Source of the DNA: Deltaproteobacteria bacterium
GTDB lineage: Bacteria > Desulfobacterota > Syntrophia > Syntrophales > JAFGIO01
DNA: 62,370 bases
Assembly: GCA_016929555.1 (NCBI GenBank)
Contig: JAFGIO010000080.1
Coordinates: forward strand, 1 to 62,370
Reading direction: 5' to 3'
Part shown: one piece after another, positions 1-62,370 of the stretch
Position numbering within the stretch: the first letter of the stretch is position 1
How the letters are laid out: every line of letters starts with the position of its first letter
Translations under genes and position numbers: made by a program
The notes under the pieces: generated by a model
Seen by the model: only the letters and a program-made list of their open reading frames with translations
Database searches by the model: none
What the model was told of the DNA's origin: nothing

Positions 1-176
1 AGCACCGGGGATCCATTGCTGAGTTGTTGTCGGAGCTTCGATCTTGAAACAAGTGTGTATGCCCCCATGTTTTCCCGCCGGCCATTGTGTCAATGTTCTC
101 CTGATCATGCAGAAAAAGCTTCGGAAGGAATTTCTTTTTTATGGAGATTCAAGAGGGAAAGTGCTTTAAATATTTC

Positions 177-205
177 TTGACATTTGCCCATCAGATCATC
201 TAAAT
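177..205 (+). promoter_or_regulatory. weak sigma-70-like promoter candidate upstream of the leader region
   Basis: TTGACA at 177-182, a 17-nt spacer, then CTAAAT at 200-205. The -10 element is poor. No ORF follows before the terminators. Confidence 0.25.
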
Positions 206-337
206 GAATGCACGAAAAGAAAGCGTGAGGGTGCCGTGGATAGATTCTTCAAGCAAAAAGATAAATTTTTTGCTTTTTATGGTTTTTTTAGCGGGGTCTG
301 CCCGGTGCGCTCTTGAGACAGGATAACTTGGAACAGG

Positions 338-377
338 GCCGTGGGCAGACCGAAGAAACTGCCCACGGCTTTTTTTT
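338..377 (+). terminator. rho-independent terminator 1
   Basis: An 11-bp perfect stem, GCCGTGGGCAG (338-348) pairing with CTGCCCACGGC (359-369). The loop is 10 nt and a T8 tract follows at 370-377. Confidence 0.7.
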
Positions 378-384
378 GGGGAAA

Positions 385-419
385 GGCCGTGGAGAATTCA
401 CGGCCTTTTTTATTTTTTT
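385..419 (+). terminator. rho-independent terminator 2, in tandem with terminator 1
   Basis: A 7-bp stem, GGCCGTG (385-391) pairing with CACGGCC (399-405), followed by TTTTTTATTTTTTT. Confidence 0.55.
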
Positions 420-438
420 GATTCAGGGAGGAACAGTT

Positions 439-1650
439 ATGAAGACGATGTTGAGAAATGTAGCAGTTGCAATCCTCGCCGTGCTGATGATCATGGCGGG
501 AACGCCGCCGGCGCTCGCCAAAACCATCAAGGTCGGCGCGGCCATCAACATGACAGGGCCGGCATCCACCTGGGGGCAGTTCCATGCGAAAGGGCAACAG
601 GATTATTTCCGGTACGTCAACGAAACGAAGGGAGGCGTCGGGGGAAACAAGATCGAGATGATCCTGGAGGACACGGGATACAAGGTTCCCGAGGCTGTGG
701 CCGCCGTCCGCAAATTTGCCGTCCAGGACCAGGTTGACATGATCGCCACCTGGGGGGCCGGAGAAGGGTTGGCCGCCAAGCCGCTCATTCAGAGGTACCG
801 CATCCCGACGATCAATTATTCCACGAGCTGGGAACTTCTCGAAGCGCCCGTCGCCTACATGTACCTTCCCTTCGGCAGTTACCGTATGGACTGCTATGCC
901 ATTCTGGAGTATATCCGGGTCATCCACAAGGGGAAGGAAGCACCGAAGGTCGGACTTCTGACGTACAACAACGCCTATGGGCGGTCCATTCACCAGCCAA
1001 GCAGGGAATATGCGGAGAAGAACAACATCAACATCGTGGCGATCGAGGAATTTCCACCGAAAACTGTCGATTTGACGACGGAATTGCTTCGATTAAAGCA
1101 GAAAGGCGCAGAATACGTCTTCATGCAGATGCTTCCGGCAACCATCATCACCACTTTCAAGAGCGCCGACCGCATCGGATATGCGCCGCAATTTTTCGGG
1201 ACCTGGACATCGACGGATCCCGATTTCTTCAAGATGGGCAAGGGTCTGATCAAGAATCGTCTCTCCATACAATTTCCGGGCGGTCTTCCCGTTGATGGGA
1301 CACCGGGCATCAAAGTGCTCAAAGATCTATGGAAACGTTACAAAACCGTGAACCGTTTCGATGCCTCATACTGGGAAGGCGTGGTCGTCGGCATGATCAT
1401 GGAAAGGGCCTTCATCCGGGCAAATGAAAAATACAAGGAAATCAACAGGGAGACGATCAACAAGGCCATGGAATCCTTCCGGGAGGAGGATTTCGGCGGT
1501 CTCGTTCCCAATGTAACCTATACGAGCACAGACCACGGTGCATCCTTCAAGGCGCGGATCGTCCAGGTAAGCGAGGACGGGTCTTTCAAGCCCCTGACGA
1601 ATTTCTACAGCCCCGGGAATGAGAAGATCCGTCTGTTAAAAAAACAATAG
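439..1650 (+). CDS. ABC transporter periplasmic substrate-binding protein (LivK/branched-chain amino acid-type family)
   Basis: ATG at 439 follows a GGGAGG RBS. The signal peptide reads MKTMLRNVAVAILAVLMIMAGTPPALA. The upstream 313-438 part of the ORF runs across the two terminators, so I trimmed it. Confidence 0.9.
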   Translation: MKTMLRNVAVAILAVLMIMAGTPPALAKTIKVGAAINMTGPASTWGQFHAKGQQDYFRYVNETKGGVGGNKIEMILEDTGYKVPEAVAAVRKFAVQDQVDMIATWGAGEGLAAKPLIQRYRIPTINYSTSWELLEAPVAYMYLPFGSYRMDCYAILEYIRVIHKGKEAPKVGLLTYNNAYGRSIHQPSREYAEKNNINIVAIEEFPPKTVDLTTELLRLKQKGAEYVFMQMLPATIITTFKSADRIGYAPQFFGTWTSTDPDFFKMGKGLIKNRLSIQFPGGLPVDGTPGIKVLKDLWKRYKTVNRFDASYWEGVVVGMIMERAFIRANEKYKEINRETINKAMESFREEDFGGLVPNVTYTSTDHGASFKARIVQVSEDGSFKPLTNFYSPGNEKIRLLKKQ

Positions 1651-1660
1651 ACAGGAATTC

Positions 1661-2491
1661 ATGAAATCATTAAGGGGACAGCCCAGCATCTTCGCGGGCA
1701 GAAAGCCCGGGGAGGTGCGGGCGGATCTCGATGCCCGCAACTTGACGCTGAGATTCGGGGGGGTTACGGCCCTTGACGGTGTCGATCTGCAGGTCCGGAC
1801 AGGGGAACTTTTGGCCGTCATCGGACCAAACGGCGCCGGGAAAACCAGCTTGCTGAATTGCATCACGGGATACTACAAGGCCCAGCAGGGCGCTGTTGCC
1901 TTTAATGGTGTTGATATTACGAACCGTACAACCCATGAACTCGTTCGCGTCGGGATCGGCCGCACCTTTCAAAACATAGAGCTCTTTCCCGGCATGACGG
2001 TCCTGTCCAACATGCTTCTGGCGAGACATACGCACTGCAGCTACGGCCTGGGTGCGGCGTCGCTCTTTCTTGGCGCTGTGCGGGAGGAAGAGATACGCCA
2101 CCGACGTGTTCTCGAAGAACTCATCGATTTTCTCGAAATGCAGGCCATCAGAAAAAAAACCGTCGGATCGCTGCCCTACGGCATGATGAAACGGGTTGAA
2201 CTGGGCAGGGCCCTCGCCCTGGAACCGAAGCTTCTGGTCCTCGACGAGCCCTTTGCGGGAATGAATCTCGAGGAGAAGGAGGACATGGTACGGTTTCTCC
2301 TGGAGATGAACGGAGCCTGGGGTCAAACGATGATTCTGGTGGAGCATGACATGTCCATTGTCATGAGCATTGCCCAGCGAGTCGTCGTTTTGAACTTCGG
2401 GGAAAAGCTGGCCGAAGGAACGCCCGAGCAGGTCCGAAGCGAGCCTGAAGTGATCAAGGCCTATCTAGGGGATACGGAAACGGTATTGTAG
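1661..2491 (+). CDS. ABC transporter ATP-binding protein (LivG-like)
   Basis: Walker A GPNGAGKT, an LLVLDEP Walker B region, and the LivG-type C-terminal KAYLG. Confidence 0.9.
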   Translation: MKSLRGQPSIFAGRKPGEVRADLDARNLTLRFGGVTALDGVDLQVRTGELLAVIGPNGAGKTSLLNCITGYYKAQQGAVAFNGVDITNRTTHELVRVGIGRTFQNIELFPGMTVLSNMLLARHTHCSYGLGAASLFLGAVREEEIRHRRVLEELIDFLEMQAIRKKTVGSLPYGMMKRVELGRALALEPKLLVLDEPFAGMNLEEKEDMVRFLLEMNGAWGQTMILVEHDMSIVMSIAQRVVVLNFGEKLAEGTPEQVRSEPEVIKAYLGDTETVL

Positions 2492-2501
2492 GTTGTGACT
2501 C

Positions 2502-4412
2502 ATGGAACCTTTGCCCCTGTCAGGGACATTGCCTCAGATTTTGATAAGTCAAGCCGAGCGCTACGGCTCAAGGCTGACAGCTATCCGTGAAAAGGCCTAC
2601 GGCATCTGGCAAAGCTACACCTGGCAGGATTACGGAAGATACGTTCGAAAGGCGGCCATGGGATTCAAGAATATTGGGCTTCACAGGGGCGAGCATGTCG
2701 GCATGATCACCGGCAATCACCCGGAATGGCTTTTCAGCGAACTCGGCGCCCAGGCGGCAGGTGGGATCACTTTGAACCTTTTTACCTCATCGGTCAGCGA
2801 CGAGATCAGCAACACGCTTAACCGCATTCGAGCCTCCTATGTTGTCGCCCAGGATCAGGAACAGGTAGACAAGCTCATCGAAGCGCGCGGGCGTCTGTCA
2901 CATGTCCGAAAAGTCGTTTACATCGATCCGACGGGCATGCGAAATTACGAAAATGACGCCTGGCTCATGAGTTACCGCGATTTTCTGAGCCAAGGCGAGG
3001 CCTTGGATACGGAAAATTCCGAACTCTTTCTGCGTGAGCTCAAAAGAGGCAGGAGCGATGACGTCGCCGTCATGATCACCACCTCTGGGACAACGGGCAT
3101 TCCAAAACTCGCCATGCTTACACATCGAAACTTTATATCCATCGGCAAAAGTTGGCTGAATGCCATTGAGATCACGCCAGGTGAAAACTGGATCTCCATG
3201 TCGCCGCCGGCCTGGATCGTCGACCAGATGTGGGGATTCGGAGTCGCCCTTATAAGCGGCATGACGATGAATTTTCCCGAAACGGAGGAAACGGTCATCG
3301 AGGATTTCCGAGAGATCGGTCCCTCCGTGATCATTACGGCCTCGCGTTTCTGGGAGGATCTGGCTTCGAAGATCCGGGTAAAGATGTCCGATTCGGGATA
3401 TATCAAACGCAAGGTGTTCGATTATGCGGAAAAAGTCGGGAGAGTCCTTTTGCAATATGAAACAGAAAGAAAGGGGATCCCCCTTTATCTTCGAATCCTG
3501 CATCAATCCTTTTCCCTGATGCTTTACGGGCCGCTTCTGGATCGAATCGGCTGCTCGGGTTTCCGGGGCGCATACACGGGCGGTCATCCCATCAGTCCCG
3601 ATGTCATACGCTTCTTTCGGGCCATCGGTCTCAATCTAAAGCAGTGCTATGGTCTCACCGAGGCGGGAGGCATATTCCAGGTGCAGCCGGATCGCGAAGT
3701 CAAGCCTGAAACTGTCGGGAAATCCTTGCCCCAAGTCGAGGTGAAGATTGCTTCAGATCAAGAAGTTCTCGTGAAGAGTGAAGCCAATTTCGCCGGATAT
3801 TACCAGGATTTTGCTGCAACGGAGGCCGCATTCAGCGACGGCTGGCTCCGGACCGGAGATGCCGGCTATTTTGATGGTGACGGCCATATCGTCATTATCG
3901 GCCGCAAGGAAGAAATCATCAGGAACAAGGATGGCGCCGCCTTTTCACCGGACTTCATCGAAACCAGACTGAAGTTCAGCCCCTTCATCAAGGAAGCGGT
4001 CGTCTTCGGCGAAGGACGGCCTTTCATTACCGCACTGATCAATATCGACATGGGCAATGTAGGCAACTGGGCGGAAGATCGAATGATACCCTATACGACC
4101 TATACGGATCTGTCTCAGCAGCAGGCCGTAGAGGATTTGATCTTTCAAGAGGTCCGTACCGTCAACACCCAGATACCCGAAGAAATGAGGATAAAGAAAT
4201 TCATTCTTCTTTACAAACTTCTCGATGCCGATGATGAGGAGTTGACGAGAACGGGAAAGGTGCGGCGTCGTTTTGTTTACGGTCTTTATCTGAAACTTAT
4301 CGAGGCAATGTACAGCAACCTTGAATCCCTGAACGTAACGGGCAAAGTCCGCTACCGTGATGGCCAGATAGGCGAAATTGAAACCAGGGTGCAAATAATT
4401 TCAGCGGCCTGA
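2502..4412 (+). CDS. AMP-dependent acyl-CoA synthetase/ligase (long-chain type) embedded in the ABC operon
   Basis: AMP-binding core TSGTTGIPK and the GWLRTGD motif. 636 aa. Confidence 0.88.
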   Translation: MEPLPLSGTLPQILISQAERYGSRLTAIREKAYGIWQSYTWQDYGRYVRKAAMGFKNIGLHRGEHVGMITGNHPEWLFSELGAQAAGGITLNLFTSSVSDEISNTLNRIRASYVVAQDQEQVDKLIEARGRLSHVRKVVYIDPTGMRNYENDAWLMSYRDFLSQGEALDTENSELFLRELKRGRSDDVAVMITTSGTTGIPKLAMLTHRNFISIGKSWLNAIEITPGENWISMSPPAWIVDQMWGFGVALISGMTMNFPETEETVIEDFREIGPSVIITASRFWEDLASKIRVKMSDSGYIKRKVFDYAEKVGRVLLQYETERKGIPLYLRILHQSFSLMLYGPLLDRIGCSGFRGAYTGGHPISPDVIRFFRAIGLNLKQCYGLTEAGGIFQVQPDREVKPETVGKSLPQVEVKIASDQEVLVKSEANFAGYYQDFAATEAAFSDGWLRTGDAGYFDGDGHIVIIGRKEEIIRNKDGAAFSPDFIETRLKFSPFIKEAVVFGEGRPFITALINIDMGNVGNWAEDRMIPYTTYTDLSQQQAVEDLIFQEVRTVNTQIPEEMRIKKFILLYKLLDADDEELTRTGKVRRRFVYGLYLKLIEAMYSNLESLNVTGKVRYRDGQIGEIETRVQIISAA

Positions 4413-4491
4413 GCAAGATCGTCATATGCTATCGAAACAGAAGGAGTATCTTCGAACAGTGGGTGGCGCCTGATAGAAAGGGTATGTTTTC

Positions 4492-5370
4492 ATGAATTTC
4501 TTTATGCAACTCCTTGTCAACGGCATCTGTGTGGGATTCCTCTACGGGATCTCCGCCATGGGTTTCGTCATGATATTCAAGTCTTCAAGTGTTCTCAACT
4601 TTGCCCACGGAGAGCTCATAGCCATAGGGGCTTTTCTGTTTCTCGTCTTGGTTACCTGGGCGCAATTGCCGATTGCCCTATCGTTTTTCATCACCCTTGC
4701 GGGTTGCTTCGCGTTGGGATTCATTGTGGAACGGTTATTTCTGCGGCCTTTGATCGGAGAACCTCTGATCTTCGTCATCATGCTCACCGTCGGTCTCGCC
4801 GCGATGTTCAAAGGATTGATATTGTTGATCTTCGGAGGGAATCTCCACACATATCCCCGTTTTTTGCCCGCTTCGTTGGGGATTGATTATGGACCCGTCA
4901 ACATCCCGCCGGTCTATGTAGCAACGCTCATTATCGGTATCACCTTTCTGGTGCTTTTCGGCCTCTTCTTCAAGTATTCCTCCCAGGGGATTTATATGCG
5001 CTCCGTAGCGGACAACCAGCGCGCCGCTCTTTCTCTGGGAGTACATGTACGGCGCGTCTTTGCCCTGTCCTGGGCCATCGCCGCCCTCGTCGCAGGTATG
5101 AGCGGCATCGTACTCGGCATCATCAATGGGATCAATGTGCATGACCTTTCCTCCATAGGCCTGAAGGTCTTCCCGGTCGTCATTCTGGGCGGTCTGGACA
5201 GTATCGGAGGCGCCATCATTGGGGGGATCATCATCGGCCTTTTGGAAACCTTCACGGGAGGATATATTTCACCGTCGCTTCGTGATGTCGTCCCCTATAT
5301 CGTGCTCGTCTTTATCCTGATGGTAAAGCCGTATGGTTTGTTCGGACTGGTGGAGATCGAGCGGGTTTAG
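4492..5370 (+). CDS. ABC transporter permease (LivH-like)
   Basis: Polytopic hydrophobic protein of 292 aa. Position and length are typical of LivH. Confidence 0.9.
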   Translation: MNFFMQLLVNGICVGFLYGISAMGFVMIFKSSSVLNFAHGELIAIGAFLFLVLVTWAQLPIALSFFITLAGCFALGFIVERLFLRPLIGEPLIFVIMLTVGLAAMFKGLILLIFGGNLHTYPRFLPASLGIDYGPVNIPPVYVATLIIGITFLVLFGLFFKYSSQGIYMRSVADNQRAALSLGVHVRRVFALSWAIAALVAGMSGIVLGIINGINVHDLSSIGLKVFPVVILGGLDSIGGAIIGGIIIGLLETFTGGYISPSLRDVVPYIVLVFILMVKPYGLFGLVEIERV

Positions 5371-5372
5371 CC

Positions 5373-6443
5373 ATGAAGAAACTTCGTTTTCATCCCTGCG
5401 GTAATTTCAGGGACCATTATAAGCAGGAGCTCGCCATCTTCGAAACGGATTTCGGTCGGCTTATGCTCTGGATCGGTATAGGTTTGCTTTTCGCCGCCGT
5501 GCCGACACTGAGCAGCCCCTATACGCTCTATGTCGTAAACACGGTGGGCATTACATCCATCGCAGCGATAGGCCTGAACATCCTGGTGGGCTATACGGGC
5601 CAGATATCCCTCGGACACGGTGCGTTTTTCGGTGTGGGGGCTTACGCCGCCGCCATCCTGGCCACGTCGGCCAACGTACCCTTTCTGATCGCTGTACCGG
5701 CCGCAGGCCTGATCACGGCCATGGTAGGAATGATCTTTGGGATCCCCTCGGGAAGGCTGAAGGGCCTTTACCTGACCATTGCCACATTGGCCGGTCAGTT
5801 CATCATTGAATACACAATAATCCATTGGGAAAGTTTGACCATGGGTACAAGGGGAATCACATTGCCCGAGGCATCCTTGTTGGGAATTCGGGTAAGAGGG
5901 GATTTGGGATTTTTTTATGTGATCTTCATCCTCTTGATCGCCATGACCTGGATCGCCGTGAACATCATGAGAACGAGATATGGGAGGGCTTTCATCGCAA
6001 TCCGAGACAATGACCGTGCCGCGGAGGGTATGGGTATACCCATTTTCCAATACAAGCTTCTTTCCTTCGGTATCAGCTCTTTCTACGCAGGAATCGCCGG
6101 GGCGATATGGGCGTACTACATGATCAGCGTCACGGCGGAGCCTTTCAACCTGATGCTTTCCGTCGAATATATCGCCATGATTATCATCGGGGGGCTCGGA
6201 AACATTCCGGGTGCCATCTTAGGCGCCACGTTTATCACCCTTCTCAATGAACTTTTGCGATGGTTTACGGGAATTCTGATCAACACAAATCTTTTTGCTG
6301 GGTTAGGTCTAAACATGGCGCCTCTGAGGGAATTCGTTTTCGGATTGACCATCGTACTGTTTATTCTCTTCGAACCGCGGGGACTCGCTGAGATATGGCG
6401 AATCCTTCGCTCCAGTTTCAGGCTCTGGCCCTTCTCCTATTGA
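5373..6443 (+). CDS. ABC transporter permease (LivM-like)
   Basis: Polytopic protein of 356 aa, starting 3 nt after the LivH-like stop. Confidence 0.9.
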   Translation: MKKLRFHPCGNFRDHYKQELAIFETDFGRLMLWIGIGLLFAAVPTLSSPYTLYVVNTVGITSIAAIGLNILVGYTGQISLGHGAFFGVGAYAAAILATSANVPFLIAVPAAGLITAMVGMIFGIPSGRLKGLYLTIATLAGQFIIEYTIIHWESLTMGTRGITLPEASLLGIRVRGDLGFFYVIFILLIAMTWIAVNIMRTRYGRAFIAIRDNDRAAEGMGIPIFQYKLLSFGISSFYAGIAGAIWAYYMISVTAEPFNLMLSVEYIAMIIIGGLGNIPGAILGATFITLLNELLRWFTGILINTNLFAGLGLNMAPLREFVFGLTIVLFILFEPRGLAEIWRILRSSFRLWPFSY

Positions 6444-6452
6444 GGGTAAACG

Positions 6453-7256
6453 GTGGAAGACAATATTCTCCTGCAGATCAATAACATATCCGTTGTCTAT
6501 TCGGACGTTATCCAGGTGCTGAAGGGCGTATCGCTGACTGTGGAGAAGAATCACATCGTATCGCTTCTGGGAAGCAACGGATCGGGCAAGACGACGACGC
6601 TGAAGGCGATTTCCGGTCTTCTCAAACCCGAGAACGGCAAGGTAACGGACGGCACGATTCTTTACAGCGGCGAGCCGATACAGAACCAATCGCCTGAAAC
6701 CATCACCCGGGCCGGCATCATCCAGGTTCTCGAAGGGAGGCAGCCCTTCAAATATCTGACCATCGAAGAGAATCTGAGGGTCGGTACGGCGACCCGCTGG
6801 GGGAAACCCTATCGGCAGGACATAGATCTGGTCTACCGTTACTTTCCTGCGCTTCTGGCGAGAAGAAAGTCCCTCGCCGGATACTGCAGCGGCGGCGAAT
6901 TGCAGATGCTGGTCATGGGAAGGGCTCTGATGGCCCACCCGGAACTGCTGCTGCTCGATGAACCTTCCCTGGGACTGGCTCCCCTCGTCGTCAAGGAGAT
7001 TTTCAGGATCATCAAAAGGATCAATGAGGAACAGGGTACGACGATCGTTCTGGTAGAGCAGAACGCAAACATGGCACTACAGATTGCCCATACGGGTTAT
7101 GTCATGGAAAACGGCAAGATCGTCATGGAAGGAAGGGCCTTGGATCTCATCGAGAATCCGGATATCAAGGAGTTCTACCTGGGAATGGCGGCCTCGGGGG
7201 ACTCGAGGTCTTACCGGGACGTGAAGTCCTATCGGCGACGGAAGCGTTGGCTGTAG
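6453..7256 (+). CDS. ABC transporter ATP-binding protein (LivF-like)
   Basis: GTG start, Walker A GSNGSGKTT, signature SGGE and Walker B LLLLDEPS. Confidence 0.9.
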   Translation: MEDNILLQINNISVVYSDVIQVLKGVSLTVEKNHIVSLLGSNGSGKTTTLKAISGLLKPENGKVTDGTILYSGEPIQNQSPETITRAGIIQVLEGRQPFKYLTIEENLRVGTATRWGKPYRQDIDLVYRYFPALLARRKSLAGYCSGGELQMLVMGRALMAHPELLLLDEPSLGLAPLVVKEIFRIIKRINEEQGTTIVLVEQNANMALQIAHTGYVMENGKIVMEGRALDLIENPDIKEFYLGMAASGDSRSYRDVKSYRRRKRWL

Positions 7257-7372
7257 CGGAGGACCTGTTAAAGAAATCCACATATTTCCGTTTGGGTTTC
7301 GATGGAGGAGGAAGGTTATATCCTTCGGTGGGCATCCATGGAGATGGCGGAACTTTCGAAAGGAATGGGTCG

Positions 7373-8629
7373 ATGAGCGTTTATTACGACGACAGGGAAT
7401 CAAGAACCGTTGAGGAAAGGATCGAGGATCAGGATACGCTACTGGCCCGTATGGTTCGGAGGGGTTACAGAAAATCCATGGGATTGAGGAGAATGCTGGA
7501 CGATCTCGGCATCGACCCCCGTTCCATAAGGTCCCGGGAAGACCTGACGGTTCTTCCCGTCCTTTCAAGGGAGAGACTCGTCGAAATGCAGATGGCCGAC
7601 CCGCCCTATGGCGGGCTGGCCGACAAAGAGGCAGCGGTGGACCGGATATTCACCTCGCCCGGCCCTGTCTACGAACCACATCTGTCCGAATCAGATCCCC
7701 TATGGGCCCGGGCCTACTATGCAGCGGGCATCCGAAAGGGAGATGTGGTCCTCAATGCTTTTTCCTATCACATGGTAGCTGCCGGGTTGACCTTTCATGC
7801 AGGATTGCGAAGGATCGGAGCCACCGTTGTTCCGTCAGGGACGTCCAGTGGCCAACTCCAGGTCCAGTTGATGCGCGATCTGGGGGTCACGGCCTATACG
7901 GGTACCCCAAGCTTCCTGATGGCGATCATCAAGAAGGCCGAGGAGGAGGGACATACTTTCGAAAAAGACTTCCGGCTTCGAAGGGCCTGTTTTGCCGCGG
8001 AGCCCCTTCAGCCAGCGCTTCGGAAGATATTCGAAGAGAGGTACGGCATAGAAACCTTTCAAATGTACGGGGCAACGGAGGTAGGAGATGTCGCCTTCGA
8101 ATGTTGCGAAAAGCGTGGGTGGCATATCTGCGAGGAAGTCATTGTGGAAATTGTCGATCCTGCAACCGGAAAGAGAACCGATCCCGGGCAATTGGGCGAG
8201 GTTGTCGTGACTCGGTTCAACAAGGTCTTTTTCCTGTTGCGGTTCGGAACGGGGGACCTTTCCAGGATGATCGTGCAGAAGTGCCCCTGCGGTCGGACAT
8301 CCTACCTTCTTGATGGCATTGCGGGACGGGTAGGCGACGCCATCAAGATCCGTGGACTTTTTGTGGCGCCGAGCCAGTTAAAGACGGTTCAGGGACATTT
8401 TGAAGGTATCCGGTTTCAGCTCATTGTAAGCCGATCGGGCCATGAAGACCATTTGACCCTGAGGATAGAGCCTAAGGAACCCCCGGTTGACAGATCAGCC
8501 CTTACAGAGAGTTTTACGCGAATATTCAGAGAGATATGCACGGTACGGATCGACAAGATCGAGTACCTGGAACCCGGAACCTTTCCTGCGGATTTCAAGA
8601 GCATCGTAGACCACAGAAGCTGGGCCTGA
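7373..8629 (+). CDS. phenylacetate-CoA ligase-like adenylate-forming enzyme (PaaK family)
   Basis: Matches PaaK-family length at 418 aa, counted from the internal ATG at 7373. The GTPSF and YG.TE motif regions are present. The longer ORF from 7247 overlaps the LivF-like gene. Confidence 0.82.
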   Translation: MSVYYDDRESRTVEERIEDQDTLLARMVRRGYRKSMGLRRMLDDLGIDPRSIRSREDLTVLPVLSRERLVEMQMADPPYGGLADKEAAVDRIFTSPGPVYEPHLSESDPLWARAYYAAGIRKGDVVLNAFSYHMVAAGLTFHAGLRRIGATVVPSGTSSGQLQVQLMRDLGVTAYTGTPSFLMAIIKKAEEEGHTFEKDFRLRRACFAAEPLQPALRKIFEERYGIETFQMYGATEVGDVAFECCEKRGWHICEEVIVEIVDPATGKRTDPGQLGEVVVTRFNKVFFLLRFGTGDLSRMIVQKCPCGRTSYLLDGIAGRVGDAIKIRGLFVAPSQLKTVQGHFEGIRFQLIVSRSGHEDHLTLRIEPKEPPVDRSALTESFTRIFREICTVRIDKIEYLEPGTFPADFKSIVDHRSWA

Positions 8630-8939
8630 TCGGATACGCGGAGAACCTCGAACCACTGAAAATGCAGTTGCTTCGGTTATTCAAGGAATCCGTCCGTTGT
8701 CCATCCTGCATCCATTTGAATCGCCGTCGTTTTCATCGGATGCCCTCCATGCACAAACCGCCCGCATCCTGACCTGTATTCAGAGGATGCAAATCTGTCG
8801 ATATCGGCGATGAACCGGGAGCCGCCGATCAATAAATCCACTTTTTCGGCAGAAATGCTTATCTGTTACAATAGGACAGGTCTCCAATGCGGCAGAAAAA
8901 AACTTTGCGTCCCTTCCGCATTTACGTTAGAGAAACGAA

Positions 8940-9860
8940 ATGGATCATCTGATAGATACCTATTTGAACCACCTGGCCGTTGAAAAGGGCTGTTCACGCA
9001 ACACCCTGGAGGCTTACAGTCGGGATTTGCACGTTTATGCCGAGTTCATGCAAAACGATTGTGGCCGAGTCCAAATCGAAGAAATATCGGCCGATGACGT
9101 CCTGTCCTATTTCACTGCCCTTAAACAAAAAGGGCTTCACGAAAGTTCCGTCAATCGAACCATGTCCGCCCTGCGGGGATTTTACAAGTTTCATCTGCGC
9201 GAAGGGAGGATTGCGCAAAATCCCATGGCATTTATCGAGTCGTCAAAGGGGTGGACGCGTCTTCCCGATACCCTGACGATACGCGAAATGGAGCGTCTGC
9301 TCGAACAGCCTGCCCAAAAGACGCCTGCGGGAATGCGAGACAAGGCCATGCTAGATCTGCTCTATGCGACGGGAATAAGGGTAACGGAATTGCTGACCCT
9401 CACAGTCAACAGCATCAACTGGCAGGTGGGATACCTGATCGTCCTGGGAAAGGGCGGGAAAGAACGGATTGTGCCCATCGGCGAGGCCGCAAACAAGAGT
9501 CTTACCCGCTACGTGGAGCAGGTGAGACCGGTCTATCTGCAAGGGCGGTTGTCGGACAGTCTCTTTCTCAATCGTTTCGGATCCGCAATGACGAGACAGG
9601 GATTCTGGAAAAAAGTCAAGAAATATGCATCGGCGGCCGGTCTGAATTCGAAAGTTCATCCCCATACCTTCAGGCACTCCTTTGCCACACATCTTCTGGA
9701 AGGAGGTGCCGACCTGCGCTCCGTTCAAATCATGCTCGGACACGTTGATGTCTCGACCACACAGATCTATACCCATGTTTCCCGCCGGCGCTTGAAAGAA
9801 GTTCACCGTCGTTCTCATCCTCGAGGCCGCTTGATACCGGAAGGAGCGGAAGATGGTTAG
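8940..9860 (+). CDS. xerD: site-specific tyrosine recombinase XerD
   Basis: N-terminal YLNHLAVEKGCSRNTLEAYSRDL. C-terminal catalytic HTFRHSFATHLLEGGADLRSVQIMLGH..STTQIYTH. Confidence 0.85.
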   Translation: MDHLIDTYLNHLAVEKGCSRNTLEAYSRDLHVYAEFMQNDCGRVQIEEISADDVLSYFTALKQKGLHESSVNRTMSALRGFYKFHLREGRIAQNPMAFIESSKGWTRLPDTLTIREMERLLEQPAQKTPAGMRDKAMLDLLYATGIRVTELLTLTVNSINWQVGYLIVLGKGGKERIVPIGEAANKSLTRYVEQVRPVYLQGRLSDSLFLNRFGSAMTRQGFWKKVKKYASAAGLNSKVHPHTFRHSFATHLLEGGADLRSVQIMLGHVDVSTTQIYTHVSRRRLKEVHRRSHPRGRLIPEGAEDG

Positions 9861-11883
9861 AAGCGGAAGCATTATAAAAAAGGGGGCAACAACAAAAAGG
9901 AAGTCCCTGAAATGGGATTTTTTTAGAAAATGGATCTTTGCAGCGGGCTTTGTCCTGTCGCTGCTCACGATCTGTGTCGTTTTTATCGCCTTGCGCTCTT
10001 CGGGCAGTTCCGTTGGTTACCCGGTCTTTCAGAGAATAAAGAACACCTTTTCCTTCGCGGTATTGGGCAATCAGCCACATTTCTATGCCCTCAGGGGCGA
10101 GAAGAACGGGTTGAACCTGGTGATTACGGCAACAGACACGATCGAACTGTCCTACCGGGACGAGTTCGTGATCAAAAGCATCGATTCCGACGACATTTTA
10201 GAACGCGGCATCACTGTGGATTTTGAAGGTTCTGGCCGACGGAATGTCATGAGGCAACTCATAAAAGGCATTGAACTGGTCGATCAGGTTATTGGCCGGA
10301 ATCAGGGGGTACTGCAAACACGGCCGCACGAAACCATGAAGTTGAATGTCAGATATCGCGGTCGACTCATCGCCGCCCTGCCTGTCCACATCCTGATCAC
10401 GCCTCAGGACTGGCTGCGGTATGCGCGCAATGCAGACAATCGCATCAATCGGATAGCATACCTTCGTAGGGCCGCCGACATGAACCGGGAAGACGTATCC
10501 GTCAGGAGAATGCTTGCAGCCCTCTATGTGAAAGAGGCGATGGTGGGCGAAGCGATTGATCTCTATCGGGAAATCCTTCGCCTCAAACCGGATGATACCA
10601 TCGCATTGCGGGAACTTTCGTTGTGTTATATCCAAAAAGGGGACGCTGCCGGCGCCATTAGAATGGCATCGCGGGCACTCAGGACGGATTCTAAGGACCC
10701 GAGGACCTTGAATGCCTTGGCGATGGCCCACGGTATGTCGGGAAACTGGAAATTGGCTGTGGAAAGTTATCGAGCATCTCTGAAGCTGGAACCGAACGAC
10801 GCTACGGCGCAATTCAGGCTGGGAGAAGCCTATGAAAGGATCGGAAATGTAAAGCAGGCCATAGAGACCTACCAATCCGTTCTTACAAAGGAGCCCAATG
10901 CCCTATTCGCTATGATTGCCCTGGCAGACGCCAGCCTGAAAGAAGGCAGCTACGATGAAGCGATCCGATGGTACCGGGAAATCGTCAAGCGTCAGCCATC
11001 CAATGCAGCCGCCTATGCGAACTTGGGCCTGGCCTGTGGGGGGAAAAGACTCAGAAAAGAGGAGATGGAGAATTACAGAATCGCTTTGAAGCTGAATCCC
11101 CGCGATGCCGTGACAAGGTATAACCTTGCCGTTGCTTATGAGAAGGCAAACCAATATCAGAACGCACAGGATGAATATTCGAAGATCTTGCAGCAAAAGC
11201 CAAGTGATTTCGATACTGCCCGCAGACTGGCCGATCTGTATTTTAAAAACAACCGATACGATCAGGCGGTGCGTCTTTACGAAAGAATCGTAAAGAAATC
11301 AAATACAAAGGCATCCATTTATGCAAATATCGGCTATGCCTATGGAGAGTTGAAAAGGTACAGCTCATCGGCAGAGAACTACGAGAAGGCACTTCGCAAC
11401 GGCAACAAGGATCCCAAGCTGCTCTATAATCTTGCCTTTACCTATGGCAAATTGAATCGGCAGAAAGAAGCCATCGGCGTTTATGAAAAATTAGCCGCCG
11501 TCCATCCGACAGTAGAGGTTCTCAACATTCTCGCCCAGCATTACGTTACGGAGAAGCGGTACGAAAAAGCGATCACATCCTACAGAAAGTTGATCGGCCT
11601 CGAACCCCGCAAGGCAATACATCACATAAACCTGGGCCATGTCTACAGCCTGAGGGGGGATGTGGACGATGAAATTGCAGCCTATAAGGAGGCCTTAAAG
11701 CGGGATGCCGAGGATGACGGGGCTTATGCCAGCCTGGGGTACGCCTATGAGAAGAAGGCCCTGTATCAGGAGGCTCTCGAGGCCTATTTGAAAGCCTATG
11801 AATTAAATCCCGAACTGGATAAGGCAGCCCGACGGATAACACGGTTGAAGATCCAGATGCTGGAGCAGAGACACAAAGAATAA
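9853..11883 (+). CDS. membrane-anchored tetratricopeptide-repeat (TPR) protein
   Basis: One N-terminal TM segment, then more than 10 TPR-like 34-aa units with a recurring A..Y...L...P pattern. It overlaps the xerD stop by 8 nt. Confidence 0.85.
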   Translation: MVRSGSIIKKGATTKRKSLKWDFFRKWIFAAGFVLSLLTICVVFIALRSSGSSVGYPVFQRIKNTFSFAVLGNQPHFYALRGEKNGLNLVITATDTIELSYRDEFVIKSIDSDDILERGITVDFEGSGRRNVMRQLIKGIELVDQVIGRNQGVLQTRPHETMKLNVRYRGRLIAALPVHILITPQDWLRYARNADNRINRIAYLRRAADMNREDVSVRRMLAALYVKEAMVGEAIDLYREILRLKPDDTIALRELSLCYIQKGDAAGAIRMASRALRTDSKDPRTLNALAMAHGMSGNWKLAVESYRASLKLEPNDATAQFRLGEAYERIGNVKQAIETYQSVLTKEPNALFAMIALADASLKEGSYDEAIRWYREIVKRQPSNAAAYANLGLACGGKRLRKEEMENYRIALKLNPRDAVTRYNLAVAYEKANQYQNAQDEYSKILQQKPSDFDTARRLADLYFKNNRYDQAVRLYERIVKKSNTKASIYANIGYAYGELKRYSSSAENYEKALRNGNKDPKLLYNLAFTYGKLNRQKEAIGVYEKLAAVHPTVEVLNILAQHYVTEKRYEKAITSYRKLIGLEPRKAIHHINLGHVYSLRGDVDDEIAAYKEALKRDAEDDGAYASLGYAYEKKALYQEALEAYLKAYELNPELDKAARRITRLKIQMLEQRHKE

Positions 11884-11901
11884 GAAAGAAATGAGGGAAG
11901 A

Positions 11902-12768
11902 ATGTCACGGATAGAAATGGAGGGTTTCGAAATCGGCGCTGCAAGGGCGTTCATACTCGTTGCAGGTCCGTGCGTCATCGAAGACGAAAGCAAGACACGG
12001 GATATAGCGGTTTTTTTGAAGGAACTGACTATCCGTCTCGATATTCCTTTCATATTCAAGGCCTCTTATGATAAGGCGAACCGGACGGCCCTTGATGCCT
12101 ATCGAGGTCCCGGATTGATCGAGGGGTTACGTATCCTCGGTAAGATCAAGGATACATTAAAAATACCGGTACTTTCCGATGTTCATCGTTTTGAAGAAAT
12201 CGGACCCGCCTCGCAGGTGCTCGATGTCATGCAGGTGCCAGCCTTTCTCTGCCGTCAGACCGATTTTGTTATTGAGGTTGCGAGAAAGGCAAAGGTTGTC
12301 AATGTGAAGAAAGGTCAGTTTCTCGCACCCTGGGATATGAAGCATGTGATAGAAAAGGCACTCTCGGCAGGCAACGACAGGATCATGATAACGGAGAGGG
12401 GGACGAGTTTCGGATACAACAATCTCGTAACAGACTTCCGCTGTCTGCCCATTCTGAGAGAAATGGGGTATCCCGTGATATTCGATGCCACGCACAGCGT
12501 GCAACTGCCAGGCGGCGCCGGCGCGTCGTCCGGTGGACAGAGGGACATGGTTCCCACCCTGGCGAGGGCTGCGGTCGCTGCCGGTGTAGACGGCCTGTTC
12601 ATGGAGGTCCATCCGGATCCGGACCATGCCCTTTGCGACGGTCCAAACTCTTTGAGTTTGAACGATCTGCCGGACCTCCTCGCCATGCTGAAACGGATCG
12701 ATCGGATTGTCAAAAAACAGGAAGAAAACAGCGGGTATGTTCAGAACGGCGGTATATTCGATGGATAA
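11902..12768 (+). CDS. kdsA: 3-deoxy-8-phosphooctulonate synthase
   Basis: The LVAGPCVIE, FKASYDKANR and DATHSVQLPGG motifs are present. Confidence 0.92.
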   Translation: MSRIEMEGFEIGAARAFILVAGPCVIEDESKTRDIAVFLKELTIRLDIPFIFKASYDKANRTALDAYRGPGLIEGLRILGKIKDTLKIPVLSDVHRFEEIGPASQVLDVMQVPAFLCRQTDFVIEVARKAKVVNVKKGQFLAPWDMKHVIEKALSAGNDRIMITERGTSFGYNNLVTDFRCLPILREMGYPVIFDATHSVQLPGGAGASSGGQRDMVPTLARAAVAAGVDGLFMEVHPDPDHALCDGPNSLSLNDLPDLLAMLKRIDRIVKKQEENSGYVQNGGIFDG

Positions 12769-13294
12769 TGTCCTGTTTCAAAAAAAGATTGAGGCGATCC
12801 GCCTTTTCATCCTCGACGTCGACGGCGTACTGACTGACGGCAGGATTATCATGGATGACGACGGCAGAGAAATCAAACATTTCGATGTACGGGACGGCCA
12901 TGGTCTCAAACTCTTAAAGCGATACGGCATCGAGGCCGTTATCTTGTCAGGTCGCAAATCTGCTGTCGTGGAACACCGTGCCCGGGACCTCGGCATAGAG
13001 GAGGTCCATCAGGGAATCTGGAACAAGGTTGAGGTTTCGGAGTCGATCCTGAAAAACAGGAACCTTCAATATGACCAGATAGCCTTTATGGGGGACGATA
13101 TCGTCGATATTCCGCTCTTGCGAAGGGTGGGGTTCTCTGTTGCAGTTGCGGATGCCGCTGAAGAGGTGAAGCGGATCGTAGATTATGTTACCCAGAAAAA
13201 AGGCGGACGGGGTGCCGTGAGAGAGGTCTGCGAAGTCATCCTGCTGGCTCAGGACAAATGGGCCGATGTAGCTGCAAGATATGAATTGTATTGA
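12761..13294 (+). CDS. kdsC: KDO 8-phosphate phosphatase (HAD family)
   Basis: Contains the LFILDVDGVLTDG and GDD..D motifs. I chose the ATG at 12761, which overlaps the kdsA stop by 8 nt. Confidence 0.88.
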   Translation: MDNVLFQKKIEAIRLFILDVDGVLTDGRIIMDDDGREIKHFDVRDGHGLKLLKRYGIEAVILSGRKSAVVEHRARDLGIEEVHQGIWNKVEVSESILKNRNLQYDQIAFMGDDIVDIPLLRRVGFSVAVADAAEEVKRIVDYVTQKKGGRGAVREVCEVILLAQDKWADVAARYELY

Positions 13295-13419
13295 TTCGGC
13301 GAGACAACCTGTCATGAATCGACTTTACATATACCGGTTGCAGTGATATAAATTGGGGAAATTTTTTGTCGTCGCAAGGTTTGGTTTCGGCATGCATCTC
13401 GGGGATGGGTCATGTACGG

Positions 13420-13971
13420 ATGATACTGGATAGGAAGAAGCTGATTGCCACCGGCGCGGTTTTCCTGGTTGCACTTTTAACCGTCTGCCTTGCTTATTAT
13501 CTGAATAACCGGAAAGCCTCACAGGGGACAGCGTTGAAAATTGCCCCTGATCGTGTGGATGTCGAGGTAAAGGACGTATTTTATACGGAGATCAGCGACT
13601 CGGATGTCAAATGGGAAATCCGTGCCGACAGCGCCTCGTACCAGAAGAAGGAAAACCTCGCCGTTTTTAACAATATAGCCGTCAGGTTGCTTACGAAAGA
13701 CGGCAAGGTTCTCATGACTGGTGACCACGGAGAATTCGATACGAACAAAAAGGATATACGCATATATGGAAATGTGGATATCATGACAGAACGCGGGGAT
13801 CGGCTCAGGACGGATCACTTGAACTATTCTCATGGGGATCGAAGGATCTCCACCGATGCAGTCGTCACGATGGAAAATCCCAGGATGCGGGTCAGCGGAA
13901 AGGGAATGACCATGTCTCTGGACGATCGCGAGTTGCGTTTGTTGTCCAATATAAAGGCATCGGTTAAATGA
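13420..13971 (+). CDS. lptC: LPS export system protein LptC
   Basis: An N-terminal TM anchor followed by an OstA-like beta-rich domain. Sits between kdsC and lptA. The start codon is uncertain. Confidence 0.72.
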   Translation: MILDRKKLIATGAVFLVALLTVCLAYYLNNRKASQGTALKIAPDRVDVEVKDVFYTEISDSDVKWEIRADSASYQKKENLAVFNNIAVRLLTKDGKVLMTGDHGEFDTNKKDIRIYGNVDIMTERGDRLRTDHLNYSHGDRRISTDAVVTMENPRMRVSGKGMTMSLDDRELRLLSNIKASVK

Positions 13972-14546
13972 ATATTCTCAAACGTACCGGAAATGCGTTT
14001 CTTTGGAAAATAGCGGTTTGCGTCATCCCGGTGCTCCTGACTTCGAGCAGTGCATTTTCCGAGGAGCGAAGGGAGCGTCTTATTTTCGACAAGAACTTGC
14101 CGATTCAAATCGTATCCGATCGTCTGGATGCCTTCAGTGAAAAGAGGGTCGTTGTTTTCTCCGGCAATGCCACGGCAACCCAGGGAGACAGGGTCATTAA
14201 ATCGGACCATCTCTATTTGTTTTACAGGAATCGATCTCAGGAAAAGACCGAGAGAGACGCTGACCAACAGTTCGGTAAAAAAGGGGATCTCCAACGCATT
14301 GAGGCCAAGGGAAAGGTCAGCATCACGGAGGGAAGCCGAATCGTCACGGGGAACGAGGCCATCTATTATCAGGACGATCAGAAGATCGTCATGACAGGCA
14401 ATGCCGTCATGCGGGAAGGAGACAATACCATCAGGGGAGACAGGATCATTGTTTTGTTGAATGAAAACAGAGGCATTGTAGAAAGCGATCCGAACAAACG
14501 CGTGACAGCGACGATCTATCCGAAGGACTCCAGGGTAAAGAAATAG
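13968..14546 (+). CDS. lptA: LPS transport periplasmic protein LptA (OstA-like)
   Basis: Has a signal peptide and an OstA-like repeat-rich sequence. Its start shares an ATGA overlap with the lptC stop. Confidence 0.8.
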   Translation: MNILKRTGNAFLWKIAVCVIPVLLTSSSAFSEERRERLIFDKNLPIQIVSDRLDAFSEKRVVVFSGNATATQGDRVIKSDHLYLFYRNRSQEKTERDADQQFGKKGDLQRIEAKGKVSITEGSRIVTGNEAIYYQDDQKIVMTGNAVMREGDNTIRGDRIIVLLNENRGIVESDPNKRVTATIYPKDSRVKK

Positions 14547-14608
14547 AACTCCTGCAGACTGGAAACGGGCAGCCCTGGAGATTGATATTAAAGCGGATTG
14601 TATTTTAT

Positions 14609-15331
14609 ATGAGAGAACTGGCGGCAAGGCAGCTTGTCAAGATCTATACGGGCAGGAGGGTGGTAAACGGTGTCGATATAAAGGTGAAACCTGCTGAAGT
14701 TGTGGGATTGTTGGGGCCGAACGGCGCCGGCAAGACGACGACATTTTATATGATCGTCGGGCTGATCAGGCCGGATGCCGGAAAGATCCTGCTGGACGGA
14801 GAAGACATCAGTACTTGTCCCATGTATGTTCGGGCAAGAAAGGGGTTGAATTATCTGCCACAGGAACCCTCTATTTTTAGAAAGCTTACCGTCGAGGAAA
14901 ACATATTGGCAATACTGGAAACAATCGATATGAGCGATACACAGAGAAAACAGCGGCTGGAAGAACTTCTCGCTGAACTCGATCTTACGGGATTGGCGAA
15001 GAATCTCTCCTATTCGCTGTCGGGAGGAGAACGTCGGCGCGTGGAGATTACCCGGGCGCTTGTTACTTCACCGAAATACATCCTTCTCGACGAACCCTTT
15101 GCCGGGATCGACCCCCTTGCCGTTTCGGACTTGCAGAAGATCATCTTCAAAATGAAGGAAAAAAGTATCGGGATTATGATTTCCGATCATAATGTACGAG
15201 AAACGCTGGCCGTATGCGACAGGGCTTATATCGTCAATGAGGGCACCATTCTGGTAGAGGGCGATCCGGAAAAAATTGCGGGTAGTGAAATTGCCAGAAA
15301 AATCTACTTTGGAGAGGATTTCAGTTTCTAA
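14609..15331 (+). CDS. lptB: LPS export ABC transporter ATP-binding protein LptB
   Basis: Walker A GPNGAGKTT, signature LSGGERRR and Walker B ILLDEPF. I chose the internal ATG at 14609. Confidence 0.92.
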   Translation: MRELAARQLVKIYTGRRVVNGVDIKVKPAEVVGLLGPNGAGKTTTFYMIVGLIRPDAGKILLDGEDISTCPMYVRARKGLNYLPQEPSIFRKLTVEENILAILETIDMSDTQRKQRLEELLAELDLTGLAKNLSYSLSGGERRRVEITRALVTSPKYILLDEPFAGIDPLAVSDLQKIIFKMKEKSIGIMISDHNVRETLAVCDRAYIVNEGTILVEGDPEKIAGSEIARKIYFGEDFSF

Positions 15332-15345
15332 TAGAGCGACCGAAG

Positions 15346-16818
15346 ATGGCGACCTTTGAACTTCGACAGAATCTGAAATTATCCCAGCAGTTGATCATGA
15401 CACCACAACTGCAGCAGGCCATCAAACTCCTGCAACTCTCAAGATTGGAACTGGTGGACATGATCGCTCAGGAAATGGAAGAGAATCCCCTGCTTGAGGA
15501 GATTTCGCAAGACGAATATCCCGAAGACAAGGCCGTCGTTCAAACGGAAGAGATTCCGTCCGATGAAGATGCCGATTATAAAGCCCATGAACACACCGAA
15601 GAATTGACCGGTGAAGGTGACGGCAAAGCGGAATTCGATTGGGACAACTATCTTGAGGATTATGTCACTCAGGGTCCTGTCTACAGCAGGAAGGACGGCG
15701 AGGCGCCCAACTGGGAGAATATGCTGACGAAGAAGGCTTCCCTGACCGACCATTTGATGTGGCAGCTAACCCTTTCCCGGTTTTCGGAAGATGAGTTTAA
15801 GGTAGGCGAGCAGATCATTGGCAATCTGGATCAGAATGGTTATCTCAATGCGACCCTTGAGGAAATAGCGGAACAGGTAAAACTGGACGTGGTTTTCGTC
15901 GAGATGGTTCTCGGTAAGGTTCAAGACTTCGATCCTTCCGGCGTGGCGGCCCGCAACCTGCAGGAATGCCTGTTAATACAAAACCGGACCATGGGGGAAT
16001 CGAATCCCCTTGTGGAGGCAATCATTCGAGATCATCTTAAGGATTTAGAGGTCAAAAACTACAATTACATATCAAGAAAACTTAAAGTATCGATTCAGGA
16101 TGTCCTGGATGCTGTCTTGCTGATCAGTGTCATGGATCCCAGACCGGGAAGTATTTACAACGATGAGAGTGCTCAATCCATTATTCCCGACGTCTTCGTT
16201 TTCAAATCCGGAGATGAATACAAGGTCGTTCTCAATGAGGATGGTTTTCCACGGCTCAGGATCAGCAATTTTTACAAAGAGATGATGGGCAATGCCAGAA
16301 GCGGTGCCTCAAGAAGCGAAGACGCGGGGAGGAAGTACATCCGTGAAAAGGTTCAATCTGCTACCTGGCTTATTAAAGGCATTCAGCAGCGTCAGAAGAC
16401 GATTTTCAGGATAACGGAAAGCATCGTGAGGTTCCAGAAGGATTTCTTCGACAAGGGTATCCAGTATTTAAAACCGCTTGTGCTGCGGGATATTGCCGAT
16501 GACGTGGAGATGCACGAATCCACCATAAGCCGGGTCGTCACGAACAAGTACATGTATTCTCCACGGGGGATATTCGAGCTAAAGTATTTTTTCAGCAGCA
16601 GCATACAAAAGACAAGCGGTGATACCATTGCATCCAAAAGCGTAAAGGATTCCATCAGGAAAATCATTGGCGGAGAAAATCCGAAAAAACCGCACAGCGA
16701 CAGTGAAATCGTCGATATACTAAAGGCATCCGGCATATCGATCGCCCGAAGAACAGTTGCCAAATACAGAGAGATGATGGGTATATTGCCGTCATCCAGG
16801 AGGAAAAAATATTTTTAA
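15346..16818 (+). CDS. rpoN: RNA polymerase sigma-54 factor
   Basis: N-terminal LKLSQQLIMTPQLQQAIKLLQLS. C-terminal RpoN-box ARRTVAKYRE. Confidence 0.95.
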   Translation: MATFELRQNLKLSQQLIMTPQLQQAIKLLQLSRLELVDMIAQEMEENPLLEEISQDEYPEDKAVVQTEEIPSDEDADYKAHEHTEELTGEGDGKAEFDWDNYLEDYVTQGPVYSRKDGEAPNWENMLTKKASLTDHLMWQLTLSRFSEDEFKVGEQIIGNLDQNGYLNATLEEIAEQVKLDVVFVEMVLGKVQDFDPSGVAARNLQECLLIQNRTMGESNPLVEAIIRDHLKDLEVKNYNYISRKLKVSIQDVLDAVLLISVMDPRPGSIYNDESAQSIIPDVFVFKSGDEYKVVLNEDGFPRLRISNFYKEMMGNARSGASRSEDAGRKYIREKVQSATWLIKGIQQRQKTIFRITESIVRFQKDFFDKGIQYLKPLVLRDIADDVEMHESTISRVVTNKYMYSPRGIFELKYFFSSSIQKTSGDTIASKSVKDSIRKIIGGENPKKPHSDSEIVDILKASGISIARRTVAKYREMMGILPSSRRKKYF

Positions 16819-16956
16819 CCCCGCTTCTTTGAGAACTTCGAAGAGGGCCGAATCGTGGGTTGATTTTCATCGGATGGGGGTTAACTAAAAAAGCGAATTC
16901 ATGGACGAATTCAGACCGAGACATCGTCAGTTCAATGAAAACAGGAGGATATAAAC

Positions 16957-17499
16957 ATGAAAATATCGGTAACCTTCAGAAATACAGAAGGTGATGACTG
17001 GCACAAGGAATATGTGGATGATCGTTTAAAAAGGCTGAATAAATATATCGATGCGCCCGTAGATGCCCGTGTGGTCCTTTCCGTGGAAAAGTTCAGGAAC
17101 GTGGCTGAAGTCAATCTGATGGCAAATGGATTGAGCGTCAATGCGAAAGAAGAGGAAAAAGACATGTACTTGGCCATCGACAGCGCTGTCGAGAAGATCG
17201 AGAGACAGCTCAAAAAACACAAAGAAAAGTCAAGAGGCCATAAAAATAGTGCCGCCCGTGGCGACGTGGCAGCTGTGTCGTTACCGCCCGAGGAGGAAAC
17301 GGAGGATCCCGCATCGATCATTGTAGAAACAAGAAAGATGGTCCTTAAACCGATGTCTCTTGATGACGCTCTCATGGAAATGGAGACATCAAAAAATCGG
17401 TTTCTCCTCTTCCTGGATTCTGCAACGGAATATGTCAGTGTTATTTACCGGCGTGACGATGGGAAATACGGGCTGATCGAAACCCAAAAGCGGATGTAA
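16957..17499 (+). CDS. hpf: ribosome hibernation promoting factor (long HPF)
   Basis: 180 aa. The N-terminal sigma-54-modulation/S30EA domain begins MKISVTFRN, and a C-terminal dimerisation extension is present. Confidence 0.9.
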   Translation: MKISVTFRNTEGDDWHKEYVDDRLKRLNKYIDAPVDARVVLSVEKFRNVAEVNLMANGLSVNAKEEEKDMYLAIDSAVEKIERQLKKHKEKSRGHKNSAARGDVAAVSLPPEEETEDPASIIVETRKMVLKPMSLDDALMEMETSKNRFLLFLDSATEYVSVIYRRDDGKYGLIETQKRM

Positions 17500-17510
17500 A
17501 GGACCGATAC

Positions 17511-17975
17511 ATGAAGATTATGGACATGCTGAAGAAGGAATTGATCGTCGAAGACTTGATATCGAAGAACAAACAGGATGTCCTCGCGGAATTGTCAGAG
17601 GTGTTATTGACGGGCAGTGATATAAAACTGGATACGAATGTGCTTGTAAAGGTCCTTTTGGAAAGGGAAAAGCTTGGCAGTACCGGCATCGGTGACGGTA
17701 TTGCCATACCCCATGGGAAAATCGACGGCCTTGCTGACCTGATCGTTGCCTTCGGCAGAAGCATCGAAGGGATTGCCTTCGATGCCATGGACAACCGTCC
17801 TGTTCACATCTTCTTTTTACTCATGGCACCGGAAAATTCAGCAGGCGTTTACCTGAAGACCTTGGCAAAATTGTCGAAAATGCTAAAGGACGTGGAATTC
17901 AGAAAAACCTTGATGGCTGCGAAAACAAAGGATGACCTCTACGATGCAATCGCAAGGAAGGATGAGGTGTGCTAA
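17511..17975 (+). CDS. ptsN: PTS IIA-like nitrogen regulatory protein
   Basis: EIIA-Ntr family with the phospho-His motif GDGIAIPHG. Confidence 0.88.
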   Translation: MKIMDMLKKELIVEDLISKNKQDVLAELSEVLLTGSDIKLDTNVLVKVLLEREKLGSTGIGDGIAIPHGKIDGLADLIVAFGRSIEGIAFDAMDNRPVHIFFLLMAPENSAGVYLKTLAKLSKMLKDVEFRKTLMAAKTKDDLYDAIARKDEVC

Positions 17976-18005
17976 TACGGAGCACTTGCAAAACCAGGGG
18001 CTTTC

Positions 18006-18875
18006 ATGGATGGATTTACTTTGGGAGACTTGGTTGCCGGTTCGGAGGAGCGATTGGGAATCGTTGCAATGACCGGTTCAGTCCTCATGAAGCGAAAAAT
18101 CAACGATATTCGCGTTCGGCACCTCGGGGACTCCGCTGCCGAACCTAAGCCGTTTCCTGGCGGCGTAGTCATTATGGCACCGGGACTGCTTTCGGGTATA
18201 AAAGAATTACACAAGGAATGCCTCCAGGATATTTGCGAATCGAATCCATGCTGTGTTTTTCTGAGCCGTAATCAATATCCCCCCGACTCCTTAAAAAACC
18301 GTCTTCAAAGGCATGGCATTGCCCTTTTCACGTCATTCTACGATGAGCATATGCTGGAAAGCCGTCTGCTCGGACTTTTCAATGAAAAGCTCCATCAAAG
18401 GACGACCATGCATGGTGTCCTGGTGAAAAAGGCAATTCGAGGCATCTTGATCATCGGTGACAGCGGATCGGGGAAAACCGCCTCCGCCATGAAGTTGATA
18501 GAGAGGGGATATCGCTGGGTGGCGGACGATGTCATCCAGATAGAGAGAAAAGATCCCGAGAAACTCCATGGGAGCGGTCATGGATTGACGGGACGATTGA
18601 TTGAAATCAAAGGAAGGGGGATCGTCGATAGCCGTTCCGTCTTCGATTCGGCCTCCCTCTGTTCGGAAGCGGTCATCGATCTTGTTATAAGTCTTTCCAG
18701 AAAAACGGAAAGAGATGGCATCAACAGCCGACATCGCATGGGAAAAGCTTTCATCGAGATCTTGGGCATACGGCTGCCAAAATATACATTGCGTTCCTCT
18801 CGTTCTATTGATGAAACCGTTGACCGAATCGATTCAATCGTCTCCAGACACGGATGCAGTGGAGGCTTGCCTTGA
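18006..18875 (+). CDS. hprK: HPr kinase/phosphorylase
   Basis: P-loop GDSGSGKT followed by the signature region [10 protein letters not shown]. Confidence 0.85.
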
Positions 18876-19738
18876 AAAATCTTCGGGTGGTCATCATCAC
18901 GGGTTTGTCCGGTTCCGGGAAGAGTACAGCGCTGCGTGCCCTTGAAGATATAGGCTTTTTCTGCGTCGATAATATGCCGGTGATCCTTCTACCGAAATTT
19001 CTCGAAATACAGTCCGATACCGCCAAAGACATTTCAAGGGTCGCCATGGTCATGGACATGCGTGAGAAGAGCTTTCTCGAAAAATACAAAAGGGTGTTCA
19101 ACCGTTTAAAGGAAAAAGGATACAAAATCGAAATTCTCTTTTTGGATTCCAGCGATGAGGTTCTGCTCCATCGCTTCAGTGAAACGAGACGGTTTCACCC
19201 GCTTTCCGTCAAGGGTTCCGTCATGGCCGGCATCAATCTGGAAAGGGAGAAGCTCGAACCCCTAAGGCAGATGGCCGACAAAATCATCGACACGACATCG
19301 ACCAACGTTCACCAGCTCAAAGATACCATCCAGAGACATTTTCTGCCTTCCACCACCACGAAGAGTCTTGTAATTCAATTGACCTCTTTCGGTTACCGTT
19401 ACGGGCTGCCGGCAGACGCCGACATCGTTCTGGACGTAAGATTTCTTCCCAATCCCTACTTTATCGAGGAACTGAAACGGCATGACGGACATTTCTCCGG
19501 GGTACGGGATTATGTTCTGAAATCAGAGGAAGGGAAGATTTTCGTCAAAAAACTCTTCGAGATGATGACCTTTTTGATTCCACTTTATGAAAAAGAGGGG
19601 AAAGCGAGGCTCAACGTCGCACTGGGATGCACTGGCGGGAGACATCGATCCGTCGTTATCGCCAATCGTCTCGGCGTCTATTTTTCAGACAAGGATTATC
19701 TCGTCAGCATCAACCACCGGGATATCGGAAAGGGTTGA
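18854..19738 (+). CDS. rapZ: RNase adapter protein RapZ (P-loop NTPase)
   Basis: [21 protein letters not shown] and C-terminal [10 protein letters not shown]. The start could instead be the TTG at 18872, which overlaps the hprK stop. Confidence 0.9.
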
Positions 19739-19764
19739 CTCCCGATTTTCTGGAAGACCCCGGT

Positions 19765-21087
19765 TCAAAAAGCCACCATCTTCGCATCCACATTGTCTTT
19801 GATCCAGTGGGGGTCCCACCATTCCTGCGGATTGACGAACTCACCCCCGACGATGATAGAGAAATGCAGATGGTCTCCTCCGGCAAGACCCGTGGTACCA
19901 GTCGAGCCGAGGGAGTCCCCCCTTTTGACCGATTGGCCTTTTCTAACCTCCAAAGAGGACAAATGGGCGTATAAACTATGCAGGCCCAAACCGTGATCGA
20001 TGATGACCGTGTTGCCGTAAATACCCAGTGGTCCTGTGAAGACAACGATACCGTTATTGGAAGCTTCGACAGGCGAATGCATCGTTGATGCAAGATCGAC
20101 ACCGAGATGAATGCTGTTTCCGACAATTTCGTTCCGATATATATAGGTGCGACGGTCGCCGAAAAGGGCCATGGGGGCGGCATTGTTCATCCTCAGAAAG
20201 CTTTCCTGCCAAAGACGCTTCGGCTCCGAGTGCCTGCAGATCGTCTGGATGGTTTTGAAGTTTTGCTCTCTTCCAATGCCGTTGACGGTAACGAAGGTTT
20301 CGATGGGAGTCTTTCCCCGCAATGAAGGATCTGCGATCTGGAATTCAGGCATCTTCTGTTGCAGGAAGGCATCCGACAGCTCCATCCGATCGCTTCGAAA
20401 TTTCTTTTCCATGACCAAAAAGGGCAGATTCGTGGAGGCTTCGTTACCGGCTTGATCGCGGACTGCAACACGCAGTTTCGTAGATTCCTTTGTGAGTTCA
20501 AAGGGGAGGGCAAAGTATGTAACCAACGCGGGCAGATTCGATATCAGGACGGGGTATCCCCGAAAGAAACGGTCGTTGACCCAGACACCGCCTGCCGTAA
20601 TCGGCTTGGATGTCCTGAAGGTAACCACGCAGGCACCACCGGGATTGATGTGGTTCATCGTATTCATGAGAAAGATCTGCGGCGGTACCATATCGATCTG
20701 AACGGATCTCGAGAGGGTCTTTTTGTTTTTGAAAAGCGACCGGTCGTCGACGCTGACGGTGAGTACGGCCGTGCCGTTCGAAAACTTCAGGTCATAGGGG
20801 CTTACGGCAAGTGCAAGGGTTTTCTCTCTGAGGCCTTTCTCTGGAAACTGTTCGGATGAAAGGGCAACCGTTTTGTCCCCCTGGGTCAGTGTGACCAGTA
20901 TGCTTCGCAGTCCGCTTTTTGAATCCCTGAAAGTCAGGTTGATGACTTTTTGGCGGCCGATGGTTGTAATATCCTCCTGAAGCTGAAGTGTGGGTTTCTC
21001 GAGTTCAAGACAACTGCCGAAAAGCCACCAGAACAGGGCTGCGAATGCTATTAGGAGGATGATGACATAGGATCTTAGGTTTTTCAT
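19765..21087 (-). CDS. M23 family metallopeptidase
   Basis: HLGVDLA and GGDHLHFS (HxH) motifs with an N-terminal TM segment. I chose the ATG at 21087, which sits 4 nt downstream of a GAGGTG RBS. Confidence 0.88.
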   Translation of the reverse strand: MKNLRSYVIILLIAFAALFWWLFGSCLELEKPTLQLQEDITTIGRQKVINLTFRDSKSGLRSILVTLTQGDKTVALSSEQFPEKGLREKTLALAVSPYDLKFSNGTAVLTVSVDDRSLFKNKKTLSRSVQIDMVPPQIFLMNTMNHINPGGACVVTFRTSKPITAGGVWVNDRFFRGYPVLISNLPALVTYFALPFELTKESTKLRVAVRDQAGNEASTNLPFLVMEKKFRSDRMELSDAFLQQKMPEFQIADPSLRGKTPIETFVTVNGIGREQNFKTIQTICRHSEPKRLWQESFLRMNNAAPMALFGDRRTYIYRNEIVGNSIHLGVDLASTMHSPVEASNNGIVVFTGPLGIYGNTVIIDHGLGLHSLYAHLSSLEVRKGQSVKRGDSLGSTGTTGLAGGDHLHFSIIVGGEFVNPQEWWDPHWIKDNVDAKMVAF

Positions 21088-21489
21088 GACGCACCTCAAA
21101 GGGGGATTGAAAGAAGAAAGCATATATAATGGCTTTAGGCCGGATTTGCAAGATCAAAACAGGATCCTTTGCGATGACACTTAGAATCACAAAATATCGA
21201 ACAAGGGATCCAGTCGGCGATTCCAGGGCCTATTGCCCCTTGATCTTACCTTGGATAGTTGGTATATTTTTGTGCAAAAAAATCCACGGACCGTGGGTAC
21301 CACGAAGCGTGAAAACTGTCGGTGTCGTACCTTCGTGCAGTTGGGAATGACAGGGAAGGCAGGTGAATGTAAATGCCTATTCCCCTTCCTTGCCGTGGCG
21401 ATGAAAAGCTTTACGAGACTGGAAACAATGATAATATTTAGACGTTTCATGCATTTATGGGATGATAGCAAAGCGAGCGAAGGTGGCCA

Positions 21490-22737
21490 ATGGCACTGAA
21501 AGACAAGAGGATTCTGCTGGGTGTCACGGGTGGAATTGCGGCCTATAAGGCGGCGGAGTTGATTAGGGATTTCGTGAGGCGACAGGCCTCTGTCAAGGTT
21601 ATCATGACGAAAAACGCCAGGGAATTCGTCATGCCCCTAACCTTGCAGACACTGTCGGGGAATCCTGTTTACACGGACATGTTCAGTCTGGACCGGCCAA
21701 ACGAGATTATACACATCTCCCTTGCGGATTATGCAGATATCATCATTGTGGCGCCGGCAACGGCGAACGTTATCGGCAAGCTCGCAGCCGGCCTCGCCGA
21801 CGATCTCTTGACGACGGTCATCCTGGCCACAAAATCCCCCGTTTTGATCTGTCCCGCTATGAATTCGAATATGCTGGATAATCCCGCGGTGAAGGAAAAC
21901 ATCGCCAGACTGGTGAAAAGAGATTTTCATTTCATGGATCCGGAATGGGGTGAGCTTGCCTGCAAAGTGGAGGGACGTGGCAGACTGCCCGAAATTTCAG
22001 AAATAGCCGATGAGGCGGATGCGATTCTTACGGTAAAGGATTTCGCGGGGGAGCGGGTTCTGGTCACTGCCGGACCCACGAGAGAACCCTTCGACCCCGT
22101 ACGCTATATCACAAACTATTCCTCTGGAAAGATGGGATATGCCCTGGCTCGGTGCGCCCGAAACCGCGGCGCCAAGGTAGTGCTGATCAGCGGACCGACG
22201 GCGCTGGAAAAGCCGCGGGGCGTTGAATTCATTGCCGTATCAAGCGCCTTACAGATGCGGGATGCCGTCATGAGCGAACTCGAAACGGCGACGGTGGTCA
22301 TCAAGGCCGCCGCTGTGGCCGATTACCGTCCCTCGACCATCTCCGAAAAAAAGATCAAAAAAAAAGCGGGAGGCTTGGCGATTGAATTGCAGCGGAATCC
22401 CGATATCATTGCAGAGGTCGGCAGGGAAAAGGGCAGCCGCATCCTTGTCGGTTTCGCCATGGAATCCCATGACCTGATAGAGAACGCCACAGAGAAAATG
22501 CAGCAAAAAAACATGGACCTCATCGTGGCGAATGATGTTACCCAGGCGGGGGCCGGATTTCAAACCGATACGAATATCGTCAAGATTCTGGACTGCAAGG
22601 GCGGTATAGAGGATTGCCCTCTGATGGATAAGATGATGGTGGCAGACAGGATTCTCGACAAGGTGAGACAGATAAGAATGGAAGGGATGCCGTCAAGAGG
22701 ACCTTCCAATCCATCTAAGAGGATGCGCAGGAAATGA
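21490..22737 (+). CDS. coaBC: bifunctional phosphopantothenoylcysteine decarboxylase / phosphopantothenate-cysteine ligase
   Basis: Flavoprotein domain ILLGVTGGIAAYKA plus the PAMN motif. The C-terminal DFP domain has ITNYSSGKMG. Confidence 0.93.
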   Translation: MALKDKRILLGVTGGIAAYKAAELIRDFVRRQASVKVIMTKNAREFVMPLTLQTLSGNPVYTDMFSLDRPNEIIHISLADYADIIIVAPATANVIGKLAAGLADDLLTTVILATKSPVLICPAMNSNMLDNPAVKENIARLVKRDFHFMDPEWGELACKVEGRGRLPEISEIADEADAILTVKDFAGERVLVTAGPTREPFDPVRYITNYSSGKMGYALARCARNRGAKVVLISGPTALEKPRGVEFIAVSSALQMRDAVMSELETATVVIKAAAVADYRPSTISEKKIKKKAGGLAIELQRNPDIIAEVGREKGSRILVGFAMESHDLIENATEKMQQKNMDLIVANDVTQAGAGFQTDTNIVKILDCKGGIEDCPLMDKMMVADRILDKVRQIRMEGMPSRGPSNPSKRMRRK

Positions 22738-23507
22738 GAAATCCTGAAGATGCTTCTGCTAATTTGTCGGATTCAGCGGAAAAGGATTTGCAGGCGATGG
22801 TCCGTTCCTTTCGGTCGCGGCTGCAAATTCAGAAGACGAAGGGCCGGCGCGGCTCTCCTTTTTTCATGATGGGTGTATCTTTACCGGCTGCGGAGGCGCT
22901 AAGGCTCGACGCAATGTCGGAATTCACCGAATCAGCGGCAGGGAAAATTTCGGAAGGTCAACGTTTGACTTTGCAGGATGTCCGGTCCGAGCTGGGCGAT
23001 TGCCAGAGATGTCCCCTCGGACGCACGAGGAAGAATCTCGTCTTCGGCGAAGGGAATCCCCATGCGGATATCGTCTTCGTAGGCGAGGCACCCGGCGCCG
23101 ATGAAGATTTTCAGGGAAGGCCTTTTGTTGGTCGCGCAGGGCAATTGTTGACGAAGATTGTTGAGGCAATGAATCTCGGCAGAAAGGATGTATACATCTG
23201 CAATATCCTCAAGTGCCGTCCTCCCGGCAACCGGAATCCCCAGGCCGGAGAGATCGAAGCCTGCGAACCCTTCCTGATCAAGCAATTGGAGGCCATAGGA
23301 CCGAAGGTTATCTGCGCCCTCGGAACATTTGCAGCCAAGACCCTTCTGAAGGTGGATGTTCCCATCACAGTTCTGCGCGGACGTTTTCACAGCTACAGGG
23401 GCATCAAGCTAATGCCGACGTATCATCCCGCCTATCTGCTGAGGAATCCCTCGGCGAAACGCTTGGTATGGGAGGATGTCCAGATGATCATGAGAGAGCT
23501 TGAATGA
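22734..23507 (+). CDS. uracil-DNA glycosylase, family 4
   Basis: GEGNPHADIVFVGEAPGADED and HPAYLLR motifs. Its start overlaps the coaBC stop by 4 nt. Confidence 0.88.
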   Translation: MRNPEDASANLSDSAEKDLQAMVRSFRSRLQIQKTKGRRGSPFFMMGVSLPAAEALRLDAMSEFTESAAGKISEGQRLTLQDVRSELGDCQRCPLGRTRKNLVFGEGNPHADIVFVGEAPGADEDFQGRPFVGRAGQLLTKIVEAMNLGRKDVYICNILKCRPPGNRNPQAGEIEACEPFLIKQLEAIGPKVICALGTFAAKTLLKVDVPITVLRGRFHSYRGIKLMPTYHPAYLLRNPSAKRLVWEDVQMIMRELE

Positions 23508-24811
23508 AACGATTTTTTTCGATCACTGCCATCGAGGCCCTATCCATCCTCATGCTCTTTATTCTGTCGTCAGCCTGTCCGGCCCGAGCCGATGAGCACA
23601 AGCCGGTTTTCGATCTGATCTCCGTCAACGCCCCGATCACGCCGCCCGTCGCCGGCTATATACTCGAGAACATCGAAGAATCGAATAAGTCCGGCGCTTC
23701 GGGTCTCATCATTTTGCTCGATACGCCCGGCGGGCTGGATCTGGCCATGAGGGACATCGCCAAGGCCATCTTGAACGCCCCCCTGCCCGTGATCGTCTTT
23801 GTCTATCCCTCCGGAGCGAGGGCCGCTTCTGCGGGTGTGGTCATTACGATATCCGCCCACCTGGCTGCCATGGCGCCGGGAACCAACATCGGAGCGGCCC
23901 ATCCCGTCGGTATCGGAATCGGCGGCGGCGATAAAACCATGATGAAGAAGGTGGAAAACGACGCCGTGGCCTATGTCCGCGGAATAGCGAAGAAGCGGAA
24001 CCGAAACGAAGACTGGGTGGAACGAGCTGTCAGAAAAAGCGAATCCATTACGGCCGAGGAGGCGATGCGGCTCGGAGTCATCGACTTCGTTGCCTCCGAT
24101 ATCAATGAGCTTCTGGAAAAGGCCGACAATAGGAAAGTGATTCTCGACAAGGGCAAGCGGCTTCTCAATACGAAAGGGGCCCTTGTCAACGAAAAAAAAA
24201 TGGGGGCCAGACAACGTATCCTGGCGGCAATCAGCGACCCAAACATTGCCTATCTCTTGTTTCTGGTGGGATTGGCGGGTTTGTATTTCGAGCTTGCCCA
24301 CCCGGGAGTCATCCTGCCTGGAGTCATAGGGGGAATATCTCTTATCCTCGCCTTTTTTGCGATGCAAACACTGCCGGTCAACTACGCCGGCATCCTGCTC
24401 ATTCTCTTTGCCGTGATCTTGTTCATCGCCGAGATCAAGGTTGTCAGCCACGGTCTTTTAAGCGTCGGCGGGGTTATTTCCTTAACCATCGGATCCCTGA
24501 TGCTCTTTGACTCACCGGAACCGGCGCTTCGCGTCTCCTTTTCGGTCATGATTCCGGCCGTGGCTATCGTATCGCTTTTTTTTCTTGCCGTTATCGCACT
24601 GGTACTGAAGGCCCAGATCCGTCGACAGTTTACAGGCGCCGAAGGCATGGTCGGATGGGAGGGAAGGGCCGTTACGGATATCCTTACGGAGGGAAAGGTG
24701 ATTGTCCAGGGTGAATACTGGAATGCAAAAAGCGACAAGCCCGTGGAAAGGGGGAAGAAGATCCGGGTTCTCAAGGTAGAAGGTCTGTCAATGAAAGTCG
24801 AAGAAATCTGA
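23504..24811 (+). CDS. NfeD family membrane-bound ClpP-class serine protease
   Basis: Signal/TM segment, ClpP-like N-terminal domain, a central cluster of TM helices and a C-terminal OB-fold NfeD domain. Lies directly upstream of the SPFH gene. Confidence 0.88.
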   Translation: MKRFFSITAIEALSILMLFILSSACPARADEHKPVFDLISVNAPITPPVAGYILENIEESNKSGASGLIILLDTPGGLDLAMRDIAKAILNAPLPVIVFVYPSGARAASAGVVITISAHLAAMAPGTNIGAAHPVGIGIGGGDKTMMKKVENDAVAYVRGIAKKRNRNEDWVERAVRKSESITAEEAMRLGVIDFVASDINELLEKADNRKVILDKGKRLLNTKGALVNEKKMGARQRILAAISDPNIAYLLFLVGLAGLYFELAHPGVILPGVIGGISLILAFFAMQTLPVNYAGILLILFAVILFIAEIKVVSHGLLSVGGVISLTIGSLMLFDSPEPALRVSFSVMIPAVAIVSLFFLAVIALVLKAQIRRQFTGAEGMVGWEGRAVTDILTEGKVIVQGEYWNAKSDKPVERGKKIRVLKVEGLSMKVEEI

Positions 24812-24841
24812 ATCTGAAGAAACGAAGAAGGAGAGGTAACT

Positions 24842-25591
24842 ATGTCCGTTCCAATTATTGTCGTTATCGTTTTGGTCGTTATGTTCCTGGCGTCCGCCAT
24901 CAGGGTTCTCAACGAGTACGAGAGGGGTGTCATCTTCCGTCTGGGAAGGATCATCGATACGAAGGGACCGGGGCTCATCATTCTGATTCCGGTCGTGGAT
25001 AAGATGGTCAAGGTGGACATGCGCACCATTACGATGGATGTCCCGCCCCAGGATGTGATCACCCGCGACAACGTATCGATCAAGGTCAATGCCGTCATCT
25101 ATTTTCGCGTTCTGGAAGCCAACACGGCCGTTATCGGCGTCGAAAATTACCTCTATGCCACCTCCCAGCTCGCCCAGACGACGCTGCGAAGCGTCTGCGG
25201 CCAGGTGGAACTCGACGAATTGCTTTCGGAGCGGGAAAAGATCAACATGAACCTGCAGGAGATCCTGGACCGCAGCACGGATCCCTGGGGAATCAAGGTA
25301 TCGCTTGTGGAAGTGAAGCATATCGATCTGCCTGAGGAGATGAAACGGGCCATGGCAAAGCAGGCCGAGGCGGAAAGGGAGAGACGCGCCAAGGTCATCA
25401 ATGCCGAGGGCGAATACCAGGCCGCGCAGAAGCTGATCGATGCGGCGGCACTCATGTCAACCCAGCCCATATCCTTGCAATTGAGGTATCTCCAGACCCT
25501 GAATCAGGTCGCAGCGGAAAACAATTCGACAACGCTCTTTCCTATTCCCATCGATCTGTTCAGGCCGTTTTTGAGCCATCCGGAGAAGTAG
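24842..25591 (+). CDS. SPFH/stomatin (slipin) family protein
   Basis: N-terminal TM segment, then the stomatin signature region [16 protein letters not shown]...[12 protein letters not shown]. Confidence 0.92.
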
Positions 25592-25664
25592 TGGGGCCAT
25601 CATCATTGTTGTTTTGAAGCTTTTCGAAAACGTTCAATACTCTTGAGCAGCAAGGAGGTGGAAA

Positions 25665-25988
25665 TTGAGTTCGAGACAGAAGCGGCATATTGTGACCGGA
25701 GGCATGATTCTGATCACGCTGGGTGCCCTGCTCATCCTGGACGATACAACGGCCTACCGCTTGAGCATGAGCTGGCCGATCCTTCTGATCGTGATCGGCC
25801 TCGGAACGTTGATCCAGCAACCCCGCGACATAGGAGGCTGGATCATCGGCGTCGTCGGGGTGATTTTCCTTCTAAAGGAGACCTTCCTCGTCAATTTCGG
25901 GGCCCTGGCCGTCTATCTTCTGCCGTTGCTTCTGATTCTCATCGGCATCAACATTATCGTGAAATACATGGAAAGAAAGGAACCGTAG
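25665..25988 (+). CDS. small four-TM membrane protein (LiaI/LiaF-TM-like, unknown function)
   Basis: TTG start 5 nt after AAGGAGGTG. The hydrophobic periodicity favours this frame over the overlapping 25643 frame. Confidence 0.6.
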   Translation: MSSRQKRHIVTGGMILITLGALLILDDTTAYRLSMSWPILLIVIGLGTLIQQPRDIGGWIIGVVGVIFLLKETFLVNFGALAVYLLPLLLILIGINIIVKYMERKEP

Positions 25989-26024
25989 ATGGATCGGTTG
26001 ATGCCCGGATCCGATTGTTGAAGG

Positions 26025-26732
26025 ATGCATAACAAAAAGACAAAAAAGCCTTTCCTGGTTCTCAGCGACTTCGATGGGACGATCTGTACGATGGACATGG
26101 GCAATGAGGTACTGAACCAGTTCACGGGGGAAGAATGGCGCCGGATCGATGACGAGTACTGCGCCGGACGGATGGGATCGCGGGAAGCCTATGGCATCAT
26201 GTCTTCTCTCTTCAAGGGAACCCGTGAAGAGATGCTCGGCTACATTCACCGCAACGAACGAATGGATCACAATTTCCCAGAATTCCGGCGATTCTGCGCA
26301 GACCGGGGCATCGATATCAAGATCACCTCCGACGGTCTTGATTTCTACATCTCCGTCATTCTTCAGAAATACGGCCTGGATGATCTAGAGTTCTTCGCAA
26401 ACAGGGCCGTTTTTTCGGATGAAGGTCGTCTTTCCATCAGCTTTCCGCTGGCCAGTGAAGAATGCGGACGGTGCGGGACCTGCAAGCGGCAGATCCTGGA
26501 AGGTTACCGGTCCTCTTATGAAAAGATCTTTTACGTCGGGGACGGCCATTCCGATGTCTGCGCCGCCGGAAAGGCCGATCTGGTCTTCGCCAAGAACGTC
26601 CTTTACGTGAAGTGCCGGGAAGGCGACATTCCCTGTATCCCCTACGAGACCTTCCGGGATGTCCAAAACCACCTTGAGAGGATTCTAAATCCCCGAAATA
26701 CCGGTATGGATGGACTCGTTAGTGATGAATAA
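26025..26732 (+). CDS. HAD-IB family phosphatase (MtnX/phosphoserine-phosphatase-like)
   Basis: DFDGT motif I, GDGHSD motif IV, and the internal Cys cluster CGRCGTCK. Confidence 0.75.
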   Translation: MHNKKTKKPFLVLSDFDGTICTMDMGNEVLNQFTGEEWRRIDDEYCAGRMGSREAYGIMSSLFKGTREEMLGYIHRNERMDHNFPEFRRFCADRGIDIKITSDGLDFYISVILQKYGLDDLEFFANRAVFSDEGRLSISFPLASEECGRCGTCKRQILEGYRSSYEKIFYVGDGHSDVCAAGKADLVFAKNVLYVKCREGDIPCIPYETFRDVQNHLERILNPRNTGMDGLVSDE

Positions 26733-26740
26733 AAACCCTT

Positions 26741-26765
26741 ATCCCCGCGAAAGCGGGGGTCCAGT
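26741..26765. repeat. REP-like palindromic element, copy a
   Basis: ATCCCCGCGAAAGCGGGGGTCCAGT. Stem CCCCGC/GCGGGG with a GAAA loop. Lies between convergent genes. Confidence 0.7.
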
Positions 26766-26886
26766 CCTGAAAAATGACTGATAAAACAATCGGATTCCAC
26801 CTTCCTCAGTGTCGATACGTTGGAAGCGGGAATGATAAATCGTCCGAGTGGTTAAGGCAAAATTCGATTATTTTTCTTGCTCATTA

Positions 26887-28560
26887 CTACTTCTTTTCTG
26901 CTTTTTTCTTTGCGATCTCCTCGTCTCTAAGCACCTTCCGGAGAACCTTGCCGACGGCGGACTGGGGAAGGGCGTTACGGAATTCCACCATTTTCGGAAC
27001 CTTGTATGCGGCAAGTTTCTCCTTGCAGAAGCCGATGATCTCCTCCGGCGTTGCGGTTTCTCCCTCCTTGAGAACGCAAAAGGCCTTCAGGGTCTCACCG
27101 CGGTACTCGTCAGGGATGCCAACGGAGACGGCCGTCTTGAGTTTCGGATGCTGGAAGAGAACCTCATCGATCTCCCTCGGATAGATGTTGAAGCCGCCGG
27201 CGATGAGCATGTCTTTCTTGCGGTCCACGATGAAGATATAGCCGTCCTCGTCGCGGGTGGCGATATCCCCTGTATAGAGCCAGCCGTCCTTGAGCTGCCC
27301 CGCCGTTTCCTCGGGATTGTTCCAGTAGCCCTGCATGACCAAAGGGCTCTTCATGATGATCTCGCCGGGTTCGCCCTGGGGAACCTCTTCCTTTCCTTCC
27401 TGAAGGTCGACGAGGCGCACGTCATTGTCCGGGAAGGGGATGCCGATGCTGCCCGCCTTCTTGAGGCCTAAAATGGGATTGGAGATACCGAGGGAGGTCG
27501 TCTCGCTCATGCCCCAGCCTTCGCTGAAATAGATCCCCATATCCTTGATCTGCTCGATCAGCTCCACAGGCATGGGTGCCGCACCGGAGTTCAGCAGACC
27601 AAGCTTTTTGGCCAGACCGATCTCCGCAGCCTTGGGATGGTTTATGATGGCGGTTATCGCCGTCGGAACGGCCGGGAAGAAGGTGATCTCTTTGAAGTTT
27701 GCCAGCGTATTCATGAGTTCGTCGATCTGGAACCGGGGGATGAGGATCATGGTGGCGCAACTGAACATGGCCCAGTTCATGACAACGATGTTTCCGTAGG
27801 CATGGAAGAAGGGGAGCATGGCCAGAACGGTCCTTCTCTCCGGAGGGGTGAGCGTGATCGTGGGATTGCCCCATAAAGCGCACTGCAGGGTGCCCGTGAC
27901 GACATTGGCATGGGTCAGGATGGCGCCTTTGGGTACGCCCGTCGTCCCGCCGGTGAACAGGATCATGGCAGGGTCGGCCGGCGTGACCTGAACCCGGGGC
28001 CGTTTCGTATCCGTACAGCCGTCCAGCAGCGCGGTGAAGTGGTACCATTCCTTTTCCAATTCAAGGCTCTGCGCGGTGCTCTGACCCATGCCCTCGATGT
28101 AGTCGGTCACCGCCGTCACGATAACGCGGGGAATGTCCACGGCCTTGCAGAGCTGACGGACCGCCGGAAGTACCATGTCGAAGGTGACGAGCGTCGTCAT
28201 GCCCGTGTTCTCGGCGCAGTGCTTCAGTTCCTCGAAGGTATACATGGGGTTCAGATTGACGACGATGGCCCCCAGGTGCATGCAGGCGTAATAGCAGATC
28301 GGATACTGCGGGCAATTGGGGAGATGAAGACCCACGCGGCTCCCCTTCTCGACGCCGATGGACGCAAGGGCATTAGCCATGCGCAGCACACGGAGACGGA
28401 GTTCCCAGAAGGTCATTTCCGTTCCGAAGAAGTTGAAGACCGTCTTGTCGGGATAGGCGTTGGCAGGAATCTGCAGCAGGTCGTGAACCGGTATACGCGG
28501 TACGCGCACGCTTGTCGGGACGTTGTAATCGTAGTGTCGGTGCCAGGGTTTGCTCTCCAT
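26887..28560 (-). CDS. long-chain-fatty-acid-CoA ligase (AMP-binding)
   Basis: FTGGTTGVPKG and GWLYTGD motifs. 557 aa. Confidence 0.92.
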   Translation of the reverse strand: MESKPWHRHYDYNVPTSVRVPRIPVHDLLQIPANAYPDKTVFNFFGTEMTFWELRLRVLRMANALASIGVEKGSRVGLHLPNCPQYPICYYACMHLGAIVVNLNPMYTFEELKHCAENTGMTTLVTFDMVLPAVRQLCKAVDIPRVIVTAVTDYIEGMGQSTAQSLELEKEWYHFTALLDGCTDTKRPRVQVTPADPAMILFTGGTTGVPKGAILTHANVVTGTLQCALWGNPTITLTPPERRTVLAMLPFFHAYGNIVVMNWAMFSCATMILIPRFQIDELMNTLANFKEITFFPAVPTAITAIINHPKAAEIGLAKKLGLLNSGAAPMPVELIEQIKDMGIYFSEGWGMSETTSLGISNPILGLKKAGSIGIPFPDNDVRLVDLQEGKEEVPQGEPGEIIMKSPLVMQGYWNNPEETAGQLKDGWLYTGDIATRDEDGYIFIVDRKKDMLIAGGFNIYPREIDEVLFQHPKLKTAVSVGIPDEYRGETLKAFCVLKEGETATPEEIIGFCKEKLAAYKVPKMVEFRNALPQSAVGKVLRKVLRDEEIAKKKAEKK

Positions 28561-28667
28561 TAGATATATCCTCCGTAAAATATGATTAAAAGTCTTATCA
28601 GATTAAAAAGGCATGGTAAAGACGTTTAGCGACGACCTGGCGAGAAACGGGATTTCTCGCTGAATTG

Positions 28668-28693
28668 CCATTCCTACAGTGGCAGGAATCCAG
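28668..28693. repeat. REP-like element, diverged copy b1
   Basis: CCATTCCTACAGTGGCAGGAATCCAG shares the CATTCC...GGAATCCAG ends of the family. Confidence 0.5.
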
Positions 28694-28711
28694 TATTTGT
28701 CAATAATTGCA

Positions 28712-28742
28712 TCATTCCGAGCCCCCCGCCTTCGCGGGGGTG
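28712..28742. repeat. REP-like element, copy b2
   Basis: TCATTCCGAG-CCCCCGC-CTTC-GCGGGGG. 7-bp GC stem. Confidence 0.6.
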
Positions 28743-28849
28743 AACAATTTTCTCTTCAAGGCCGCCGTCATTGTTCCCGAAGATCGGTATGGTTCGCACC
28801 GGAATCTCCATGTATTTAAATTGCGCTTTATCATCAAGTATTAGAAATA

Positions 28850-30001
28850 TCAAATAAATAAAAAGGAAGCGATGCCGTCGGCAACAGCCATGCCCGCACG
28901 GGTGGGCCGAAGGAATTCCCGATCGATGGTGAGAAATCCATCCCCGGTCAATTTATCCAAAGCTTCCCTTTTTTCCTCCAGGAGATCGCATTTGAACCGA
29001 GAGGAGAAATCGGGCAAGTGGATTCCCCAGCGCGTCCGGAGGCCGAGAAAGAGGGCTTCCAGTCGCAGTTGTTCCAGTGTGAGCGTTTCGGACGATTCAA
29101 CGGGAATCACCCCCACCCCAATCCTATCCATATAGCCTCTGACGGAGCGTGAGTTCCACCATCGTTTACCTGCGGTATAGGAGTGTGCGGAGGGGCCGAG
29201 CCCCAAATAAGGGGTATGGTTCCAGTACTTTATGTTGTGACGCGAAGCCCTATGTTCTCCCTTGGCGAAATTGGAAACTTCGTAATGAATGTAGCCAGCC
29301 GATTCGAGTCGGTCGGAGGTCTCCAGGAAGAACTCCCTCTGAAGCCGTTCGGACGGGAGAAGTGCGCCGCTCTTTTCCAGGTGTTCGCGCAGCGGTATTC
29401 CCTTTTCCAGGGTCAGTTGGTAACAGGAAAGATGGGCGATATTGAGGGAAAGGGCCCTGTTCAGGGTATCGATCCACTGGGAGAGTTCCTGTCCGGGGAT
29501 GCCGTAGATGAGATCGATGCCAATGTTGTCGAATCCCGCAGCAAGGGCGGCCGTCACGGCTGCATAGGCGTCAACGGCGTTGTGACGCCTGCCGAGAAAG
29601 GACAGAATCCTGTCGTTGAAGGATTGGACGCCGATGTTGAGGCGATTGACGCCCAGGGACCGCAGCGCGTCAAGATAAGCCAGATCCACATCGGATGGAT
29701 TCACCTCGATTGTAACCTCTCGGTTGCCGCAGAAAGGAAAGGCTTGATCGATCGCCTCAAACAGGATCTTTAAATCATCTGTCTTTATCAAAGAAGGCGT
29801 TCCGCCGCCGATATAGAGGGTGTCGAAAGGTTCGAATTGGGCTTCATAGAGGGACATTTCCTTGGGGAGGTCTTCCAAAAAGGACGGCAGGTCGTGAAGG
29901 GTATCGACGGAATAGAAGCTGCAGTAGCCGCACTTGCTCCGGCAGAAGGGAACATGGATGTACAGGCCGGGCGGGCCGGGATTCCAGTCGGGCAATTCCA
30001 T
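28850..30001 (-). CDS. hemW: radical SAM heme chaperone HemW (HemN-like, oxygen-independent coproporphyrinogen oxidase family)
   Basis: Radical SAM motif YIHVPFCRSKCGYCSF. I chose the ATG at 30001. The longer ORF would overlap the lepA 3' end. Confidence 0.9.
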   Translation of the reverse strand: MELPDWNPGPPGLYIHVPFCRSKCGYCSFYSVDTLHDLPSFLEDLPKEMSLYEAQFEPFDTLYIGGGTPSLIKTDDLKILFEAIDQAFPFCGNREVTIEVNPSDVDLAYLDALRSLGVNRLNIGVQSFNDRILSFLGRRHNAVDAYAAVTAALAAGFDNIGIDLIYGIPGQELSQWIDTLNRALSLNIAHLSCYQLTLEKGIPLREHLEKSGALLPSERLQREFFLETSDRLESAGYIHYEVSNFAKGEHRASRHNIKYWNHTPYLGLGPSAHSYTAGKRWWNSRSVRGYMDRIGVGVIPVESSETLTLEQLRLEALFLGLRTRWGIHLPDFSSRFKCDLLEEKREALDKLTGDGFLTIDREFLRPTRAGMAVADGIASFLFI

Positions 30002-30018
30002 AGACGTAAGCAGCCGTA

Positions 30019-31815
30019 TCAGCTTGAATCGGATTTCAGGACTGCCAGAAAGGCGCTCTGGGGGATGCTCACGGCGCCGATCATCTTCATCCGCTTCTTC
30101 CCCTTTTTCTGCTTCTCCAGGAGCTTTCGCTTCCGCGTGATGTCGCCGCCGTAGCACTTCGCCGTCACGTCCTTCCGGAAGGGAGAAATCGTAGTCCGTG
30201 AGATGATCTCGCCGCCGACGGCGCCCTGGATGGCGATCTTGAAGAGCTGCCTCGGAATTTCCTCCTTCAGCCGCTCGCAGGCCTGAAGCCCCCGTGCTCG
30301 AGCACGGTCGCGATGGACGATCTGGGAGAGGGCGTCCACCTTTTCGCCGTTGACCAGAATGTCCAAAAGGACGAGGTTGCCGGGCCGGTAATCGGTCAGA
30401 TCGTAATCGAAGGAGCCGTAGCCTTGGGTGACGGACTTGAAGCGGTCATAGAAATCGAAGAGGATCTCGGAAAGAGGCATCTCATAGGTCAGCTCGGCCC
30501 GGCTCGGACTGGGATAGTGGAGTGACGAGTTGATCCCTCGCTTTTCCATGCAGAGTTTCATCACCGAACCGAGATAGCGTTCCGGCATCATCATTGAGGA
30601 CCGGATGTAGGGCTCCTCGGAGAGGACGATGGAGGCGGGATCGGGATAGTGGGTCGGGTTGTCCACCTCGATCACGGTGCCGTCCTTCAGGGTAAAACGG
30701 TAGCGGACACTGGGCACGGAAAGGATGATAGACAGGTCGTATTCCCGTTCGAGCCGCTCTTGAACCACTTCGAGGTGCAGCAGGCCCAGGAAGCCGCAGC
30801 GGAAACCCTGGCCGAGGGCAGCCGAAGAGTCCTTCTCGTAGATGAAGGAGGCGTCATTGAGTTTGTACTTTTCAAGGGAGACGGCGAGGTCCTCGTAATC
30901 GTCCGAGGCAATGGGATACACGGATGCGAAGACTACGGGCTTGACTTCCTTGAAGCCCGGCAGAGTGGTTGTGCATGGCCTGGCGTCCAGGGTGATCGTG
31001 TCCCCGGTTCGGACGTCGGATATTGTCTTGAGACCGGCGATGATGTAGCCGACCTCTCCGGCGGTGAGCCTATCCCTCTTTTGGCGGGACAGGAGGAAAT
31101 GTCCGACCTCCTCGACCTTGTAGGCGGCGCTGTTGGACAGGAAGCGGATCACATCGCCGGCCTTCACGGACCCGTCGAAGATACGGCAATGGATGATCGT
31201 GCCGCGGAAGGCGTCGTAGTGGGCGTCGAAGATCAGTGCGGACAGCGATGCATCCCTGTAGCCGCCGGGTGGAGGTATCCTCTGGACGATGGCCTCCAGG
31301 ACTTCCTCGATGCCGGTCCCTTCCTTGGCGGAACAGGCGAGGTGGCCTTCCGGATCGAGACCCAGTTCCGTTTCGATCTGTTTAAGCACCCGGGGAAGAT
31401 CCGCCGAGGGCAGATCGATCTTGTTGATAACGGGGATGATCTCCAGGTTGTGCTCCATCGCCATGTAGAGGTTCGCCAAAGTCTGGGCCTGGACGCCCTG
31501 GGCGGCGTCGATCAGAAGGAGCACCCCCTCGCAGGAGGCGAGCGACCGCGATACCTCGTAGGAAAAATCGACATGGCCCGGCGTGTCGATGAGGTTCAAC
31601 GTATAATCCTGACCATTCTTCGCACGGTAGGGGAGGGCAACGGCCTGGCTCTTGATGGTGATCCCCCGCTCCCGTTCGATGTCCATATTGTCGAGGATCT
31701 GCTCCTGGAAATTACGGTCCGTGCAGACGCCCGTGTACTGGATCAGACGGTCCGCCAGGGTAGATTTCCCATGATCGATATGGGCGATGATGCTGAAGTT
31801 TCTGATATTGTCCAT
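30019..31815 (-). CDS. lepA: translation elongation factor 4
   Basis: MDNIRNFSIIAHIDHGKSTL, DTPGHVDF and NKID motifs, plus the LepA-specific C-terminus. Start set at M15 of the ORF. Confidence 0.95.
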   Translation of the reverse strand: MDNIRNFSIIAHIDHGKSTLADRLIQYTGVCTDRNFQEQILDNMDIERERGITIKSQAVALPYRAKNGQDYTLNLIDTPGHVDFSYEVSRSLASCEGVLLLIDAAQGVQAQTLANLYMAMEHNLEIIPVINKIDLPSADLPRVLKQIETELGLDPEGHLACSAKEGTGIEEVLEAIVQRIPPPGGYRDASLSALIFDAHYDAFRGTIIHCRIFDGSVKAGDVIRFLSNSAAYKVEEVGHFLLSRQKRDRLTAGEVGYIIAGLKTISDVRTGDTITLDARPCTTTLPGFKEVKPVVFASVYPIASDDYEDLAVSLEKYKLNDASFIYEKDSSAALGQGFRCGFLGLLHLEVVQERLEREYDLSIILSVPSVRYRFTLKDGTVIEVDNPTHYPDPASIVLSEEPYIRSSMMMPERYLGSVMKLCMEKRGINSSLHYPSPSRAELTYEMPLSEILFDFYDRFKSVTQGYGSFDYDLTDYRPGNLVLLDILVNGEKVDALSQIVHRDRARARGLQACERLKEEIPRQLFKIAIQGAVGGEIISRTTISPFRKDVTAKCYGGDITRKRKLLEKQKKGKKRMKMIGAVSIPQSAFLAVLKSDSS

Positions 31816-31911
31816 CAGGATTTGACGCATCTTCTCCTTGCCGGCTCTCCGGACCATGAAAAAAGCCCTCCGGTGATGCAGGAAGGCTTTTAAATCGTCA
31901 GGGCAAAGTTT

Positions 31912-32586
31912 CTAACTCAGTTTTTTGATGAGGTCTTCGGAAACCTCCTTGACGCCGGGCAGGCCGTCCAGTTCGATAACCTTCACCCGATCCTTGAAGT
32001 ACTTCACGGCGGAAAGCGTGCCCGTCTCCGCATCGTAATAGATGCCGTGGCGCTTGTCGATGGCGTCCTCGTCCTGGTCGTCGGCCCGGGTCGTGAGCCT
32101 GTCGTCGCCGCAGACCCGGCAGACCATCTTGCCGTCCTTCATGGACGGCTTGATGGCATCGATAAAGATATTGTTCGGGTGGTTGTTGTCGGTGGCGCAC
32201 AACCGCCGGCCCATGATCCGCTTCTTGGAGGTTTCCCTGTCGAGGACGATCTCGATGACGTAATCCAGCTTCATCTTCGCCTTCTCGAGGGCAGCCCAGA
32301 TGGCCTCGGCCTGGGCGAGATTGCGGGGAAATCCGTCGAGGAGCCAGCCCTTGGCACAGTCCGGCTCCTTCAGGCGGTCAAGGATCATGGGAACGGTGAT
32401 GTCGTCGGGCACAAGTTCACCCTTGTCGATATAGCCCTTGGCCTTCTTTCCCAGTTCCGTTCCCTTTTTGATGTTCTCCCGGAAGATGACCCCCGTTTCG
32501 ATGTGGGGGACGGCGAATTTCTTCTGAACAACGGCCCCCTGCGTTCCCTTGCCGCTGCCGTTCGGCCCGAAAATGATGATGTTCAT
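31912..32586 (-). CDS. adk: adenylate kinase
   Basis: P-loop GPNGSGKGTQ, then DGFPR and a long LID region. The first CxxC pair is replaced (CATD...CRVCG). Confidence 0.92.
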   Translation of the reverse strand: MNIIIFGPNGSGKGTQGAVVQKKFAVPHIETGVIFRENIKKGTELGKKAKGYIDKGELVPDDITVPMILDRLKEPDCAKGWLLDGFPRNLAQAEAIWAALEKAKMKLDYVIEIVLDRETSKKRIMGRRLCATDNNHPNNIFIDAIKPSMKDGKMVCRVCGDDRLTTRADDQDEDAIDKRHGIYYDAETGTLSAVKYFKDRVKVIELDGLPGVKEVSEDLIKKLS

Positions 32587-32683
32587 ACGTAAGAACTCCT
32601 TTCAAGTGGTGCGGTGATGGTTGTCGGAACCCGGGGATGCTCTATATATCAAACGTGACGACCTGTCACGAAATTTATATGCC

Positions 32684-32893
32684 TCAGGTGGTGCCGCAGG
32701 AGGTGGCCGCACAGGTATTGCAGCCTCCGCCCGAGGAGGCGTTGCCGAACTTCCCGCCGAAGGTGGACATCAGTTTCTTGGTCCTTTTGGAGTTGCAGAC
32801 CGGGCAGGCGACCTTCACTTTGTCGTCCCGGGAGGTGAAGAGCGCCTCAAATACGTTCTTGCACTTGCTGCATTCGAATTCATAGATGGGCAT
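32684..32893 (-). CDS. FmdB-family zinc-ribbon protein (CxxC_CxxC_SSSS)
   Basis: MPIYEFECSKC...CPVC, with a Gly/Ser/Cys-rich C-terminus. Confidence 0.8.
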   Translation of the reverse strand: MPIYEFECSKCKNVFEALFTSRDDKVKVACPVCNSKRTKKLMSTFGGKFGNASSGGGCNTCAATSCGTT

Positions 32894-32920
32894 CGCTCAA
32901 TTTCCTTTCATTCCTTATGC

Positions 32921-32985
32921 CCTCGTAAAAAGATTTCATTCCCGCTCATGCGGGAACACCGTCGTTTTTCCGACTTATTACGAGG
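32921..32985. repeat. REP-like element, copy c, nested in an outer inverted repeat
   Basis: Inner hairpin TTCCCGC-TCAT-GCGGGAA at 32939-32956. It is flanked by CCTCGTAA (32921-28) and TTACGAGG (32978-85). Confidence 0.55.
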
Positions 32986-33115
32986 CCGTCATTCAGGGTC
33001 ATTGTCGTTTTTTGCCGTTGTAAATTCAGCCAACCTATAGTAACCATAACGGGCAATTTGTCAAGGCTTCCCCTTGATTTTGCTTTAAGACTTCATAGGC
33101 AGGAAGGAGCCTCGC

Positions 33116-34303
33116 ATGGCCATTGCGGAAAAGATCGGCCAATCCATCAACAAGGCCTCATGGATACGGAAGATGTTCGAGGAAGGCGTCCTGATGAAGC
33201 AGAAGTACGGCGCCGAAAGTGTCTACGATTTCAGCCTCGGGAACCCAAATGTCGAGCCGCCGGAACATTTCAAGAAGCTGCTGCGCACCGTTGCGGCCCA
33301 GGAGGTCCCCAACAAGCACGGCTATATGCCGAATGCGGGCATGCCGGAGGCGCGGGTCGCTGTCGCCGCCCAGTTGAACCGGCAGCAGGACTCGCCGATG
33401 CTCACGGCGGAACACGTCATTATGACCTGCGGGGCCGCCGGCGGCCTGAACGTCGTTCTCAAGACTCTGCTCAACCCCGGCGAAGAGGTGATCATCCCCA
33501 AGCCGCTCTTCGCGGAGTACCCCTTCTACGTCGACAACCACGGCGGGGTTTCGACGCTCGTTTCGACACGGCCCGATTTTTTTCTGGACGTGGATGCCAT
33601 CGCCTCGGCGATCAACGAACGGACGAAGGTGATCCTTATCAACTCGCCTAACAACCCCTCCGGCCGGGTTTACGACGAGACGTCCATCCAGGGGCTCGCC
33701 TCAATCATCGAAGAAAAAAGCAGTGCCTTGAAAAGGGACATTTATCTCGCCTCCGATGAACCCTACCGTGAAATCGTTTACGACGGTGTGAAGGTGCCCA
33801 GCATCCTCAAGGCTTGCAAAAACGGCATCGTAGTAAGTTCCTATTCCAAAAGCCTTTCCCTGCCAGGGGAGCGGATCGGCTATATCGCCGTCCATCCCGA
33901 ACTTCCCGATCTCGATGCCGCCCTTGGCGGCATGGTCCTGTGCAACCGCATCCTCGGCTTTGTCAACGCGCCTGCCTTGATGCAGCGGATCGTCAAGGAT
34001 CTGCAGGGGGTGCAGGTCGATGTGGCCGAGTACAAGAGAAAACGCGATTTGATCTACGACGGCTTGATTGCCATGGGCTACGAAGCGACCAGGCCGGAAG
34101 GGGCCTTCTATCTCTTTCCCAAAAGCCCCATCGCCGATGATGTTGCCTTCGTCCGCGCCCTCCAGAAGCGCCGGATTTTGACCACCCCCGGCAGCGGTTT
34201 CGGTGTGCCGGGATACTTCCGAATTGCCTATTGCGTAGACGACGCCACCATCGTGAACGCCATGAACGGATTCGAGGAGACGCTGCGCGAATTCAAAAAA
34301 TAA
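33116..34303 (+). CDS. class I/II pyridoxal-phosphate-dependent aminotransferase
   Basis: INSPNNPSG and the PLP-lysine region SYSKSLSLPGERIGY. Confidence 0.9.
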   Translation: MAIAEKIGQSINKASWIRKMFEEGVLMKQKYGAESVYDFSLGNPNVEPPEHFKKLLRTVAAQEVPNKHGYMPNAGMPEARVAVAAQLNRQQDSPMLTAEHVIMTCGAAGGLNVVLKTLLNPGEEVIIPKPLFAEYPFYVDNHGGVSTLVSTRPDFFLDVDAIASAINERTKVILINSPNNPSGRVYDETSIQGLASIIEEKSSALKRDIYLASDEPYREIVYDGVKVPSILKACKNGIVVSSYSKSLSLPGERIGYIAVHPELPDLDAALGGMVLCNRILGFVNAPALMQRIVKDLQGVQVDVAEYKRKRDLIYDGLIAMGYEATRPEGAFYLFPKSPIADDVAFVRALQKRRILTTPGSGFGVPGYFRIAYCVDDATIVNAMNGFEETLREFKK

Positions 34304-34378
34304 CTTTTGAGTCATTCCCCTGCAGCCTACCCGGTGAAAACGGGTAATTTAGCAATATTGTTAATATTATTACAATTT

Positions 34379-34405
34379 GTCATTCCCGCGAAAGCGGGAA
34401 TCCAG
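34379..34405. repeat. REP-like element, canonical copy d
   Basis: GTCATTCCCGCGAAAGCGGGAATCCAG. It translates as VIPAKAGIQ, SFPRKRES or RFRGNDK depending on frame. A second hairpin, TACCCG-GTGAAAA-CGGGTA, lies at 34329-34347. Confidence 0.75.
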
Positions 34406-34427
34406 TTTTAACATTGAGGAGACTTTG

Positions 34428-36389
34428 ATGAAATCACTGGAACACCTATTGGCACCCATCCGGATCAACTCCCTGGAAATCCCCAACCGCGTGGTCATGG
34501 CGCCCATGGCAACCGTCTTCGGCAACATGGACAGCACGGTCAGCGAGGCCAATCTGGCCTATATGAAACGCCGAGCCCAGGGAGGCGCCGGACTCATCTT
34601 CACGGAGGCCGTCGAGGTTCATCCTTTGGGATCGGCTGCGCCCCAGTGCCTGGCCATCTGGGACGACAGCTTCATTTCGGGATTGAGCAGGCTGGCCGGT
34701 GTCGTCCACGCCGAGGGCGGCAAGATCGCTCTACAGCTCCACCACACGGGTCGAGAAAACGTCCTACTGCAGATGCAGAACAAGGCCGTCGGTCCCTCCG
34801 CTGTGCCGAGCCACGTCTTCGGCTTTCTCGGCGCGCCGCGGGAGATGACCCTGGAGGAAATCCAAGAAACCATCGCCGCCTTTGGTTCTGCAGCCATGAG
34901 GGCTAAGGAAGCGGGATTCGACATGGTAGAGCTTCACGGCGCCCATGGCTACCTCCTCATGGAGTTCCTGTCCGCCCACAGCAACATACGAACGGATCAA
35001 TATGGCGGAGCGGACATCCGGGCAAGGTCCCGGTTCATCATCGAATGTATTGAAGAGGTCCGGCGACGCGTGGGGAAAGATTATCCGGTGTCGATCCGCA
35101 TCTCTGGAGACGAGGGCATCAAGGGCGGCTACACGATCGACGATATGGTTACCGTCGTGCCGAGTTTCGTCATGGCGGGCATTGACGTTGTTCACGTCTC
35201 CTTCGGCACCTACGCCAACCCCAAGATCACGATCGACGAGCCGAGCGGCTGCGCGCCCGTGGAGTACCCCTCGGGGTTCAAGGCCCACCTGGCCAGACGG
35301 ATCAAAGCTGTCGTTAATGTTCCCGTCATCTCTGTCGGCCGATACACGGACCCCTTCGCCATGGACGAGGTGATCGCCAGGGGAGATGCGGATATGATCA
35401 CCGTAGGGAGGCAGCACCTCGCCGATCCCGACTTTCTGAAGAATGCCCGTGAGGGCCACCCGGAAGACACCCTGGAGTGCCTGGCCTGCAATCAGGGGTG
35501 CATCGAGCGCCTTGCACTGGAGCAGATGCCGATCCGCTGTGCCATCAATCCGCAAACAGGTCAGGAATTGATCTATCCGGACGGTCCCGCAGCCAAAAGC
35601 CAAACCGTCTGGGTTATCGGCGGCGGTCCCGGCGGTCTTACCGCAGCATATGAGGCAGCGCGTCTCGGGCATAAGGTTACCCTTTTCGAGAGGGAAAAGG
35701 AGACGGGAGGCAATGTGAACTATGCCGCCAAGGCGCCTTATAAAGGCGTCTACGGTAAGTTCATCCGGACCCTGACGGGAAAATGCATCAAGCGGGGAGT
35801 GACGATCGAGACCGGAACGGAAGTCACCGAGGCCATGATCGAGGCCGGCCAGCCCGATGTCGTTATTCTGGCTATAGGTGCCGGAAAGACCGCCTGTCCT
35901 GCTGAAGGTGTCGATAGTGCCGTAGTCTGCGACGCCTGGCAGATCCTGGACGGCGAGGTTGCGCCCAGGGACCATGTCGTGGTCATAGGCGGCGGTCTCG
36001 TGGGCATGGAAACGGCGGATTTCCTCAGGGAAAAGAACGTCCAGGACATCACCGTCGTCGAAATGCTCGACTCCTCTCCCGTCCAGACGGCGGCCGCCCA
36101 CGGCTTCATGCTGCACAGGCGCCTGAGGGCGGAAGGCGTGAAACTGATGTTCGGCACAACGGTGAAACGCATCGAAGAGGGAGCGGTGACCGTGACCAAA
36201 GGCGGCGAGGACATCAAACTCGAACCCGTGAGCCAGGTCATCATTGCCATCGGCGTCACATCCCGCAACGACCTCAAGGACATGCTGCAACGGAAAGGAA
36301 TTCGCCATTTCGTTATAGGCGACGCCGCCACCCCACGCCGGATCATCGAGGCCACCACGGAGGGCGCCAAGGCCGCCTGGGACATATGA
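34428..36389 (+). CDS. NADH:flavin oxidoreductase, OYE family with C-terminal FAD/NAD(P) domain (2,4-dienoyl-CoA reductase-like)
   Basis: OYE N-terminal region IPNRVVMAPM, Fe-S Cys motif CLACNQGC...C, and the Rossmann motifs VIGGGPGG and VIGGGLVG. I chose the ATG at 34428, 6 nt after GAGGAG. The upstream codons are REP sequence. Confidence 0.9.
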   Translation: MKSLEHLLAPIRINSLEIPNRVVMAPMATVFGNMDSTVSEANLAYMKRRAQGGAGLIFTEAVEVHPLGSAAPQCLAIWDDSFISGLSRLAGVVHAEGGKIALQLHHTGRENVLLQMQNKAVGPSAVPSHVFGFLGAPREMTLEEIQETIAAFGSAAMRAKEAGFDMVELHGAHGYLLMEFLSAHSNIRTDQYGGADIRARSRFIIECIEEVRRRVGKDYPVSIRISGDEGIKGGYTIDDMVTVVPSFVMAGIDVVHVSFGTYANPKITIDEPSGCAPVEYPSGFKAHLARRIKAVVNVPVISVGRYTDPFAMDEVIARGDADMITVGRQHLADPDFLKNAREGHPEDTLECLACNQGCIERLALEQMPIRCAINPQTGQELIYPDGPAAKSQTVWVIGGGPGGLTAAYEAARLGHKVTLFEREKETGGNVNYAAKAPYKGVYGKFIRTLTGKCIKRGVTIETGTEVTEAMIEAGQPDVVILAIGAGKTACPAEGVDSAVVCDAWQILDGEVAPRDHVVVIGGGLVGMETADFLREKNVQDITVVEMLDSSPVQTAAAHGFMLHRRLRAEGVKLMFGTTVKRIEEGAVTVTKGGEDIKLEPVSQVIIAIGVTSRNDLKDMLQRKGIRHFVIGDAATPRRIIEATTEGAKAAWDI

Positions 36390-36928
36390 CGAGAGATAAT
36401 AATTTATGGTGCTCTTCAGTAGGCCTGTCGCTAAAGAAACTACTATTTAGTATTGATTTTAAAAGGATGCTAATGCAATAATAAGTACCGTGCCGAGATG
36501 TATGAAGCAATAACATGTTGATTTCATGGACTTAATACAGGTCATATGGGCCGAAAGATTTATATATACTTGCAATCGCGACCATCTCGCAATGCCACTC
36601 GACATATTAAGAACATATCATGAGCTTTGTGATGGAACGGGTGTTAAACATACGCTTGGCGACGTGTAGAACGTAGAACCCTTCGCTGCATCCGATCACA
36701 GCACTCAGGGCTGCTCAGGGTGAGATTTACAATGGCGTAAACGCTACGCGTCACGTCATCGGCATTGTGGATCGCCATCCGCTTTCAGTCCAGGCGCGCT
36801 ACGCCGGGCCATCAAGCACCTACAGCGGCCAGCCTTCCTTGCGAGTCAGTCCGACGCTGATCCGCGACGCAGTTCGGTACGGATAAATGGTGAATGAAAA
36901 AACCCAAGGGTTGAGGAGATTGTTATTT

Positions 36929-37807
36929 ATGGATATCCCAAAATTTCATGAAACGTTTGTTCCTATTCTTGAAACACTTGCTGATGGCCAAACGATCCAA
37001 CATAAGGAACTACTCAATATGATCGTGAAAAAGTACTATTCACAATTGCCAAAGGAATTGTTGGAGAAGAAAACGAAAACCGGCGACCTTCTAATCCTCA
37101 ACAGGATAGCCTGGGGGAAGTCATACCTGAAAAAAGCAGGATACATTCACTATCCGCAGAGGGGCGCTGTACAAATAACCCAGAAGGGGAAAGAGGTTAA
37201 TAAAGATAAGGTCAATTTGAAGGATATTATAAGCGAATCAGGCATATTCAATTTCTACAAGGAAGAAAAAGCAAAAGAATTGGAAGATTTGGAAATGAAA
37301 GGATCATCGCCTCAAGACTTGATTGAGACCGGCTTCTCAGCGATTGAAGCTCAAGTAAAAGCCGAACTGCTTGATAAGCTTAAGACCATCGATCCATTCT
37401 ACTTCGAAAGGGTTATCCTCACATTGCTGGGCAAAATGGGCTATGGCGAATCCATCGAAACGTCGAAAACAGGCGATGGTGGAATTGATGGAATAATAAA
37501 CCAGGATAAGTTGGGACTGGAAAAAATCTATATTCAAGCAAAAAGGTATAATGAAAATAAAATCAGAGAAAAAGAAATTCGGAATTTTATAGGAGCCATG
37601 AGTGGCGATACCACAAAAGGCGTATTTGTGACCACCTCTGAATTTGACCAGCAAGCAATCAAAAAAGCCCATGATGCGCACCATACGATTATTCTAATCG
37701 ATGGAAAGAAGTTGGTTGATCTTTTGTATCAATATAGTGTTGGAGTGCAGGTTCAAAATACCTATGAAGTGAAAGCCGTTGATGACAATGTCTTTGAAAC
37801 AAATTGA
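36929..37807 (+). CDS. mrr: Mrr-family type IV (modification-dependent) restriction endonuclease
   Basis: N-terminal winged-helix Mrr_N-like region and a C-terminal catalytic core, DGGIDGI...IYIQAKRY. The gene is AT-rich relative to its flanks. Confidence 0.87.
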   Translation: MDIPKFHETFVPILETLADGQTIQHKELLNMIVKKYYSQLPKELLEKKTKTGDLLILNRIAWGKSYLKKAGYIHYPQRGAVQITQKGKEVNKDKVNLKDIISESGIFNFYKEEKAKELEDLEMKGSSPQDLIETGFSAIEAQVKAELLDKLKTIDPFYFERVILTLLGKMGYGESIETSKTGDGGIDGIINQDKLGLEKIYIQAKRYNENKIREKEIRNFIGAMSGDTTKGVFVTTSEFDQQAIKKAHDAHHTIILIDGKKLVDLLYQYSVGVQVQNTYEVKAVDDNVFETN

Positions 37808-37968
37808 TGAAAAGCACTCTTCCGAGCAATAATTCCACGGTACACGGCAGAATATCAGACTGCTTTCATTCCGTTTACTGGCTTTCGTTCTTTTGTAGGG
37901 TCCGTATTTCGCTTGTCAGGCCGTGCCCGTGAATTCGTCGTTTCAAGAGTAAGCCGATTTCAAAACAT

Positions 37969-38271
37969 ATGGATACTGATGATCTGACAGAAATGACTTA
38001 CGAGATAATCACGCGAGCAGGCGATGTACTTGATGTGTTAAGCAACGAGATTGGGGCGTCTGACTCTGACAAAAAGACGGAAGAAGATTTCCTTCGCGAC
38101 GTTTTGTCTCATCTCCGCAAAATACAAAAACCGAGAGAGTATCTTGATTGGAATTATCTTGATCAGATTGATGTTAGGGTATTCTATAATGAGGTCGCTA
38201 GACTTTTAGCTCATGTGGAAATAATCTCCGACACTCCTTACAGACAGAGAGGTAAGCCGGCATTAAAATGA
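37969..38271 (+). CDS. hypothetical acidic 100-aa protein
   Basis: The only support is an uninterrupted ORF between mrr and the methyltransferase. I recognised no motif and saw no clear RBS. Confidence 0.4.
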   Translation: MDTDDLTEMTYEIITRAGDVLDVLSNEIGASDSDKKTEEDFLRDVLSHLRKIQKPREYLDWNYLDQIDVRVFYNEVARLLAHVEIISDTPYRQRGKPALK

Positions 38272-38394
38272 CATTTTCAAGATGAAAAAGAGCAAGAGGG
38301 GACACGTTTATGGTTGGTTCCGAGTTGGTTCCGGGGACAGGATACATAATGCCGCCCACACTCATGGCCCACTGGTCTGCCTTTGCGTGATAGT

Positions 38395-39303
38395 ATGGAG
38401 ACATCAGTACACAGGCTGATCAACGATGACGAGCGGGAACTTGCATATCTGGATGATGCTTCGGCTCATCTTGTCGTCACATCCCCTCCATACTGGAACC
38501 TGAAACGCTATAACGAAAACCAGGACCAGCTTGGCCATATTCAGGATTATGAAGAGTTTCTTTTCGAACTGGAGAAAGTCTGGAGGCATGTCTACAGAAT
38601 CCTTGTTCCAGGAGGAAGGCTTGTCTGCGTAGTCGGCGATGTCTGCGTCGCAAGGCGGGATTTTGGTCGTCATCTCGTCTTTCCCCTTCATGCCGACATT
38701 TGCGTCATCTGTCGGAGGATCGGCTTCGACAACCTGAATCCCATCATCTGGCACAAGATCGCAAACGCTTCCTACGAGGTCGAAAATGGATCGAAGTTTC
38801 TCGGAAAGCCTTATGAGCCGAACGCCATCATCAAAAACGACATGGAATTCATCTTGATGCAGCGAAAACCGGGCGGCTACCGGAAGCCGAACAATCGGCA
38901 GCGAGATGCCAGCAGGATCGAAAAAAGCTCCTTTGACCGATGGTTTCAGCAGATATGGAACATAACGGGCGCATCTACCAGGCATCACCCGGCCCCATTT
39001 CCCCTGGAACTGGCCAATCGGCTTGTCCGCATGTTTTCATTCACGGAAGACACCGTTCTGGACCCCTTCTGCGGCTCCGGTACCACGATGATCGCCGCAC
39101 TGCGGGCCGGACGCAACAGCATTGGGATTGAGATCGATTCAGAATATTGTCGCCTGGCCGCCCGTTATCTCAAAGCGGAGACGTCCGATCTGTTTACAAA
39201 AGCTGAGCTTCGATTCGAAAGGGCACCAACGGAGACAGCCGCGTTCGTGAAAGAAGATTCCGCCCTGTATGAAGTCAGGCCGTCCAAGAACAAACTCGAA
39301 TAA
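38395..39303 (+). CDS. DNA methyltransferase, N4/N6 beta-class (SPPY catalytic motif)
   Basis: Motif IV, VVTSPPYW, comes before motif I, DPFCGSGTT. That is beta-class order. The ATG at 38395 is preferred over the TTG at 38383. Confidence 0.87.
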   Translation: METSVHRLINDDERELAYLDDASAHLVVTSPPYWNLKRYNENQDQLGHIQDYEEFLFELEKVWRHVYRILVPGGRLVCVVGDVCVARRDFGRHLVFPLHADICVICRRIGFDNLNPIIWHKIANASYEVENGSKFLGKPYEPNAIIKNDMEFILMQRKPGGYRKPNNRQRDASRIEKSSFDRWFQQIWNITGASTRHHPAPFPLELANRLVRMFSFTEDTVLDPFCGSGTTMIAALRAGRNSIGIEIDSEYCRLAARYLKAETSDLFTKAELRFERAPTETAAFVKEDSALYEVRPSKNKLE

Positions 39304-39369
39304 ATAACCAGGGCCGCTATCAACATAAATAACGGGAGCGAACCCTATACGGAATGAAGGCAAGCGAAA

Positions 39370-40044
39370 GTGGAAAAGCTCGGGAAATCCAAGATATACT
39401 TCGCAGCCTTGATTCTTATGGCCGGTCCATTCTATCTGAATGATTTTGCGAACATCTATGTCAAGAGCTGGCAATGGTGGCTGTTTATAGACTATGCGGT
39501 CGTCAAGCTTTTCCCAGTTCTGGTCATGCTTTGGTTGATCCGCAGCAAGGCAATGCAGGCATCGGAATTTGGGCTGTCGATACAGCCGGTGCTGCCTTTC
39601 TTTACGGTATTTTCGGCATTAACCGTCGTCGGCACGCTGATCGATCAAAACGCATATCAGTTGATGGCGAAGCTTCCCGGCAATTCGCCGCTTGGCGGCA
39701 TGCCGGATATCACGAGTCCTTTTTGGAATTGGATAGATTTGACACTTGGGCTTGCTATGGTGGCGATCGTCGAAGAGATCGTATTTCGCGGCTATCTGCA
39801 CACATTTCTCGGCAGGTTCACACAGAACCCGGTCGCCATAGTAATGCTTTCATCAGCGCTATTCGGTTTGATTCACTGGAGTCTCGGCCTGCATGCAATA
39901 GTGATAACGGCGTCAATCGGGGCCATTTTTATGATTGCATATATTAAAACGCGGTCCCTGCCAGCCATTATGCTAGCGCATTTCGCCGTCAATTTCATCG
40001 ACTACGCAGGCGTCATTCCCAAGTCAATTTTCAAGTTTCTTTAA
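39370..40044 (+). CDS. CPBP-family intramembrane glutamic endopeptidase (CAAX protease/Abi-like)
   Basis: Polytopic protein with the motifs EEIVFRGY, FGLIHW and HFAVNF. GTG start; the N-terminus is uncertain. Confidence 0.8.
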   Translation: MEKLGKSKIYFAALILMAGPFYLNDFANIYVKSWQWWLFIDYAVVKLFPVLVMLWLIRSKAMQASEFGLSIQPVLPFFTVFSALTVVGTLIDQNAYQLMAKLPGNSPLGGMPDITSPFWNWIDLTLGLAMVAIVEEIVFRGYLHTFLGRFTQNPVAIVMLSSALFGLIHWSLGLHAIVITASIGAIFMIAYIKTRSLPAIMLAHFAVNFIDYAGVIPKSIFKFL

Positions 40045-40170
40045 AAGGGTCGCTCAATGATTTACGGACGGATATCTTGTATGGAGTCACAGGCAAGGAC
40101 AAAGGAAGGCTGACGGTTTCAGACTGCCGGATCCGGAAGACTTTGGCTCGAGAGCTGGAGGTGAAAGAAA

Positions 40171-40677
40171 ATGCCAGATAGAAACCAGATAAGCTTCAAA
40201 ATGATGTCTTTTATTCATGAGACCCTCTATGGCCTTTTCAGAGATCCCTACAAGGCATTAGAAGCTGCGGGACTCGAACCTGGCCAGAAGGTCATGGAGG
40301 TCGGCTGCGGCCCGGGCTTCTTCACCATTCCTGCATCAAGAGTAGTCGGGGAAGAGGGAGGCATCACTGCAATAGACGTCAATCCACTGGCCGTGGAACA
40401 TGTTCGGCAAAAGGTCAAGGAGCAGGGCCGTACCAACGTTGAGGTATTGTTGACCAATGTGACCCAAGCGGATCTACCGCCTCAAAGCTTCGACCTCATC
40501 TTCCTTTTCGGCCTTGCCCGTCCCATAGGCGGTGTAGAGGCCATTCTCGACTCAGCGCATCGACTCTTGAAATTGGATGGCATATTATCTATCGAAGGGC
40601 GGCTACTGCCTCCAGAAAGGCTTTTCCAATCTGTCTGTAGGCAGGGAAGGATCGCCCGGTTCAGAAAGGTTGTTTAG
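40171..40677 (+). CDS. class I SAM-dependent methyltransferase
   Basis: Motif [13 protein letters not shown] and motif II-like AIDVNP. Confidence 0.8.
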
Positions 40678-40714
40678 AAACGCACATGAGGGCACTGCAA
40701 CAAAAGGAGGTTAT

Positions 40715-41035
40715 ATGGAAATCACGACGACACCGGGCATCGAAGGCAAGCGGATCAAAAAGTATTGCGGGGTTGTTTTTGGAGAGGCCATCATGGGAGC
40801 GAATATTTTCAAGGATCTTTTTGCCGGAATCCGCGATATCGTTGGGGGAAGATCGGCAACCTATGAACGGGAATTGCAGCGGGCGAGGGAGATTGCCCTG
40901 CAGGAGCTACAGCAACGTGCACGGGAAATCGGGGCAAACGCCGTCATCGGCGTTGACCTAGACTATGAAGTCCTAGGCAAGGAAAATGGAATGCTGATGG
41001 TTTCAGCAAGCGGGACAGCCGTTTATGTGGAGTGA
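40715..41035 (+). CDS. YbjQ/UPF0145 family protein
   Basis: ATG 4 nt after AAGGAGG. The sequence [12 protein letters not shown]....ARE.A...L...A...GANAV is typical of YbjQ. Confidence 0.87.
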
Positions 41036-41131
41036 TTGACTCGGTATTCATGCCTGATGTTTTGAGAAGTTATTGCGGTCTCTTTTTTTTAATTTCATGA
41101 GTCACCAACCATTCATTGAAGGAGGCTATTC

Positions 41132-42259
41132 ATGAGCAGCGATATCTATTTCAAACTCGCCGATAGGATCAATCAGTTTGAAGGGAAGATTGCCACCGTG
41201 GAGTCTTTTTTGAAAATCCTTCGGGAAATGTATACCGAGGAGGAAGCGGAGTTCGCGTCGAACATGCCTCATGGAGGCTTCACGGCCGGCGAGCTGGCGC
41301 AGATGTTTGGGAAAGACGAACCAGCAATCACCGAGCGTCTCAAGACCATGTCCGATAAGGGAACAATTTTCAATTACCTGGCGGAAACGGGGCAGCAGAA
41401 GTATGAATTGACACCCTTTTTCCCGGGTGCCATTGAGTATTACATGCTCAAAAGAATGGAGAAACCTGGAGAAATAAAAAGGGTGTTGGATCTGAGTTCC
41501 AACATTCAAGGAGAAGTCATGGAGCTTATCGCCAAGCTCATGGCCGAGGATCCGGCAAAGGCCGTTGAATTGCTTACGCCGTCGCCTCATTTCCGGACGT
41601 TGACAATCGATGAGTCTCTCCCGGATGTCAAGGAAGTTCTTACGTACGAGAGCGCCTCAGCGATGATTGACAAGGAAACCTCCTTTGCGGCAATGATCTG
41701 CATCTGCCGGGATCAGGTGGGTCCCAATACCAGCGGTCCCTGCCAGGTGAAGGGCGTTCCAGAATATTCCTGTCTTTCCTTCGGAAAGATCGCGGATTTC
41801 ATCGTGGAACACGGCTTCGGAAGGGCGAAACGGATCACCAAGCAGGAGTGCAAGGAAATTTTGGAGGCCTGCAACAAGGCAGGTCTGGTGCAAAACACCA
41901 ATAATTTTGTCGATGGACTGCAATTCATCTGCAACTGCTGCCCCTGCTGCTGCATGGTGGTCAAGCAGGCCCGGCAATTCGGTCCCGAGGTCATGATCAA
42001 TACGGCTAACTTTGCCCCGTTGGTGGACGAATCAAGCTGTACCGGATGCGGCGACTGCGTGGACCGATGCCCGCTGGGGGTCATCAGCCTAAAGAATGAC
42101 GTAGCCGTCGTCAATCTCAGCGGTTGCGTCGGCTGCGGCAACTGCGTACCCGAATGCCCGGTGGGATGCATCTCCATGGTGCGGGTTTCCGACAAGAGGC
42201 CGGAGCTGGGTGATAGGAAAATAGGGCTGGGTTCAGCCGAAACCTTTGGAAAAGTCTAG
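41132..42259 (+). CDS. Cys-rich Fe-S protein with C-terminal 2x[4Fe-4S] ferredoxin domain
   Basis: C-terminal CTGCGDCVDRCP and CVGCGNCVPECP. An unusual CNCCPCCC cluster and a CICRD motif lie upstream. The N-terminus looks helical and wHTH-like. Confidence 0.78.
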   Translation: MSSDIYFKLADRINQFEGKIATVESFLKILREMYTEEEAEFASNMPHGGFTAGELAQMFGKDEPAITERLKTMSDKGTIFNYLAETGQQKYELTPFFPGAIEYYMLKRMEKPGEIKRVLDLSSNIQGEVMELIAKLMAEDPAKAVELLTPSPHFRTLTIDESLPDVKEVLTYESASAMIDKETSFAAMICICRDQVGPNTSGPCQVKGVPEYSCLSFGKIADFIVEHGFGRAKRITKQECKEILEACNKAGLVQNTNNFVDGLQFICNCCPCCCMVVKQARQFGPEVMINTANFAPLVDESSCTGCGDCVDRCPLGVISLKNDVAVVNLSGCVGCGNCVPECPVGCISMVRVSDKRPELGDRKIGLGSAETFGKV

Positions 42260-42466
42260 AGAAGTTCCGTCCTAGAAGGGGCGTAGGATTGAAACCTTCT
42301 CGATACCGAAGGTCGGTGCATTCATCGACTCTCTTTCTTAAAGGGCTTGGTGATAATACTGATCAAGGAGAGCGCCATTCTATATGGCGATGATTTCAAG
42401 GAAGGCGTCCAGGAGCTCATGGAAGGCCGCAAACCAGAATGGGATAGAAAGTGAGGCGTTGTTATC

Positions 42467-42946
42467 GTGATTGAGGAAAAATATCGGTATGCTGCCGAGT
42501 ATACAGAAACGGGGATCGAGGGCATCAGAAGAACTGGGATCAAGGTTCTGGAATTGAGGGACCGTTATGCCAAGCTGCTTATGCCCCTGGCGGGAAACGT
42601 CAACCATGTGGGCATCATGTATGCAGGGTCGCTATTCACGATCGGCGAGACATCCGGAGGCATTATCTTTGCGGTTTCCTTCGACGTGAATAAGTATTAT
42701 CCGATCGTTAAGGAGATCCATATCAAGTTCTTGAAACCCGTCACGACGGACGTGACGCTTGTCGTGGAGATGAGCGAGGAGAAAGTAGAGGAAATTGAAA
42801 AGCAGCTTGAAGAGAAGGGGAAGGCCGATTTCGAGATGGACCTCGAGATTAAAGACGCCAATGGTGTGGTAGTGTCCGCAGTACATGGCATCTGGCCGAT
42901 CCGGACGCTCCCCGAGGGTTTTCCCAGCCCCCTGGCGAAACGCTGA
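42467..42946 (+). CDS. hotdog-fold thioesterase-like protein (PaaI/YiiD_C-like)
   Basis: GTG start, 159 aa. The N.VG..H.G pattern (NHVGIMYAGSLFT) is typical of hotdog thioesterases. The assignment is tentative. Confidence 0.65.
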   Translation: MIEEKYRYAAEYTETGIEGIRRTGIKVLELRDRYAKLLMPLAGNVNHVGIMYAGSLFTIGETSGGIIFAVSFDVNKYYPIVKEIHIKFLKPVTTDVTLVVEMSEEKVEEIEKQLEEKGKADFEMDLEIKDANGVVVSAVHGIWPIRTLPEGFPSPLAKR

Positions 42947-42959
42947 TCGCGAACCTTCA

Positions 42960-42986
42960 GGCCGGTATGGCCGCCGTCTTTTTTTT
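42960..42986 (+). terminator. possible weak intrinsic terminator
   Basis: A short GC stem, GGCC-GGTAT-GGCC, is followed after 6 nt by a T8 tract at 42979-42986. It lies 14 nt after the thioesterase-like stop. Confidence 0.3.
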
Positions 42987-43202
42987 GATTTCACAGTCCT
43001 CGCTAACGATTCGATCGATTACCTCGGCGTAGGACGGTTGGTCGTGAAAGAGTCCCGTTCCGGGGTGAGGTATTTCATCATGCGATGATGGATGGAGAGG
43101 TCTCCCCAATAATCGGGGGTTTTCTTGGGCTTCGTCCTGCCTTCGTCCGTCAGCAGGTTGCTGTGGATCTGACCCGGTGCTATAAAAAGGCCGGAGAATA
43201 AA

Positions 43203-43231
43203 TTGACATCATTGCATCTCTTGCGTACTAT
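43203..43231 (+). promoter_or_regulatory. sigma-70-like promoter
   Basis: TTGACA at 43203-08, a 17-nt spacer, then TACTAT at 43226-31. The -10 element ends only 11 nt before the ATG at 43243. Confidence 0.4.
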
Positions 43232-43242
43232 GCCTTCTAAAA

Positions 43243-44682
43243 ATGGGGGTTGAGGTGAAGGCATTCAGCAGCAAAAGAATTGTCGCCGGTATCATCATCA
43301 TTCTGCTCGCAGTAGCCGCCTACACCGGCTATGCGAAGCGGGAATATATCGAGCAGCTTCCCATCGGCTGCGCCTTCAAGGCGAAGACCCTCTGCGCGGC
43401 GGTCTTCGTCTCGGGACGCGAGTCGGCGGTCGTCGAGCGGGAAGACGTGGGCTTCAATTCTTTGTTCAAGCTGTTCAAGGCGAAGATCGACAGGAACGAA
43501 AAAAGCGTTACCTGTTCCCTCTTCGGAATCGGTCTGTTCGAGAAGAAGGCAATTCATGTAGACAAGCTGGACGCCGTGCTTCTTTCCGGCGTTCCCGAGG
43601 CTTCGATCCGTCGCTGGCGGCCTGCGATGCCCGATCCCGAGCCGGTGGATTATGAGAGGACGCTATGGCCGACGGGGGACCTCATGCCAAACGATCCACC
43701 GACCGGGAATATAGACACGGTCAAGCTCAACCAAGTTTTGGAGAATCTTTTCGCTGAATCGAACCCGAAGAAAAAGCTTTACACCCGCGCCCTGATCGTT
43801 GTCCATGACGGGCGCCTCGTCGCCGAACGTTACGGCAAAGGCATCACGAAGGACACCCCCCTATTGAGCTGGTCGATGGCCAAGAGCATCACCAACGCCC
43901 TCGTGGGGATTCTCGTGCGGGAGGGGAAGTTATCGATCCGGGAATCGGTGCCTGTTCCGGAATGGCGGCAGAGGGACGATCCGCGCCGCGAGATCACCAC
44001 CGACCAACTCCTCCGGATGAGCTCGGGACTCGAATGGTTCGAGGCCTATGCCGAACGGCCCGTATCGGATGTCAACGTCATGCTCTTCCTGAAGCCAGAC
44101 ATGGGGGCCTACACGGCATCCAAACCCCTGGCGGTACAGCCGGACACGCGGTGGAGCTATTCTTCGGGGACGACGAACCTCATCTGCCGGATGATACGGG
44201 ACACCTTGGGCAGTGATGAGGAATACTGGGCCTTTCCGCGCCGAGAACTCTTCAACAGGATCGGTATGCGTAGCGCCGTTTTCGGCACGGATGCGTCGGG
44301 AACCTTCATCGGATCTTCCTACCTTTACGCAACGGCCCGGGACTACGCACGCTTTGGACTGCTCTTCCTGAACGATGGCCTCTGGCTGGGTGAGCGCATC
44401 CTTCCGGAAGGCTGGGTGGCCTACTCCACAACTCCGACACCGTCAGCCCCCAAGGGCCAGTACGGCGCCCATTTCTGGCTGAACAGGGGAGAGAATCCCG
44501 ATCCAGCCACGCGCAAATATCCAAAGTTGCCGTCAGATGCGTTCTTCGCCATGGGCTATCAGGGACAGACGATCGCGATCATCCCTTCGCAGAAGCTGGT
44601 CATCGTCCGTCTGGGCATGACCTACGACGATGATTGGGGGATGGAGCCGTTCCTTCAAAGCGTCCTTGCCGCAATAAAGTAA
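43243..44682 (+). CDS. serine hydrolase, beta-lactamase/PBP4*-like family
   Basis: N-terminal TM anchor and the SxxK motif (SMAK within LLSWSMAKSIT). 479 aa. An alternative GTG start exists at 43255. Confidence 0.85.
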   Translation: MGVEVKAFSSKRIVAGIIIILLAVAAYTGYAKREYIEQLPIGCAFKAKTLCAAVFVSGRESAVVEREDVGFNSLFKLFKAKIDRNEKSVTCSLFGIGLFEKKAIHVDKLDAVLLSGVPEASIRRWRPAMPDPEPVDYERTLWPTGDLMPNDPPTGNIDTVKLNQVLENLFAESNPKKKLYTRALIVVHDGRLVAERYGKGITKDTPLLSWSMAKSITNALVGILVREGKLSIRESVPVPEWRQRDDPRREITTDQLLRMSSGLEWFEAYAERPVSDVNVMLFLKPDMGAYTASKPLAVQPDTRWSYSSGTTNLICRMIRDTLGSDEEYWAFPRRELFNRIGMRSAVFGTDASGTFIGSSYLYATARDYARFGLLFLNDGLWLGERILPEGWVAYSTTPTPSAPKGQYGAHFWLNRGENPDPATRKYPKLPSDAFFAMGYQGQTIAIIPSQKLVIVRLGMTYDDDWGMEPFLQSVLAAIK

Positions 44683-44760
44683 CAAAGCAACCGGCAATCC
44701 AAATCACTTGTCCTTATTTGATTTGATAGGGTAGGGGTATTGAGAACGAGAGGAGGGAAA

Positions 44761-45813
44761 ATGGACAAAATCGATCGTTTCAGCCGGACTGCCATCGATT
44801 TGGTTTTAGGCGCAGGGGCGGTCAAGGCGGGCATCGCGACGACGGAAACCCTTCTGGGAGGACCCGAATCAACGGATTTAACGTATCTTATGCCGGAGGC
44901 GAGATCGGCCGTAGTCTTTGCGCTTCCCCTCGATCAGGCGGCCATAGAATCCTTCCTGAAGAAGGAGGACATGGCAGCGGCAAACAGGGACAACCACCGT
45001 GTGAACACCATGGCCGCAGGTGTCTCTTTGGAGTTGTCTGAATATCTCAATATGAAAGGATTCAACTCCATTCCGGTGATCGCAAACGCCGTATACCGCA
45101 AGGATGTTCCCGGCGGAGCCTACAGCGAATTGCCGCCACTTTCCCATAGATACCTGGCGGTTCGCTCCGGGGTTGGCCACTTTGGTCTGTCCGGAAACGT
45201 CATTACCAGGGAACACGGAGCTGCGGTCATTCTGGGTTCGGTCGTCACCGCAGCGGTTCTCAACCCTACGGAACCCTTGCCGCCGGACGACAATTACTGC
45301 GACAACTGCAAACTATGCATAAAGGGCTGCGCCTCCGGCCTGATGGATGACAAGAACAAGACCACCGTAACCATCGGCGGGGTGGAGTTTTCCTATGCAA
45401 AGCGCAGGGCCTATACGCGCTGCGACTATGTTTGCGGAGGCTTCACCGGACTGCATTCCTCAGGCAAATGGTCCACCTGGTCGCCGGCCAGGTTTCCCAT
45501 TCCGAAGAATGACGATGGGTTCATGGACGCCCTGATGAATGCTGTGGAGCCTTACCGAAAACGCCCCCGCCAGGACTTCGGGTGCAACATCTATCATCCT
45601 CTCGTACCGGGAAACAAGCTGGAATTCACCTGCGGCCACTGCCAGTTCATCTGCCATCCGGATAAAGCGGTCCGGGCCAGACGATATAAGATGCTGAAAA
45701 ACAGCGGCGTGGCCATCCAGGAAAAGGACGGCAGGATCCGGGGCGTAACCCCTGAAGAGGCGGAACGTCATCTCGCCGCCATGGACGATGAAACGAGGGC
45801 ACTTTACGAATAG
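44761..45813 (+). CDS. Fe-S protein related to the epoxyqueuosine-reductase/reductive-dehalogenase-like group
   Basis: CDNCKLCIKGC and CGHCQFIC clusters. ATG 4 nt after GGAGGG. The family call is approximate. Confidence 0.6.
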   Translation: MDKIDRFSRTAIDLVLGAGAVKAGIATTETLLGGPESTDLTYLMPEARSAVVFALPLDQAAIESFLKKEDMAAANRDNHRVNTMAAGVSLELSEYLNMKGFNSIPVIANAVYRKDVPGGAYSELPPLSHRYLAVRSGVGHFGLSGNVITREHGAAVILGSVVTAAVLNPTEPLPPDDNYCDNCKLCIKGCASGLMDDKNKTTVTIGGVEFSYAKRRAYTRCDYVCGGFTGLHSSGKWSTWSPARFPIPKNDDGFMDALMNAVEPYRKRPRQDFGCNIYHPLVPGNKLEFTCGHCQFICHPDKAVRARRYKMLKNSGVAIQEKDGRIRGVTPEEAERHLAAMDDETRALYE

Positions 45814-45963
45814 CGGGAGTAAGGTGATGACATGCATGGTCTTGGGCTGTCCAAAACATAAGTACGTTCAGGGCATCAAAGAGACCCCGCAGACCTGACC
45901 TGGATCGAATGATGAGGGTCTTACAAAAAACCAAAACAAAATGAAGGGATCAAGAGGGCAAAA

Positions 45964-47157
45964 ATGGCAAATACGACTTATATCGATGCATTCGATCCCG
46001 AGGGCATAAGCCGCGAGGTTTGCGAAACATGCGGTGTTTGTTTGCAGAAATGTCCCGTTATGAAGATGGAACAGGAGGAATCCCGGGTAGAGATATTCCG
46101 ACTGCTAAATGGTCAGAAAACCGAACGGGTGCTCGATGAATGTACCTTCTGCTTCAATTGCAATGGTTACTGTCCCCAAGGCCTCAGGCCTTATGCGCTT
46201 ATCATGGAGCGTGCAGCGGAGAAGATTCAAACGTCGGGTAGGGGATTCCCGACATATGTGGACTATCTGATGACGGGGAAAACCGATTCATGCGTGTTTT
46301 GGGATGTATATGATGGAGAATCGGAAGGGGAGAAAACGATTCTGGACAAATGGCATTACATTCCCCCAAGAAGCCAAGAGGTGCTTTTCATAGGGTGCAT
46401 GGGGAGAGAGATACCTTACGGTACGGAACACTCACGGGTGTTCGAGGCTCTTCCCAAGTACGCTCCGCGCAATGCCTGCTGCGGGGAACTGGCGTATCGG
46501 TTTGGAGACTATCAGGGTTTCGTTGAGACCGTCGAACGTACGCGTAAAATGCTCGAATGCCTCGATACCAAACGTCTGGTCTGTTACTGCGGTTCCTGTG
46601 CCAATTTCTTGGGAAATATCTGGCCGAATTATCATGGCGTTACACTGCCCTTTGAGATTGTATCCGTATGGGAATGGCTCTGGGAAAAATACCGGAACGG
46701 CGAAATCAAGGTTGAACGGCCAATCGAGCGGAAGGTGGTCCTTAGTGACTCCTGCTATGGCAGTGAACTGGGAGACGGCTTTTTGGATGCTGTCAGGGGC
46801 TTGCACCGCGCGGTGGGAATGGAGGTCGTTGAACTCGAGAATAACCGTTTCGATAATCTGACCTGCGGGATGGCGTCCATCATTCGAAACCATTACGATC
46901 TGGGAGAAGGCTTCAAGGAGTCTCAAAGAAAGATGGGGCAGGTTCTGAACACAGAAGTCGGAGATCTCAGTTGTTATTGTCCAGGATGCTATATACAGCT
47001 TCAAGGTGCTGCCGGGATGTCGAAGATAAAAACCCATTATGCCCTGGAGGAAATTCTCTGGGCCTTTGGGGATGAATACCCTGTTTCACTGAGGGAACGA
47101 GCGGCAAAGCAGACAGAGCTTTTCATAAAAAAGGTGAAGGATTTTTTCAAGGGTTAA
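45964..47157 (+). CDS. (Fe-S)-binding oxidoreductase, HdrD/GlpC-like with CCG-type Cys-rich domains
   Basis: N-terminal CETCGVCLQKCP and CTFCFNCNGYCP. Downstream CCG, CYCGSC and CYCPGC motifs. Confidence 0.8.
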   Translation: MANTTYIDAFDPEGISREVCETCGVCLQKCPVMKMEQEESRVEIFRLLNGQKTERVLDECTFCFNCNGYCPQGLRPYALIMERAAEKIQTSGRGFPTYVDYLMTGKTDSCVFWDVYDGESEGEKTILDKWHYIPPRSQEVLFIGCMGREIPYGTEHSRVFEALPKYAPRNACCGELAYRFGDYQGFVETVERTRKMLECLDTKRLVCYCGSCANFLGNIWPNYHGVTLPFEIVSVWEWLWEKYRNGEIKVERPIERKVVLSDSCYGSELGDGFLDAVRGLHRAVGMEVVELENNRFDNLTCGMASIIRNHYDLGEGFKESQRKMGQVLNTEVGDLSCYCPGCYIQLQGAAGMSKIKTHYALEEILWAFGDEYPVSLRERAAKQTELFIKKVKDFFKG

Positions 47158-47212
47158 AAGTCAACCCTTTGCATATGATGTGCATGGTTGTTATCTTTCA
47201 TGTTATCTCACA

Positions 47213-47241
47213 TTGACACAAGGGGGATCGCCGTGTATTCT
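47213..47241 (+). promoter_or_regulatory. sigma-70-like promoter candidate for the ADC-AbfD-crotonase genes
   Basis: TTGACA at 47213-18, a 17-nt spacer, then TATTCT at 47236-41. Confidence 0.3.
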
Positions 47242-47305
47242 GACGAAGAAAAGGAAGATAAATACCAATGAATCGCGAAAATCTTACGAGTAAAGGAGGT
47301 TTGAT

Positions 47306-48040
47306 ATGGCATTAGAAGGAAAGCTGACCAAGGATAAATTCGGTTATTCCATGCCCGTCGATGCGCCGTTGTTTGCAAAGCCACCAATATATTACAAACA
47401 TGCAGAATCGATCACCATCACCTATGAAACCGATCCAGACGCGGCAGTGAGGCTTTTGCCGGAGGGCCTTCTCCTCCCCGAACCGGCGACCGCTATTCTG
47501 GTGTTTGCAAAATACCCTTTCAGCACGTTTGGTCCTTACGAAGAGACGATTCTGCTTATCCCCTGCCTTTTCAATGATGAATTGAAGGTTTATATCGCGC
47601 ACATCATGGTGAACAGCGATATTCCACAAACCGCGGGTCGGGAAATCTGGGGTTATCCAAAAAAACTCGCCACCATCACCTTTCATAAGGAATATGATCT
47701 GATATTCGCGAAAATGGAAAGACCAGAAGGAAACACGATCTGTTCCGCAGGCATCAGGCCCGAGACGCCTTCCGAGGATATGATGGGCGGCGTCGGTATT
47801 TTGGGTTTGAGGGTCATCCCCAATCCGGAAAAGGAGGCACCGCCCTCCCTTGCGGAATTGATTGAAATACCGCAAGTGGGTACGGTTCACGAATCATGGT
47901 CCGGTCCCGGGTGGGCCTTGTTTCACAATGCGTCGGATTTGGAACCTTGGCATAAGTTAAAGATAAAACAGATTCTTGGTGCAAATTACCGCATCACGGA
48001 TATGGAACTGGGATTTGGCCGGATCATAAAGAGATATTAG
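47306..48040 (+). CDS. acetoacetate decarboxylase (ADC) family protein
   Basis: ATG 6 nt after AGGAGG. 244 aa. The sequence GREIWGYPKK is typical of the ADC-family beta-cone fold. Confidence 0.82.
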   Translation: MALEGKLTKDKFGYSMPVDAPLFAKPPIYYKHAESITITYETDPDAAVRLLPEGLLLPEPATAILVFAKYPFSTFGPYEETILLIPCLFNDELKVYIAHIMVNSDIPQTAGREIWGYPKKLATITFHKEYDLIFAKMERPEGNTICSAGIRPETPSEDMMGGVGILGLRVIPNPEKEAPPSLAELIEIPQVGTVHESWSGPGWALFHNASDLEPWHKLKIKQILGANYRITDMELGFGRIIKRY

Positions 48041-48305
48041 CCGCTATCGAAATAATGGGTTCAGTGCGGCTGCCAACGTTGCAGTAATATCTGAAACGGA
48101 TGTAAGATCTTTGTTGCCCAGCGACCAGGGCAGTCGCCAGTAGATTATTTAATGATTCCCGCAGAATGTTCCGGGTTGTGGGTCTTATCACGCATTTTTG
48201 CGTAAGGCGGTTTGAGGTGCCTTAACGCTTATTTTGCAGTCAATTTATCTTTGCCGATAAGATCCCCACACTTCGGACTGAAGCGGAAAAAATGGAGGGA
48301 AATAA

Positions 48306-49802
48306 ATGTTGCGCACCAGAGAGAAATACCACGAGGATTTGTTCGCGATGAAGCCAAACGTTTATATAGGCGGCAAACGGGTGGGGAGGGACGACCACCG
48401 CTTGAGGCCGGGGATAAATGTTCTGGATCTAACCTTTGATCTGGCCCAGGACCCCAAGTGGAAGGGACTTGCCACTGCCGTTTCGCCCTTGACCGGCGGA
48501 GAGATAAACCGCTGGGCCCACCTTCCCCAGAACTCCCGCGATCTGTTGCAGAAGCAGAAACTCATACGTCTCGCCGCTCGCAGGGTCGGCGGGTGTATCC
48601 AGAGATGCATGGGGCACGACGCCGTGAATGCTCTTGCCGTCTATACCAGAGAAGTGGACGAGAAGAAGGGAACCAGCTATCACCAGCGCTTCCTAGACTG
48701 GCTGCGCGACTACCAAGAACGAGACCTGGATGGATGCTGCGCGCAGACCGACAGCAAGGGCGACAGGATGAAGCGGCCCAGTGAGCAACCGGACCCTGAT
48801 GCCTATGTTCACATCGTGGAGGAGCGCAAGGACGGCATTGTGGTGAGCGGGTTCAAGATGTCCATAACTCAGGTGGCCTATGCTGATGAGATCATTGTCA
48901 TTCCAACGCGTGCCCTTACCGCCGAAGATCGCGATTTCGCCGTTGCCTTCTCACTCCCCGGAGACTGGGAGGGTATCAGCCTTGTGACCCGACCGGTTTG
49001 GCTGCGTGATAAGGACAACCCCGATGCGTCTCCGTTTTGCAGGTACGGTGTGTCCGACTCCGTAGTGGTTTTCGACAACGTTTTCGTTCCGAAAGAGCGG
49101 GTCTTCATGTGCGGGGAGTGGGAGTTCGGGAGGCGACTGGCGCTGCTCTTTGCCGATTCCCACCGTCACAGCTACAGCGGATGCAAACCGGGCGTGTCGG
49201 ACATCTTATGCGGCACCACGGCCCTGGCCGCGGAGGCGAACAACATTCACAAGGTAGCACACGTGCGCGAGAAGCTGTCGCAATATGCGGGGGCGGCAGA
49301 ACTCGCCTATGCTGCCGGCGTGGCAGCAGCAGTCTTCGGCGAGAAGACCTCTAGCGGGGTCTTCTTTCCCAACACCATTTACGCCAATGTCGGACGCAGG
49401 ATGACCGGGGAACTTATCTATCATGAGTACAACCTGCTGACAGAGATAGCCGGCGGCATAGCGGTCACCTTGCCCTTCGAGGAGGATTTTCACGCCGATA
49501 AAACCAGGGACTTGCTGAAACGGTTCATTGTGAGGAACTCCAATATATCCGCCGATGATTCCCTCAAGATATGGAAGTTGGTGGAAAACGTCGGTGCTTC
49601 ACCCATGGCGGCTTGGTACGAGATTGCGGGGGTCCACGGCGGAGGCTCGCCAATCATGGAGACCATTGCCCTAAACTTGGAGTACGACTTTGAATCCAAG
49701 AAGAGCCTCGCACGCTACCTCGCGGGCATCAACCCCGACTATGACGATTTGAAGGATATTGGGAGCGAGCCCGTCTTTTCGGGTGACCTGCTCGGGGGAT
49801 AG
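48306..49802 (+). CDS. abfD: 4-hydroxybutyryl-CoA dehydratase / vinylacetyl-CoA isomerase family (4-HPA hydroxylase fold)
   Basis: C-x3-C (GGCIQRC) plus H-x6-C (HRHSYSGC). This matches the [4Fe-4S] ligand pattern I recall for AbfD. 498 aa. Confidence 0.88.
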   Translation: MLRTREKYHEDLFAMKPNVYIGGKRVGRDDHRLRPGINVLDLTFDLAQDPKWKGLATAVSPLTGGEINRWAHLPQNSRDLLQKQKLIRLAARRVGGCIQRCMGHDAVNALAVYTREVDEKKGTSYHQRFLDWLRDYQERDLDGCCAQTDSKGDRMKRPSEQPDPDAYVHIVEERKDGIVVSGFKMSITQVAYADEIIVIPTRALTAEDRDFAVAFSLPGDWEGISLVTRPVWLRDKDNPDASPFCRYGVSDSVVVFDNVFVPKERVFMCGEWEFGRRLALLFADSHRHSYSGCKPGVSDILCGTTALAAEANNIHKVAHVREKLSQYAGAAELAYAAGVAAAVFGEKTSSGVFFPNTIYANVGRRMTGELIYHEYNLLTEIAGGIAVTLPFEEDFHADKTRDLLKRFIVRNSNISADDSLKIWKLVENVGASPMAAWYEIAGVHGGGSPIMETIALNLEYDFESKKSLARYLAGINPDYDDLKDIGSEPVFSGDLLGG

Positions 49803-49923
49803 GGCTGCGAAGACCGATCGAAAGCCGAACCAAAAAAAACAATGCCGAACCTTTATCCGTACATTTTCCGGTACGGATTCCTATCATAAGTTGTTAAAGC
49901 GAAAGTCTTCTTCAGGAAGGGAG

Positions 49924-50697
49924 ATGGATATGAACTACGAAACCATACTGGTGGAAAAAAAGGACGGTATCGCCGTTATCACGTTGAACCGTCCCGAAAA
50001 GCTGAACGCCGTAAACGGAAAAATGCGCCAGGAAGTGGTGGAGGTACTGGACGATCTCGAAAGAGACGATGCCATACGGGTGGTCATTTTTACCGGAGCA
50101 GGCAGGGGATTCTGTGCCGGTGCCGATATCAGTGAATTCGCCGAGAGTGACAAGGACGCATCGGTTCAAGGCAAAATCAACAAGGGCATGCTGATGATGG
50201 CCCGCCATATCTACGACTTTGAAAAACCGGTTATCGGGGCCATCAATGGCGTATCCGCCGGTGACGGCTCCCAGTGGGCCTTGGCTTTCGATCTCAACAT
50301 TGCCTCGGAAAAAGCTCGATTCGGATGGCCCGCCACAGCCCTGGGTATATTGTGACCGTACGGCATCATCCGACTTCCGGTGGAAGTCGGCCGTTTTCGC
50401 GCCAAGGAAGTGCTCATGACCCGAAGATTTCTCTCCGCTCAGGAGGCGTACGAGTGGGGCATCGTGACCAAGGTGGTTTCTCATGAAATGCTTATGGATG
50501 CGGCCTTTGCGTTGGCGGAGGAGATCAAGAAGATGCCGCCTCTGTCGGTAAAAGCGGTCAAACAGGCGGTTAACATGGGAATGGCTGGATATGAGTATGC
50601 CCAGCAGGTTCTCGGCAATCTGCAAAAATCGCAGGATGCAAAAGAAGGGGCCCGGGCGTTTTTGGAAAAGCGAGAGCCGCGTTTTGAGGGCCGTTAG
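49924..50697 (+). CDS. enoyl-CoA hydratase/isomerase (crotonase) family, reading frame interrupted by one in-frame TGA at 50353-50355
   Basis: ORFs 49759-50355 and 50380-50697 are in the same frame. Joined, they give a 257-codon crotonase: VITLNRPEKLNA, FTGAGRGFCAGADI, then FGWPATALGIL-TGA-PYGIIRLPVEVG. It is either a nonsense pseudogene or a recoded gene. Confidence 0.75.
50370..50390 (+). other. perfect 9-bp hairpin with GGT loop, 14 nt downstream of the in-frame TGA (SECIS-like candidate)
   Basis: CCGACTTCC (50370-78), GGT (50379-81), GGAAGTCGG (50382-90). Confidence 0.4.
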
Positions 50698-51128
50698 CCT
50701 TCAGGGTTCCCTTTGCGTTCATAGCTGGGACAGGTGGCTTTGTCCACGACATAGGGCTTTATGTCCAAAATAGGGGTGCCATCGATCATGTCAAGCCCCT
50801 TGACGTGCAGGGTGCCGCCTTCGATGTCAAGGACTTCAAGCACGGACATGCCGATTGGATTGGGGCGATAAGGGGAGCAGATGCTGAAAACCCCCATTGC
50901 CCTGTCTTGATGAGGCGGCCACTGGGTTAAAAGATCCGGGTGAAATTTTGGACTTCGGTGAAAAAGAAAAATAACGACGATTCGCTGCCCTACAGTGATG
51001 TCTTTGAGCCCTCTGGCATATCTTTCATCGATCGCCAGGTCTCCTTCGAGATCTGAAACGCTCCAGTGGCGTGGTACCTTTTGCGAATCGGTGCGCACAA
51101 AACCAATGGGATCCAGTTCTATATTCAT
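50694..51128 (-). CDS. trmO: tRNA (m6t6A37) methyltransferase TrmO/TsaA (YaeB/UPF0066 family)
   Basis: PIGFVRT, RPNPIG and GTPILDIKPY motifs. Its 3' end overlaps the convergent crotonase stop by 4 nt. Confidence 0.87.
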   Translation of the reverse strand: MNIELDPIGFVRTDSQKVPRHWSVSDLEGDLAIDERYARGLKDITVGQRIVVIFLFHRSPKFHPDLLTQWPPHQDRAMGVFSICSPYRPNPIGMSVLEVLDIEGGTLHVKGLDMIDGTPILDIKPYVVDKATCPSYERKGNPEG

Positions 51129-51253
51129 ATAGCCGTTTTCGCCGCGAGGATGGATTCAAACCGAAGACGGCAGTCTGCCGTTCGTACATTCACAGGGGAT
51201 TCGGTTGTCCACGGTATACGATAACCGTTCCATTTCCCGGTCCTTCGGTACAT
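51125..51253 (-). CDS. candidate 42-aa basic small protein, translationally coupled to trmO
   Basis: ATG at 51253, 6 nt after AGGAGG. The stop overlaps the trmO ATG as ATGA. No homology was recognised. Confidence 0.3.
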   Translation of the reverse strand: MYRRTGKWNGYRIPWTTESPVNVRTADCRLRFESILAAKTAI

Positions 51254-51263
51254 GATGGTCCTC

Positions 51264-52898
51264 CTATCTGCCGAAGGGGCACAGGGGAAAGGTGCAAGTC
51301 GGACATTCCAGACAGAAAGCACCGCTACTCATGCGTGCAAGATCATATCGGGATATGGAGAGACCGGCCAGAAGACGGGGAATGAGCAAATCGAAACTCG
51401 TCGTTTCGAAATACAATGCACCGGCGGGAACTCCAATGACCTGAAGGTCACCGATGCGGGCGAGGAGCGTCATCGCCCCCGGCAATATGGGGGCACCGTA
51501 AAGCATGTCCGTCGCTCCCGCGTCTTCAAGTCCTGTGCGGGTGACATCATCCGGATCGACGGAAAGCCCCCCAGTCGTGACGAGGAGATCGATCTTCTCC
51601 TCGATCAGTTCCCCGATCGCTCCGGCAATGGCTTGGCGATCATCGGGGACGACTCGGGAGTGAAAGTCGTGGGATCCCAATCGCTCCAGTTTGCTTCTGA
51701 TCAGGGGAATGAAGCCGTCTTCCACCAATCCTTCGTACACCTCCGTTCCCGTAACGAGAATACCTACCCGTGCCTGACGGAGGGGAAGAACGGTAAACAA
51801 AGGGTTCCCGTTGAGTACCGCCAAAGCCCTGTTGAGATTCAGACGGGAAAGATAGAGGGGAACGGCCCGCGTTCCACCGATTTTATCGTTCGCGGCAACG
51901 AGGGAATAGCTTTGCCGGCTTGCACACATCACATCGGGGATGCAGTTGAAATCGATCAGGCGGTCTTCATCAACTATGAGAAGACCGTCGCGCGCCGCCG
52001 TGAACGTGACCTTTCCTTCCATCGGCTTTTCCGTGAAGGCGATCCCGTCGCCTGCCATGATCCCGCCGAGCCTAAATGCCGCTTCGTCTTCATGAACCCA
52101 CCCGTTTTCGGTTGAATCGACTCCTTTGACGTAAACGGTTTTCTTTCCCATTGCCAGAAGAAGATCAACGTCCGCCTTTTTTACCACTTGGCCTTTCTTG
52201 AATGCAGGGCCCTTCTCGCTTTTAGGAAGGATACGCGTCATATCGTGGAGAAGGGAATGCCCGACGGCGTCCTGAACGGACAAGGCCACCAGTTCCGGTT
52301 TTTTGTCGAACGAATCGCTTTGGAGAGGGGCAACTTCCCTATAGAGATTTGCACCGCCGCAACCACGGCAGATCCCACCGTCCATAGAAGGATAGGCTTC
52401 GCCGCACTGGGGGCAGATGGCGATGCTACCCTTCGACCGTTTTTTCAAAAAGCGGGTCTGCACGCGGAGATTCTGTATTTTGCAAAGTCTTGCGCCGGCC
52501 TCCCTGATCTGGTCGTAAAGGGCATTGGAATCCTGTTCCTTCTTCGGCTTCAGCTTGAAAAACCATTCCCTGATCGCGGGCCAAGGATCGACGGTCGACG
52601 GATGGAGATAGACACGAACGCCCTTTCCCTCGTTCTTTTCATAGAGCGTCACGGCGTATCGACCGACATTTTCGATCCGAAGCCACCCATTTCCCACCGT
52701 GCAGGGTGTGAGGAGCTGTACGGCATCTGGGAGACAGCTTTCCGTTTCACAGATGACATCGAAGAATTCACCGGAAGGTCTGTTGTTCAGCGCCGTATCA
52801 ACCATGATCCCGCCGATGATCATGCCCGGCGCGACGTGGCCGTGGAATTTCTTCACCAGATGAATGTATTCGTCGAAGGAATAGGGACCGATGTTCAT
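51264..52898 (-). CDS. FmdE-domain protein fused to a zinc ribbon and a molybdopterin-binding (MoCF_biosynth/MogA-like) domain
   Basis: FmdE motif FHGHVAPGMIIGG, zinc ribbon CPQCG...CRGCGG, and C-terminal LLVTTGGLSVDPDD. I chose the internal ATG at 52898. Confidence 0.8.
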   Translation of the reverse strand: MNIGPYSFDEYIHLVKKFHGHVAPGMIIGGIMVDTALNNRPSGEFFDVICETESCLPDAVQLLTPCTVGNGWLRIENVGRYAVTLYEKNEGKGVRVYLHPSTVDPWPAIREWFFKLKPKKEQDSNALYDQIREAGARLCKIQNLRVQTRFLKKRSKGSIAICPQCGEAYPSMDGGICRGCGGANLYREVAPLQSDSFDKKPELVALSVQDAVGHSLLHDMTRILPKSEKGPAFKKGQVVKKADVDLLLAMGKKTVYVKGVDSTENGWVHEDEAAFRLGGIMAGDGIAFTEKPMEGKVTFTAARDGLLIVDEDRLIDFNCIPDVMCASRQSYSLVAANDKIGGTRAVPLYLSRLNLNRALAVLNGNPLFTVLPLRQARVGILVTGTEVYEGLVEDGFIPLIRSKLERLGSHDFHSRVVPDDRQAIAGAIGELIEEKIDLLVTTGGLSVDPDDVTRTGLEDAGATDMLYGAPILPGAMTLLARIGDLQVIGVPAGALYFETTSFDLLIPRLLAGLSISRYDLARMSSGAFCLECPTCTFPLCPFGR

Positions 52899-53083
52899 GA
52901 ACGCATTGCCTCCGGGAAATCGTGCGATAAGGAATAGCGGCAGCAACAATAATTCATAATGAACGCCGATGCAAGAGGGATCACAAGAAAATATCACCTA
53001 TAAAATTATGCGATCAACCTCTTCCATGGAATTCCGAGTTTGCTCCCCGACGACAACCTTGCAATTAAGCGCCATGATGTATC

Positions 53084-53512
53084 TTATCCCCATCGACCCT
53101 TTCCACGACCCATGCTTCTGCCACAACGCCTTCCACGTCCATAACCCCTGCCGCGGCCAGGGTTTGCGCGTCTTCCAAATAAATCCAAAATCTGTAGCAG
53201 CAGGCGATCCCTGCTGGCCCATTGCAAGCCCCGTGGTTCCCAAGAAGGACGGGTGGACGGCGGTATTGCCGCTTTTCGCATCGAGGGGACGCGAGCGGCG
53301 GGAAAAGCGGGCGCATTCTGAAGAGATGGTGGGGATTTTGTCTTTGCCATGAAGATGGCATCCTTGGGGCATTCGTCGATGCATGAGCCGCAATCGATGC
53401 AAATTGCCTTATCCACTTTGGCTACCTTGTTGACGGTTATGGCGTCCACGGGACATACTTGGACACATCTTTCACAACCGGTACACTTTCTTTCGTCGAT
53501 TATAACGGCCAT
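53084..53512 (-). CDS. 2x[4Fe-4S] ferredoxin with Pro/Ser linker and Arg/Gly-rich C-terminal tail
   Basis: CTGCERCVQVCP and CIDCGSCIDECP. The tail is GRGRGYGRGRRCGRSMGRGKGRWG. Two other frames are also open across the tail region, so the tail frame is less certain than the ferredoxin domain. Confidence 0.68.
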   Translation of the reverse strand: MAVIIDERKCTGCERCVQVCPVDAITVNKVAKVDKAICIDCGSCIDECPKDAIFMAKTKSPPSLQNAPAFPAARVPSMRKAAIPPSTRPSWEPRGLQWASRDRLLLQILDLFGRRANPGRGRGYGRGRRCGRSMGRGKGRWG

Positions 53513-53614
53513 TATCCTTGATCTTATTCGTTTATTATTCCTATTCAAGATTCGAACTATCCGGGAGAAAGGGACCCGAATATCGATTCCAACATTCTTT
53601 TCGGATTTTCTTGA

Positions 53615-54217
53615 TCAATCATCTTTCTTTGCCGTAAATAGCAAGGGGAAAACGATGTCGCTTGTACAGCAGGGAATCCAGACCGACAGAAATAAGAATA
53701 ATGCAACCCCCGAGACCATGAAAAAGCCAAAGCCCGTTCCCAAGGCTAAGATCATGTGAAATAAGGATGCCCAGGTGCTTAGCAGCACATGCCCGGCGTG
53801 GGGGAATTTCGTCGTCGGCCGCCAGAAGGCGAAAGCAATTCCGGCGAATGACAGTGGATTGACAAGCCACCACTTCTCAATGAAGCCCAGATGAAGACCC
53901 CTATTGGGCATGTTCAAGAGGATTTCTCCGAGATAAGGGATGATGCAATCGCTTAAACTGCCGATGCCAATAGATCCGAAGTACCCAATCGCAAGCGTCG
54001 TCAAAATCTTGCCTTGACCGTGAAGACGGTACATTCCCGCCGTCACCAAGGCACTGAGAAACACGTGTGCGGGATGTAGAATCCAAAACAGAGTTTCGAA
54101 AAAAGATCTTGATAATTGAATGCTCAGGGAAATCCACATGATGAAGATTCCCGTGATCGTTCCAAATAAAGTAAAGGGCGCGTGAGATTTGAGCTCATAG
54201 GATATAATTTTGAACAT
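53615..54217 (-). CDS. six-TM membrane protein with paired His motifs (HPAH, HAGH), unknown function
   Basis: 200 aa, hydrophobic throughout, with a GAAGGA RBS-like sequence 4 nt upstream. Confidence 0.7.
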   Translation of the reverse strand: MFKIISYELKSHAPFTLFGTITGIFIMWISLSIQLSRSFFETLFWILHPAHVFLSALVTAGMYRLHGQGKILTTLAIGYFGSIGIGSLSDCIIPYLGEILLNMPNRGLHLGFIEKWWLVNPLSFAGIAFAFWRPTTKFPHAGHVLLSTWASLFHMILALGTGFGFFMVSGVALFLFLSVWIPCCTSDIVFPLLFTAKKDD

Positions 54218-54291
54218 GGTGTCCTTCAGGTCCGACCGTCGGAAAAATTCGTAAAATATCTTCGCTCATCGGATTGTTGCAACTGGCGCAG

Positions 54292-54930
54292 TTACTTTTC
54301 TTCTCCTTCCAGTTTCTTCAGTCGCTCCGTGATCTGTTCCATCTGTTTCTTCAAGGTCTCGGCCTGTTCTCTCAGTGCAGCAACTTCAGCCTTTTTATCG
54401 GTGGGTTCCGGAGAAGGGCCAAAGGCTTTATCGGTTGCCTGAGCATTTCCGACACCTTGGCCCATAGACATAACGCGACCGGCTCCGCCTCCCATTCCTC
54501 TACCACCGCCCATACCCATTCCGCGTCCCATACCCATACCACGACCCATGCCTCTGCCGCCGCCCATGCCCGTTCCAAAGTGACTCTGGACATTGGGTCC
54601 GGAGGCGCCGGCAATTGAGCCGGATTTGAACATTTGAACCGCATCCCGTGCCGGCCCCGCGACACCGGTGACAACCTGAATTCCAGCAGCACCGAAGATC
54701 TGAAAGGCGTTTGGGCCGCAATTACCTGTCAGAACGACAGAAACGCCCTTATCTGCCATCAGTTGGGCGGATTGAATGCCGGCGCCGCCACCCACGGCTA
54801 TGTTGGGATTTTGAATCGGTTCGAAATCCAAGGTATCCGGGTCGATGATCAAAAAGTAAGCACATCGACCGAAGCGGGGATCGACCGGATCATCAAGCGT
54901 CGGTCCGCTGGAAGTAACGGCGATTTTCAT
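54292..54930 (-). CDS. NifX/NifB-C-like (dinitrogenase Fe-Mo cofactor biosynthesis domain) protein with Met/Gly/Arg repeat and coiled-coil C-terminus
   Basis: N-terminal MKIAVTS....DPRFGRC..F.I.D...........GGGAGIQ.AQLL...GV..V, typical of PF02579-type domains. It is followed by GMGGGRGMGRGMGMGRGMGMGGGRGMGGG and then EVAALREQAETLKKQMEQITERLKKLE. RBS GGAAGGAG. Confidence 0.85.
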   Translation of the reverse strand: MKIAVTSSGPTLDDPVDPRFGRCAYFLIIDPDTLDFEPIQNPNIAVGGGAGIQSAQLMADKGVSVVLTGNCGPNAFQIFGAAGIQVVTGVAGPARDAVQMFKSGSIAGASGPNVQSHFGTGMGGGRGMGRGMGMGRGMGMGGGRGMGGGAGRVMSMGQGVGNAQATDKAFGPSPEPTDKKAEVAALREQAETLKKQMEQITERLKKLEGEEK

Positions 54931-54934
54931 AGTG

Positions 54935-56767
54935 TCATACTCCTTCCTTTAGTTGGGTTTCGAGTTTACTCCAGAGACGGACGATGGATTCGAACGCCGG
55001 CCCCTTCCCGTATTCAAATACCGTTTTGCCCGCCATGAGGGCCTCGTTCACATTACGGTCAAAGGGAATCTCACCAATGACTTTCGCTCCCATCTTCAGG
55101 GCAATCTCCTCAATCCGATGGGTCTGGTCCGCATTGAGATCGGATTTATTTACGACGATAAGCGATGGAATGCCGAAATGATCTGCAAGATCGAGCACGC
55201 GCTGCATGTCATGAACACCTGAGACCGTGGGTTCCGTAACGATAAGGACCAGATCCGCACCGGTGACGGAGGCGATGACGGGACATCCCGTCCCCGGAGG
55301 TCCGTCGCTGAGAATAAGCTCCTTGCCAATATTCTTGGCAAGCTCCGCGGCGACGTTTCGTACCTTGGTCACCAGGCGTCCGGAATTTTCCTCTGCAATG
55401 CCCAGACGGGCGTGAATCATCGGACCGTAGTCCGTGCCCGACACATACCATTTGCCTACGGTGTTCGGTCTGTCCGTCACTGCATCGAAGTCACAGACAT
55501 ACTCGCATACACCGCATCCCTCACAGGAAAATTCATCAATCCGGAAGGTTTCGACTCCCTGGTCGTTTATCGGGCCATCCGTGTGTACAGCCCCAAATCT
55601 ACAGTGGTCCGCACATTGACCGCAGGCAGTGCATTTATTCGGATCGATGGTCATCTTCAATCCCCCGACGAAATCTTGCGCTTCGCGAATGATGGGATTG
55701 AGGAGCAGATGAAGATCCGCGGCGTCCACATCGTTGTCAGCCAAAACCGTGTTATTGGCGAGCATGGCCAAGGAAGCTACCACTGTGGTTTTTCCCGATC
55801 CCCCTTTGCCGCTGATCACGGCGATTTCCTTGAAGACGGGTGATTCTCCGGGTGAGAACGGATCGAGCTTTCCCGTTTCTACGGAAAACGCCTCTTCAGC
55901 TGGCACATCGGGAGGGACAGTGCCGACCAAGGGTAGTATATCGGAAAAGATGTTCAGAAGGTTTTCCCGAAATTCGGGATAAAGATGCGTTAGTATAGTG
56001 CCGCTTGAATATGATTCGGCGTATTCTCGTTTGAACGGAATGCGTCCGGCGATGGGAACACCTACCCGTCCCGCATAATCCGTGATTAAATGATCGGTCC
56101 CATCCGAGCGGTTGATTACGATGCAGGTTGGTATCTTCTTTTTCAAGGTCATGTTGACGGCGAGTTTGAGATCGTTCAGACCGAATGGCGTCGGTTCCGT
56201 CACCAAGACAGCCACATCCGCGTTGTCTACAGTCTCGACGACGGGACAGGACGTTCCAGGTGATGCATCAATGATATTGATCGCTGCAGGATCGACGAGG
56301 GACTTCACCCTTCGAATGACGGCAGGGGCCATTGCTTCGCCGATGTTCAACGTTCCATGCGCAAAAAAGAAAGGTTGATTTCGTGAAGATATCTCAACAG
56401 TGCCGACAGGAGAGGGTTTATCGCTTAGCGCCCCTTCCGGGCAAACCAGGGAACAAAGCCCGCAGGCGTGACATAGCTCGTTGAAAATCAACACCTTTCC
56501 CTTTACCACGGCAATGGCGTTGTATCGGCATGCCTCCGCGCAATCGCCGCAACCGGTGCATAAGTCTTCGTTCCAGGCAGGCCTCAACACCTCCACGGTT
56601 TTTTGTTTATCGAACTTCGGTTGAACAAACAGATAGTCGTTGGGCTCTTCCACGTCACAGTCCAACAACCTGATGTTTTCGCCGCGATCGGCGAGGGCAT
56701 AGGCCAAGTTGACGCAAAACGTCGTCTTACCCGTTCCGCCCTTGCCGCTGGCAACCGCGATAATCAT
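54935..56767 (-). CDS. tandem fusion of two MinD/ParA-type P-loop ATPases, each with an inserted 2x[4Fe-4S] ferredoxin domain
   Basis: Two deviant Walker A motifs, ASGKGGTGKTT and ISGKGGSGKTT. Four CxxCxxCxxxC(P) motifs. I chose the ATG at 56767. Confidence 0.88.
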   Translation of the reverse strand: MIIAVASGKGGTGKTTFCVNLAYALADRGENIRLLDCDVEEPNDYLFVQPKFDKQKTVEVLRPAWNEDLCTGCGDCAEACRYNAIAVVKGKVLIFNELCHACGLCSLVCPEGALSDKPSPVGTVEISSRNQPFFFAHGTLNIGEAMAPAVIRRVKSLVDPAAINIIDASPGTSCPVVETVDNADVAVLVTEPTPFGLNDLKLAVNMTLKKKIPTCIVINRSDGTDHLITDYAGRVGVPIAGRIPFKREYAESYSSGTILTHLYPEFRENLLNIFSDILPLVGTVPPDVPAEEAFSVETGKLDPFSPGESPVFKEIAVISGKGGSGKTTVVASLAMLANNTVLADNDVDAADLHLLLNPIIREAQDFVGGLKMTIDPNKCTACGQCADHCRFGAVHTDGPINDQGVETFRIDEFSCEGCGVCEYVCDFDAVTDRPNTVGKWYVSGTDYGPMIHARLGIAEENSGRLVTKVRNVAAELAKNIGKELILSDGPPGTGCPVIASVTGADLVLIVTEPTVSGVHDMQRVLDLADHFGIPSLIVVNKSDLNADQTHRIEEIALKMGAKVIGEIPFDRNVNEALMAGKTVFEYGKGPAFESIVRLWSKLETQLKEGV

Positions 56768-56963
56768 TTGTCTCCGCAATCCTTTCTGTCGATATTCCAC
56801 AAAATCAACGAAAACTCCGTGCGGTCCAATTCACCCAGAGAAGGGGTTGATTTTTTCACCAAAACAACGAATTCTCCGCGGCAGCTGCGAGGATTGAATC
56901 CCTTTATCGCACACCGCGGTAGCTTCAGTGAGATTCGGTCATCGTGGGCGACCGTATGATGCA

Positions 56964-57001
56964 CCAGGACAAGCCGGCATACATCTGGAGGCTTGTCCTG
57001 G
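56964..57001 (-). other. perfect 12-bp intercistronic stem-loop
   Basis: CCAGGACAAGCC (56964-75) pairs with GGCTTGTCCTGG (56990-57001) around a 14-nt loop. No U-tract follows on the minus strand. It lies 39 nt beyond the stop of the DUF5320-like gene. Confidence 0.6.
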
Positions 57002-57040
57002 GCAATTTCTTATGTTGGAAGCAGCTTAAGGCTTCCTGCC

Positions 57041-57385
57041 TTAGGAATGTTCGGCTTCCAAATCTCCAATCCGTTTGTTGATTTCCGAAAGGGCAGCCTC
57101 GAAATACTTTGCCTGTTCCTGAAGCGCATCGATTTCCTGTTGTCGAGTCGGTGCGGCACCGTAAGGAACCGCGGACGGCATGCCGTATCCGTATGCGAAA
57201 TAAGGGATACCCCAGCGTCTACCGCGGCCTCCGCGGAAACCGAGGCCCATACCGCGGCCAAAGCCGAATCCCCGACCCGGAATCTGATTCGCGAATCCTG
57301 GCATGGGATATCCAGCGCAATACCCCGCGGCTCGTCCCGTCATGGGTCCCCATCCTGCGGGACCCGTTCCATCTCCACCTGGCAT
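57041..57385 (-). CDS. DUF5320-like protein B (conserved N-terminus, RG/FG repeat, C-terminal coiled coil)
   Basis: N-terminus MPGGDGTGPAGWGPMTGRAAGYCAGYPMPGF, repeat GRGFGFGRGMGLGFRGGRGRRWG, and coil QQEIDALQEQAKYFEAALSEINKRIGDLEAE. RBS GGAGGTG. Confidence 0.8.
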   Translation of the reverse strand: MPGGDGTGPAGWGPMTGRAAGYCAGYPMPGFANQIPGRGFGFGRGMGLGFRGGRGRRWGIPYFAYGYGMPSAVPYGAAPTRQQEIDALQEQAKYFEAALSEINKRIGDLEAEHS

Positions 57386-57437
57386 TTTACACCTCCGTTT
57401 TTCTAAATTTTATAGATTCAATGCGGCTCGATCTCTT

Positions 57438-57746
57438 TTACCAAAACCAGCGACCACGGCCGCGAGCGAAACCGAAGCCACGACCTCGACCGAAACCGCG
57501 ACCCCGGCCGAAGCCGAAACCGCGTCCAAACCCGGCACCAGAGCCCCATCCGAATCCAGGCACACCCCATGTCCTATAGGCGAAGGGCGGCGAGTAGGTC
57601 CGGTCAGGAATAAAACTGCCATATCCCTGCCATATCCCTGGGCCTTGATTCATGAAACCTGGCATCGGGTACCCTGCGCAGTAACCCGCGCTTCGTCCCG
57701 TCATGGGCTCCAGCCTAGCGGGACCCGTTCGATCACCACCTGGCAT
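57438..57746 (-). CDS. DUF5320-like protein A (conserved N-terminus, long RG/FG tail, no coiled coil)
   Basis: N-terminus MPGGDRTGPARLEPMTGRSAGYCAGYPMPGF, tail GFGRGFGFGRGRGFGRGRGFGFARGRGRWFW. RBS AAGGAGG. Confidence 0.8.
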   Translation of the reverse strand: MPGGDRTGPARLEPMTGRSAGYCAGYPMPGFMNQGPGIWQGYGSFIPDRTYSPPFAYRTWGVPGFGWGSGAGFGRGFGFGRGRGFGRGRGFGFARGRGRWFW

Positions 57747-57948
57747 AATAACCTCCTTAACTTTTTCGACCGTTTACTGATTGCGGGCTTGCGCCTCTAA
57801 AAAACAGCGCCAGCCCATCTCCAATTCGCCATTCAAGTTGGCGTCGATCCGTCGATCCTCCTGATCGGATAGCAATGAAGCCACTTGAAAACGATCAACA
57901 TCGTTTACGCAAGACTGCGGCTTGCGTTAAACCGTTTTGAATGAACTT

Positions 57949-57964
57949 GGCATTTTCCGTGCCA
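57949..57964 (-). promoter_or_regulatory. sigma-54 (-24/-12) promoter candidate upstream of the DUF5320 cluster
   Basis: The minus strand reads TGGCACG-GAAA-ATGCC, against the consensus TGGCACG-N4-TTGCW. It lies about 200 nt upstream of the ATG at 57746. The core is near-palindromic, so orientation is not fixed by sequence alone. Confidence 0.45.
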
Positions 57965-58215
57965 TATTTAAATTGCCGGAGATAAACGGAGATAATTACG
58001 TTATTTCAAGGAGGTGAATGTTTATCGGTGGGACATTCATCGGCCACGAAAGTGAAGAAGGTCGCATAAATGCGATTGTAAACGTACAAATGGTTTCTTA
58101 TGTGCAACTCTTTTGGTTTCGCTCATCGGTGTTCGTATAGGTTTCAACTTTTCAATATTTTCCACTTCAAAGGAGATTTCCCGCTACAAAGGGAGAAACG
58201 TCTTGATCGATCCCT

Positions 58216-60784
<2,569 letters not shown>

Positions 60785-60828
60785 TTATCAACAATCCCGA
60801 AAACAAAAGAATCTTGCGATCTTCCGTG

Positions 60829-61782
60829 TTACAGCAGTCTCTGTGATACGGTGTGCATGACGGGTTGCAACCCCGATACCAATTCATTCACAATATGCTG
60901 AACGCTCTTCAATTCGCGGATCATGCCTGCGATCTGACCGCTCATGACGGATCCGTCCACAACATCGCCTTCGACGGAGGCCTTGTAAGTCCGGCCGATG
61001 CCGATCATATCCAGGATCTGGTTCGGATCGGTTCCGGCACTCTCGGCTTCGAGGATTTCCTGGCTGAGCTTGTTTTTGATGACCCGGGTGAGATCGTTGA
61101 ACTTGCGGCCAGTGATCACCGTGTCGGTGTCTGAGGCGTTTAGGATAGCCTGCTTGAAGTTTTCGTGCAGCGGCGATTCCAGTGTGGCGGCGAAACGCGT
61201 CCCCATCTGGATGGCTTCTGCACCAAGCGCGAAGGCAGCGACCATTCCCCTGGAATCGGCGATTCCGCCGGCCGCAATAACGGGGATATCGACGGCGTCC
61301 ACGACCTGCGGAATCAGGGCCATGGTCGTGATCTCATCTCGGCCATTGTGCCCGCCCGCCTCGTAACCTTCCGCAACGACCATAGTATAGCCCAGATCCT
61401 GAACCTTCTGGGCCATCTTGACATTGGCGACCACATGGATGGAAACGACACCGGCTGACTGAAGGAGATTTGCCGCTTTGGCGGGGTTTCCCGCCGATGT
61501 GACGACGACCTTAACACCCTTCTCCAGGGCGGCGCTGAGCATCATTTCGTAATCGGGGCGGGCCAGGGGAAAGCTGATGCCGAAGGGTTTGTCTGTCTTC
61601 GCAAAAGCAGCATCGATTTCCTTGACAAGTGTGTCCTGATCCATCAGCCCAACACCGATCACGCCCAGTCCGCCCGCATTGGATACGGCGGCCGTCAATT
61701 CCGAGTTGGATACCCAGACCATACCACCCATGAGGATAGGGTATTTTATGTTGAGAATTTCACTGGCTCTCGTCTTGATCAT
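60829..61782 (-). CDS. NAD(P)H-dependent flavin oxidoreductase, nitronate monooxygenase / FabK-like family
   Basis: YPILMGGM.WVS...LAAAVSNAGGLG, with a TIM-barrel FMN-type C-terminal region. RBS AGGAGG. Confidence 0.87.
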   Translation of the reverse strand: MIKTRASEILNIKYPILMGGMVWVSNSELTAAVSNAGGLGVIGVGLMDQDTLVKEIDAAFAKTDKPFGISFPLARPDYEMMLSAALEKGVKVVVTSAGNPAKAANLLQSAGVVSIHVVANVKMAQKVQDLGYTMVVAEGYEAGGHNGRDEITTMALIPQVVDAVDIPVIAAGGIADSRGMVAAFALGAEAIQMGTRFAATLESPLHENFKQAILNASDTDTVITGRKFNDLTRVIKNKLSQEILEAESAGTDPNQILDMIGIGRTYKASVEGDVVDGSVMSGQIAGMIRELKSVQHIVNELVSGLQPVMHTVSQRLL

Positions 61783-62238
61783 CCATTCCTCCTTTGGCGT
61801 ATTTGTTCAGCGGCGGCCAAGCGGGGCTCCAGCCAGATGTTTTCCGCCGTCCAGTATCGAAGTTTCCCCAGGACGAGCTCTGCGTCTTTGATGAGGTATC
61901 GAGTAAAATTTCTTATAGCACAAAGGGCGATTTCGGGCAAACTGCAATACCCCTACTGTCTCTGGTTCGATGAAATGAATGGGCGGTGCATCTGGCAGCC
62001 GATGCCGGGATAGTTCATGTTGAAGAAAATTCCCTTTTGCGAACATCTGGGCCGTCGCCGATGTACTGGCTGCGGTAATCACGCCCTTGGACCCTGAATT
62101 GACCCGCCTATGTCCGGCCGGACGTGCACGATCCGTTTGTTTTCCGCCACCGCCTTCAGACCGCGCTTCTTGGGACGTAGGACACAACCTGTTCGATGCA
62201 CGGTACCCATAAACAAATCCTTATCGAAGATAACAGTG

Positions 62239-62370
62239 TCATTTTTTCGCCGCTTTTACGGCATATTTGAGCGCCTGCTGGTTGACCGGCGGGTCGACGG
62301 CGCCCGGCCTTTTCTCCAGGCTGATGGCATCCATGGGGCAGCCGGTGGCGCAGACGCCGCACCCGATGCA
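62239..62370 (-). CDS. 3' end of an Fe-S (4Fe-4S ferredoxin-domain) protein, truncated by the window edge
   Basis: The minus strand from 62370 reads CIGCGVCATGCPMDAISLEKRPG...KAAKK, with the stop at 62239-41. The 62156-62362 ORF in the track is in a different frame and looks spurious. Confidence 0.5.
   Translation of the reverse strand, partial: CIGCGVCATGCPMDAISLEKRPGAVDPPVNQQALKYAVKAAKK

Follow-up and report, generated by a model that had tools for sequence, protein, structure and literature searches.

Throughout this paper, the window refers to the whole stretch of DNA that was analysed (62,370 nucleotides). It carries a crotonase-fold reading frame that is interrupted by a single in-frame TGA (50353-50355), and the local reading around this codon is LGIL-TGA-PYGIIRLPVEVG. 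Gene callers split the frame into a 141-aa N-terminal ORF and a C-terminal ORF of 93-105 aa. The public records of the gene (NCBI, JGI) list a 141-aa 'enoyl-CoA hydratase/isomerase family protein' and a 105-aa 'hypothetical protein'. A preliminary description of this DNA had taken the two same-frame ORFs as parts of one gene that is divided by the TGA, and our data confirmed this reading: the Pfam domain ECH_1 (PF00378) matches one frame across the TGA (residues 11-256, E = 2.3e-60, profile positions 1-250 of 251). PF00378 and PF16113 were the only Pfam families that matched the window protein. The gene is colinear with full-length Cys homologues and terminates at a TAG (50695-50697). As start position 49924 had originally been given, but the homologues begin with M-x-Y-x-T and for this reason the ATG at 49930 (MNYETIL...) is the likely start. 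The coordinates of all features are summarized in Table 1.

Table 1. Sequence features of the crotonase locus. Positions refer to the window.
Feature	Position	Strand	Remarks
Shine-Dalgarno-like GGAAGGGAG	49915..49923	+	read from sequence; 6 nt upstream of ATG 49930
Crotonase-fold (ECH_1) candidate selenoprotein gene, complete	49930..50697	+	255 codons, Sec at residue 142
Sec-UGA codon (candidate)	50353..50355	+	followed by C (UGA-C context); same codon in 15/15 loci
Candidate bacterial SECIS element	50360..50395	+	lower stem, 5' bulge, 9-bp upper stem and loop GGU
Lower stem ACGGC / GCCGU	50360-50364 / 50391-50395	+	extends upper stem
5' bulge	50365-50369 or 50370	+	between lower and upper stem
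Upper stem, 9 bp perfect	50370-50378 / 50382-50390	+	CCGACTTCC / GGAAGTCGG; as RNA CCGACUUCC/GGAAGUCGG
Apical loop GGT (GGU)	50379-50381	+	read from sequence

The TGA had been described as the only in-frame stop, and this is indeed the case: among the 44 Pfam-supported ORFs of the window an internal TGA was found in one, the crotonase gene, and a scan for further TGA-split genes in the window did not yield a credible one. As ordinary stop codon, TGA is used in 16 of these 44 ORFs. An alternative genetic code, in which TGA would stand for Trp or Gly, accounts for the in-frame TGA itself and for nothing else. Since TGA ends 16 ORFs and no other internal TGA is present, such a code is excluded and its probability is negligible; in addition, the homologues carry Cys at this site and not Trp or Gly.

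For the homologue search, which covered 5.8 billion proteins, two groups of related sequences were obtained. The first one consists of about 65 full-length homologues, with 58-69% identity. The second one consists of some 26 protein clusters (90% identity) of 141-147 residues, which cover exactly the N-terminal 55% of the query and all end with ...LGIL. When the Sec-form loci were read as DNA, all 15 distinct ones (the window, L001-L011, L029, L121-123 and L124/125) had a TGA followed by C at the same codon. In every one of them the frame behind the TGA is intact and conserved up to a normal stop. The close relatives L001-L011 (TGA conserved in 11/11) were taken from species-representative genomes and comprise 10 Syntrophales/Syntrophaceae/Syntrophobacterales-type MAGs and one Acidobacteriota MAG. 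One of the ten Syntrophales-type MAGs is labelled only as Deltaproteobacteria. L121-123 come from a Clostridia MAG and L029 comes from a metagenome; the metagenome scan with the family alignment picked up generic crotonase patterns and returned 79 unrelated hydratases together with L029 as the one relevant locus. The protein identity among the Sec forms ranges from 64% to 95%, and TGA forms were found in at least three phyla.

These data bear on the possibility that the window gene is a pseudogene or an artefact, which arose by a nonsense mutation (TGC, TGT or TGG to TGA) or by a sequencing or assembly error in one contig. It is true that TGC and TGT are one base away from TGA and that the window is a single assembly. 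However, the same TGA is present in independent assemblies from many samples, from at least three phyla and at 64-95% identity, and neither further stops nor frameshifts follow downstream of it. The recurrence of the TGA over 15 loci is incompatible with a single nonsense mutation or with an error of sequencing, so that we regard this explanation as barely credible.

The residue which replaces the TGA in the homologues is Cys. At the TGA-aligned column, Cys was invariant in 30 of 30 sampled full-length homologues (LGILCPYGIIRLP; 57-69% identical to the window protein), and the codon at this site was TGC or TGT in all eight Cys-form genes that were checked as DNA, the DNA having been obtained through exact protein look-ups. 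The preliminary description had named Trp, Gly or Arg in the orthologues as an outcome that would speak against selenocysteine; none of these residues was seen at the aligned position of the 30 homologues. More remote crotonases (less than about 48% identity) mostly carry at the Sec/Cys column the canonical Pro of the PGxGG loop.

The two ORFs that are called everywhere might alternatively represent a conserved split gene, in which an N-terminal polypeptide of 141 residues assembles with a C-terminal one, initiated on its own, into the crotonase fold. The first conserved in-frame start behind the TGA is a Met at codon +21, and this conserved ATG is preceded by the purine-rich AAGGAA/AAGAGG. 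Separate initiation at this position would leave 20 codons untranslated and free to drift. However, 16 of the 20 codon columns that follow the TGA vary among the Sec forms and only two of them show any amino acid change, and this conservation indicates that the codons are translated. This substitution pattern shows strong purifying selection at the protein level behind the TGA, where the codons also align free of gaps with the Cys homologues. Moreover, the stop at this codon is always TGA and never TAA or TAG in the 15 loci, and Cys occupies exactly the position of the stop in the homologues. The GTG in the hairpin loop of the window is not conserved as a start. AlphaFold modelled the Cys homologue P0001 as one continuous domain (pLDDT 89.8, pTM 0.88), and a break at this position would cut the active-site loop of this single domain. 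A split gene is therefore highly improbable.

Downstream of the TGA we found the hairpin that had been put forward in the preliminary description, and its geometry proved correct: the 9-bp stem with the GGT loop begins 14 nt after the TGA, and the first loop G is located 26 nt from the U of UGA. Between the UGA and the apical loop the spacing is 23 nt, and the first two loop positions are G. Minimum free energies of -13.6 kcal/mol for the upper hairpin and of -16.8 kcal/mol for the whole element were calculated, and the former value is unusual for the hairpin's own composition (z = -4.0). It had also been argued that such a hairpin is expected less than once by chance in the window. This expectation holds (0.38 in Markov-1 simulations of the window), but with one hairpin observed the structure on its own is unremarkable. 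For 9-bp hairpins with loops of 3-9 nt, seven matches (five distinct ones) compare with an expectation of about 2.5 in Markov-1 simulations of the window. The significance of the hairpin thus comes from its position and its conservation across genomes, not from chance rarity. Searches with Rfam (gathering threshold) and ARAGORN returned nothing in the 62-kb window; to our knowledge, Rfam does not include a bacterial SECIS model, and the empty result carries no information on the hairpin. According to the limits published for bacterial SECIS elements, as they are quoted in a later inventory (Zhang & Gladyshev 2005 via PMC13188914), the loop has 3-9 nt, the stem 4-16 bp, the spacing is 16-37 nt and the minimum free energy is -7.5 kcal/mol or lower. 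The window hairpin lies within every one of these limits.

Similar hairpins are present in the other Sec forms, with an upper stem of 7-9 bp and a loop of 3 nt (in some cases 5 nt) that starts with G or xG. In 13 of 13 aligned Sec forms the loops read GGN or CGGGN and 7-9 of the 9 upper-stem pairs are kept; averaged over these 13 sequences, 93% of the upper stem is paired. In one Sec form (L009), the 21-nt core hairpin reaches only -6.5 kcal/mol without the lower stem. The preliminary description had suggested looking for co-variation, and we did not find two-sided compensatory changes in the hairpin among the aligned Sec forms. All stem changes in these genes are one-sided transitions that preserve wobble pairing.

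The codon usage of the hairpin separates the Sec forms from the Cys forms. For codons +6 to +14, the third-position entropy of the Sec forms was 0.59, which is the lowest value of the gene (rank 1 of 248; gene mean 1.17). For the Cys forms, the same codons gave an entropy of 1.44, which is among the highest values (rank 228 of 248). The Sec forms use CTT for Leu, CCG for Pro and GAA for Glu in 12 of 12 genes and GTC for Val in 11 of 12, whereas the Leu, Pro and Glu codons of the hairpin vary in the Cys forms. In addition, the loop residue of the Cys forms is often Ser or Pro, and with it the loop G is lost. A particularly informative pair are L121 (TGA) and L109 (TGC), which are syntenic orthologues with 88% protein identity and the same peptide around the site: the hairpin energy is -9.3 kcal/mol in the former and 0 in the latter. 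The R-L-P-x-E-V-G peptide does favour partial self-complementarity, and two to three Cys forms keep 7-8 of the 9 pairs. However, the concern raised beforehand, that this peptide alone might dictate the hairpin, was not borne out, since Cys genes with the same peptide lose the hairpin by synonymous changes. In the aligned genes, the hairpin is under a constraint that acts at the RNA level and is tied to the TGA.

Taken together, the conserved TGA, the Cys orthologues and the TGA-linked constraint on the hairpin support the suggestion of selenocysteine recoding made in the preliminary description, and we consider it probable (roughly 88%) that the gene at 49930-50697 encodes a selenoprotein, the UGA being decoded as Sec through the SECIS-type hairpin. 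According to this reading, once a ribosome arrives at the UGA (50353), the hairpin beginning 14 nt further along the mRNA would act as a bacterial SECIS element. The hairpin would recruit SelB-GTP-Sec-tRNA(Sec), which would out-compete RF2 at the weak UGA-C stop. Sec would be inserted and translation would run on to the TAG at 50695-50697. The predicted product, a crotonase-fold protein of 255 residues, would carry Sec142 in its active-site loop, directly before the N-terminus of a helix. From the sequence data we infer that selenium is incorporated into this protein.

Neither selA, selB, selD nor tRNA-Sec was found within the 62-kb window, which does not contain any tRNA at all. Because the window is without Sec machinery, we judged the decoding capacity from taxonomy and from a selenoprotein gene of known type on related contigs. 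LepA places the window in the Syntrophales, close to the Smithellaceae (84-86% identity). For Syntrophus aciditrophicus and Syntrophobacter fumaroxidans, 16 and 39 selenoprotein genes, respectively, have been reported (Peng et al. 2016). Three of the Sec-form loci (L003, L004, L007) carry a gene for a CoA-disulfide-reductase-like (CoADR-like) flavoprotein of 445-447 residues, in which a TGA replaces the redox Cys (DFVSYAA-U-PMPYY). In NCBIfam this gene product matches NF007123 and TIGR03385 best (E = 1e-110 to 1e-114), but these matches do not reach the equivalog cut-offs. CoA-disulfide-reductase-like proteins are a catalogued selenoprotein family. These observations suggest that SelB and tRNA-Sec are present in the source genome.

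SECIS/SelB-dependent decoding that delivered Cys instead of Sec, either by a Cys-charged tRNA-Sec-like tRNA or by Cys-tRNA(Sec) under selenium scarcity, would account equally well for the conserved TGA, for the hairpin and for the Cys orthologues. A full-length Cys enzyme would then be formed. Natural systems of this kind were reportedly described by Mukai et al. in 2016 (PMC4833512) and by Vargas-Rodriguez et al. in 2018 (PMC6103700), both of which are cited in PMC8762117. On the other hand, Syntrophales have classical selenoproteomes, the related contigs carry a recognised selenoprotein family, and TGA forms in at least three phyla are more simply explained by standard Sec decoding. Moreover, tRNA-Sec-like tRNA(Cys) molecules are known from a restricted set of lineages. 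Insertion of Cys via a tRNA-Sec-like tRNA(Cys) is thus less economical than insertion of Sec, and we consider Cys decoding improbable.

With Sec decoding as the preferred reading, the gene resembles bacterial selenoprotein genes with an intragenic SECIS element, the prototype of which is E. coli fdhF (consensus model of Zhang & Gladyshev 2005 via PMC13188914). Like these genes, it combines an in-frame UGA, a stem-loop in the coding region with a loop starting G(G/U) and Cys orthologues, and it occurs in selenoprotein-rich anaerobes. The protein itself is different from known selenoproteins of this kind, since it has an ECH_1 fold, lacks a thioredoxin-like or metal-binding redox motif and shows the local motif G-I-L-U-P-Y-G. 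Unlike in most selenoproteins, neither a redox motif (CxxU/UxxC) nor a thioredoxin fold was detected in it.

When we compared the window protein with canonical enoyl-CoA hydratases and 3-hydroxypropionyl-CoA dehydratase (PDB 5zai, 5xzd, 2pbp, 1dub), the same fold and length were apparent (E = 1e-59 to 1e-62 to the family profile). The oxyanion-hole segments FCAGAD and GAINGxxxGxG and the C-terminal EGxxAFxEKRxPxF are conserved. In contrast to these enzymes, GGG-x-E is changed to GDGSQ and P-E to P-A in the window protein, and the PGxGG loop contains one residue fewer and has Sec/Cys in place of Pro. The preliminary description had assigned the TGA by eye to a real residue of the active-site loop, and this placement stands, since the canonical PGxGG loop has its Pro at the TGA column. 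Both canonical catalytic glutamates (the equivalents of rat Glu144 and Glu164) are replaced, one by Gln and the other by Ala (alignments to 5zai, 5xzd and 2pbp). In the family alignment A2, Gln115 is nearly invariant and Ala135 invariant; Ala135 is also nearly invariant in the wider alignment A4. With both catalytic glutamates replaced and the PGxGG loop altered, the window protein is unlikely to be an ordinary enoyl-CoA hydratase.

The loss of the glutamates suggests that Sec, or Cys in many relatives, is probably the catalytic residue. In the AlphaFold model of P0001, residue 142 lies in a turn just before a helix (residues 143-153), and a thiol or selenol at the N-terminus of a helix has a lowered pKa. 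From the alignments and the model we infer that Sec/Cys142 probably serves as nucleophile or redox-active group in a reaction on an acyl-CoA. A precedent for covalent loop catalysis is 4-chlorobenzoyl-CoA dehalogenase (PDB 1NZY), a crotonase-fold enzyme in which the loop nucleophile Asp145 replaces the Glu pair. In the profile alignment with this enzyme (99.8% probability), Asp145 and Sec share a loop and are 1-3 residues apart, the distance varying with how the gaps are placed. hhalign pairs Asp145 with Leu141 and opens a gap of two residues ahead of Cys/Sec142, and a G-anchored ungapped reading pairs it with Pro143, so that the alignment of this gapped loop is ambiguous. Trp137 of 1NZY aligns with the conserved Trp133 of the crotonase candidate family. 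Unlike in the dehalogenase, the nucleophile would be Sec/Cys and not Asp, and a halo-aromatic context was not seen.

In the window, the crotonase gene lies after an ADC-like gene and an HpaB/AbfD-like gene (4-hydroxybutyryl-CoA dehydratase family), both in the same orientation. The two were beside the crotonase gene in no other locus examined, and being seen in the window only they do not give a general functional clue. Acyl-CoA dehydrogenases, SDRs, CoA ligases and thiolases are neighbours at L111 and L124, and unrelated genes were found at other loci. The sole recurrent link is the CoADR-like gene, which was observed in a minority of loci. Its Sec form accompanies the Sec-crotonase in three loci (L003, L004, L007), in the last two of which the genes are direct neighbours. 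Its Cys form lies immediately downstream of the Cys-crotonase in two Dehalococcoidia loci (L115, L116). We regard the association of crotonase and CoADR as a lead only. A further-reaching proposal, which is tentative and in our own view rather doubtful, would make this protein the first selenoenzyme of the crotonase superfamily. Within a clade without the Glu/Glu pair, the selenolate or thiolate at the helix N-terminus may be the covalent nucleophile or the redox centre in reactions of an acyl-CoA substrate. In some lineages it may work together with the adjacent CoADR-like flavoprotein, whose switches between Sec and Cys would parallel its own.

No ECH_1 selenoprotein is listed in a 2026 inventory of 119 prokaryotic selenoprotein families (PMC13188914), and the family table of Peng et al. 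2016 does not include a crotonase. The inventory does catalogue a 'crotonase' selenoprotein family, which has a DsbA-like domain (PF01323) and the motif D-x-x-U-P and is represented by KAA1296466.1 and MDP6049977.1 (PMC13188914). In contrast, the window protein is without PF01323 and has G-I-L-U-P with an invariant Gly instead of Asp at position -3; the two families are set apart here by description. PRK06023 was absent from the top 25 NCBIfam matches of the window protein. In NCBIfam release 20, no model reached its cut-off with the window protein and none of the matches was a selenoprotein model. In the full-text literature we did not find a report on a Sec-containing crotonase or enoyl-CoA hydratase, nor a residue-level comparison within the crotonase superfamily. 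The recoding mechanism itself is the standard bacterial one, and the novelty is the protein family with its unusual active site. The sequence comparisons thus provide good support for a candidate selenoprotein family of the crotonase superfamily that is uncatalogued, widely distributed and systematically mis-annotated.

Nearly all prokaryotic selenoproteins known to us are thiol-type oxidoreductases or metal-centre enzymes. If our reading is true, the presence of Sec in a crotonase loop without the normal catalytic residues would widen the chemistry of both selenocysteine and the crotonase superfamily. Since every public record seen annotates the gene wrongly, it is missing from selenoproteome counts and from metabolic reconstructions for syntrophic bacteria and other anaerobes. 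The natural pairs of Sec and Cys orthologues, some of which are syntenic and 88% identical, would be ready material for exploring what Sec contributes to the enzyme.

A gene for a flavoprotein resembling CoA-disulfide reductase and NADH oxidase lies beside or near several of the crotonase genes (table). In three Syntrophaceae loci with a Sec-crotonase (L003, L004, L007), the redox-active cysteine position of this flavoprotein is a TGA (…SYAA-U-PMPYY…, U marking the TGA), and in the Dehalococcoidia loci with a Cys-crotonase (L115, L116) it is cysteine (…SYGSCGLPYF…). Thus, flavoprotein and crotonase agree in their Sec/Cys state, since the pairs are TGA/TGA in Syntrophaceae and Cys/Cys in the Dehalococcoidia loci. 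The matched state may reflect a functional link between the two neighbors.

On another Sec-crotonase contig (L008), the minus strand carries a further reading frame that a TGA near 4338 splits into parts of 85 and 501 aa and that reads …KPAESKGEG-U-GGAVAPLEPYEKV… around this codon. This frame may be an additional selenoprotein gene or a chance juxtaposition.

In the window, three co-oriented genes (45964-49802, +) directly precede the crotonase gene and may make up an operon. Their arrangement was conserved in none of the other Sec or Cys loci examined. Downstream of the crotonase gene, a cluster related to cofactors and Fe-S occupies 51264-56800 on the minus strand. At L005, a homologous locus with TGA, both the Nitro_FeMo-Co/DUF5320 protein and the double ATPase of this cluster also occur near the Sec-crotonase, together with distant homologues of the TrmO-like and CCG-like genes of the window.

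Coordinates of genes near the crotonase genes and elsewhere in the window
Feature	Location	Strand	Context
CoADR/NADH-oxidase-like flavoprotein, Sec-type	L004:1419-2753	-	adjoins or near Sec-crotonase
Same, Sec-type	L007:10632-11966	-	adjoins or near Sec-crotonase
Same, Sec-type	L003:16892-18232	-	adjoins or near Sec-crotonase
Same, Cys-type	L115:6537-7949	+	adjoins or near Cys-crotonase
Same, Cys-type	L116:2093-3505	+	adjoins or near Cys-crotonase
Cys-rich GlpC/CCG-like Fe-S protein	window 45964-47157	+	upstream of crotonase, co-oriented
Acetoacetate-decarboxylase-family protein	window 47306-48040	+	upstream of crotonase, co-oriented
HpaB/AbfD-family protein, 4-hydroxybutyryl-CoA dehydratase type	window 48306-49802	+	upstream of crotonase, co-oriented
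FmdE + zinc-finger + MoCF_biosynth fusion, 577 aa	within window 51264-56800	-	
2x[4Fe-4S] ferredoxin	within window 51264-56800	-	
Nitro_FeMo-Co/DUF5320 protein	within window 51264-56800	-	
Double CbiA/ParA-type ATPase with ferredoxin inserts, 621 aa	within window 51264-56800	-	
AMP-binding acyl-CoA-ligase-type gene	window 2502-4412		
AMP-binding acyl-CoA-ligase-type gene	window 7247-8629		
AMP-binding acyl-CoA-ligase-type gene	window 26887-28560		

Four further perfect hairpins (at least 9 bp, loops of 5-9 nt) were found in the window at 251-408, 11274-11296 and 17761-17785. Together with the SECIS candidate, they exceed the roughly 2.5 hits expected from simulation for the window. These four could act in termination or regulation. 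What looks like a restriction-modification pair occupies 36887-39303 (+), where the gene for an Mrr-family restriction endonuclease (Mrr_N + Mrr_cat) comes first and that for an N6/N4 DNA methyltransferase second. Two of the three AMP-binding genes belong to a cluster (313-7256) for an ABC transporter of the branched-chain-amino-acid type, and the presence of three such genes in 62 kb fits a source organism specialized in organic-acid activation.

Follow-up and report, generated by a model that had tools for sequence, protein, structure and literature searches.

An orp-type gene cluster from a deltaproteobacterium with Arg/Gly-rich segments on four of its proteins

What unites six consecutive minus-strand genes of a deltaproteobacterium, four of which encode proteins with Arg/Gly-rich (RG) segments, and what might these segments do? 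The genes lie in a stretch of 62,370 nucleotides, hereafter the window. An initial annotation saw in them an uncharacterised cluster, with the RG stretches as a shared co-assembly tag. All six open reading frames were confirmed, and a Pfam search bore out the proposed domains: PF17253 (DUF5320) in proteins A and B, two CbiA/ParA domains with Fer4 in an ATPase, PF02579 in a NifX-like protein, and 2x[4Fe-4S] in a ferredoxin. The cluster is not uncharacterised but of the orp type, that of the Desulfovibrio ORange Protein (ORP) complex of Orp3/4/5/8/9 (PMC6345978).

The Cluster and Its Surroundings

The block opens with two DUF5320 proteins, A (57438-57746, minus strand, 102 aa) and B (57041-57385, minus strand, 114 aa), which have 26 of 31 N-terminal residues in common, as first reported. 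A matches PF17253 over residues 1-58 (41.8 bits, cut-off 27) and B over its full length (95.4 bits). In A, an N-terminal MPGGDxTGP...AGYCAGY motif with one Cys is followed by a linker rich in Pro and Tyr and, at the C-terminus, by a (G-F-G-R-G)n tail whose last residues are RWFW (pI 12; 41% Gly, 18% Arg, 27% aromatic); A has no coiled coil. B has the same Cys motif, a central RG/aromatic stretch PGRGFGFGRGMGLGFRGGRGRRWG, a Tyr/Pro/Ala linker, and a C-terminal helix; its AF2 model is mostly of low confidence over residues 1-78 (block-mean pLDDT 41-58), with a confident helix at 81-113. Homologues of B number 6,877, and all 120 of those listed retain the RG segment, a position-specifically conserved part of the DUF5320 family. 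A-type paralogues adjoin B-type ones in 33 of 80 DUF5320-anchored loci (e.g., L004, 7533-7892).

Between B and the next gene lies a structured region of 240 nt (56801-57040, minus strand) with a perfect 12-bp hairpin. Its minimum free energy is -91.3 kcal/mol, against a mean of -70.0 for shuffled sequences (z = -4.6; 0/200 shuffles as stable). The region matches no Rfam family, and no terminator-like site was reported in it. The gene that follows (54935-56800, minus strand) encodes a fused pair of MinD/ParA-type ATPases (CbiA twice, ParA, Fer4 four times) of 621 aa from a GTG; the 610 aa given initially are obtained from an ATG at 56767. The two deviant Walker A motifs announced for this protein are both there, GKGGTGKT at residue 19 and GKGGSGKT at residue 331. 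Each half contains an inserted 2x[4Fe-4S] ferredoxin domain and is Orp3/Orp4-like, Orp3 and Orp4 being paralogues with two [4Fe-4S] ferredoxin motifs in each (PMC6345978). The ATPase has no RG segment. A fused orthologue of 624 aa is found in L097, where gene order is the same as in the window.

The NifX-like protein (54292-54930, minus strand, 212 aa) is composed of an ORP-type domain (residues 1-108; PF02579, 81 bits), a (GRGM)n segment, and a DUF5320-type C-terminal coil. Residues 119-207 match PF17253 (34.7 bits, E 4e-8), which identifies the protein, at the sequence level, as a NifX-DUF5320 fusion. The best solved relative of its domain is the ORP of D. gigas (PDB 2WFB, E 5e-24, ~48% identity), followed by MTH1175. 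The NifX-(GRGM)n-coil architecture occurs in 15 of the 80 loci, and in seven loci (L009, L013, L023, L042, L058, L059, L061) NifX, (GRGM)n, coil, and ferredoxin form single polypeptides. In the window, 7 of the 32 residues of the (GRGM)n segment are Met. Across phyla, (GRGM)n is confined to the type-2, ORP-like NifX subfamily and a second NifX of the loci encoding IssA (see following). Met-rich motifs bind Cu(I) in CusF/CopA-type proteins, and (GRGM)n might bind this soft metal on the ORP-type carrier, feeding or buffering Cu for an ORP-like Mo-Cu cluster, with the other RG segments functionally unrelated. ORP does bind a Mo-Cu-S cluster (PMC6345978). However, only 16 of the 34 type-2 proteins are tailed, the cluster-binding D. 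gigas ORP ends exactly at the would-be tail start, and the F/W/Y-type segments on other partners would be left unexplained; we consider a dedicated copper role quite unlikely.

The six-helix membrane protein (53615-54217, minus strand, 200 aa) belongs to an undescribed family without Pfam or NCBIfam match; it has 7,711 homologues with 60-80% identity across phyla. The HPAH (residue 48) and HAGH (residue 140) motifs singled out initially are present, and the invariant residues include H12, H48, H51, D90, H109, H140, H143, C183, and C184. The AF2 model is confident (pLDDT 90, pTM 0.85), and its fold has no significant match in the PDB (best E 0.8). The protein is syntenic with the cluster in L096 and L097 and is also present in 4 DUF5320-anchored loci. 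The last of the six genes encodes a 2x[4Fe-4S] ferredoxin (53084-53548, minus strand; Pfam Fer4 families) of 154 aa from a TTG, whose true start is likely the ATG at 53512 (142 aa), as favoured by orthologues. Besides a linker, it has a helix motif, LLLQILDLFGR, that is conserved, and at the C-terminus an RG tail GRGRGYGRGRRCGRSMGRGKGRWG of pI 12 that does not match the Pfam DUF5320 model. Orthologues in L096, L097, L007, and L001 retain both the helix motif and an RG tail, the latter varying in sequence.

A candidate sigma-54 (-24/-12) promoter, TGGCACGGAAAATGCC, lies 218 nt upstream of gene A (57949-57964, minus strand) and also forms the palindrome TGGCA-N7-TGCCA. Taken alone it is a weak candidate, since it departs from TGGCAC-N5-TTGCW at two positions. 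When the pattern is relaxed to TGGCA[CT]-N5-[AT]TGC, related loci totalling 1.24 Mb yield 36 sites, and about 20 of these precede the first NifX/DUF5320 gene by 11-120 nt. The orp operons of D. vulgaris Hildenborough (DvH) are sigma-54 dependent (PMC8359166). A promoter of the sigma-54 type, a dependence that the initial annotation wished to see examined, is plausible, with a site pattern conserved in relatives.

Downstream, 86 nt beyond the ferredoxin gene and on the same strand, is a gene (51264-52997, minus strand) for a protein with FmdE, treble-clef Zn finger, and MoCF_biosynth (MoeA/MogA-like) domains in Pfam. It is probably part of the unit but is no core component; FmdE genes also occur near DUF5320 in L004 and L065. 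The minus-strand block closes with a TrmO-like (TsaA/UPF0066) gene (50694-51128; Pfam TrmO_N, TIGR00104). In 8/80 loci such a gene lies no more than 6 kb from DUF5320, and in L089 and L090 one adjoins an IssA orthologue. Other neighbours in related loci are IscU-like proteins (10 loci), the Fur family (12 loci), and CoADR-rhodanese (16 loci), while FeoB adjoins the cluster in L097 and ModABC-like transporters do so in L001 and L096. The neighbourhood of the cluster is thus centred on iron, sulfur, and Mo.

Among the 80 DUF5320-anchored loci, which span many phyla, 67 have NifX-like genes and 54 have MinD-ferredoxin ATPases, separate or fused, flanking DUF5320. PAS-sigma54 enhancer-binding proteins (EBPs) are found in 22, the one of L001 having a Cys triad that resembles that of OrpR. 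MrpORP (Orp9 in DvH) is found by its architecture in 13, and four MrpORP proteins of related loci score 518-542 bits against an NCBIfam equivalog cut-off of 450. The window has no MrpORP and no adjacent EBP. The orp identity follows from the NifX-domain match to 2WFB, the Orp3/4-like ATPase, and the orp-type genes and sigma-54-like sites of related loci. It is thus well supported that this is a sigma-54-type, anaerobe-specific orp cluster, encoding an ORP-type NifX-like carrier, a fused Orp3/Orp4-like ATPase, a ferredoxin, a conserved metal-site membrane protein, and two DUF5320 proteins.

Distribution and Reading Frame of the RG Segments

The RG segments of A, B, the NifX-like protein, and the ferredoxin are real, and the strings quoted initially are verbatim in these proteins, but that of B is central and is not a tail. 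Nor are they four independent tails: a single Pfam family, DUF5320, accounts for A, B, and the C-terminal half of the NifX-like protein, which leaves the ferredoxin tail as the only separate low-complexity one. With one criterion applied throughout (20 aa containing R>=4, G>=7, and R+G>=12), 4 of the ~63 gene calls of the window are positive, all of them in the cluster. Across 83 related loci, the criterion picks out 106/125 DUF5320 proteins, 20/126 NifX-like proteins, 8/25 small ferredoxins, and 5/6 NifX-ferredoxin fusions, and none of the 104 ATPases or 25 EBPs. Among 983 unclassified ORFs of these loci only 15 are positive, about 11 of them inside clusters; relative to this background, the enrichment is significant for NifX-like proteins (p 2e-11) and small ferredoxins (p 2e-8, Fisher). 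The key prediction that RG segments recur on different partners in orthologous clusters therefore holds strongly across anaerobe phyla, and the lack of conservation that would have spoken against a co-assembly tag is not what is seen. No description was found, in the open-access literature searched, of RG segments shared by different families encoded together (DUF5320, three NifX subtypes, ferredoxin, DUF134, Zn-ribbon). The statement that nothing comparable has been described is nevertheless too strong, since Gly-rich cationic tails have been reported for IssA and for an "IssX" clade (PMC5524996), and an archaeal motif scan had previously pointed to RG domains of DUF5320 and DUF134 proteins (PMC7565180).

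One may ask if such stretches result from translation in a wrong frame, or from neutral expansion of low-complexity sequence in G+C-rich repeats, as several frames on both strands are open across the repeats. Among B orthologues, differences within the RG segment at codon positions 1/2/3 are 0.21/0.19/0.64, and this excess of third-position substitutions (0.64 vs ~0.2) supports the annotated frame. The segment has invariant residues across phyla, the homologues number in the thousands, and only specific families have it, with none of the ATPases or EBPs of the same loci. Such an artefact is extremely improbable. Judging from these substitutions, the RG segments appear to be translated in the annotated frame and under purifying selection, and opposite-strand open frames (e.g., 57109-57579, plus strand) are by-products of the repeat. 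Their composition is conserved, their position partly so, and they are predicted to be disordered; conservation despite predicted disorder fits folding on a ligand.

A Possible Role for the RG Segments

The closest characterised tail is that of IssA, the iron-sulfur storage protein of Pyrococcus furiosus (PF2025), which has a NifX-like (IPR003731) domain and a disordered tail. This tail is cationic and has many Gly, Arg, and aromatic residues but few Cys; it has been proposed to wrap anionic thioferrate and to nucleate particles of 20-300 nm, the contact between tail and thioferrate being a model and not a structure (PMC5524996). The initial suggestion that tagged proteins gather on a polyanion agrees with this published model (PMC5524996). 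The recurrence of IssA-like cationic stretches across many anaerobe phyla suggests a shared handle for anionic metal-sulfide cargo. By analogy with IssA, the RG segments could thus be polyanion-binding handles that assemble the partners on anionic metal-sulfide species, a reading that we prefer while giving it slightly less than an even chance.

On this polyanion reading, cationic Gly/Arg-rich segments spaced by aromatic residues or Met would act as proposed for the IssA tail: disordered alone, they would attach by electrostatic attraction along one anionic, inorganic metal-sulfide species shared by all. Candidates for the latter are a (FeS2-)n chain akin to thioferrate and a cluster of the thiomolybdate/tungstate type, like the [S2MoS2CuS2MoS2]3- of ORP. 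Binding would gather the carrier, the electron donor, and the small scaffold proteins on a single particle. A physical association of such partners fits the co-purification of the ORP proteins of DvH (PMC6345978) and the seven loci in which NifX and ferredoxin are fused. The coiled coils of DUF5320 would add oligomerisation, its single invariant Cys could be a ligand, and the ATPase would drive cluster loading or release.

The segments might instead contact proteins directly, with no inorganic bridge, either as stickers of a condensate driven by Arg-aromatic contacts, which is the co-assembly tag proposed initially, or with DUF5320 as the small disordered-plus-coiled-coil adaptor of a MinD/ParA-type ATPase, much as McdB, ParB, and MinE serve theirs. 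McdB, which partners a deviant-Walker-A ATPase, is small and combines disorder with a coiled coil; B pairs a disordered cationic region with a helix in its AF2 model, and it is encoded just upstream of the ATPase genes. Zn-ribbon DUF5320 variants directly precede the two ATPase genes in L033 and L073, in the position of orp5 in orp5-orp4-orp3; A-type tails are aromatic-rich and end in Trp; and ORP proteins do form a complex (PMC6345978). Yet all RG segments are strongly cationic (pI ~12), so that mutual repulsion is expected without a counter-ion, and they are never found on the ATPases (0/104). Direct protein contacts are therefore rather unlikely, the like charges favouring a bridging anion over tail-tail contact.

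A different polyanion would be nucleic acid. The DUF134 HTH proteins of related loci have Arg/Gly(/His)-rich C-terminal tails in 11/13 cases, and the same tails on DNA-binding proteins fit nucleic-acid binding equally well. ParA/MinD ATPases, moreover, often act on the nucleoid. RGG-box-like segments binding RNA, DNA, or G-quadruplexes could then tether ORP proteins to transcripts or the nucleoid, which would agree with the part in cell division suggested for ORP: the complex is "putatively involved in cell division" (PMC6345978), and loss of OrpR leads to morphological defects (PMC8359166). In addition, the motif scan in archaea singled out DUF5320 and DUF134 proteins for an RG domain that may bind G-quadruplexes (PMC7565180). 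However, the segment-bearing partners are metal-cluster carriers and ferredoxins rather than nucleic-acid enzymes, the IssA tail associates with an inorganic polymer (PMC5524996), the neighbourhood is Fe/S/Mo-centred, and the Met-rich (GRGM)n variants are atypical as RGG boxes, which makes this tethering unlikely.

Comparison with Known Systems

NifX, NafY, and the C-terminal domain of NifB have PF02579 in common with the NifX-like protein of the window, and proteins of this type carry anionic Fe-S(-Mo) clusters, bound largely without Cys ligands. In contrast with nitrogenase NifX, the solved relatives of the window domain rank ORP and MTH1175 first, and its neighbours are orp-type. Eukaryotic RGG/RG motifs are disordered Arg/Gly/aromatic stretches with multivalent polyanion binding and condensate formation. 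Neither for these nor for McdB is there evidence of homology with the proteins of the window, where the context is metal-cluster handling.

IssA provides another parallel. The IssA orthologues recovered have (G-W/F-G-R-G)n tails ending GWW, and A follows the same order: a Pro/Tyr-rich stretch, G-aromatic-G-R-G repeats, and a Trp end. Unadjusted alignments of A with IssA-like tails give z = 5.2-5.6 over composition-preserving shuffles, so that A looks like a free-standing IssA tail. However, the Pfam DUF5320 model does not match IssA-like proteins, and composition-adjusted BLASTP finds nothing. Homology between IssA tails and DUF5320 is thus not detectable, and the likeness may be convergent. 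A second NifX, with a (GRGM)n tail, is likewise encoded in IssA loci, as are a TrmO-like protein, an MBL-fold protein, and a DUF134 protein with an RG N-terminus, gene content that parallels the bacterial loci. Unlike in IssA, the aromatic RG tail of the window is on a separate protein, A, with the N-terminal Cys motif of DUF5320; the NifX-like protein has a Met-type RG stretch and a coiled coil; and the unit includes MinD-ferredoxin ATPases, a tailed ferredoxin, and a membrane protein. By the operational criteria of Vaccaro et al. (2017; PMC5524996), the NifX-like protein is neither IssA nor IssX (pI 7.75, Gly 2% of the last 40 residues), its low terminal Gly being due to the coil at its C-terminal end.

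Also close is the ORP complex, whose proteins co-purify in DvH (PMC6345978). The likeness extends from the NifX-like domain, ~48% identical to D. gigas ORP, to the MinD-type ATPases with two [4Fe-4S] motifs each, the small-protein gene ahead of the ATPase genes (orp5-orp4-orp3 in DvH), and the candidate sigma-54-type promoter; relatives of the window cluster add MrpORP above the NCBIfam cut-off and OrpR-like EBPs. The accessible literature on the ORP complex makes no mention of DUF5320 or RG segments. In contrast with the window, where the counterparts of Orp3 and Orp4 are fused in a single protein of 621 aa and the NifX-like protein carries an RG segment, Orp3 and Orp4 of DvH are separate and ORP itself is without a tail.

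Gene Content of the Cluster

The six minus-strand ORFs of the cluster (53084-57964) lie where the initial annotation had placed them, and the strings it quoted are found in their translations. Pfam assigns the first two proteins, A and B, to DUF5320 (PF17253), the fourth to PF02579 (NifX-like), and the sixth to the ferredoxins with 2x[4Fe-4S]. The third protein (621 aa) is indeed a double ATPase, for which Pfam gives two CbiA/ParA modules and four Fer4 stretches. It falls within the MinD/ParA fold family (CbiA, E 2.9e-33), with deviant Walker A motifs GKGGTGKT at residue 19 and GKGGSGKT at residue 331. A and B have 26 of 31 N-terminal residues in common, and the fifth protein, a membrane protein, carries the HPAH and HAGH motifs.

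The intergenic gaps range from 4 to 240 nt. Because terminator-like sites that might split the operon are no commoner than in shuffled sequences, co-transcription of these genes is plausible. The unit probably extends beyond the six genes, to an FmdE-Zn-MoCF gene (51264-52997, minus strand) and a TrmO-like gene (50694-51128, minus strand), both likely members. No riboswitch or other known RNA matches the window at Rfam gathering scores. The 240-nt spacer between B and the ATPase gene (56801-57040, minus strand), itself without a match to an Rfam family, has a more stable fold than shuffled sequences (z = -4.6) and a perfect 12-bp hairpin; by acting on processing or stability, it may determine how much of the small proteins is made relative to the ATPase.

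The six-helix membrane protein (6TM; 53615-54217, minus strand) has 7,711 homologues, with 60-80% identity across phyla, and its invariant residues include H12, H48, H51, D90, H109, H140, H143, and C183-C184. We draw attention to it as a very widespread protein with conserved His, Cys, and Asp sites that has no match in Pfam or NCBIfam and, for the fold of its AlphaFold2 model (pLDDT 90), no significant match in the PDB. It probably represents an undescribed metal-handling membrane family.

Two other regions of the window are of separate interest. A crotonase (enoyl-CoA hydratase)-like gene (49759-50355 and 50380-50697, plus strand) is apparently split over two frames; its translations, read by eye, appear to indicate a frameshift, a pseudogene, or an assembly error. 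Genes for an Mrr-type restriction endonuclease and an N6/N4 DNA methylase (36887-39303, plus strand) lie in a low-GC stretch (0.46), which suggests a small mobile defence island.

DUF5320 and the RG Segments

Arg/Gly-rich (RG) segments were defined by a fixed criterion (a 20-aa window with R ≥ 4, G ≥ 7, and R+G ≥ 12), and only 4 of the 63 gene calls of the window contain one: A, B, the NifX-like protein, and the ferredoxin. Mis-framed translation, which the initial annotation had named as fatal to its hypothesis, is contradicted by codon-position rates and conservation. Among eight orthologues of B, the differences within the RG segment at codon positions 1, 2, and 3 are 0.21, 0.19, and 0.64, and the segment has invariant residues across phyla. 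The codon-position test and the conservation rule out both mis-framing and neutral repeats, so that an artefact is excluded. On the strand opposite the RG-coding repeats, long frames are open (57109-57579 and 57303-57800, plus strand), and they translate to PRPRPKPRP-type strings; these are by-products of the repeats and could mislead gene callers.

DUF5320 proteins start with MPxGDxTGPxGxGPMTGRxAGyCAGy, which holds one invariant Cys, followed by a central RG/aromatic segment and a C-terminal helix (in detail: the Cys motif, PGRGxGFGRGmGlGFRGGRG, a Tyr/Pro linker, and the helix). At a PF17253 gathering threshold of 27 bits, B matches over its full length (95.4 bits) and has all three elements, and A matches in its N-terminal half only (41.8 bits), with the motif and an RG tail and no helix. 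The C-terminal half of the NifX-like protein, which has the RG stretch and the helix and lacks the Cys motif, also matches (34.7 bits, profile positions 6-99). Hence, this protein is a NifX-DUF5320 fusion, which accounts for the coil common to it and B. The RG stretch is present in all of the 120 best DUF5320 homologues of B. AlphaFold2 gives mostly low confidence to residues 1-78 of B (block-mean pLDDT 41-58), despite their strong conservation, and a confident helix at residues 81-113.

The four RG "tails" of the initial annotation are thus present on four proteins, but that of B is the conserved middle of DUF5320 and no tail. Four independent tails are rejected, as three of them belong to DUF5320. 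The tail of the ferredoxin has no match to the DUF5320 Pfam model at E ≤ 0.01 and is the only independent low-complexity tail among the four.

Distribution in Related Loci

A scan of a genome collection anchored on DUF5320 provides 80 loci, the ORFs of which were classed with HMMs seeded from the window. The loci come from Desulfobacterota, Planctomycetota, Verrucomicrobiota, Chloroflexota, Spirochaetota, Firmicutes, Omnitrophota, KSB1, NC10, Atribacterota, and one archaeon. Within 6 kb of DUF5320, one finds NifX-like proteins in 67 of the 80 loci, MinD-ferredoxin ATPases in 54, at least two DUF5320 genes in 33, enhancer-binding proteins (EBPs) of the PAS-sigma54 type in 22, small ferredoxins in 17, NifX-DUF5320 fusions in 15, Mrp-NifX proteins in 13, TrmO-like proteins in 8, and the 6TM protein in 4. 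Loci anchored independently on the 6TM protein recover the same cluster. The gene order of locus L097 is that of the window (double ATPase, NifX/DUF5320, 6TM, ferredoxin), and the ferredoxins of L096 and L097 retain an LLxQIFDFLGR helix and the RG tail.

The RG segment is restricted to some of the partners. It occurs in 106 of 125 DUF5320 proteins, 20 of 126 NifX-like proteins, 8 of 25 small ferredoxins, and 5 of 6 NifX-ferredoxin fusions of the survey loci, and in none of the 104 ATPases or the 25 EBPs. Among unclassified ORFs it is found in 15 of 983, and about 11 of these 15 are inside the clusters and expose further tail-bearing families, the DUF134 HTH proteins and small Zn-ribbon proteins. 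NifX-like proteins are of three types: the first has a ..MPGC..RRRRFRGGR tail (Arg-rich in 25 of 25); the second, the ORP-like type of the window, ends in ..PNVQSHFGMG, to which 16 of 34 add (GRGM)n, either alone or with a coil; the third has a Cys/His-rich end and no tail. In seven loci, NifX-(GRGM)n-coil-ferredoxin is a single polypeptide, and these fusions are a Rosetta-stone link between two tail-bearing genes of the window. The recurrence of RG tails on partner proteins is thus seen across phyla. Since the tails are kept in orthologous clusters, the lack of conservation that the initial annotation would have counted against itself is not observed.

Unbiased clustering of the remaining proteins reveals other neighbours of DUF5320: ARMT1-like proteins (21 loci), MBL-fold proteins (16), CoADR-rhodanese (16), radical SAM proteins (15), SAM methyltransferases (14), the Fur family (12), IscU-like proteins (10), and DnaJ (10). 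The Fur-family regulators adjoin the clusters (L073 7266-7739 and 11 other loci), most of them with a conserved N-terminal extension ..WWHGRFRGxGYR. In two Desulfobacterota MAGs, ModABC-like ABC transporters of the molybdate/tungstate type directly adjoin DUF5320/NifX clusters (L001 1319-5142, L096 10302-12603), with a TOBE-domain ATPase, a permease, and SBP_bac_11 binding proteins. A conserved domain, GYHPxGYxIDKTAxPMDRYTxW, which has no Pfam model, is found near DUF5320 clusters (L001 9597-10124, L004 8481-8744), with 13 matches in the loci.

Relationship with the ORP Complex

The top PDB match of the NifX-like domain is 2WFB_A, the orange protein (ORP) of D. gigas (E 5e-24, ~54 of 112 aligned residues identical, ~48%), and its second-best solved relative is MTH1175. 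Judged by sequence, the domain is a relative of the characterised ORP. In D. vulgaris Hildenborough, the ORP complex has the MinD-like Orp3 and Orp4 (two [4Fe-4S] motifs each), Orp5, Orp8 (ORP), and Orp9 (MrpORP) (PMC6345978). Expression of its orp genes depends on sigma-54 promoters and is controlled by OrpR, a redox-sensing EBP, and the function of the complex was still called unclear in 2021 (PMC8359166). The pair of ATPases of D. vulgaris corresponds in the window to a single 621-aa fusion protein, in which both Walker A motifs and all four Fer4 stretches lie. MrpORP (Mrp/NBP35 plus NifX-like) is absent from the 62-kb window and present in 13 of the 80 related loci, four of which score 518-542 bits against an NCBIfam equivalog cut-off of 450. 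HMMs find no EBP in the 62-kb window; the EBP of L001 has a C-x9-C-x3-C triad like C52/C61/C65 of OrpR.

A -24/-12-like site (57949-57964) has two mismatches and was missed by a strict search for the sigma-54 consensus at ≤1 mismatch; its support consists of a relaxed pattern and of positional conservation in relatives. With this pattern, ~20 of 36 sites in 1.24 Mb of related loci lie a short way upstream of the first gene for NifX or DUF5320. The site is also a perfect palindrome, TGGCA-N7-TGCCA (57948-57964), and could be bound by a regulator instead of, or besides, serving as a promoter.

Some small proteins combine a DUF5320-like N-terminus and an RG stretch with a C-terminal zinc ribbon, CxCPxCG...CPKCG (L033 8021-8338, L038 2231-2506, L073 9342-9587, L084 2308-2577, L026 10914-11486). 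A profile search puts the size of this family at ≥3,519 proteins, some named DUF5320 by NCBI, and no Desulfovibrio-labelled protein is among the best 120 of 3,519. The gene is found immediately ahead of two MinD-ferredoxin ATPase genes in L033 and L073, a position equivalent to that of orp5 in D. vulgaris. Orp5 (DVU2105) is a small protein homologous to the [2Fe-2S] protein Dde_3197, and by analogy of position the zinc-ribbon variants may belong to the Orp5/Dde_3197 family.

A Possible Role for the RG Segments

ORP proteins form a complex (PMC6345978), and others have established that both ORP and IssA, the iron-sulfur storage protein of Pyrococcus furiosus, hold anionic metal-sulfide species. 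A feature of the ORP family is the non-covalent binding of a cluster of the [S2MoS2CuS2MoS2]3- type. The observations are the family membership of the proteins, segments that are conserved and confined to some partners, the fusions, and the kinship with orp and IssA. Tentatively, and with a little less than even confidence, we infer that the cationic segments all serve as handles for a single anionic inorganic species, Fe-S or Mo/W-S, by which the partners are assembled. RG handles would bring the carrier, the ferredoxin, and the DUF5320 proteins together, coiled coils would add valency, and the ATPase would do the work. The segments might also act without any anion, as stickers or as adaptors for the ATPase, and their Met-rich variant might bind Cu(I).

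Another rival is the binding of nucleic acids. It is favoured by a scan for G4 motifs (PMC7565180) and by the DUF134 (UPF0251) proteins of the clusters, which have an HTH and, in 11 of 13, Arg/Gly(/His)-rich C-terminal tails (L050 14215-14598, L076 14781-15173, L085 13903-14277, L031 4415-4894). If the segments are instead handles for a polyanion, they would provide a testable mechanism by which anaerobes bind and deliver reactive Fe-S or Mo/W-S species, and a simple sequence mark by which other components could be recognised.

Comparison with IssA

To our knowledge, storage of iron and sulfur as thioferrate has been shown for IssA alone. This protein couples a NifX-like domain to an unstructured tail of 70 residues with a high content of Gly, Arg, and aromatics (pI 10.7). 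Its tail is proposed to envelop anionic thioferrate, giving particles of 20-300 nm; the same authors named IssX an uncharacterised clade with Gly-rich cationic tails (PMC5524996). The criteria of Vaccaro et al. are an IPR003731/PF02579 domain with a cationic tail of high Gly, Arg, and aromatic content, a whole-protein pI ≥9 (≥8 for IssX), Gly ≥20% in the last 40 residues (≥10% for IssX), and fewer than 5 Cys. The NifX-like protein of the window has only 2 Cys, but its pI of 7.75 and 2% Gly in the last 40 residues are below the thresholds for both groups. Its PF02579 domain is followed by an RG core of pI 12 with 59% Gly, the spacers of which are Met and not aromatic, and then by a coiled coil.

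Nine IssA orthologues were retrieved from metagenomes with the published primer-derived N-terminus; eight have 192-210 aa, and the ninth is cut off by the end of its contig. They lie on hydrothermal metagenome contigs (L087-L095; e.g., L090 2796-3287, L089 6270-6725) and have a Pro/Tyr-rich stretch, (G-W/F-G-R-G)n, LGYCPWTG, and a GWW end. In protein A the elements are ordered as in the IssA tail, both end in Trp, and unadjusted local alignments of A with IssA-like tails beat 500 of 500 composition-preserving shuffles (z = 5.2-5.6). No homology of the IssA tails with DUF5320 is detected: the Pfam DUF5320 model does not match IssA-like proteins, and composition-adjusted BLASTP gives E = 48; what is left is the unadjusted pattern similarity. 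Hence, only a functional analogy is claimed: A would work like an IssA tail, without being a member of the family.

The IssA tail and the ORP complex were already known. In the open-access literature searched, IssA-like cationic segments over at least five co-encoded families appear undescribed, and so do DUF5320 as a free-standing tail or scaffold and the link between orp and IssA; DUF5320 is named there in two papers, neither of them on the orp/RG system, and nothing was found on the neighbourhood. A broader reading, which we regard as unlikely, is that orp clusters, IssA loci, and DUF5320 are one widespread system of anaerobes, forming and handling a cytoplasmic metal-sulfide granule or condensate. 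In it, the short cationic segments (Gly/Arg/aromatic, in part Met) would be a common, portable "cargo code" that directs carriers, ferredoxins, DUF134 regulators, and small scaffolds to an anionic mineral (thioferrate/thiometallate), and loading, remodelling, or positioning of the metal-sulfide particle would fall to the Orp3/4 ATPases of the MinD/ParA type. If this were true, the ORP complex would gain a function.

The IssA loci mirror the bacterial ones. After IssA comes another NifX-like gene, the product of which has the tail (GRGM)n...GRGRGGW, so that RG tails are on more than one protein of the locus. There are TrmO-like and MBL-fold genes, with FeoB in L089, and the DUF134 protein of a Thermococcales-type IssA locus (L091 752-1108) has its RG stretch at the N-terminus (MPRGMGQGWGRGRGRRRK). 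DUF5320, a large orphan family of thousands of proteins, is thereby placed inside an orp/IssA-linked system. In conclusion, ORP and IssA are joined by their NifX-like domains, by common neighbours (TrmO-like, MBL-fold, and DUF134 proteins), and by cationic RG segments across co-encoded proteins.
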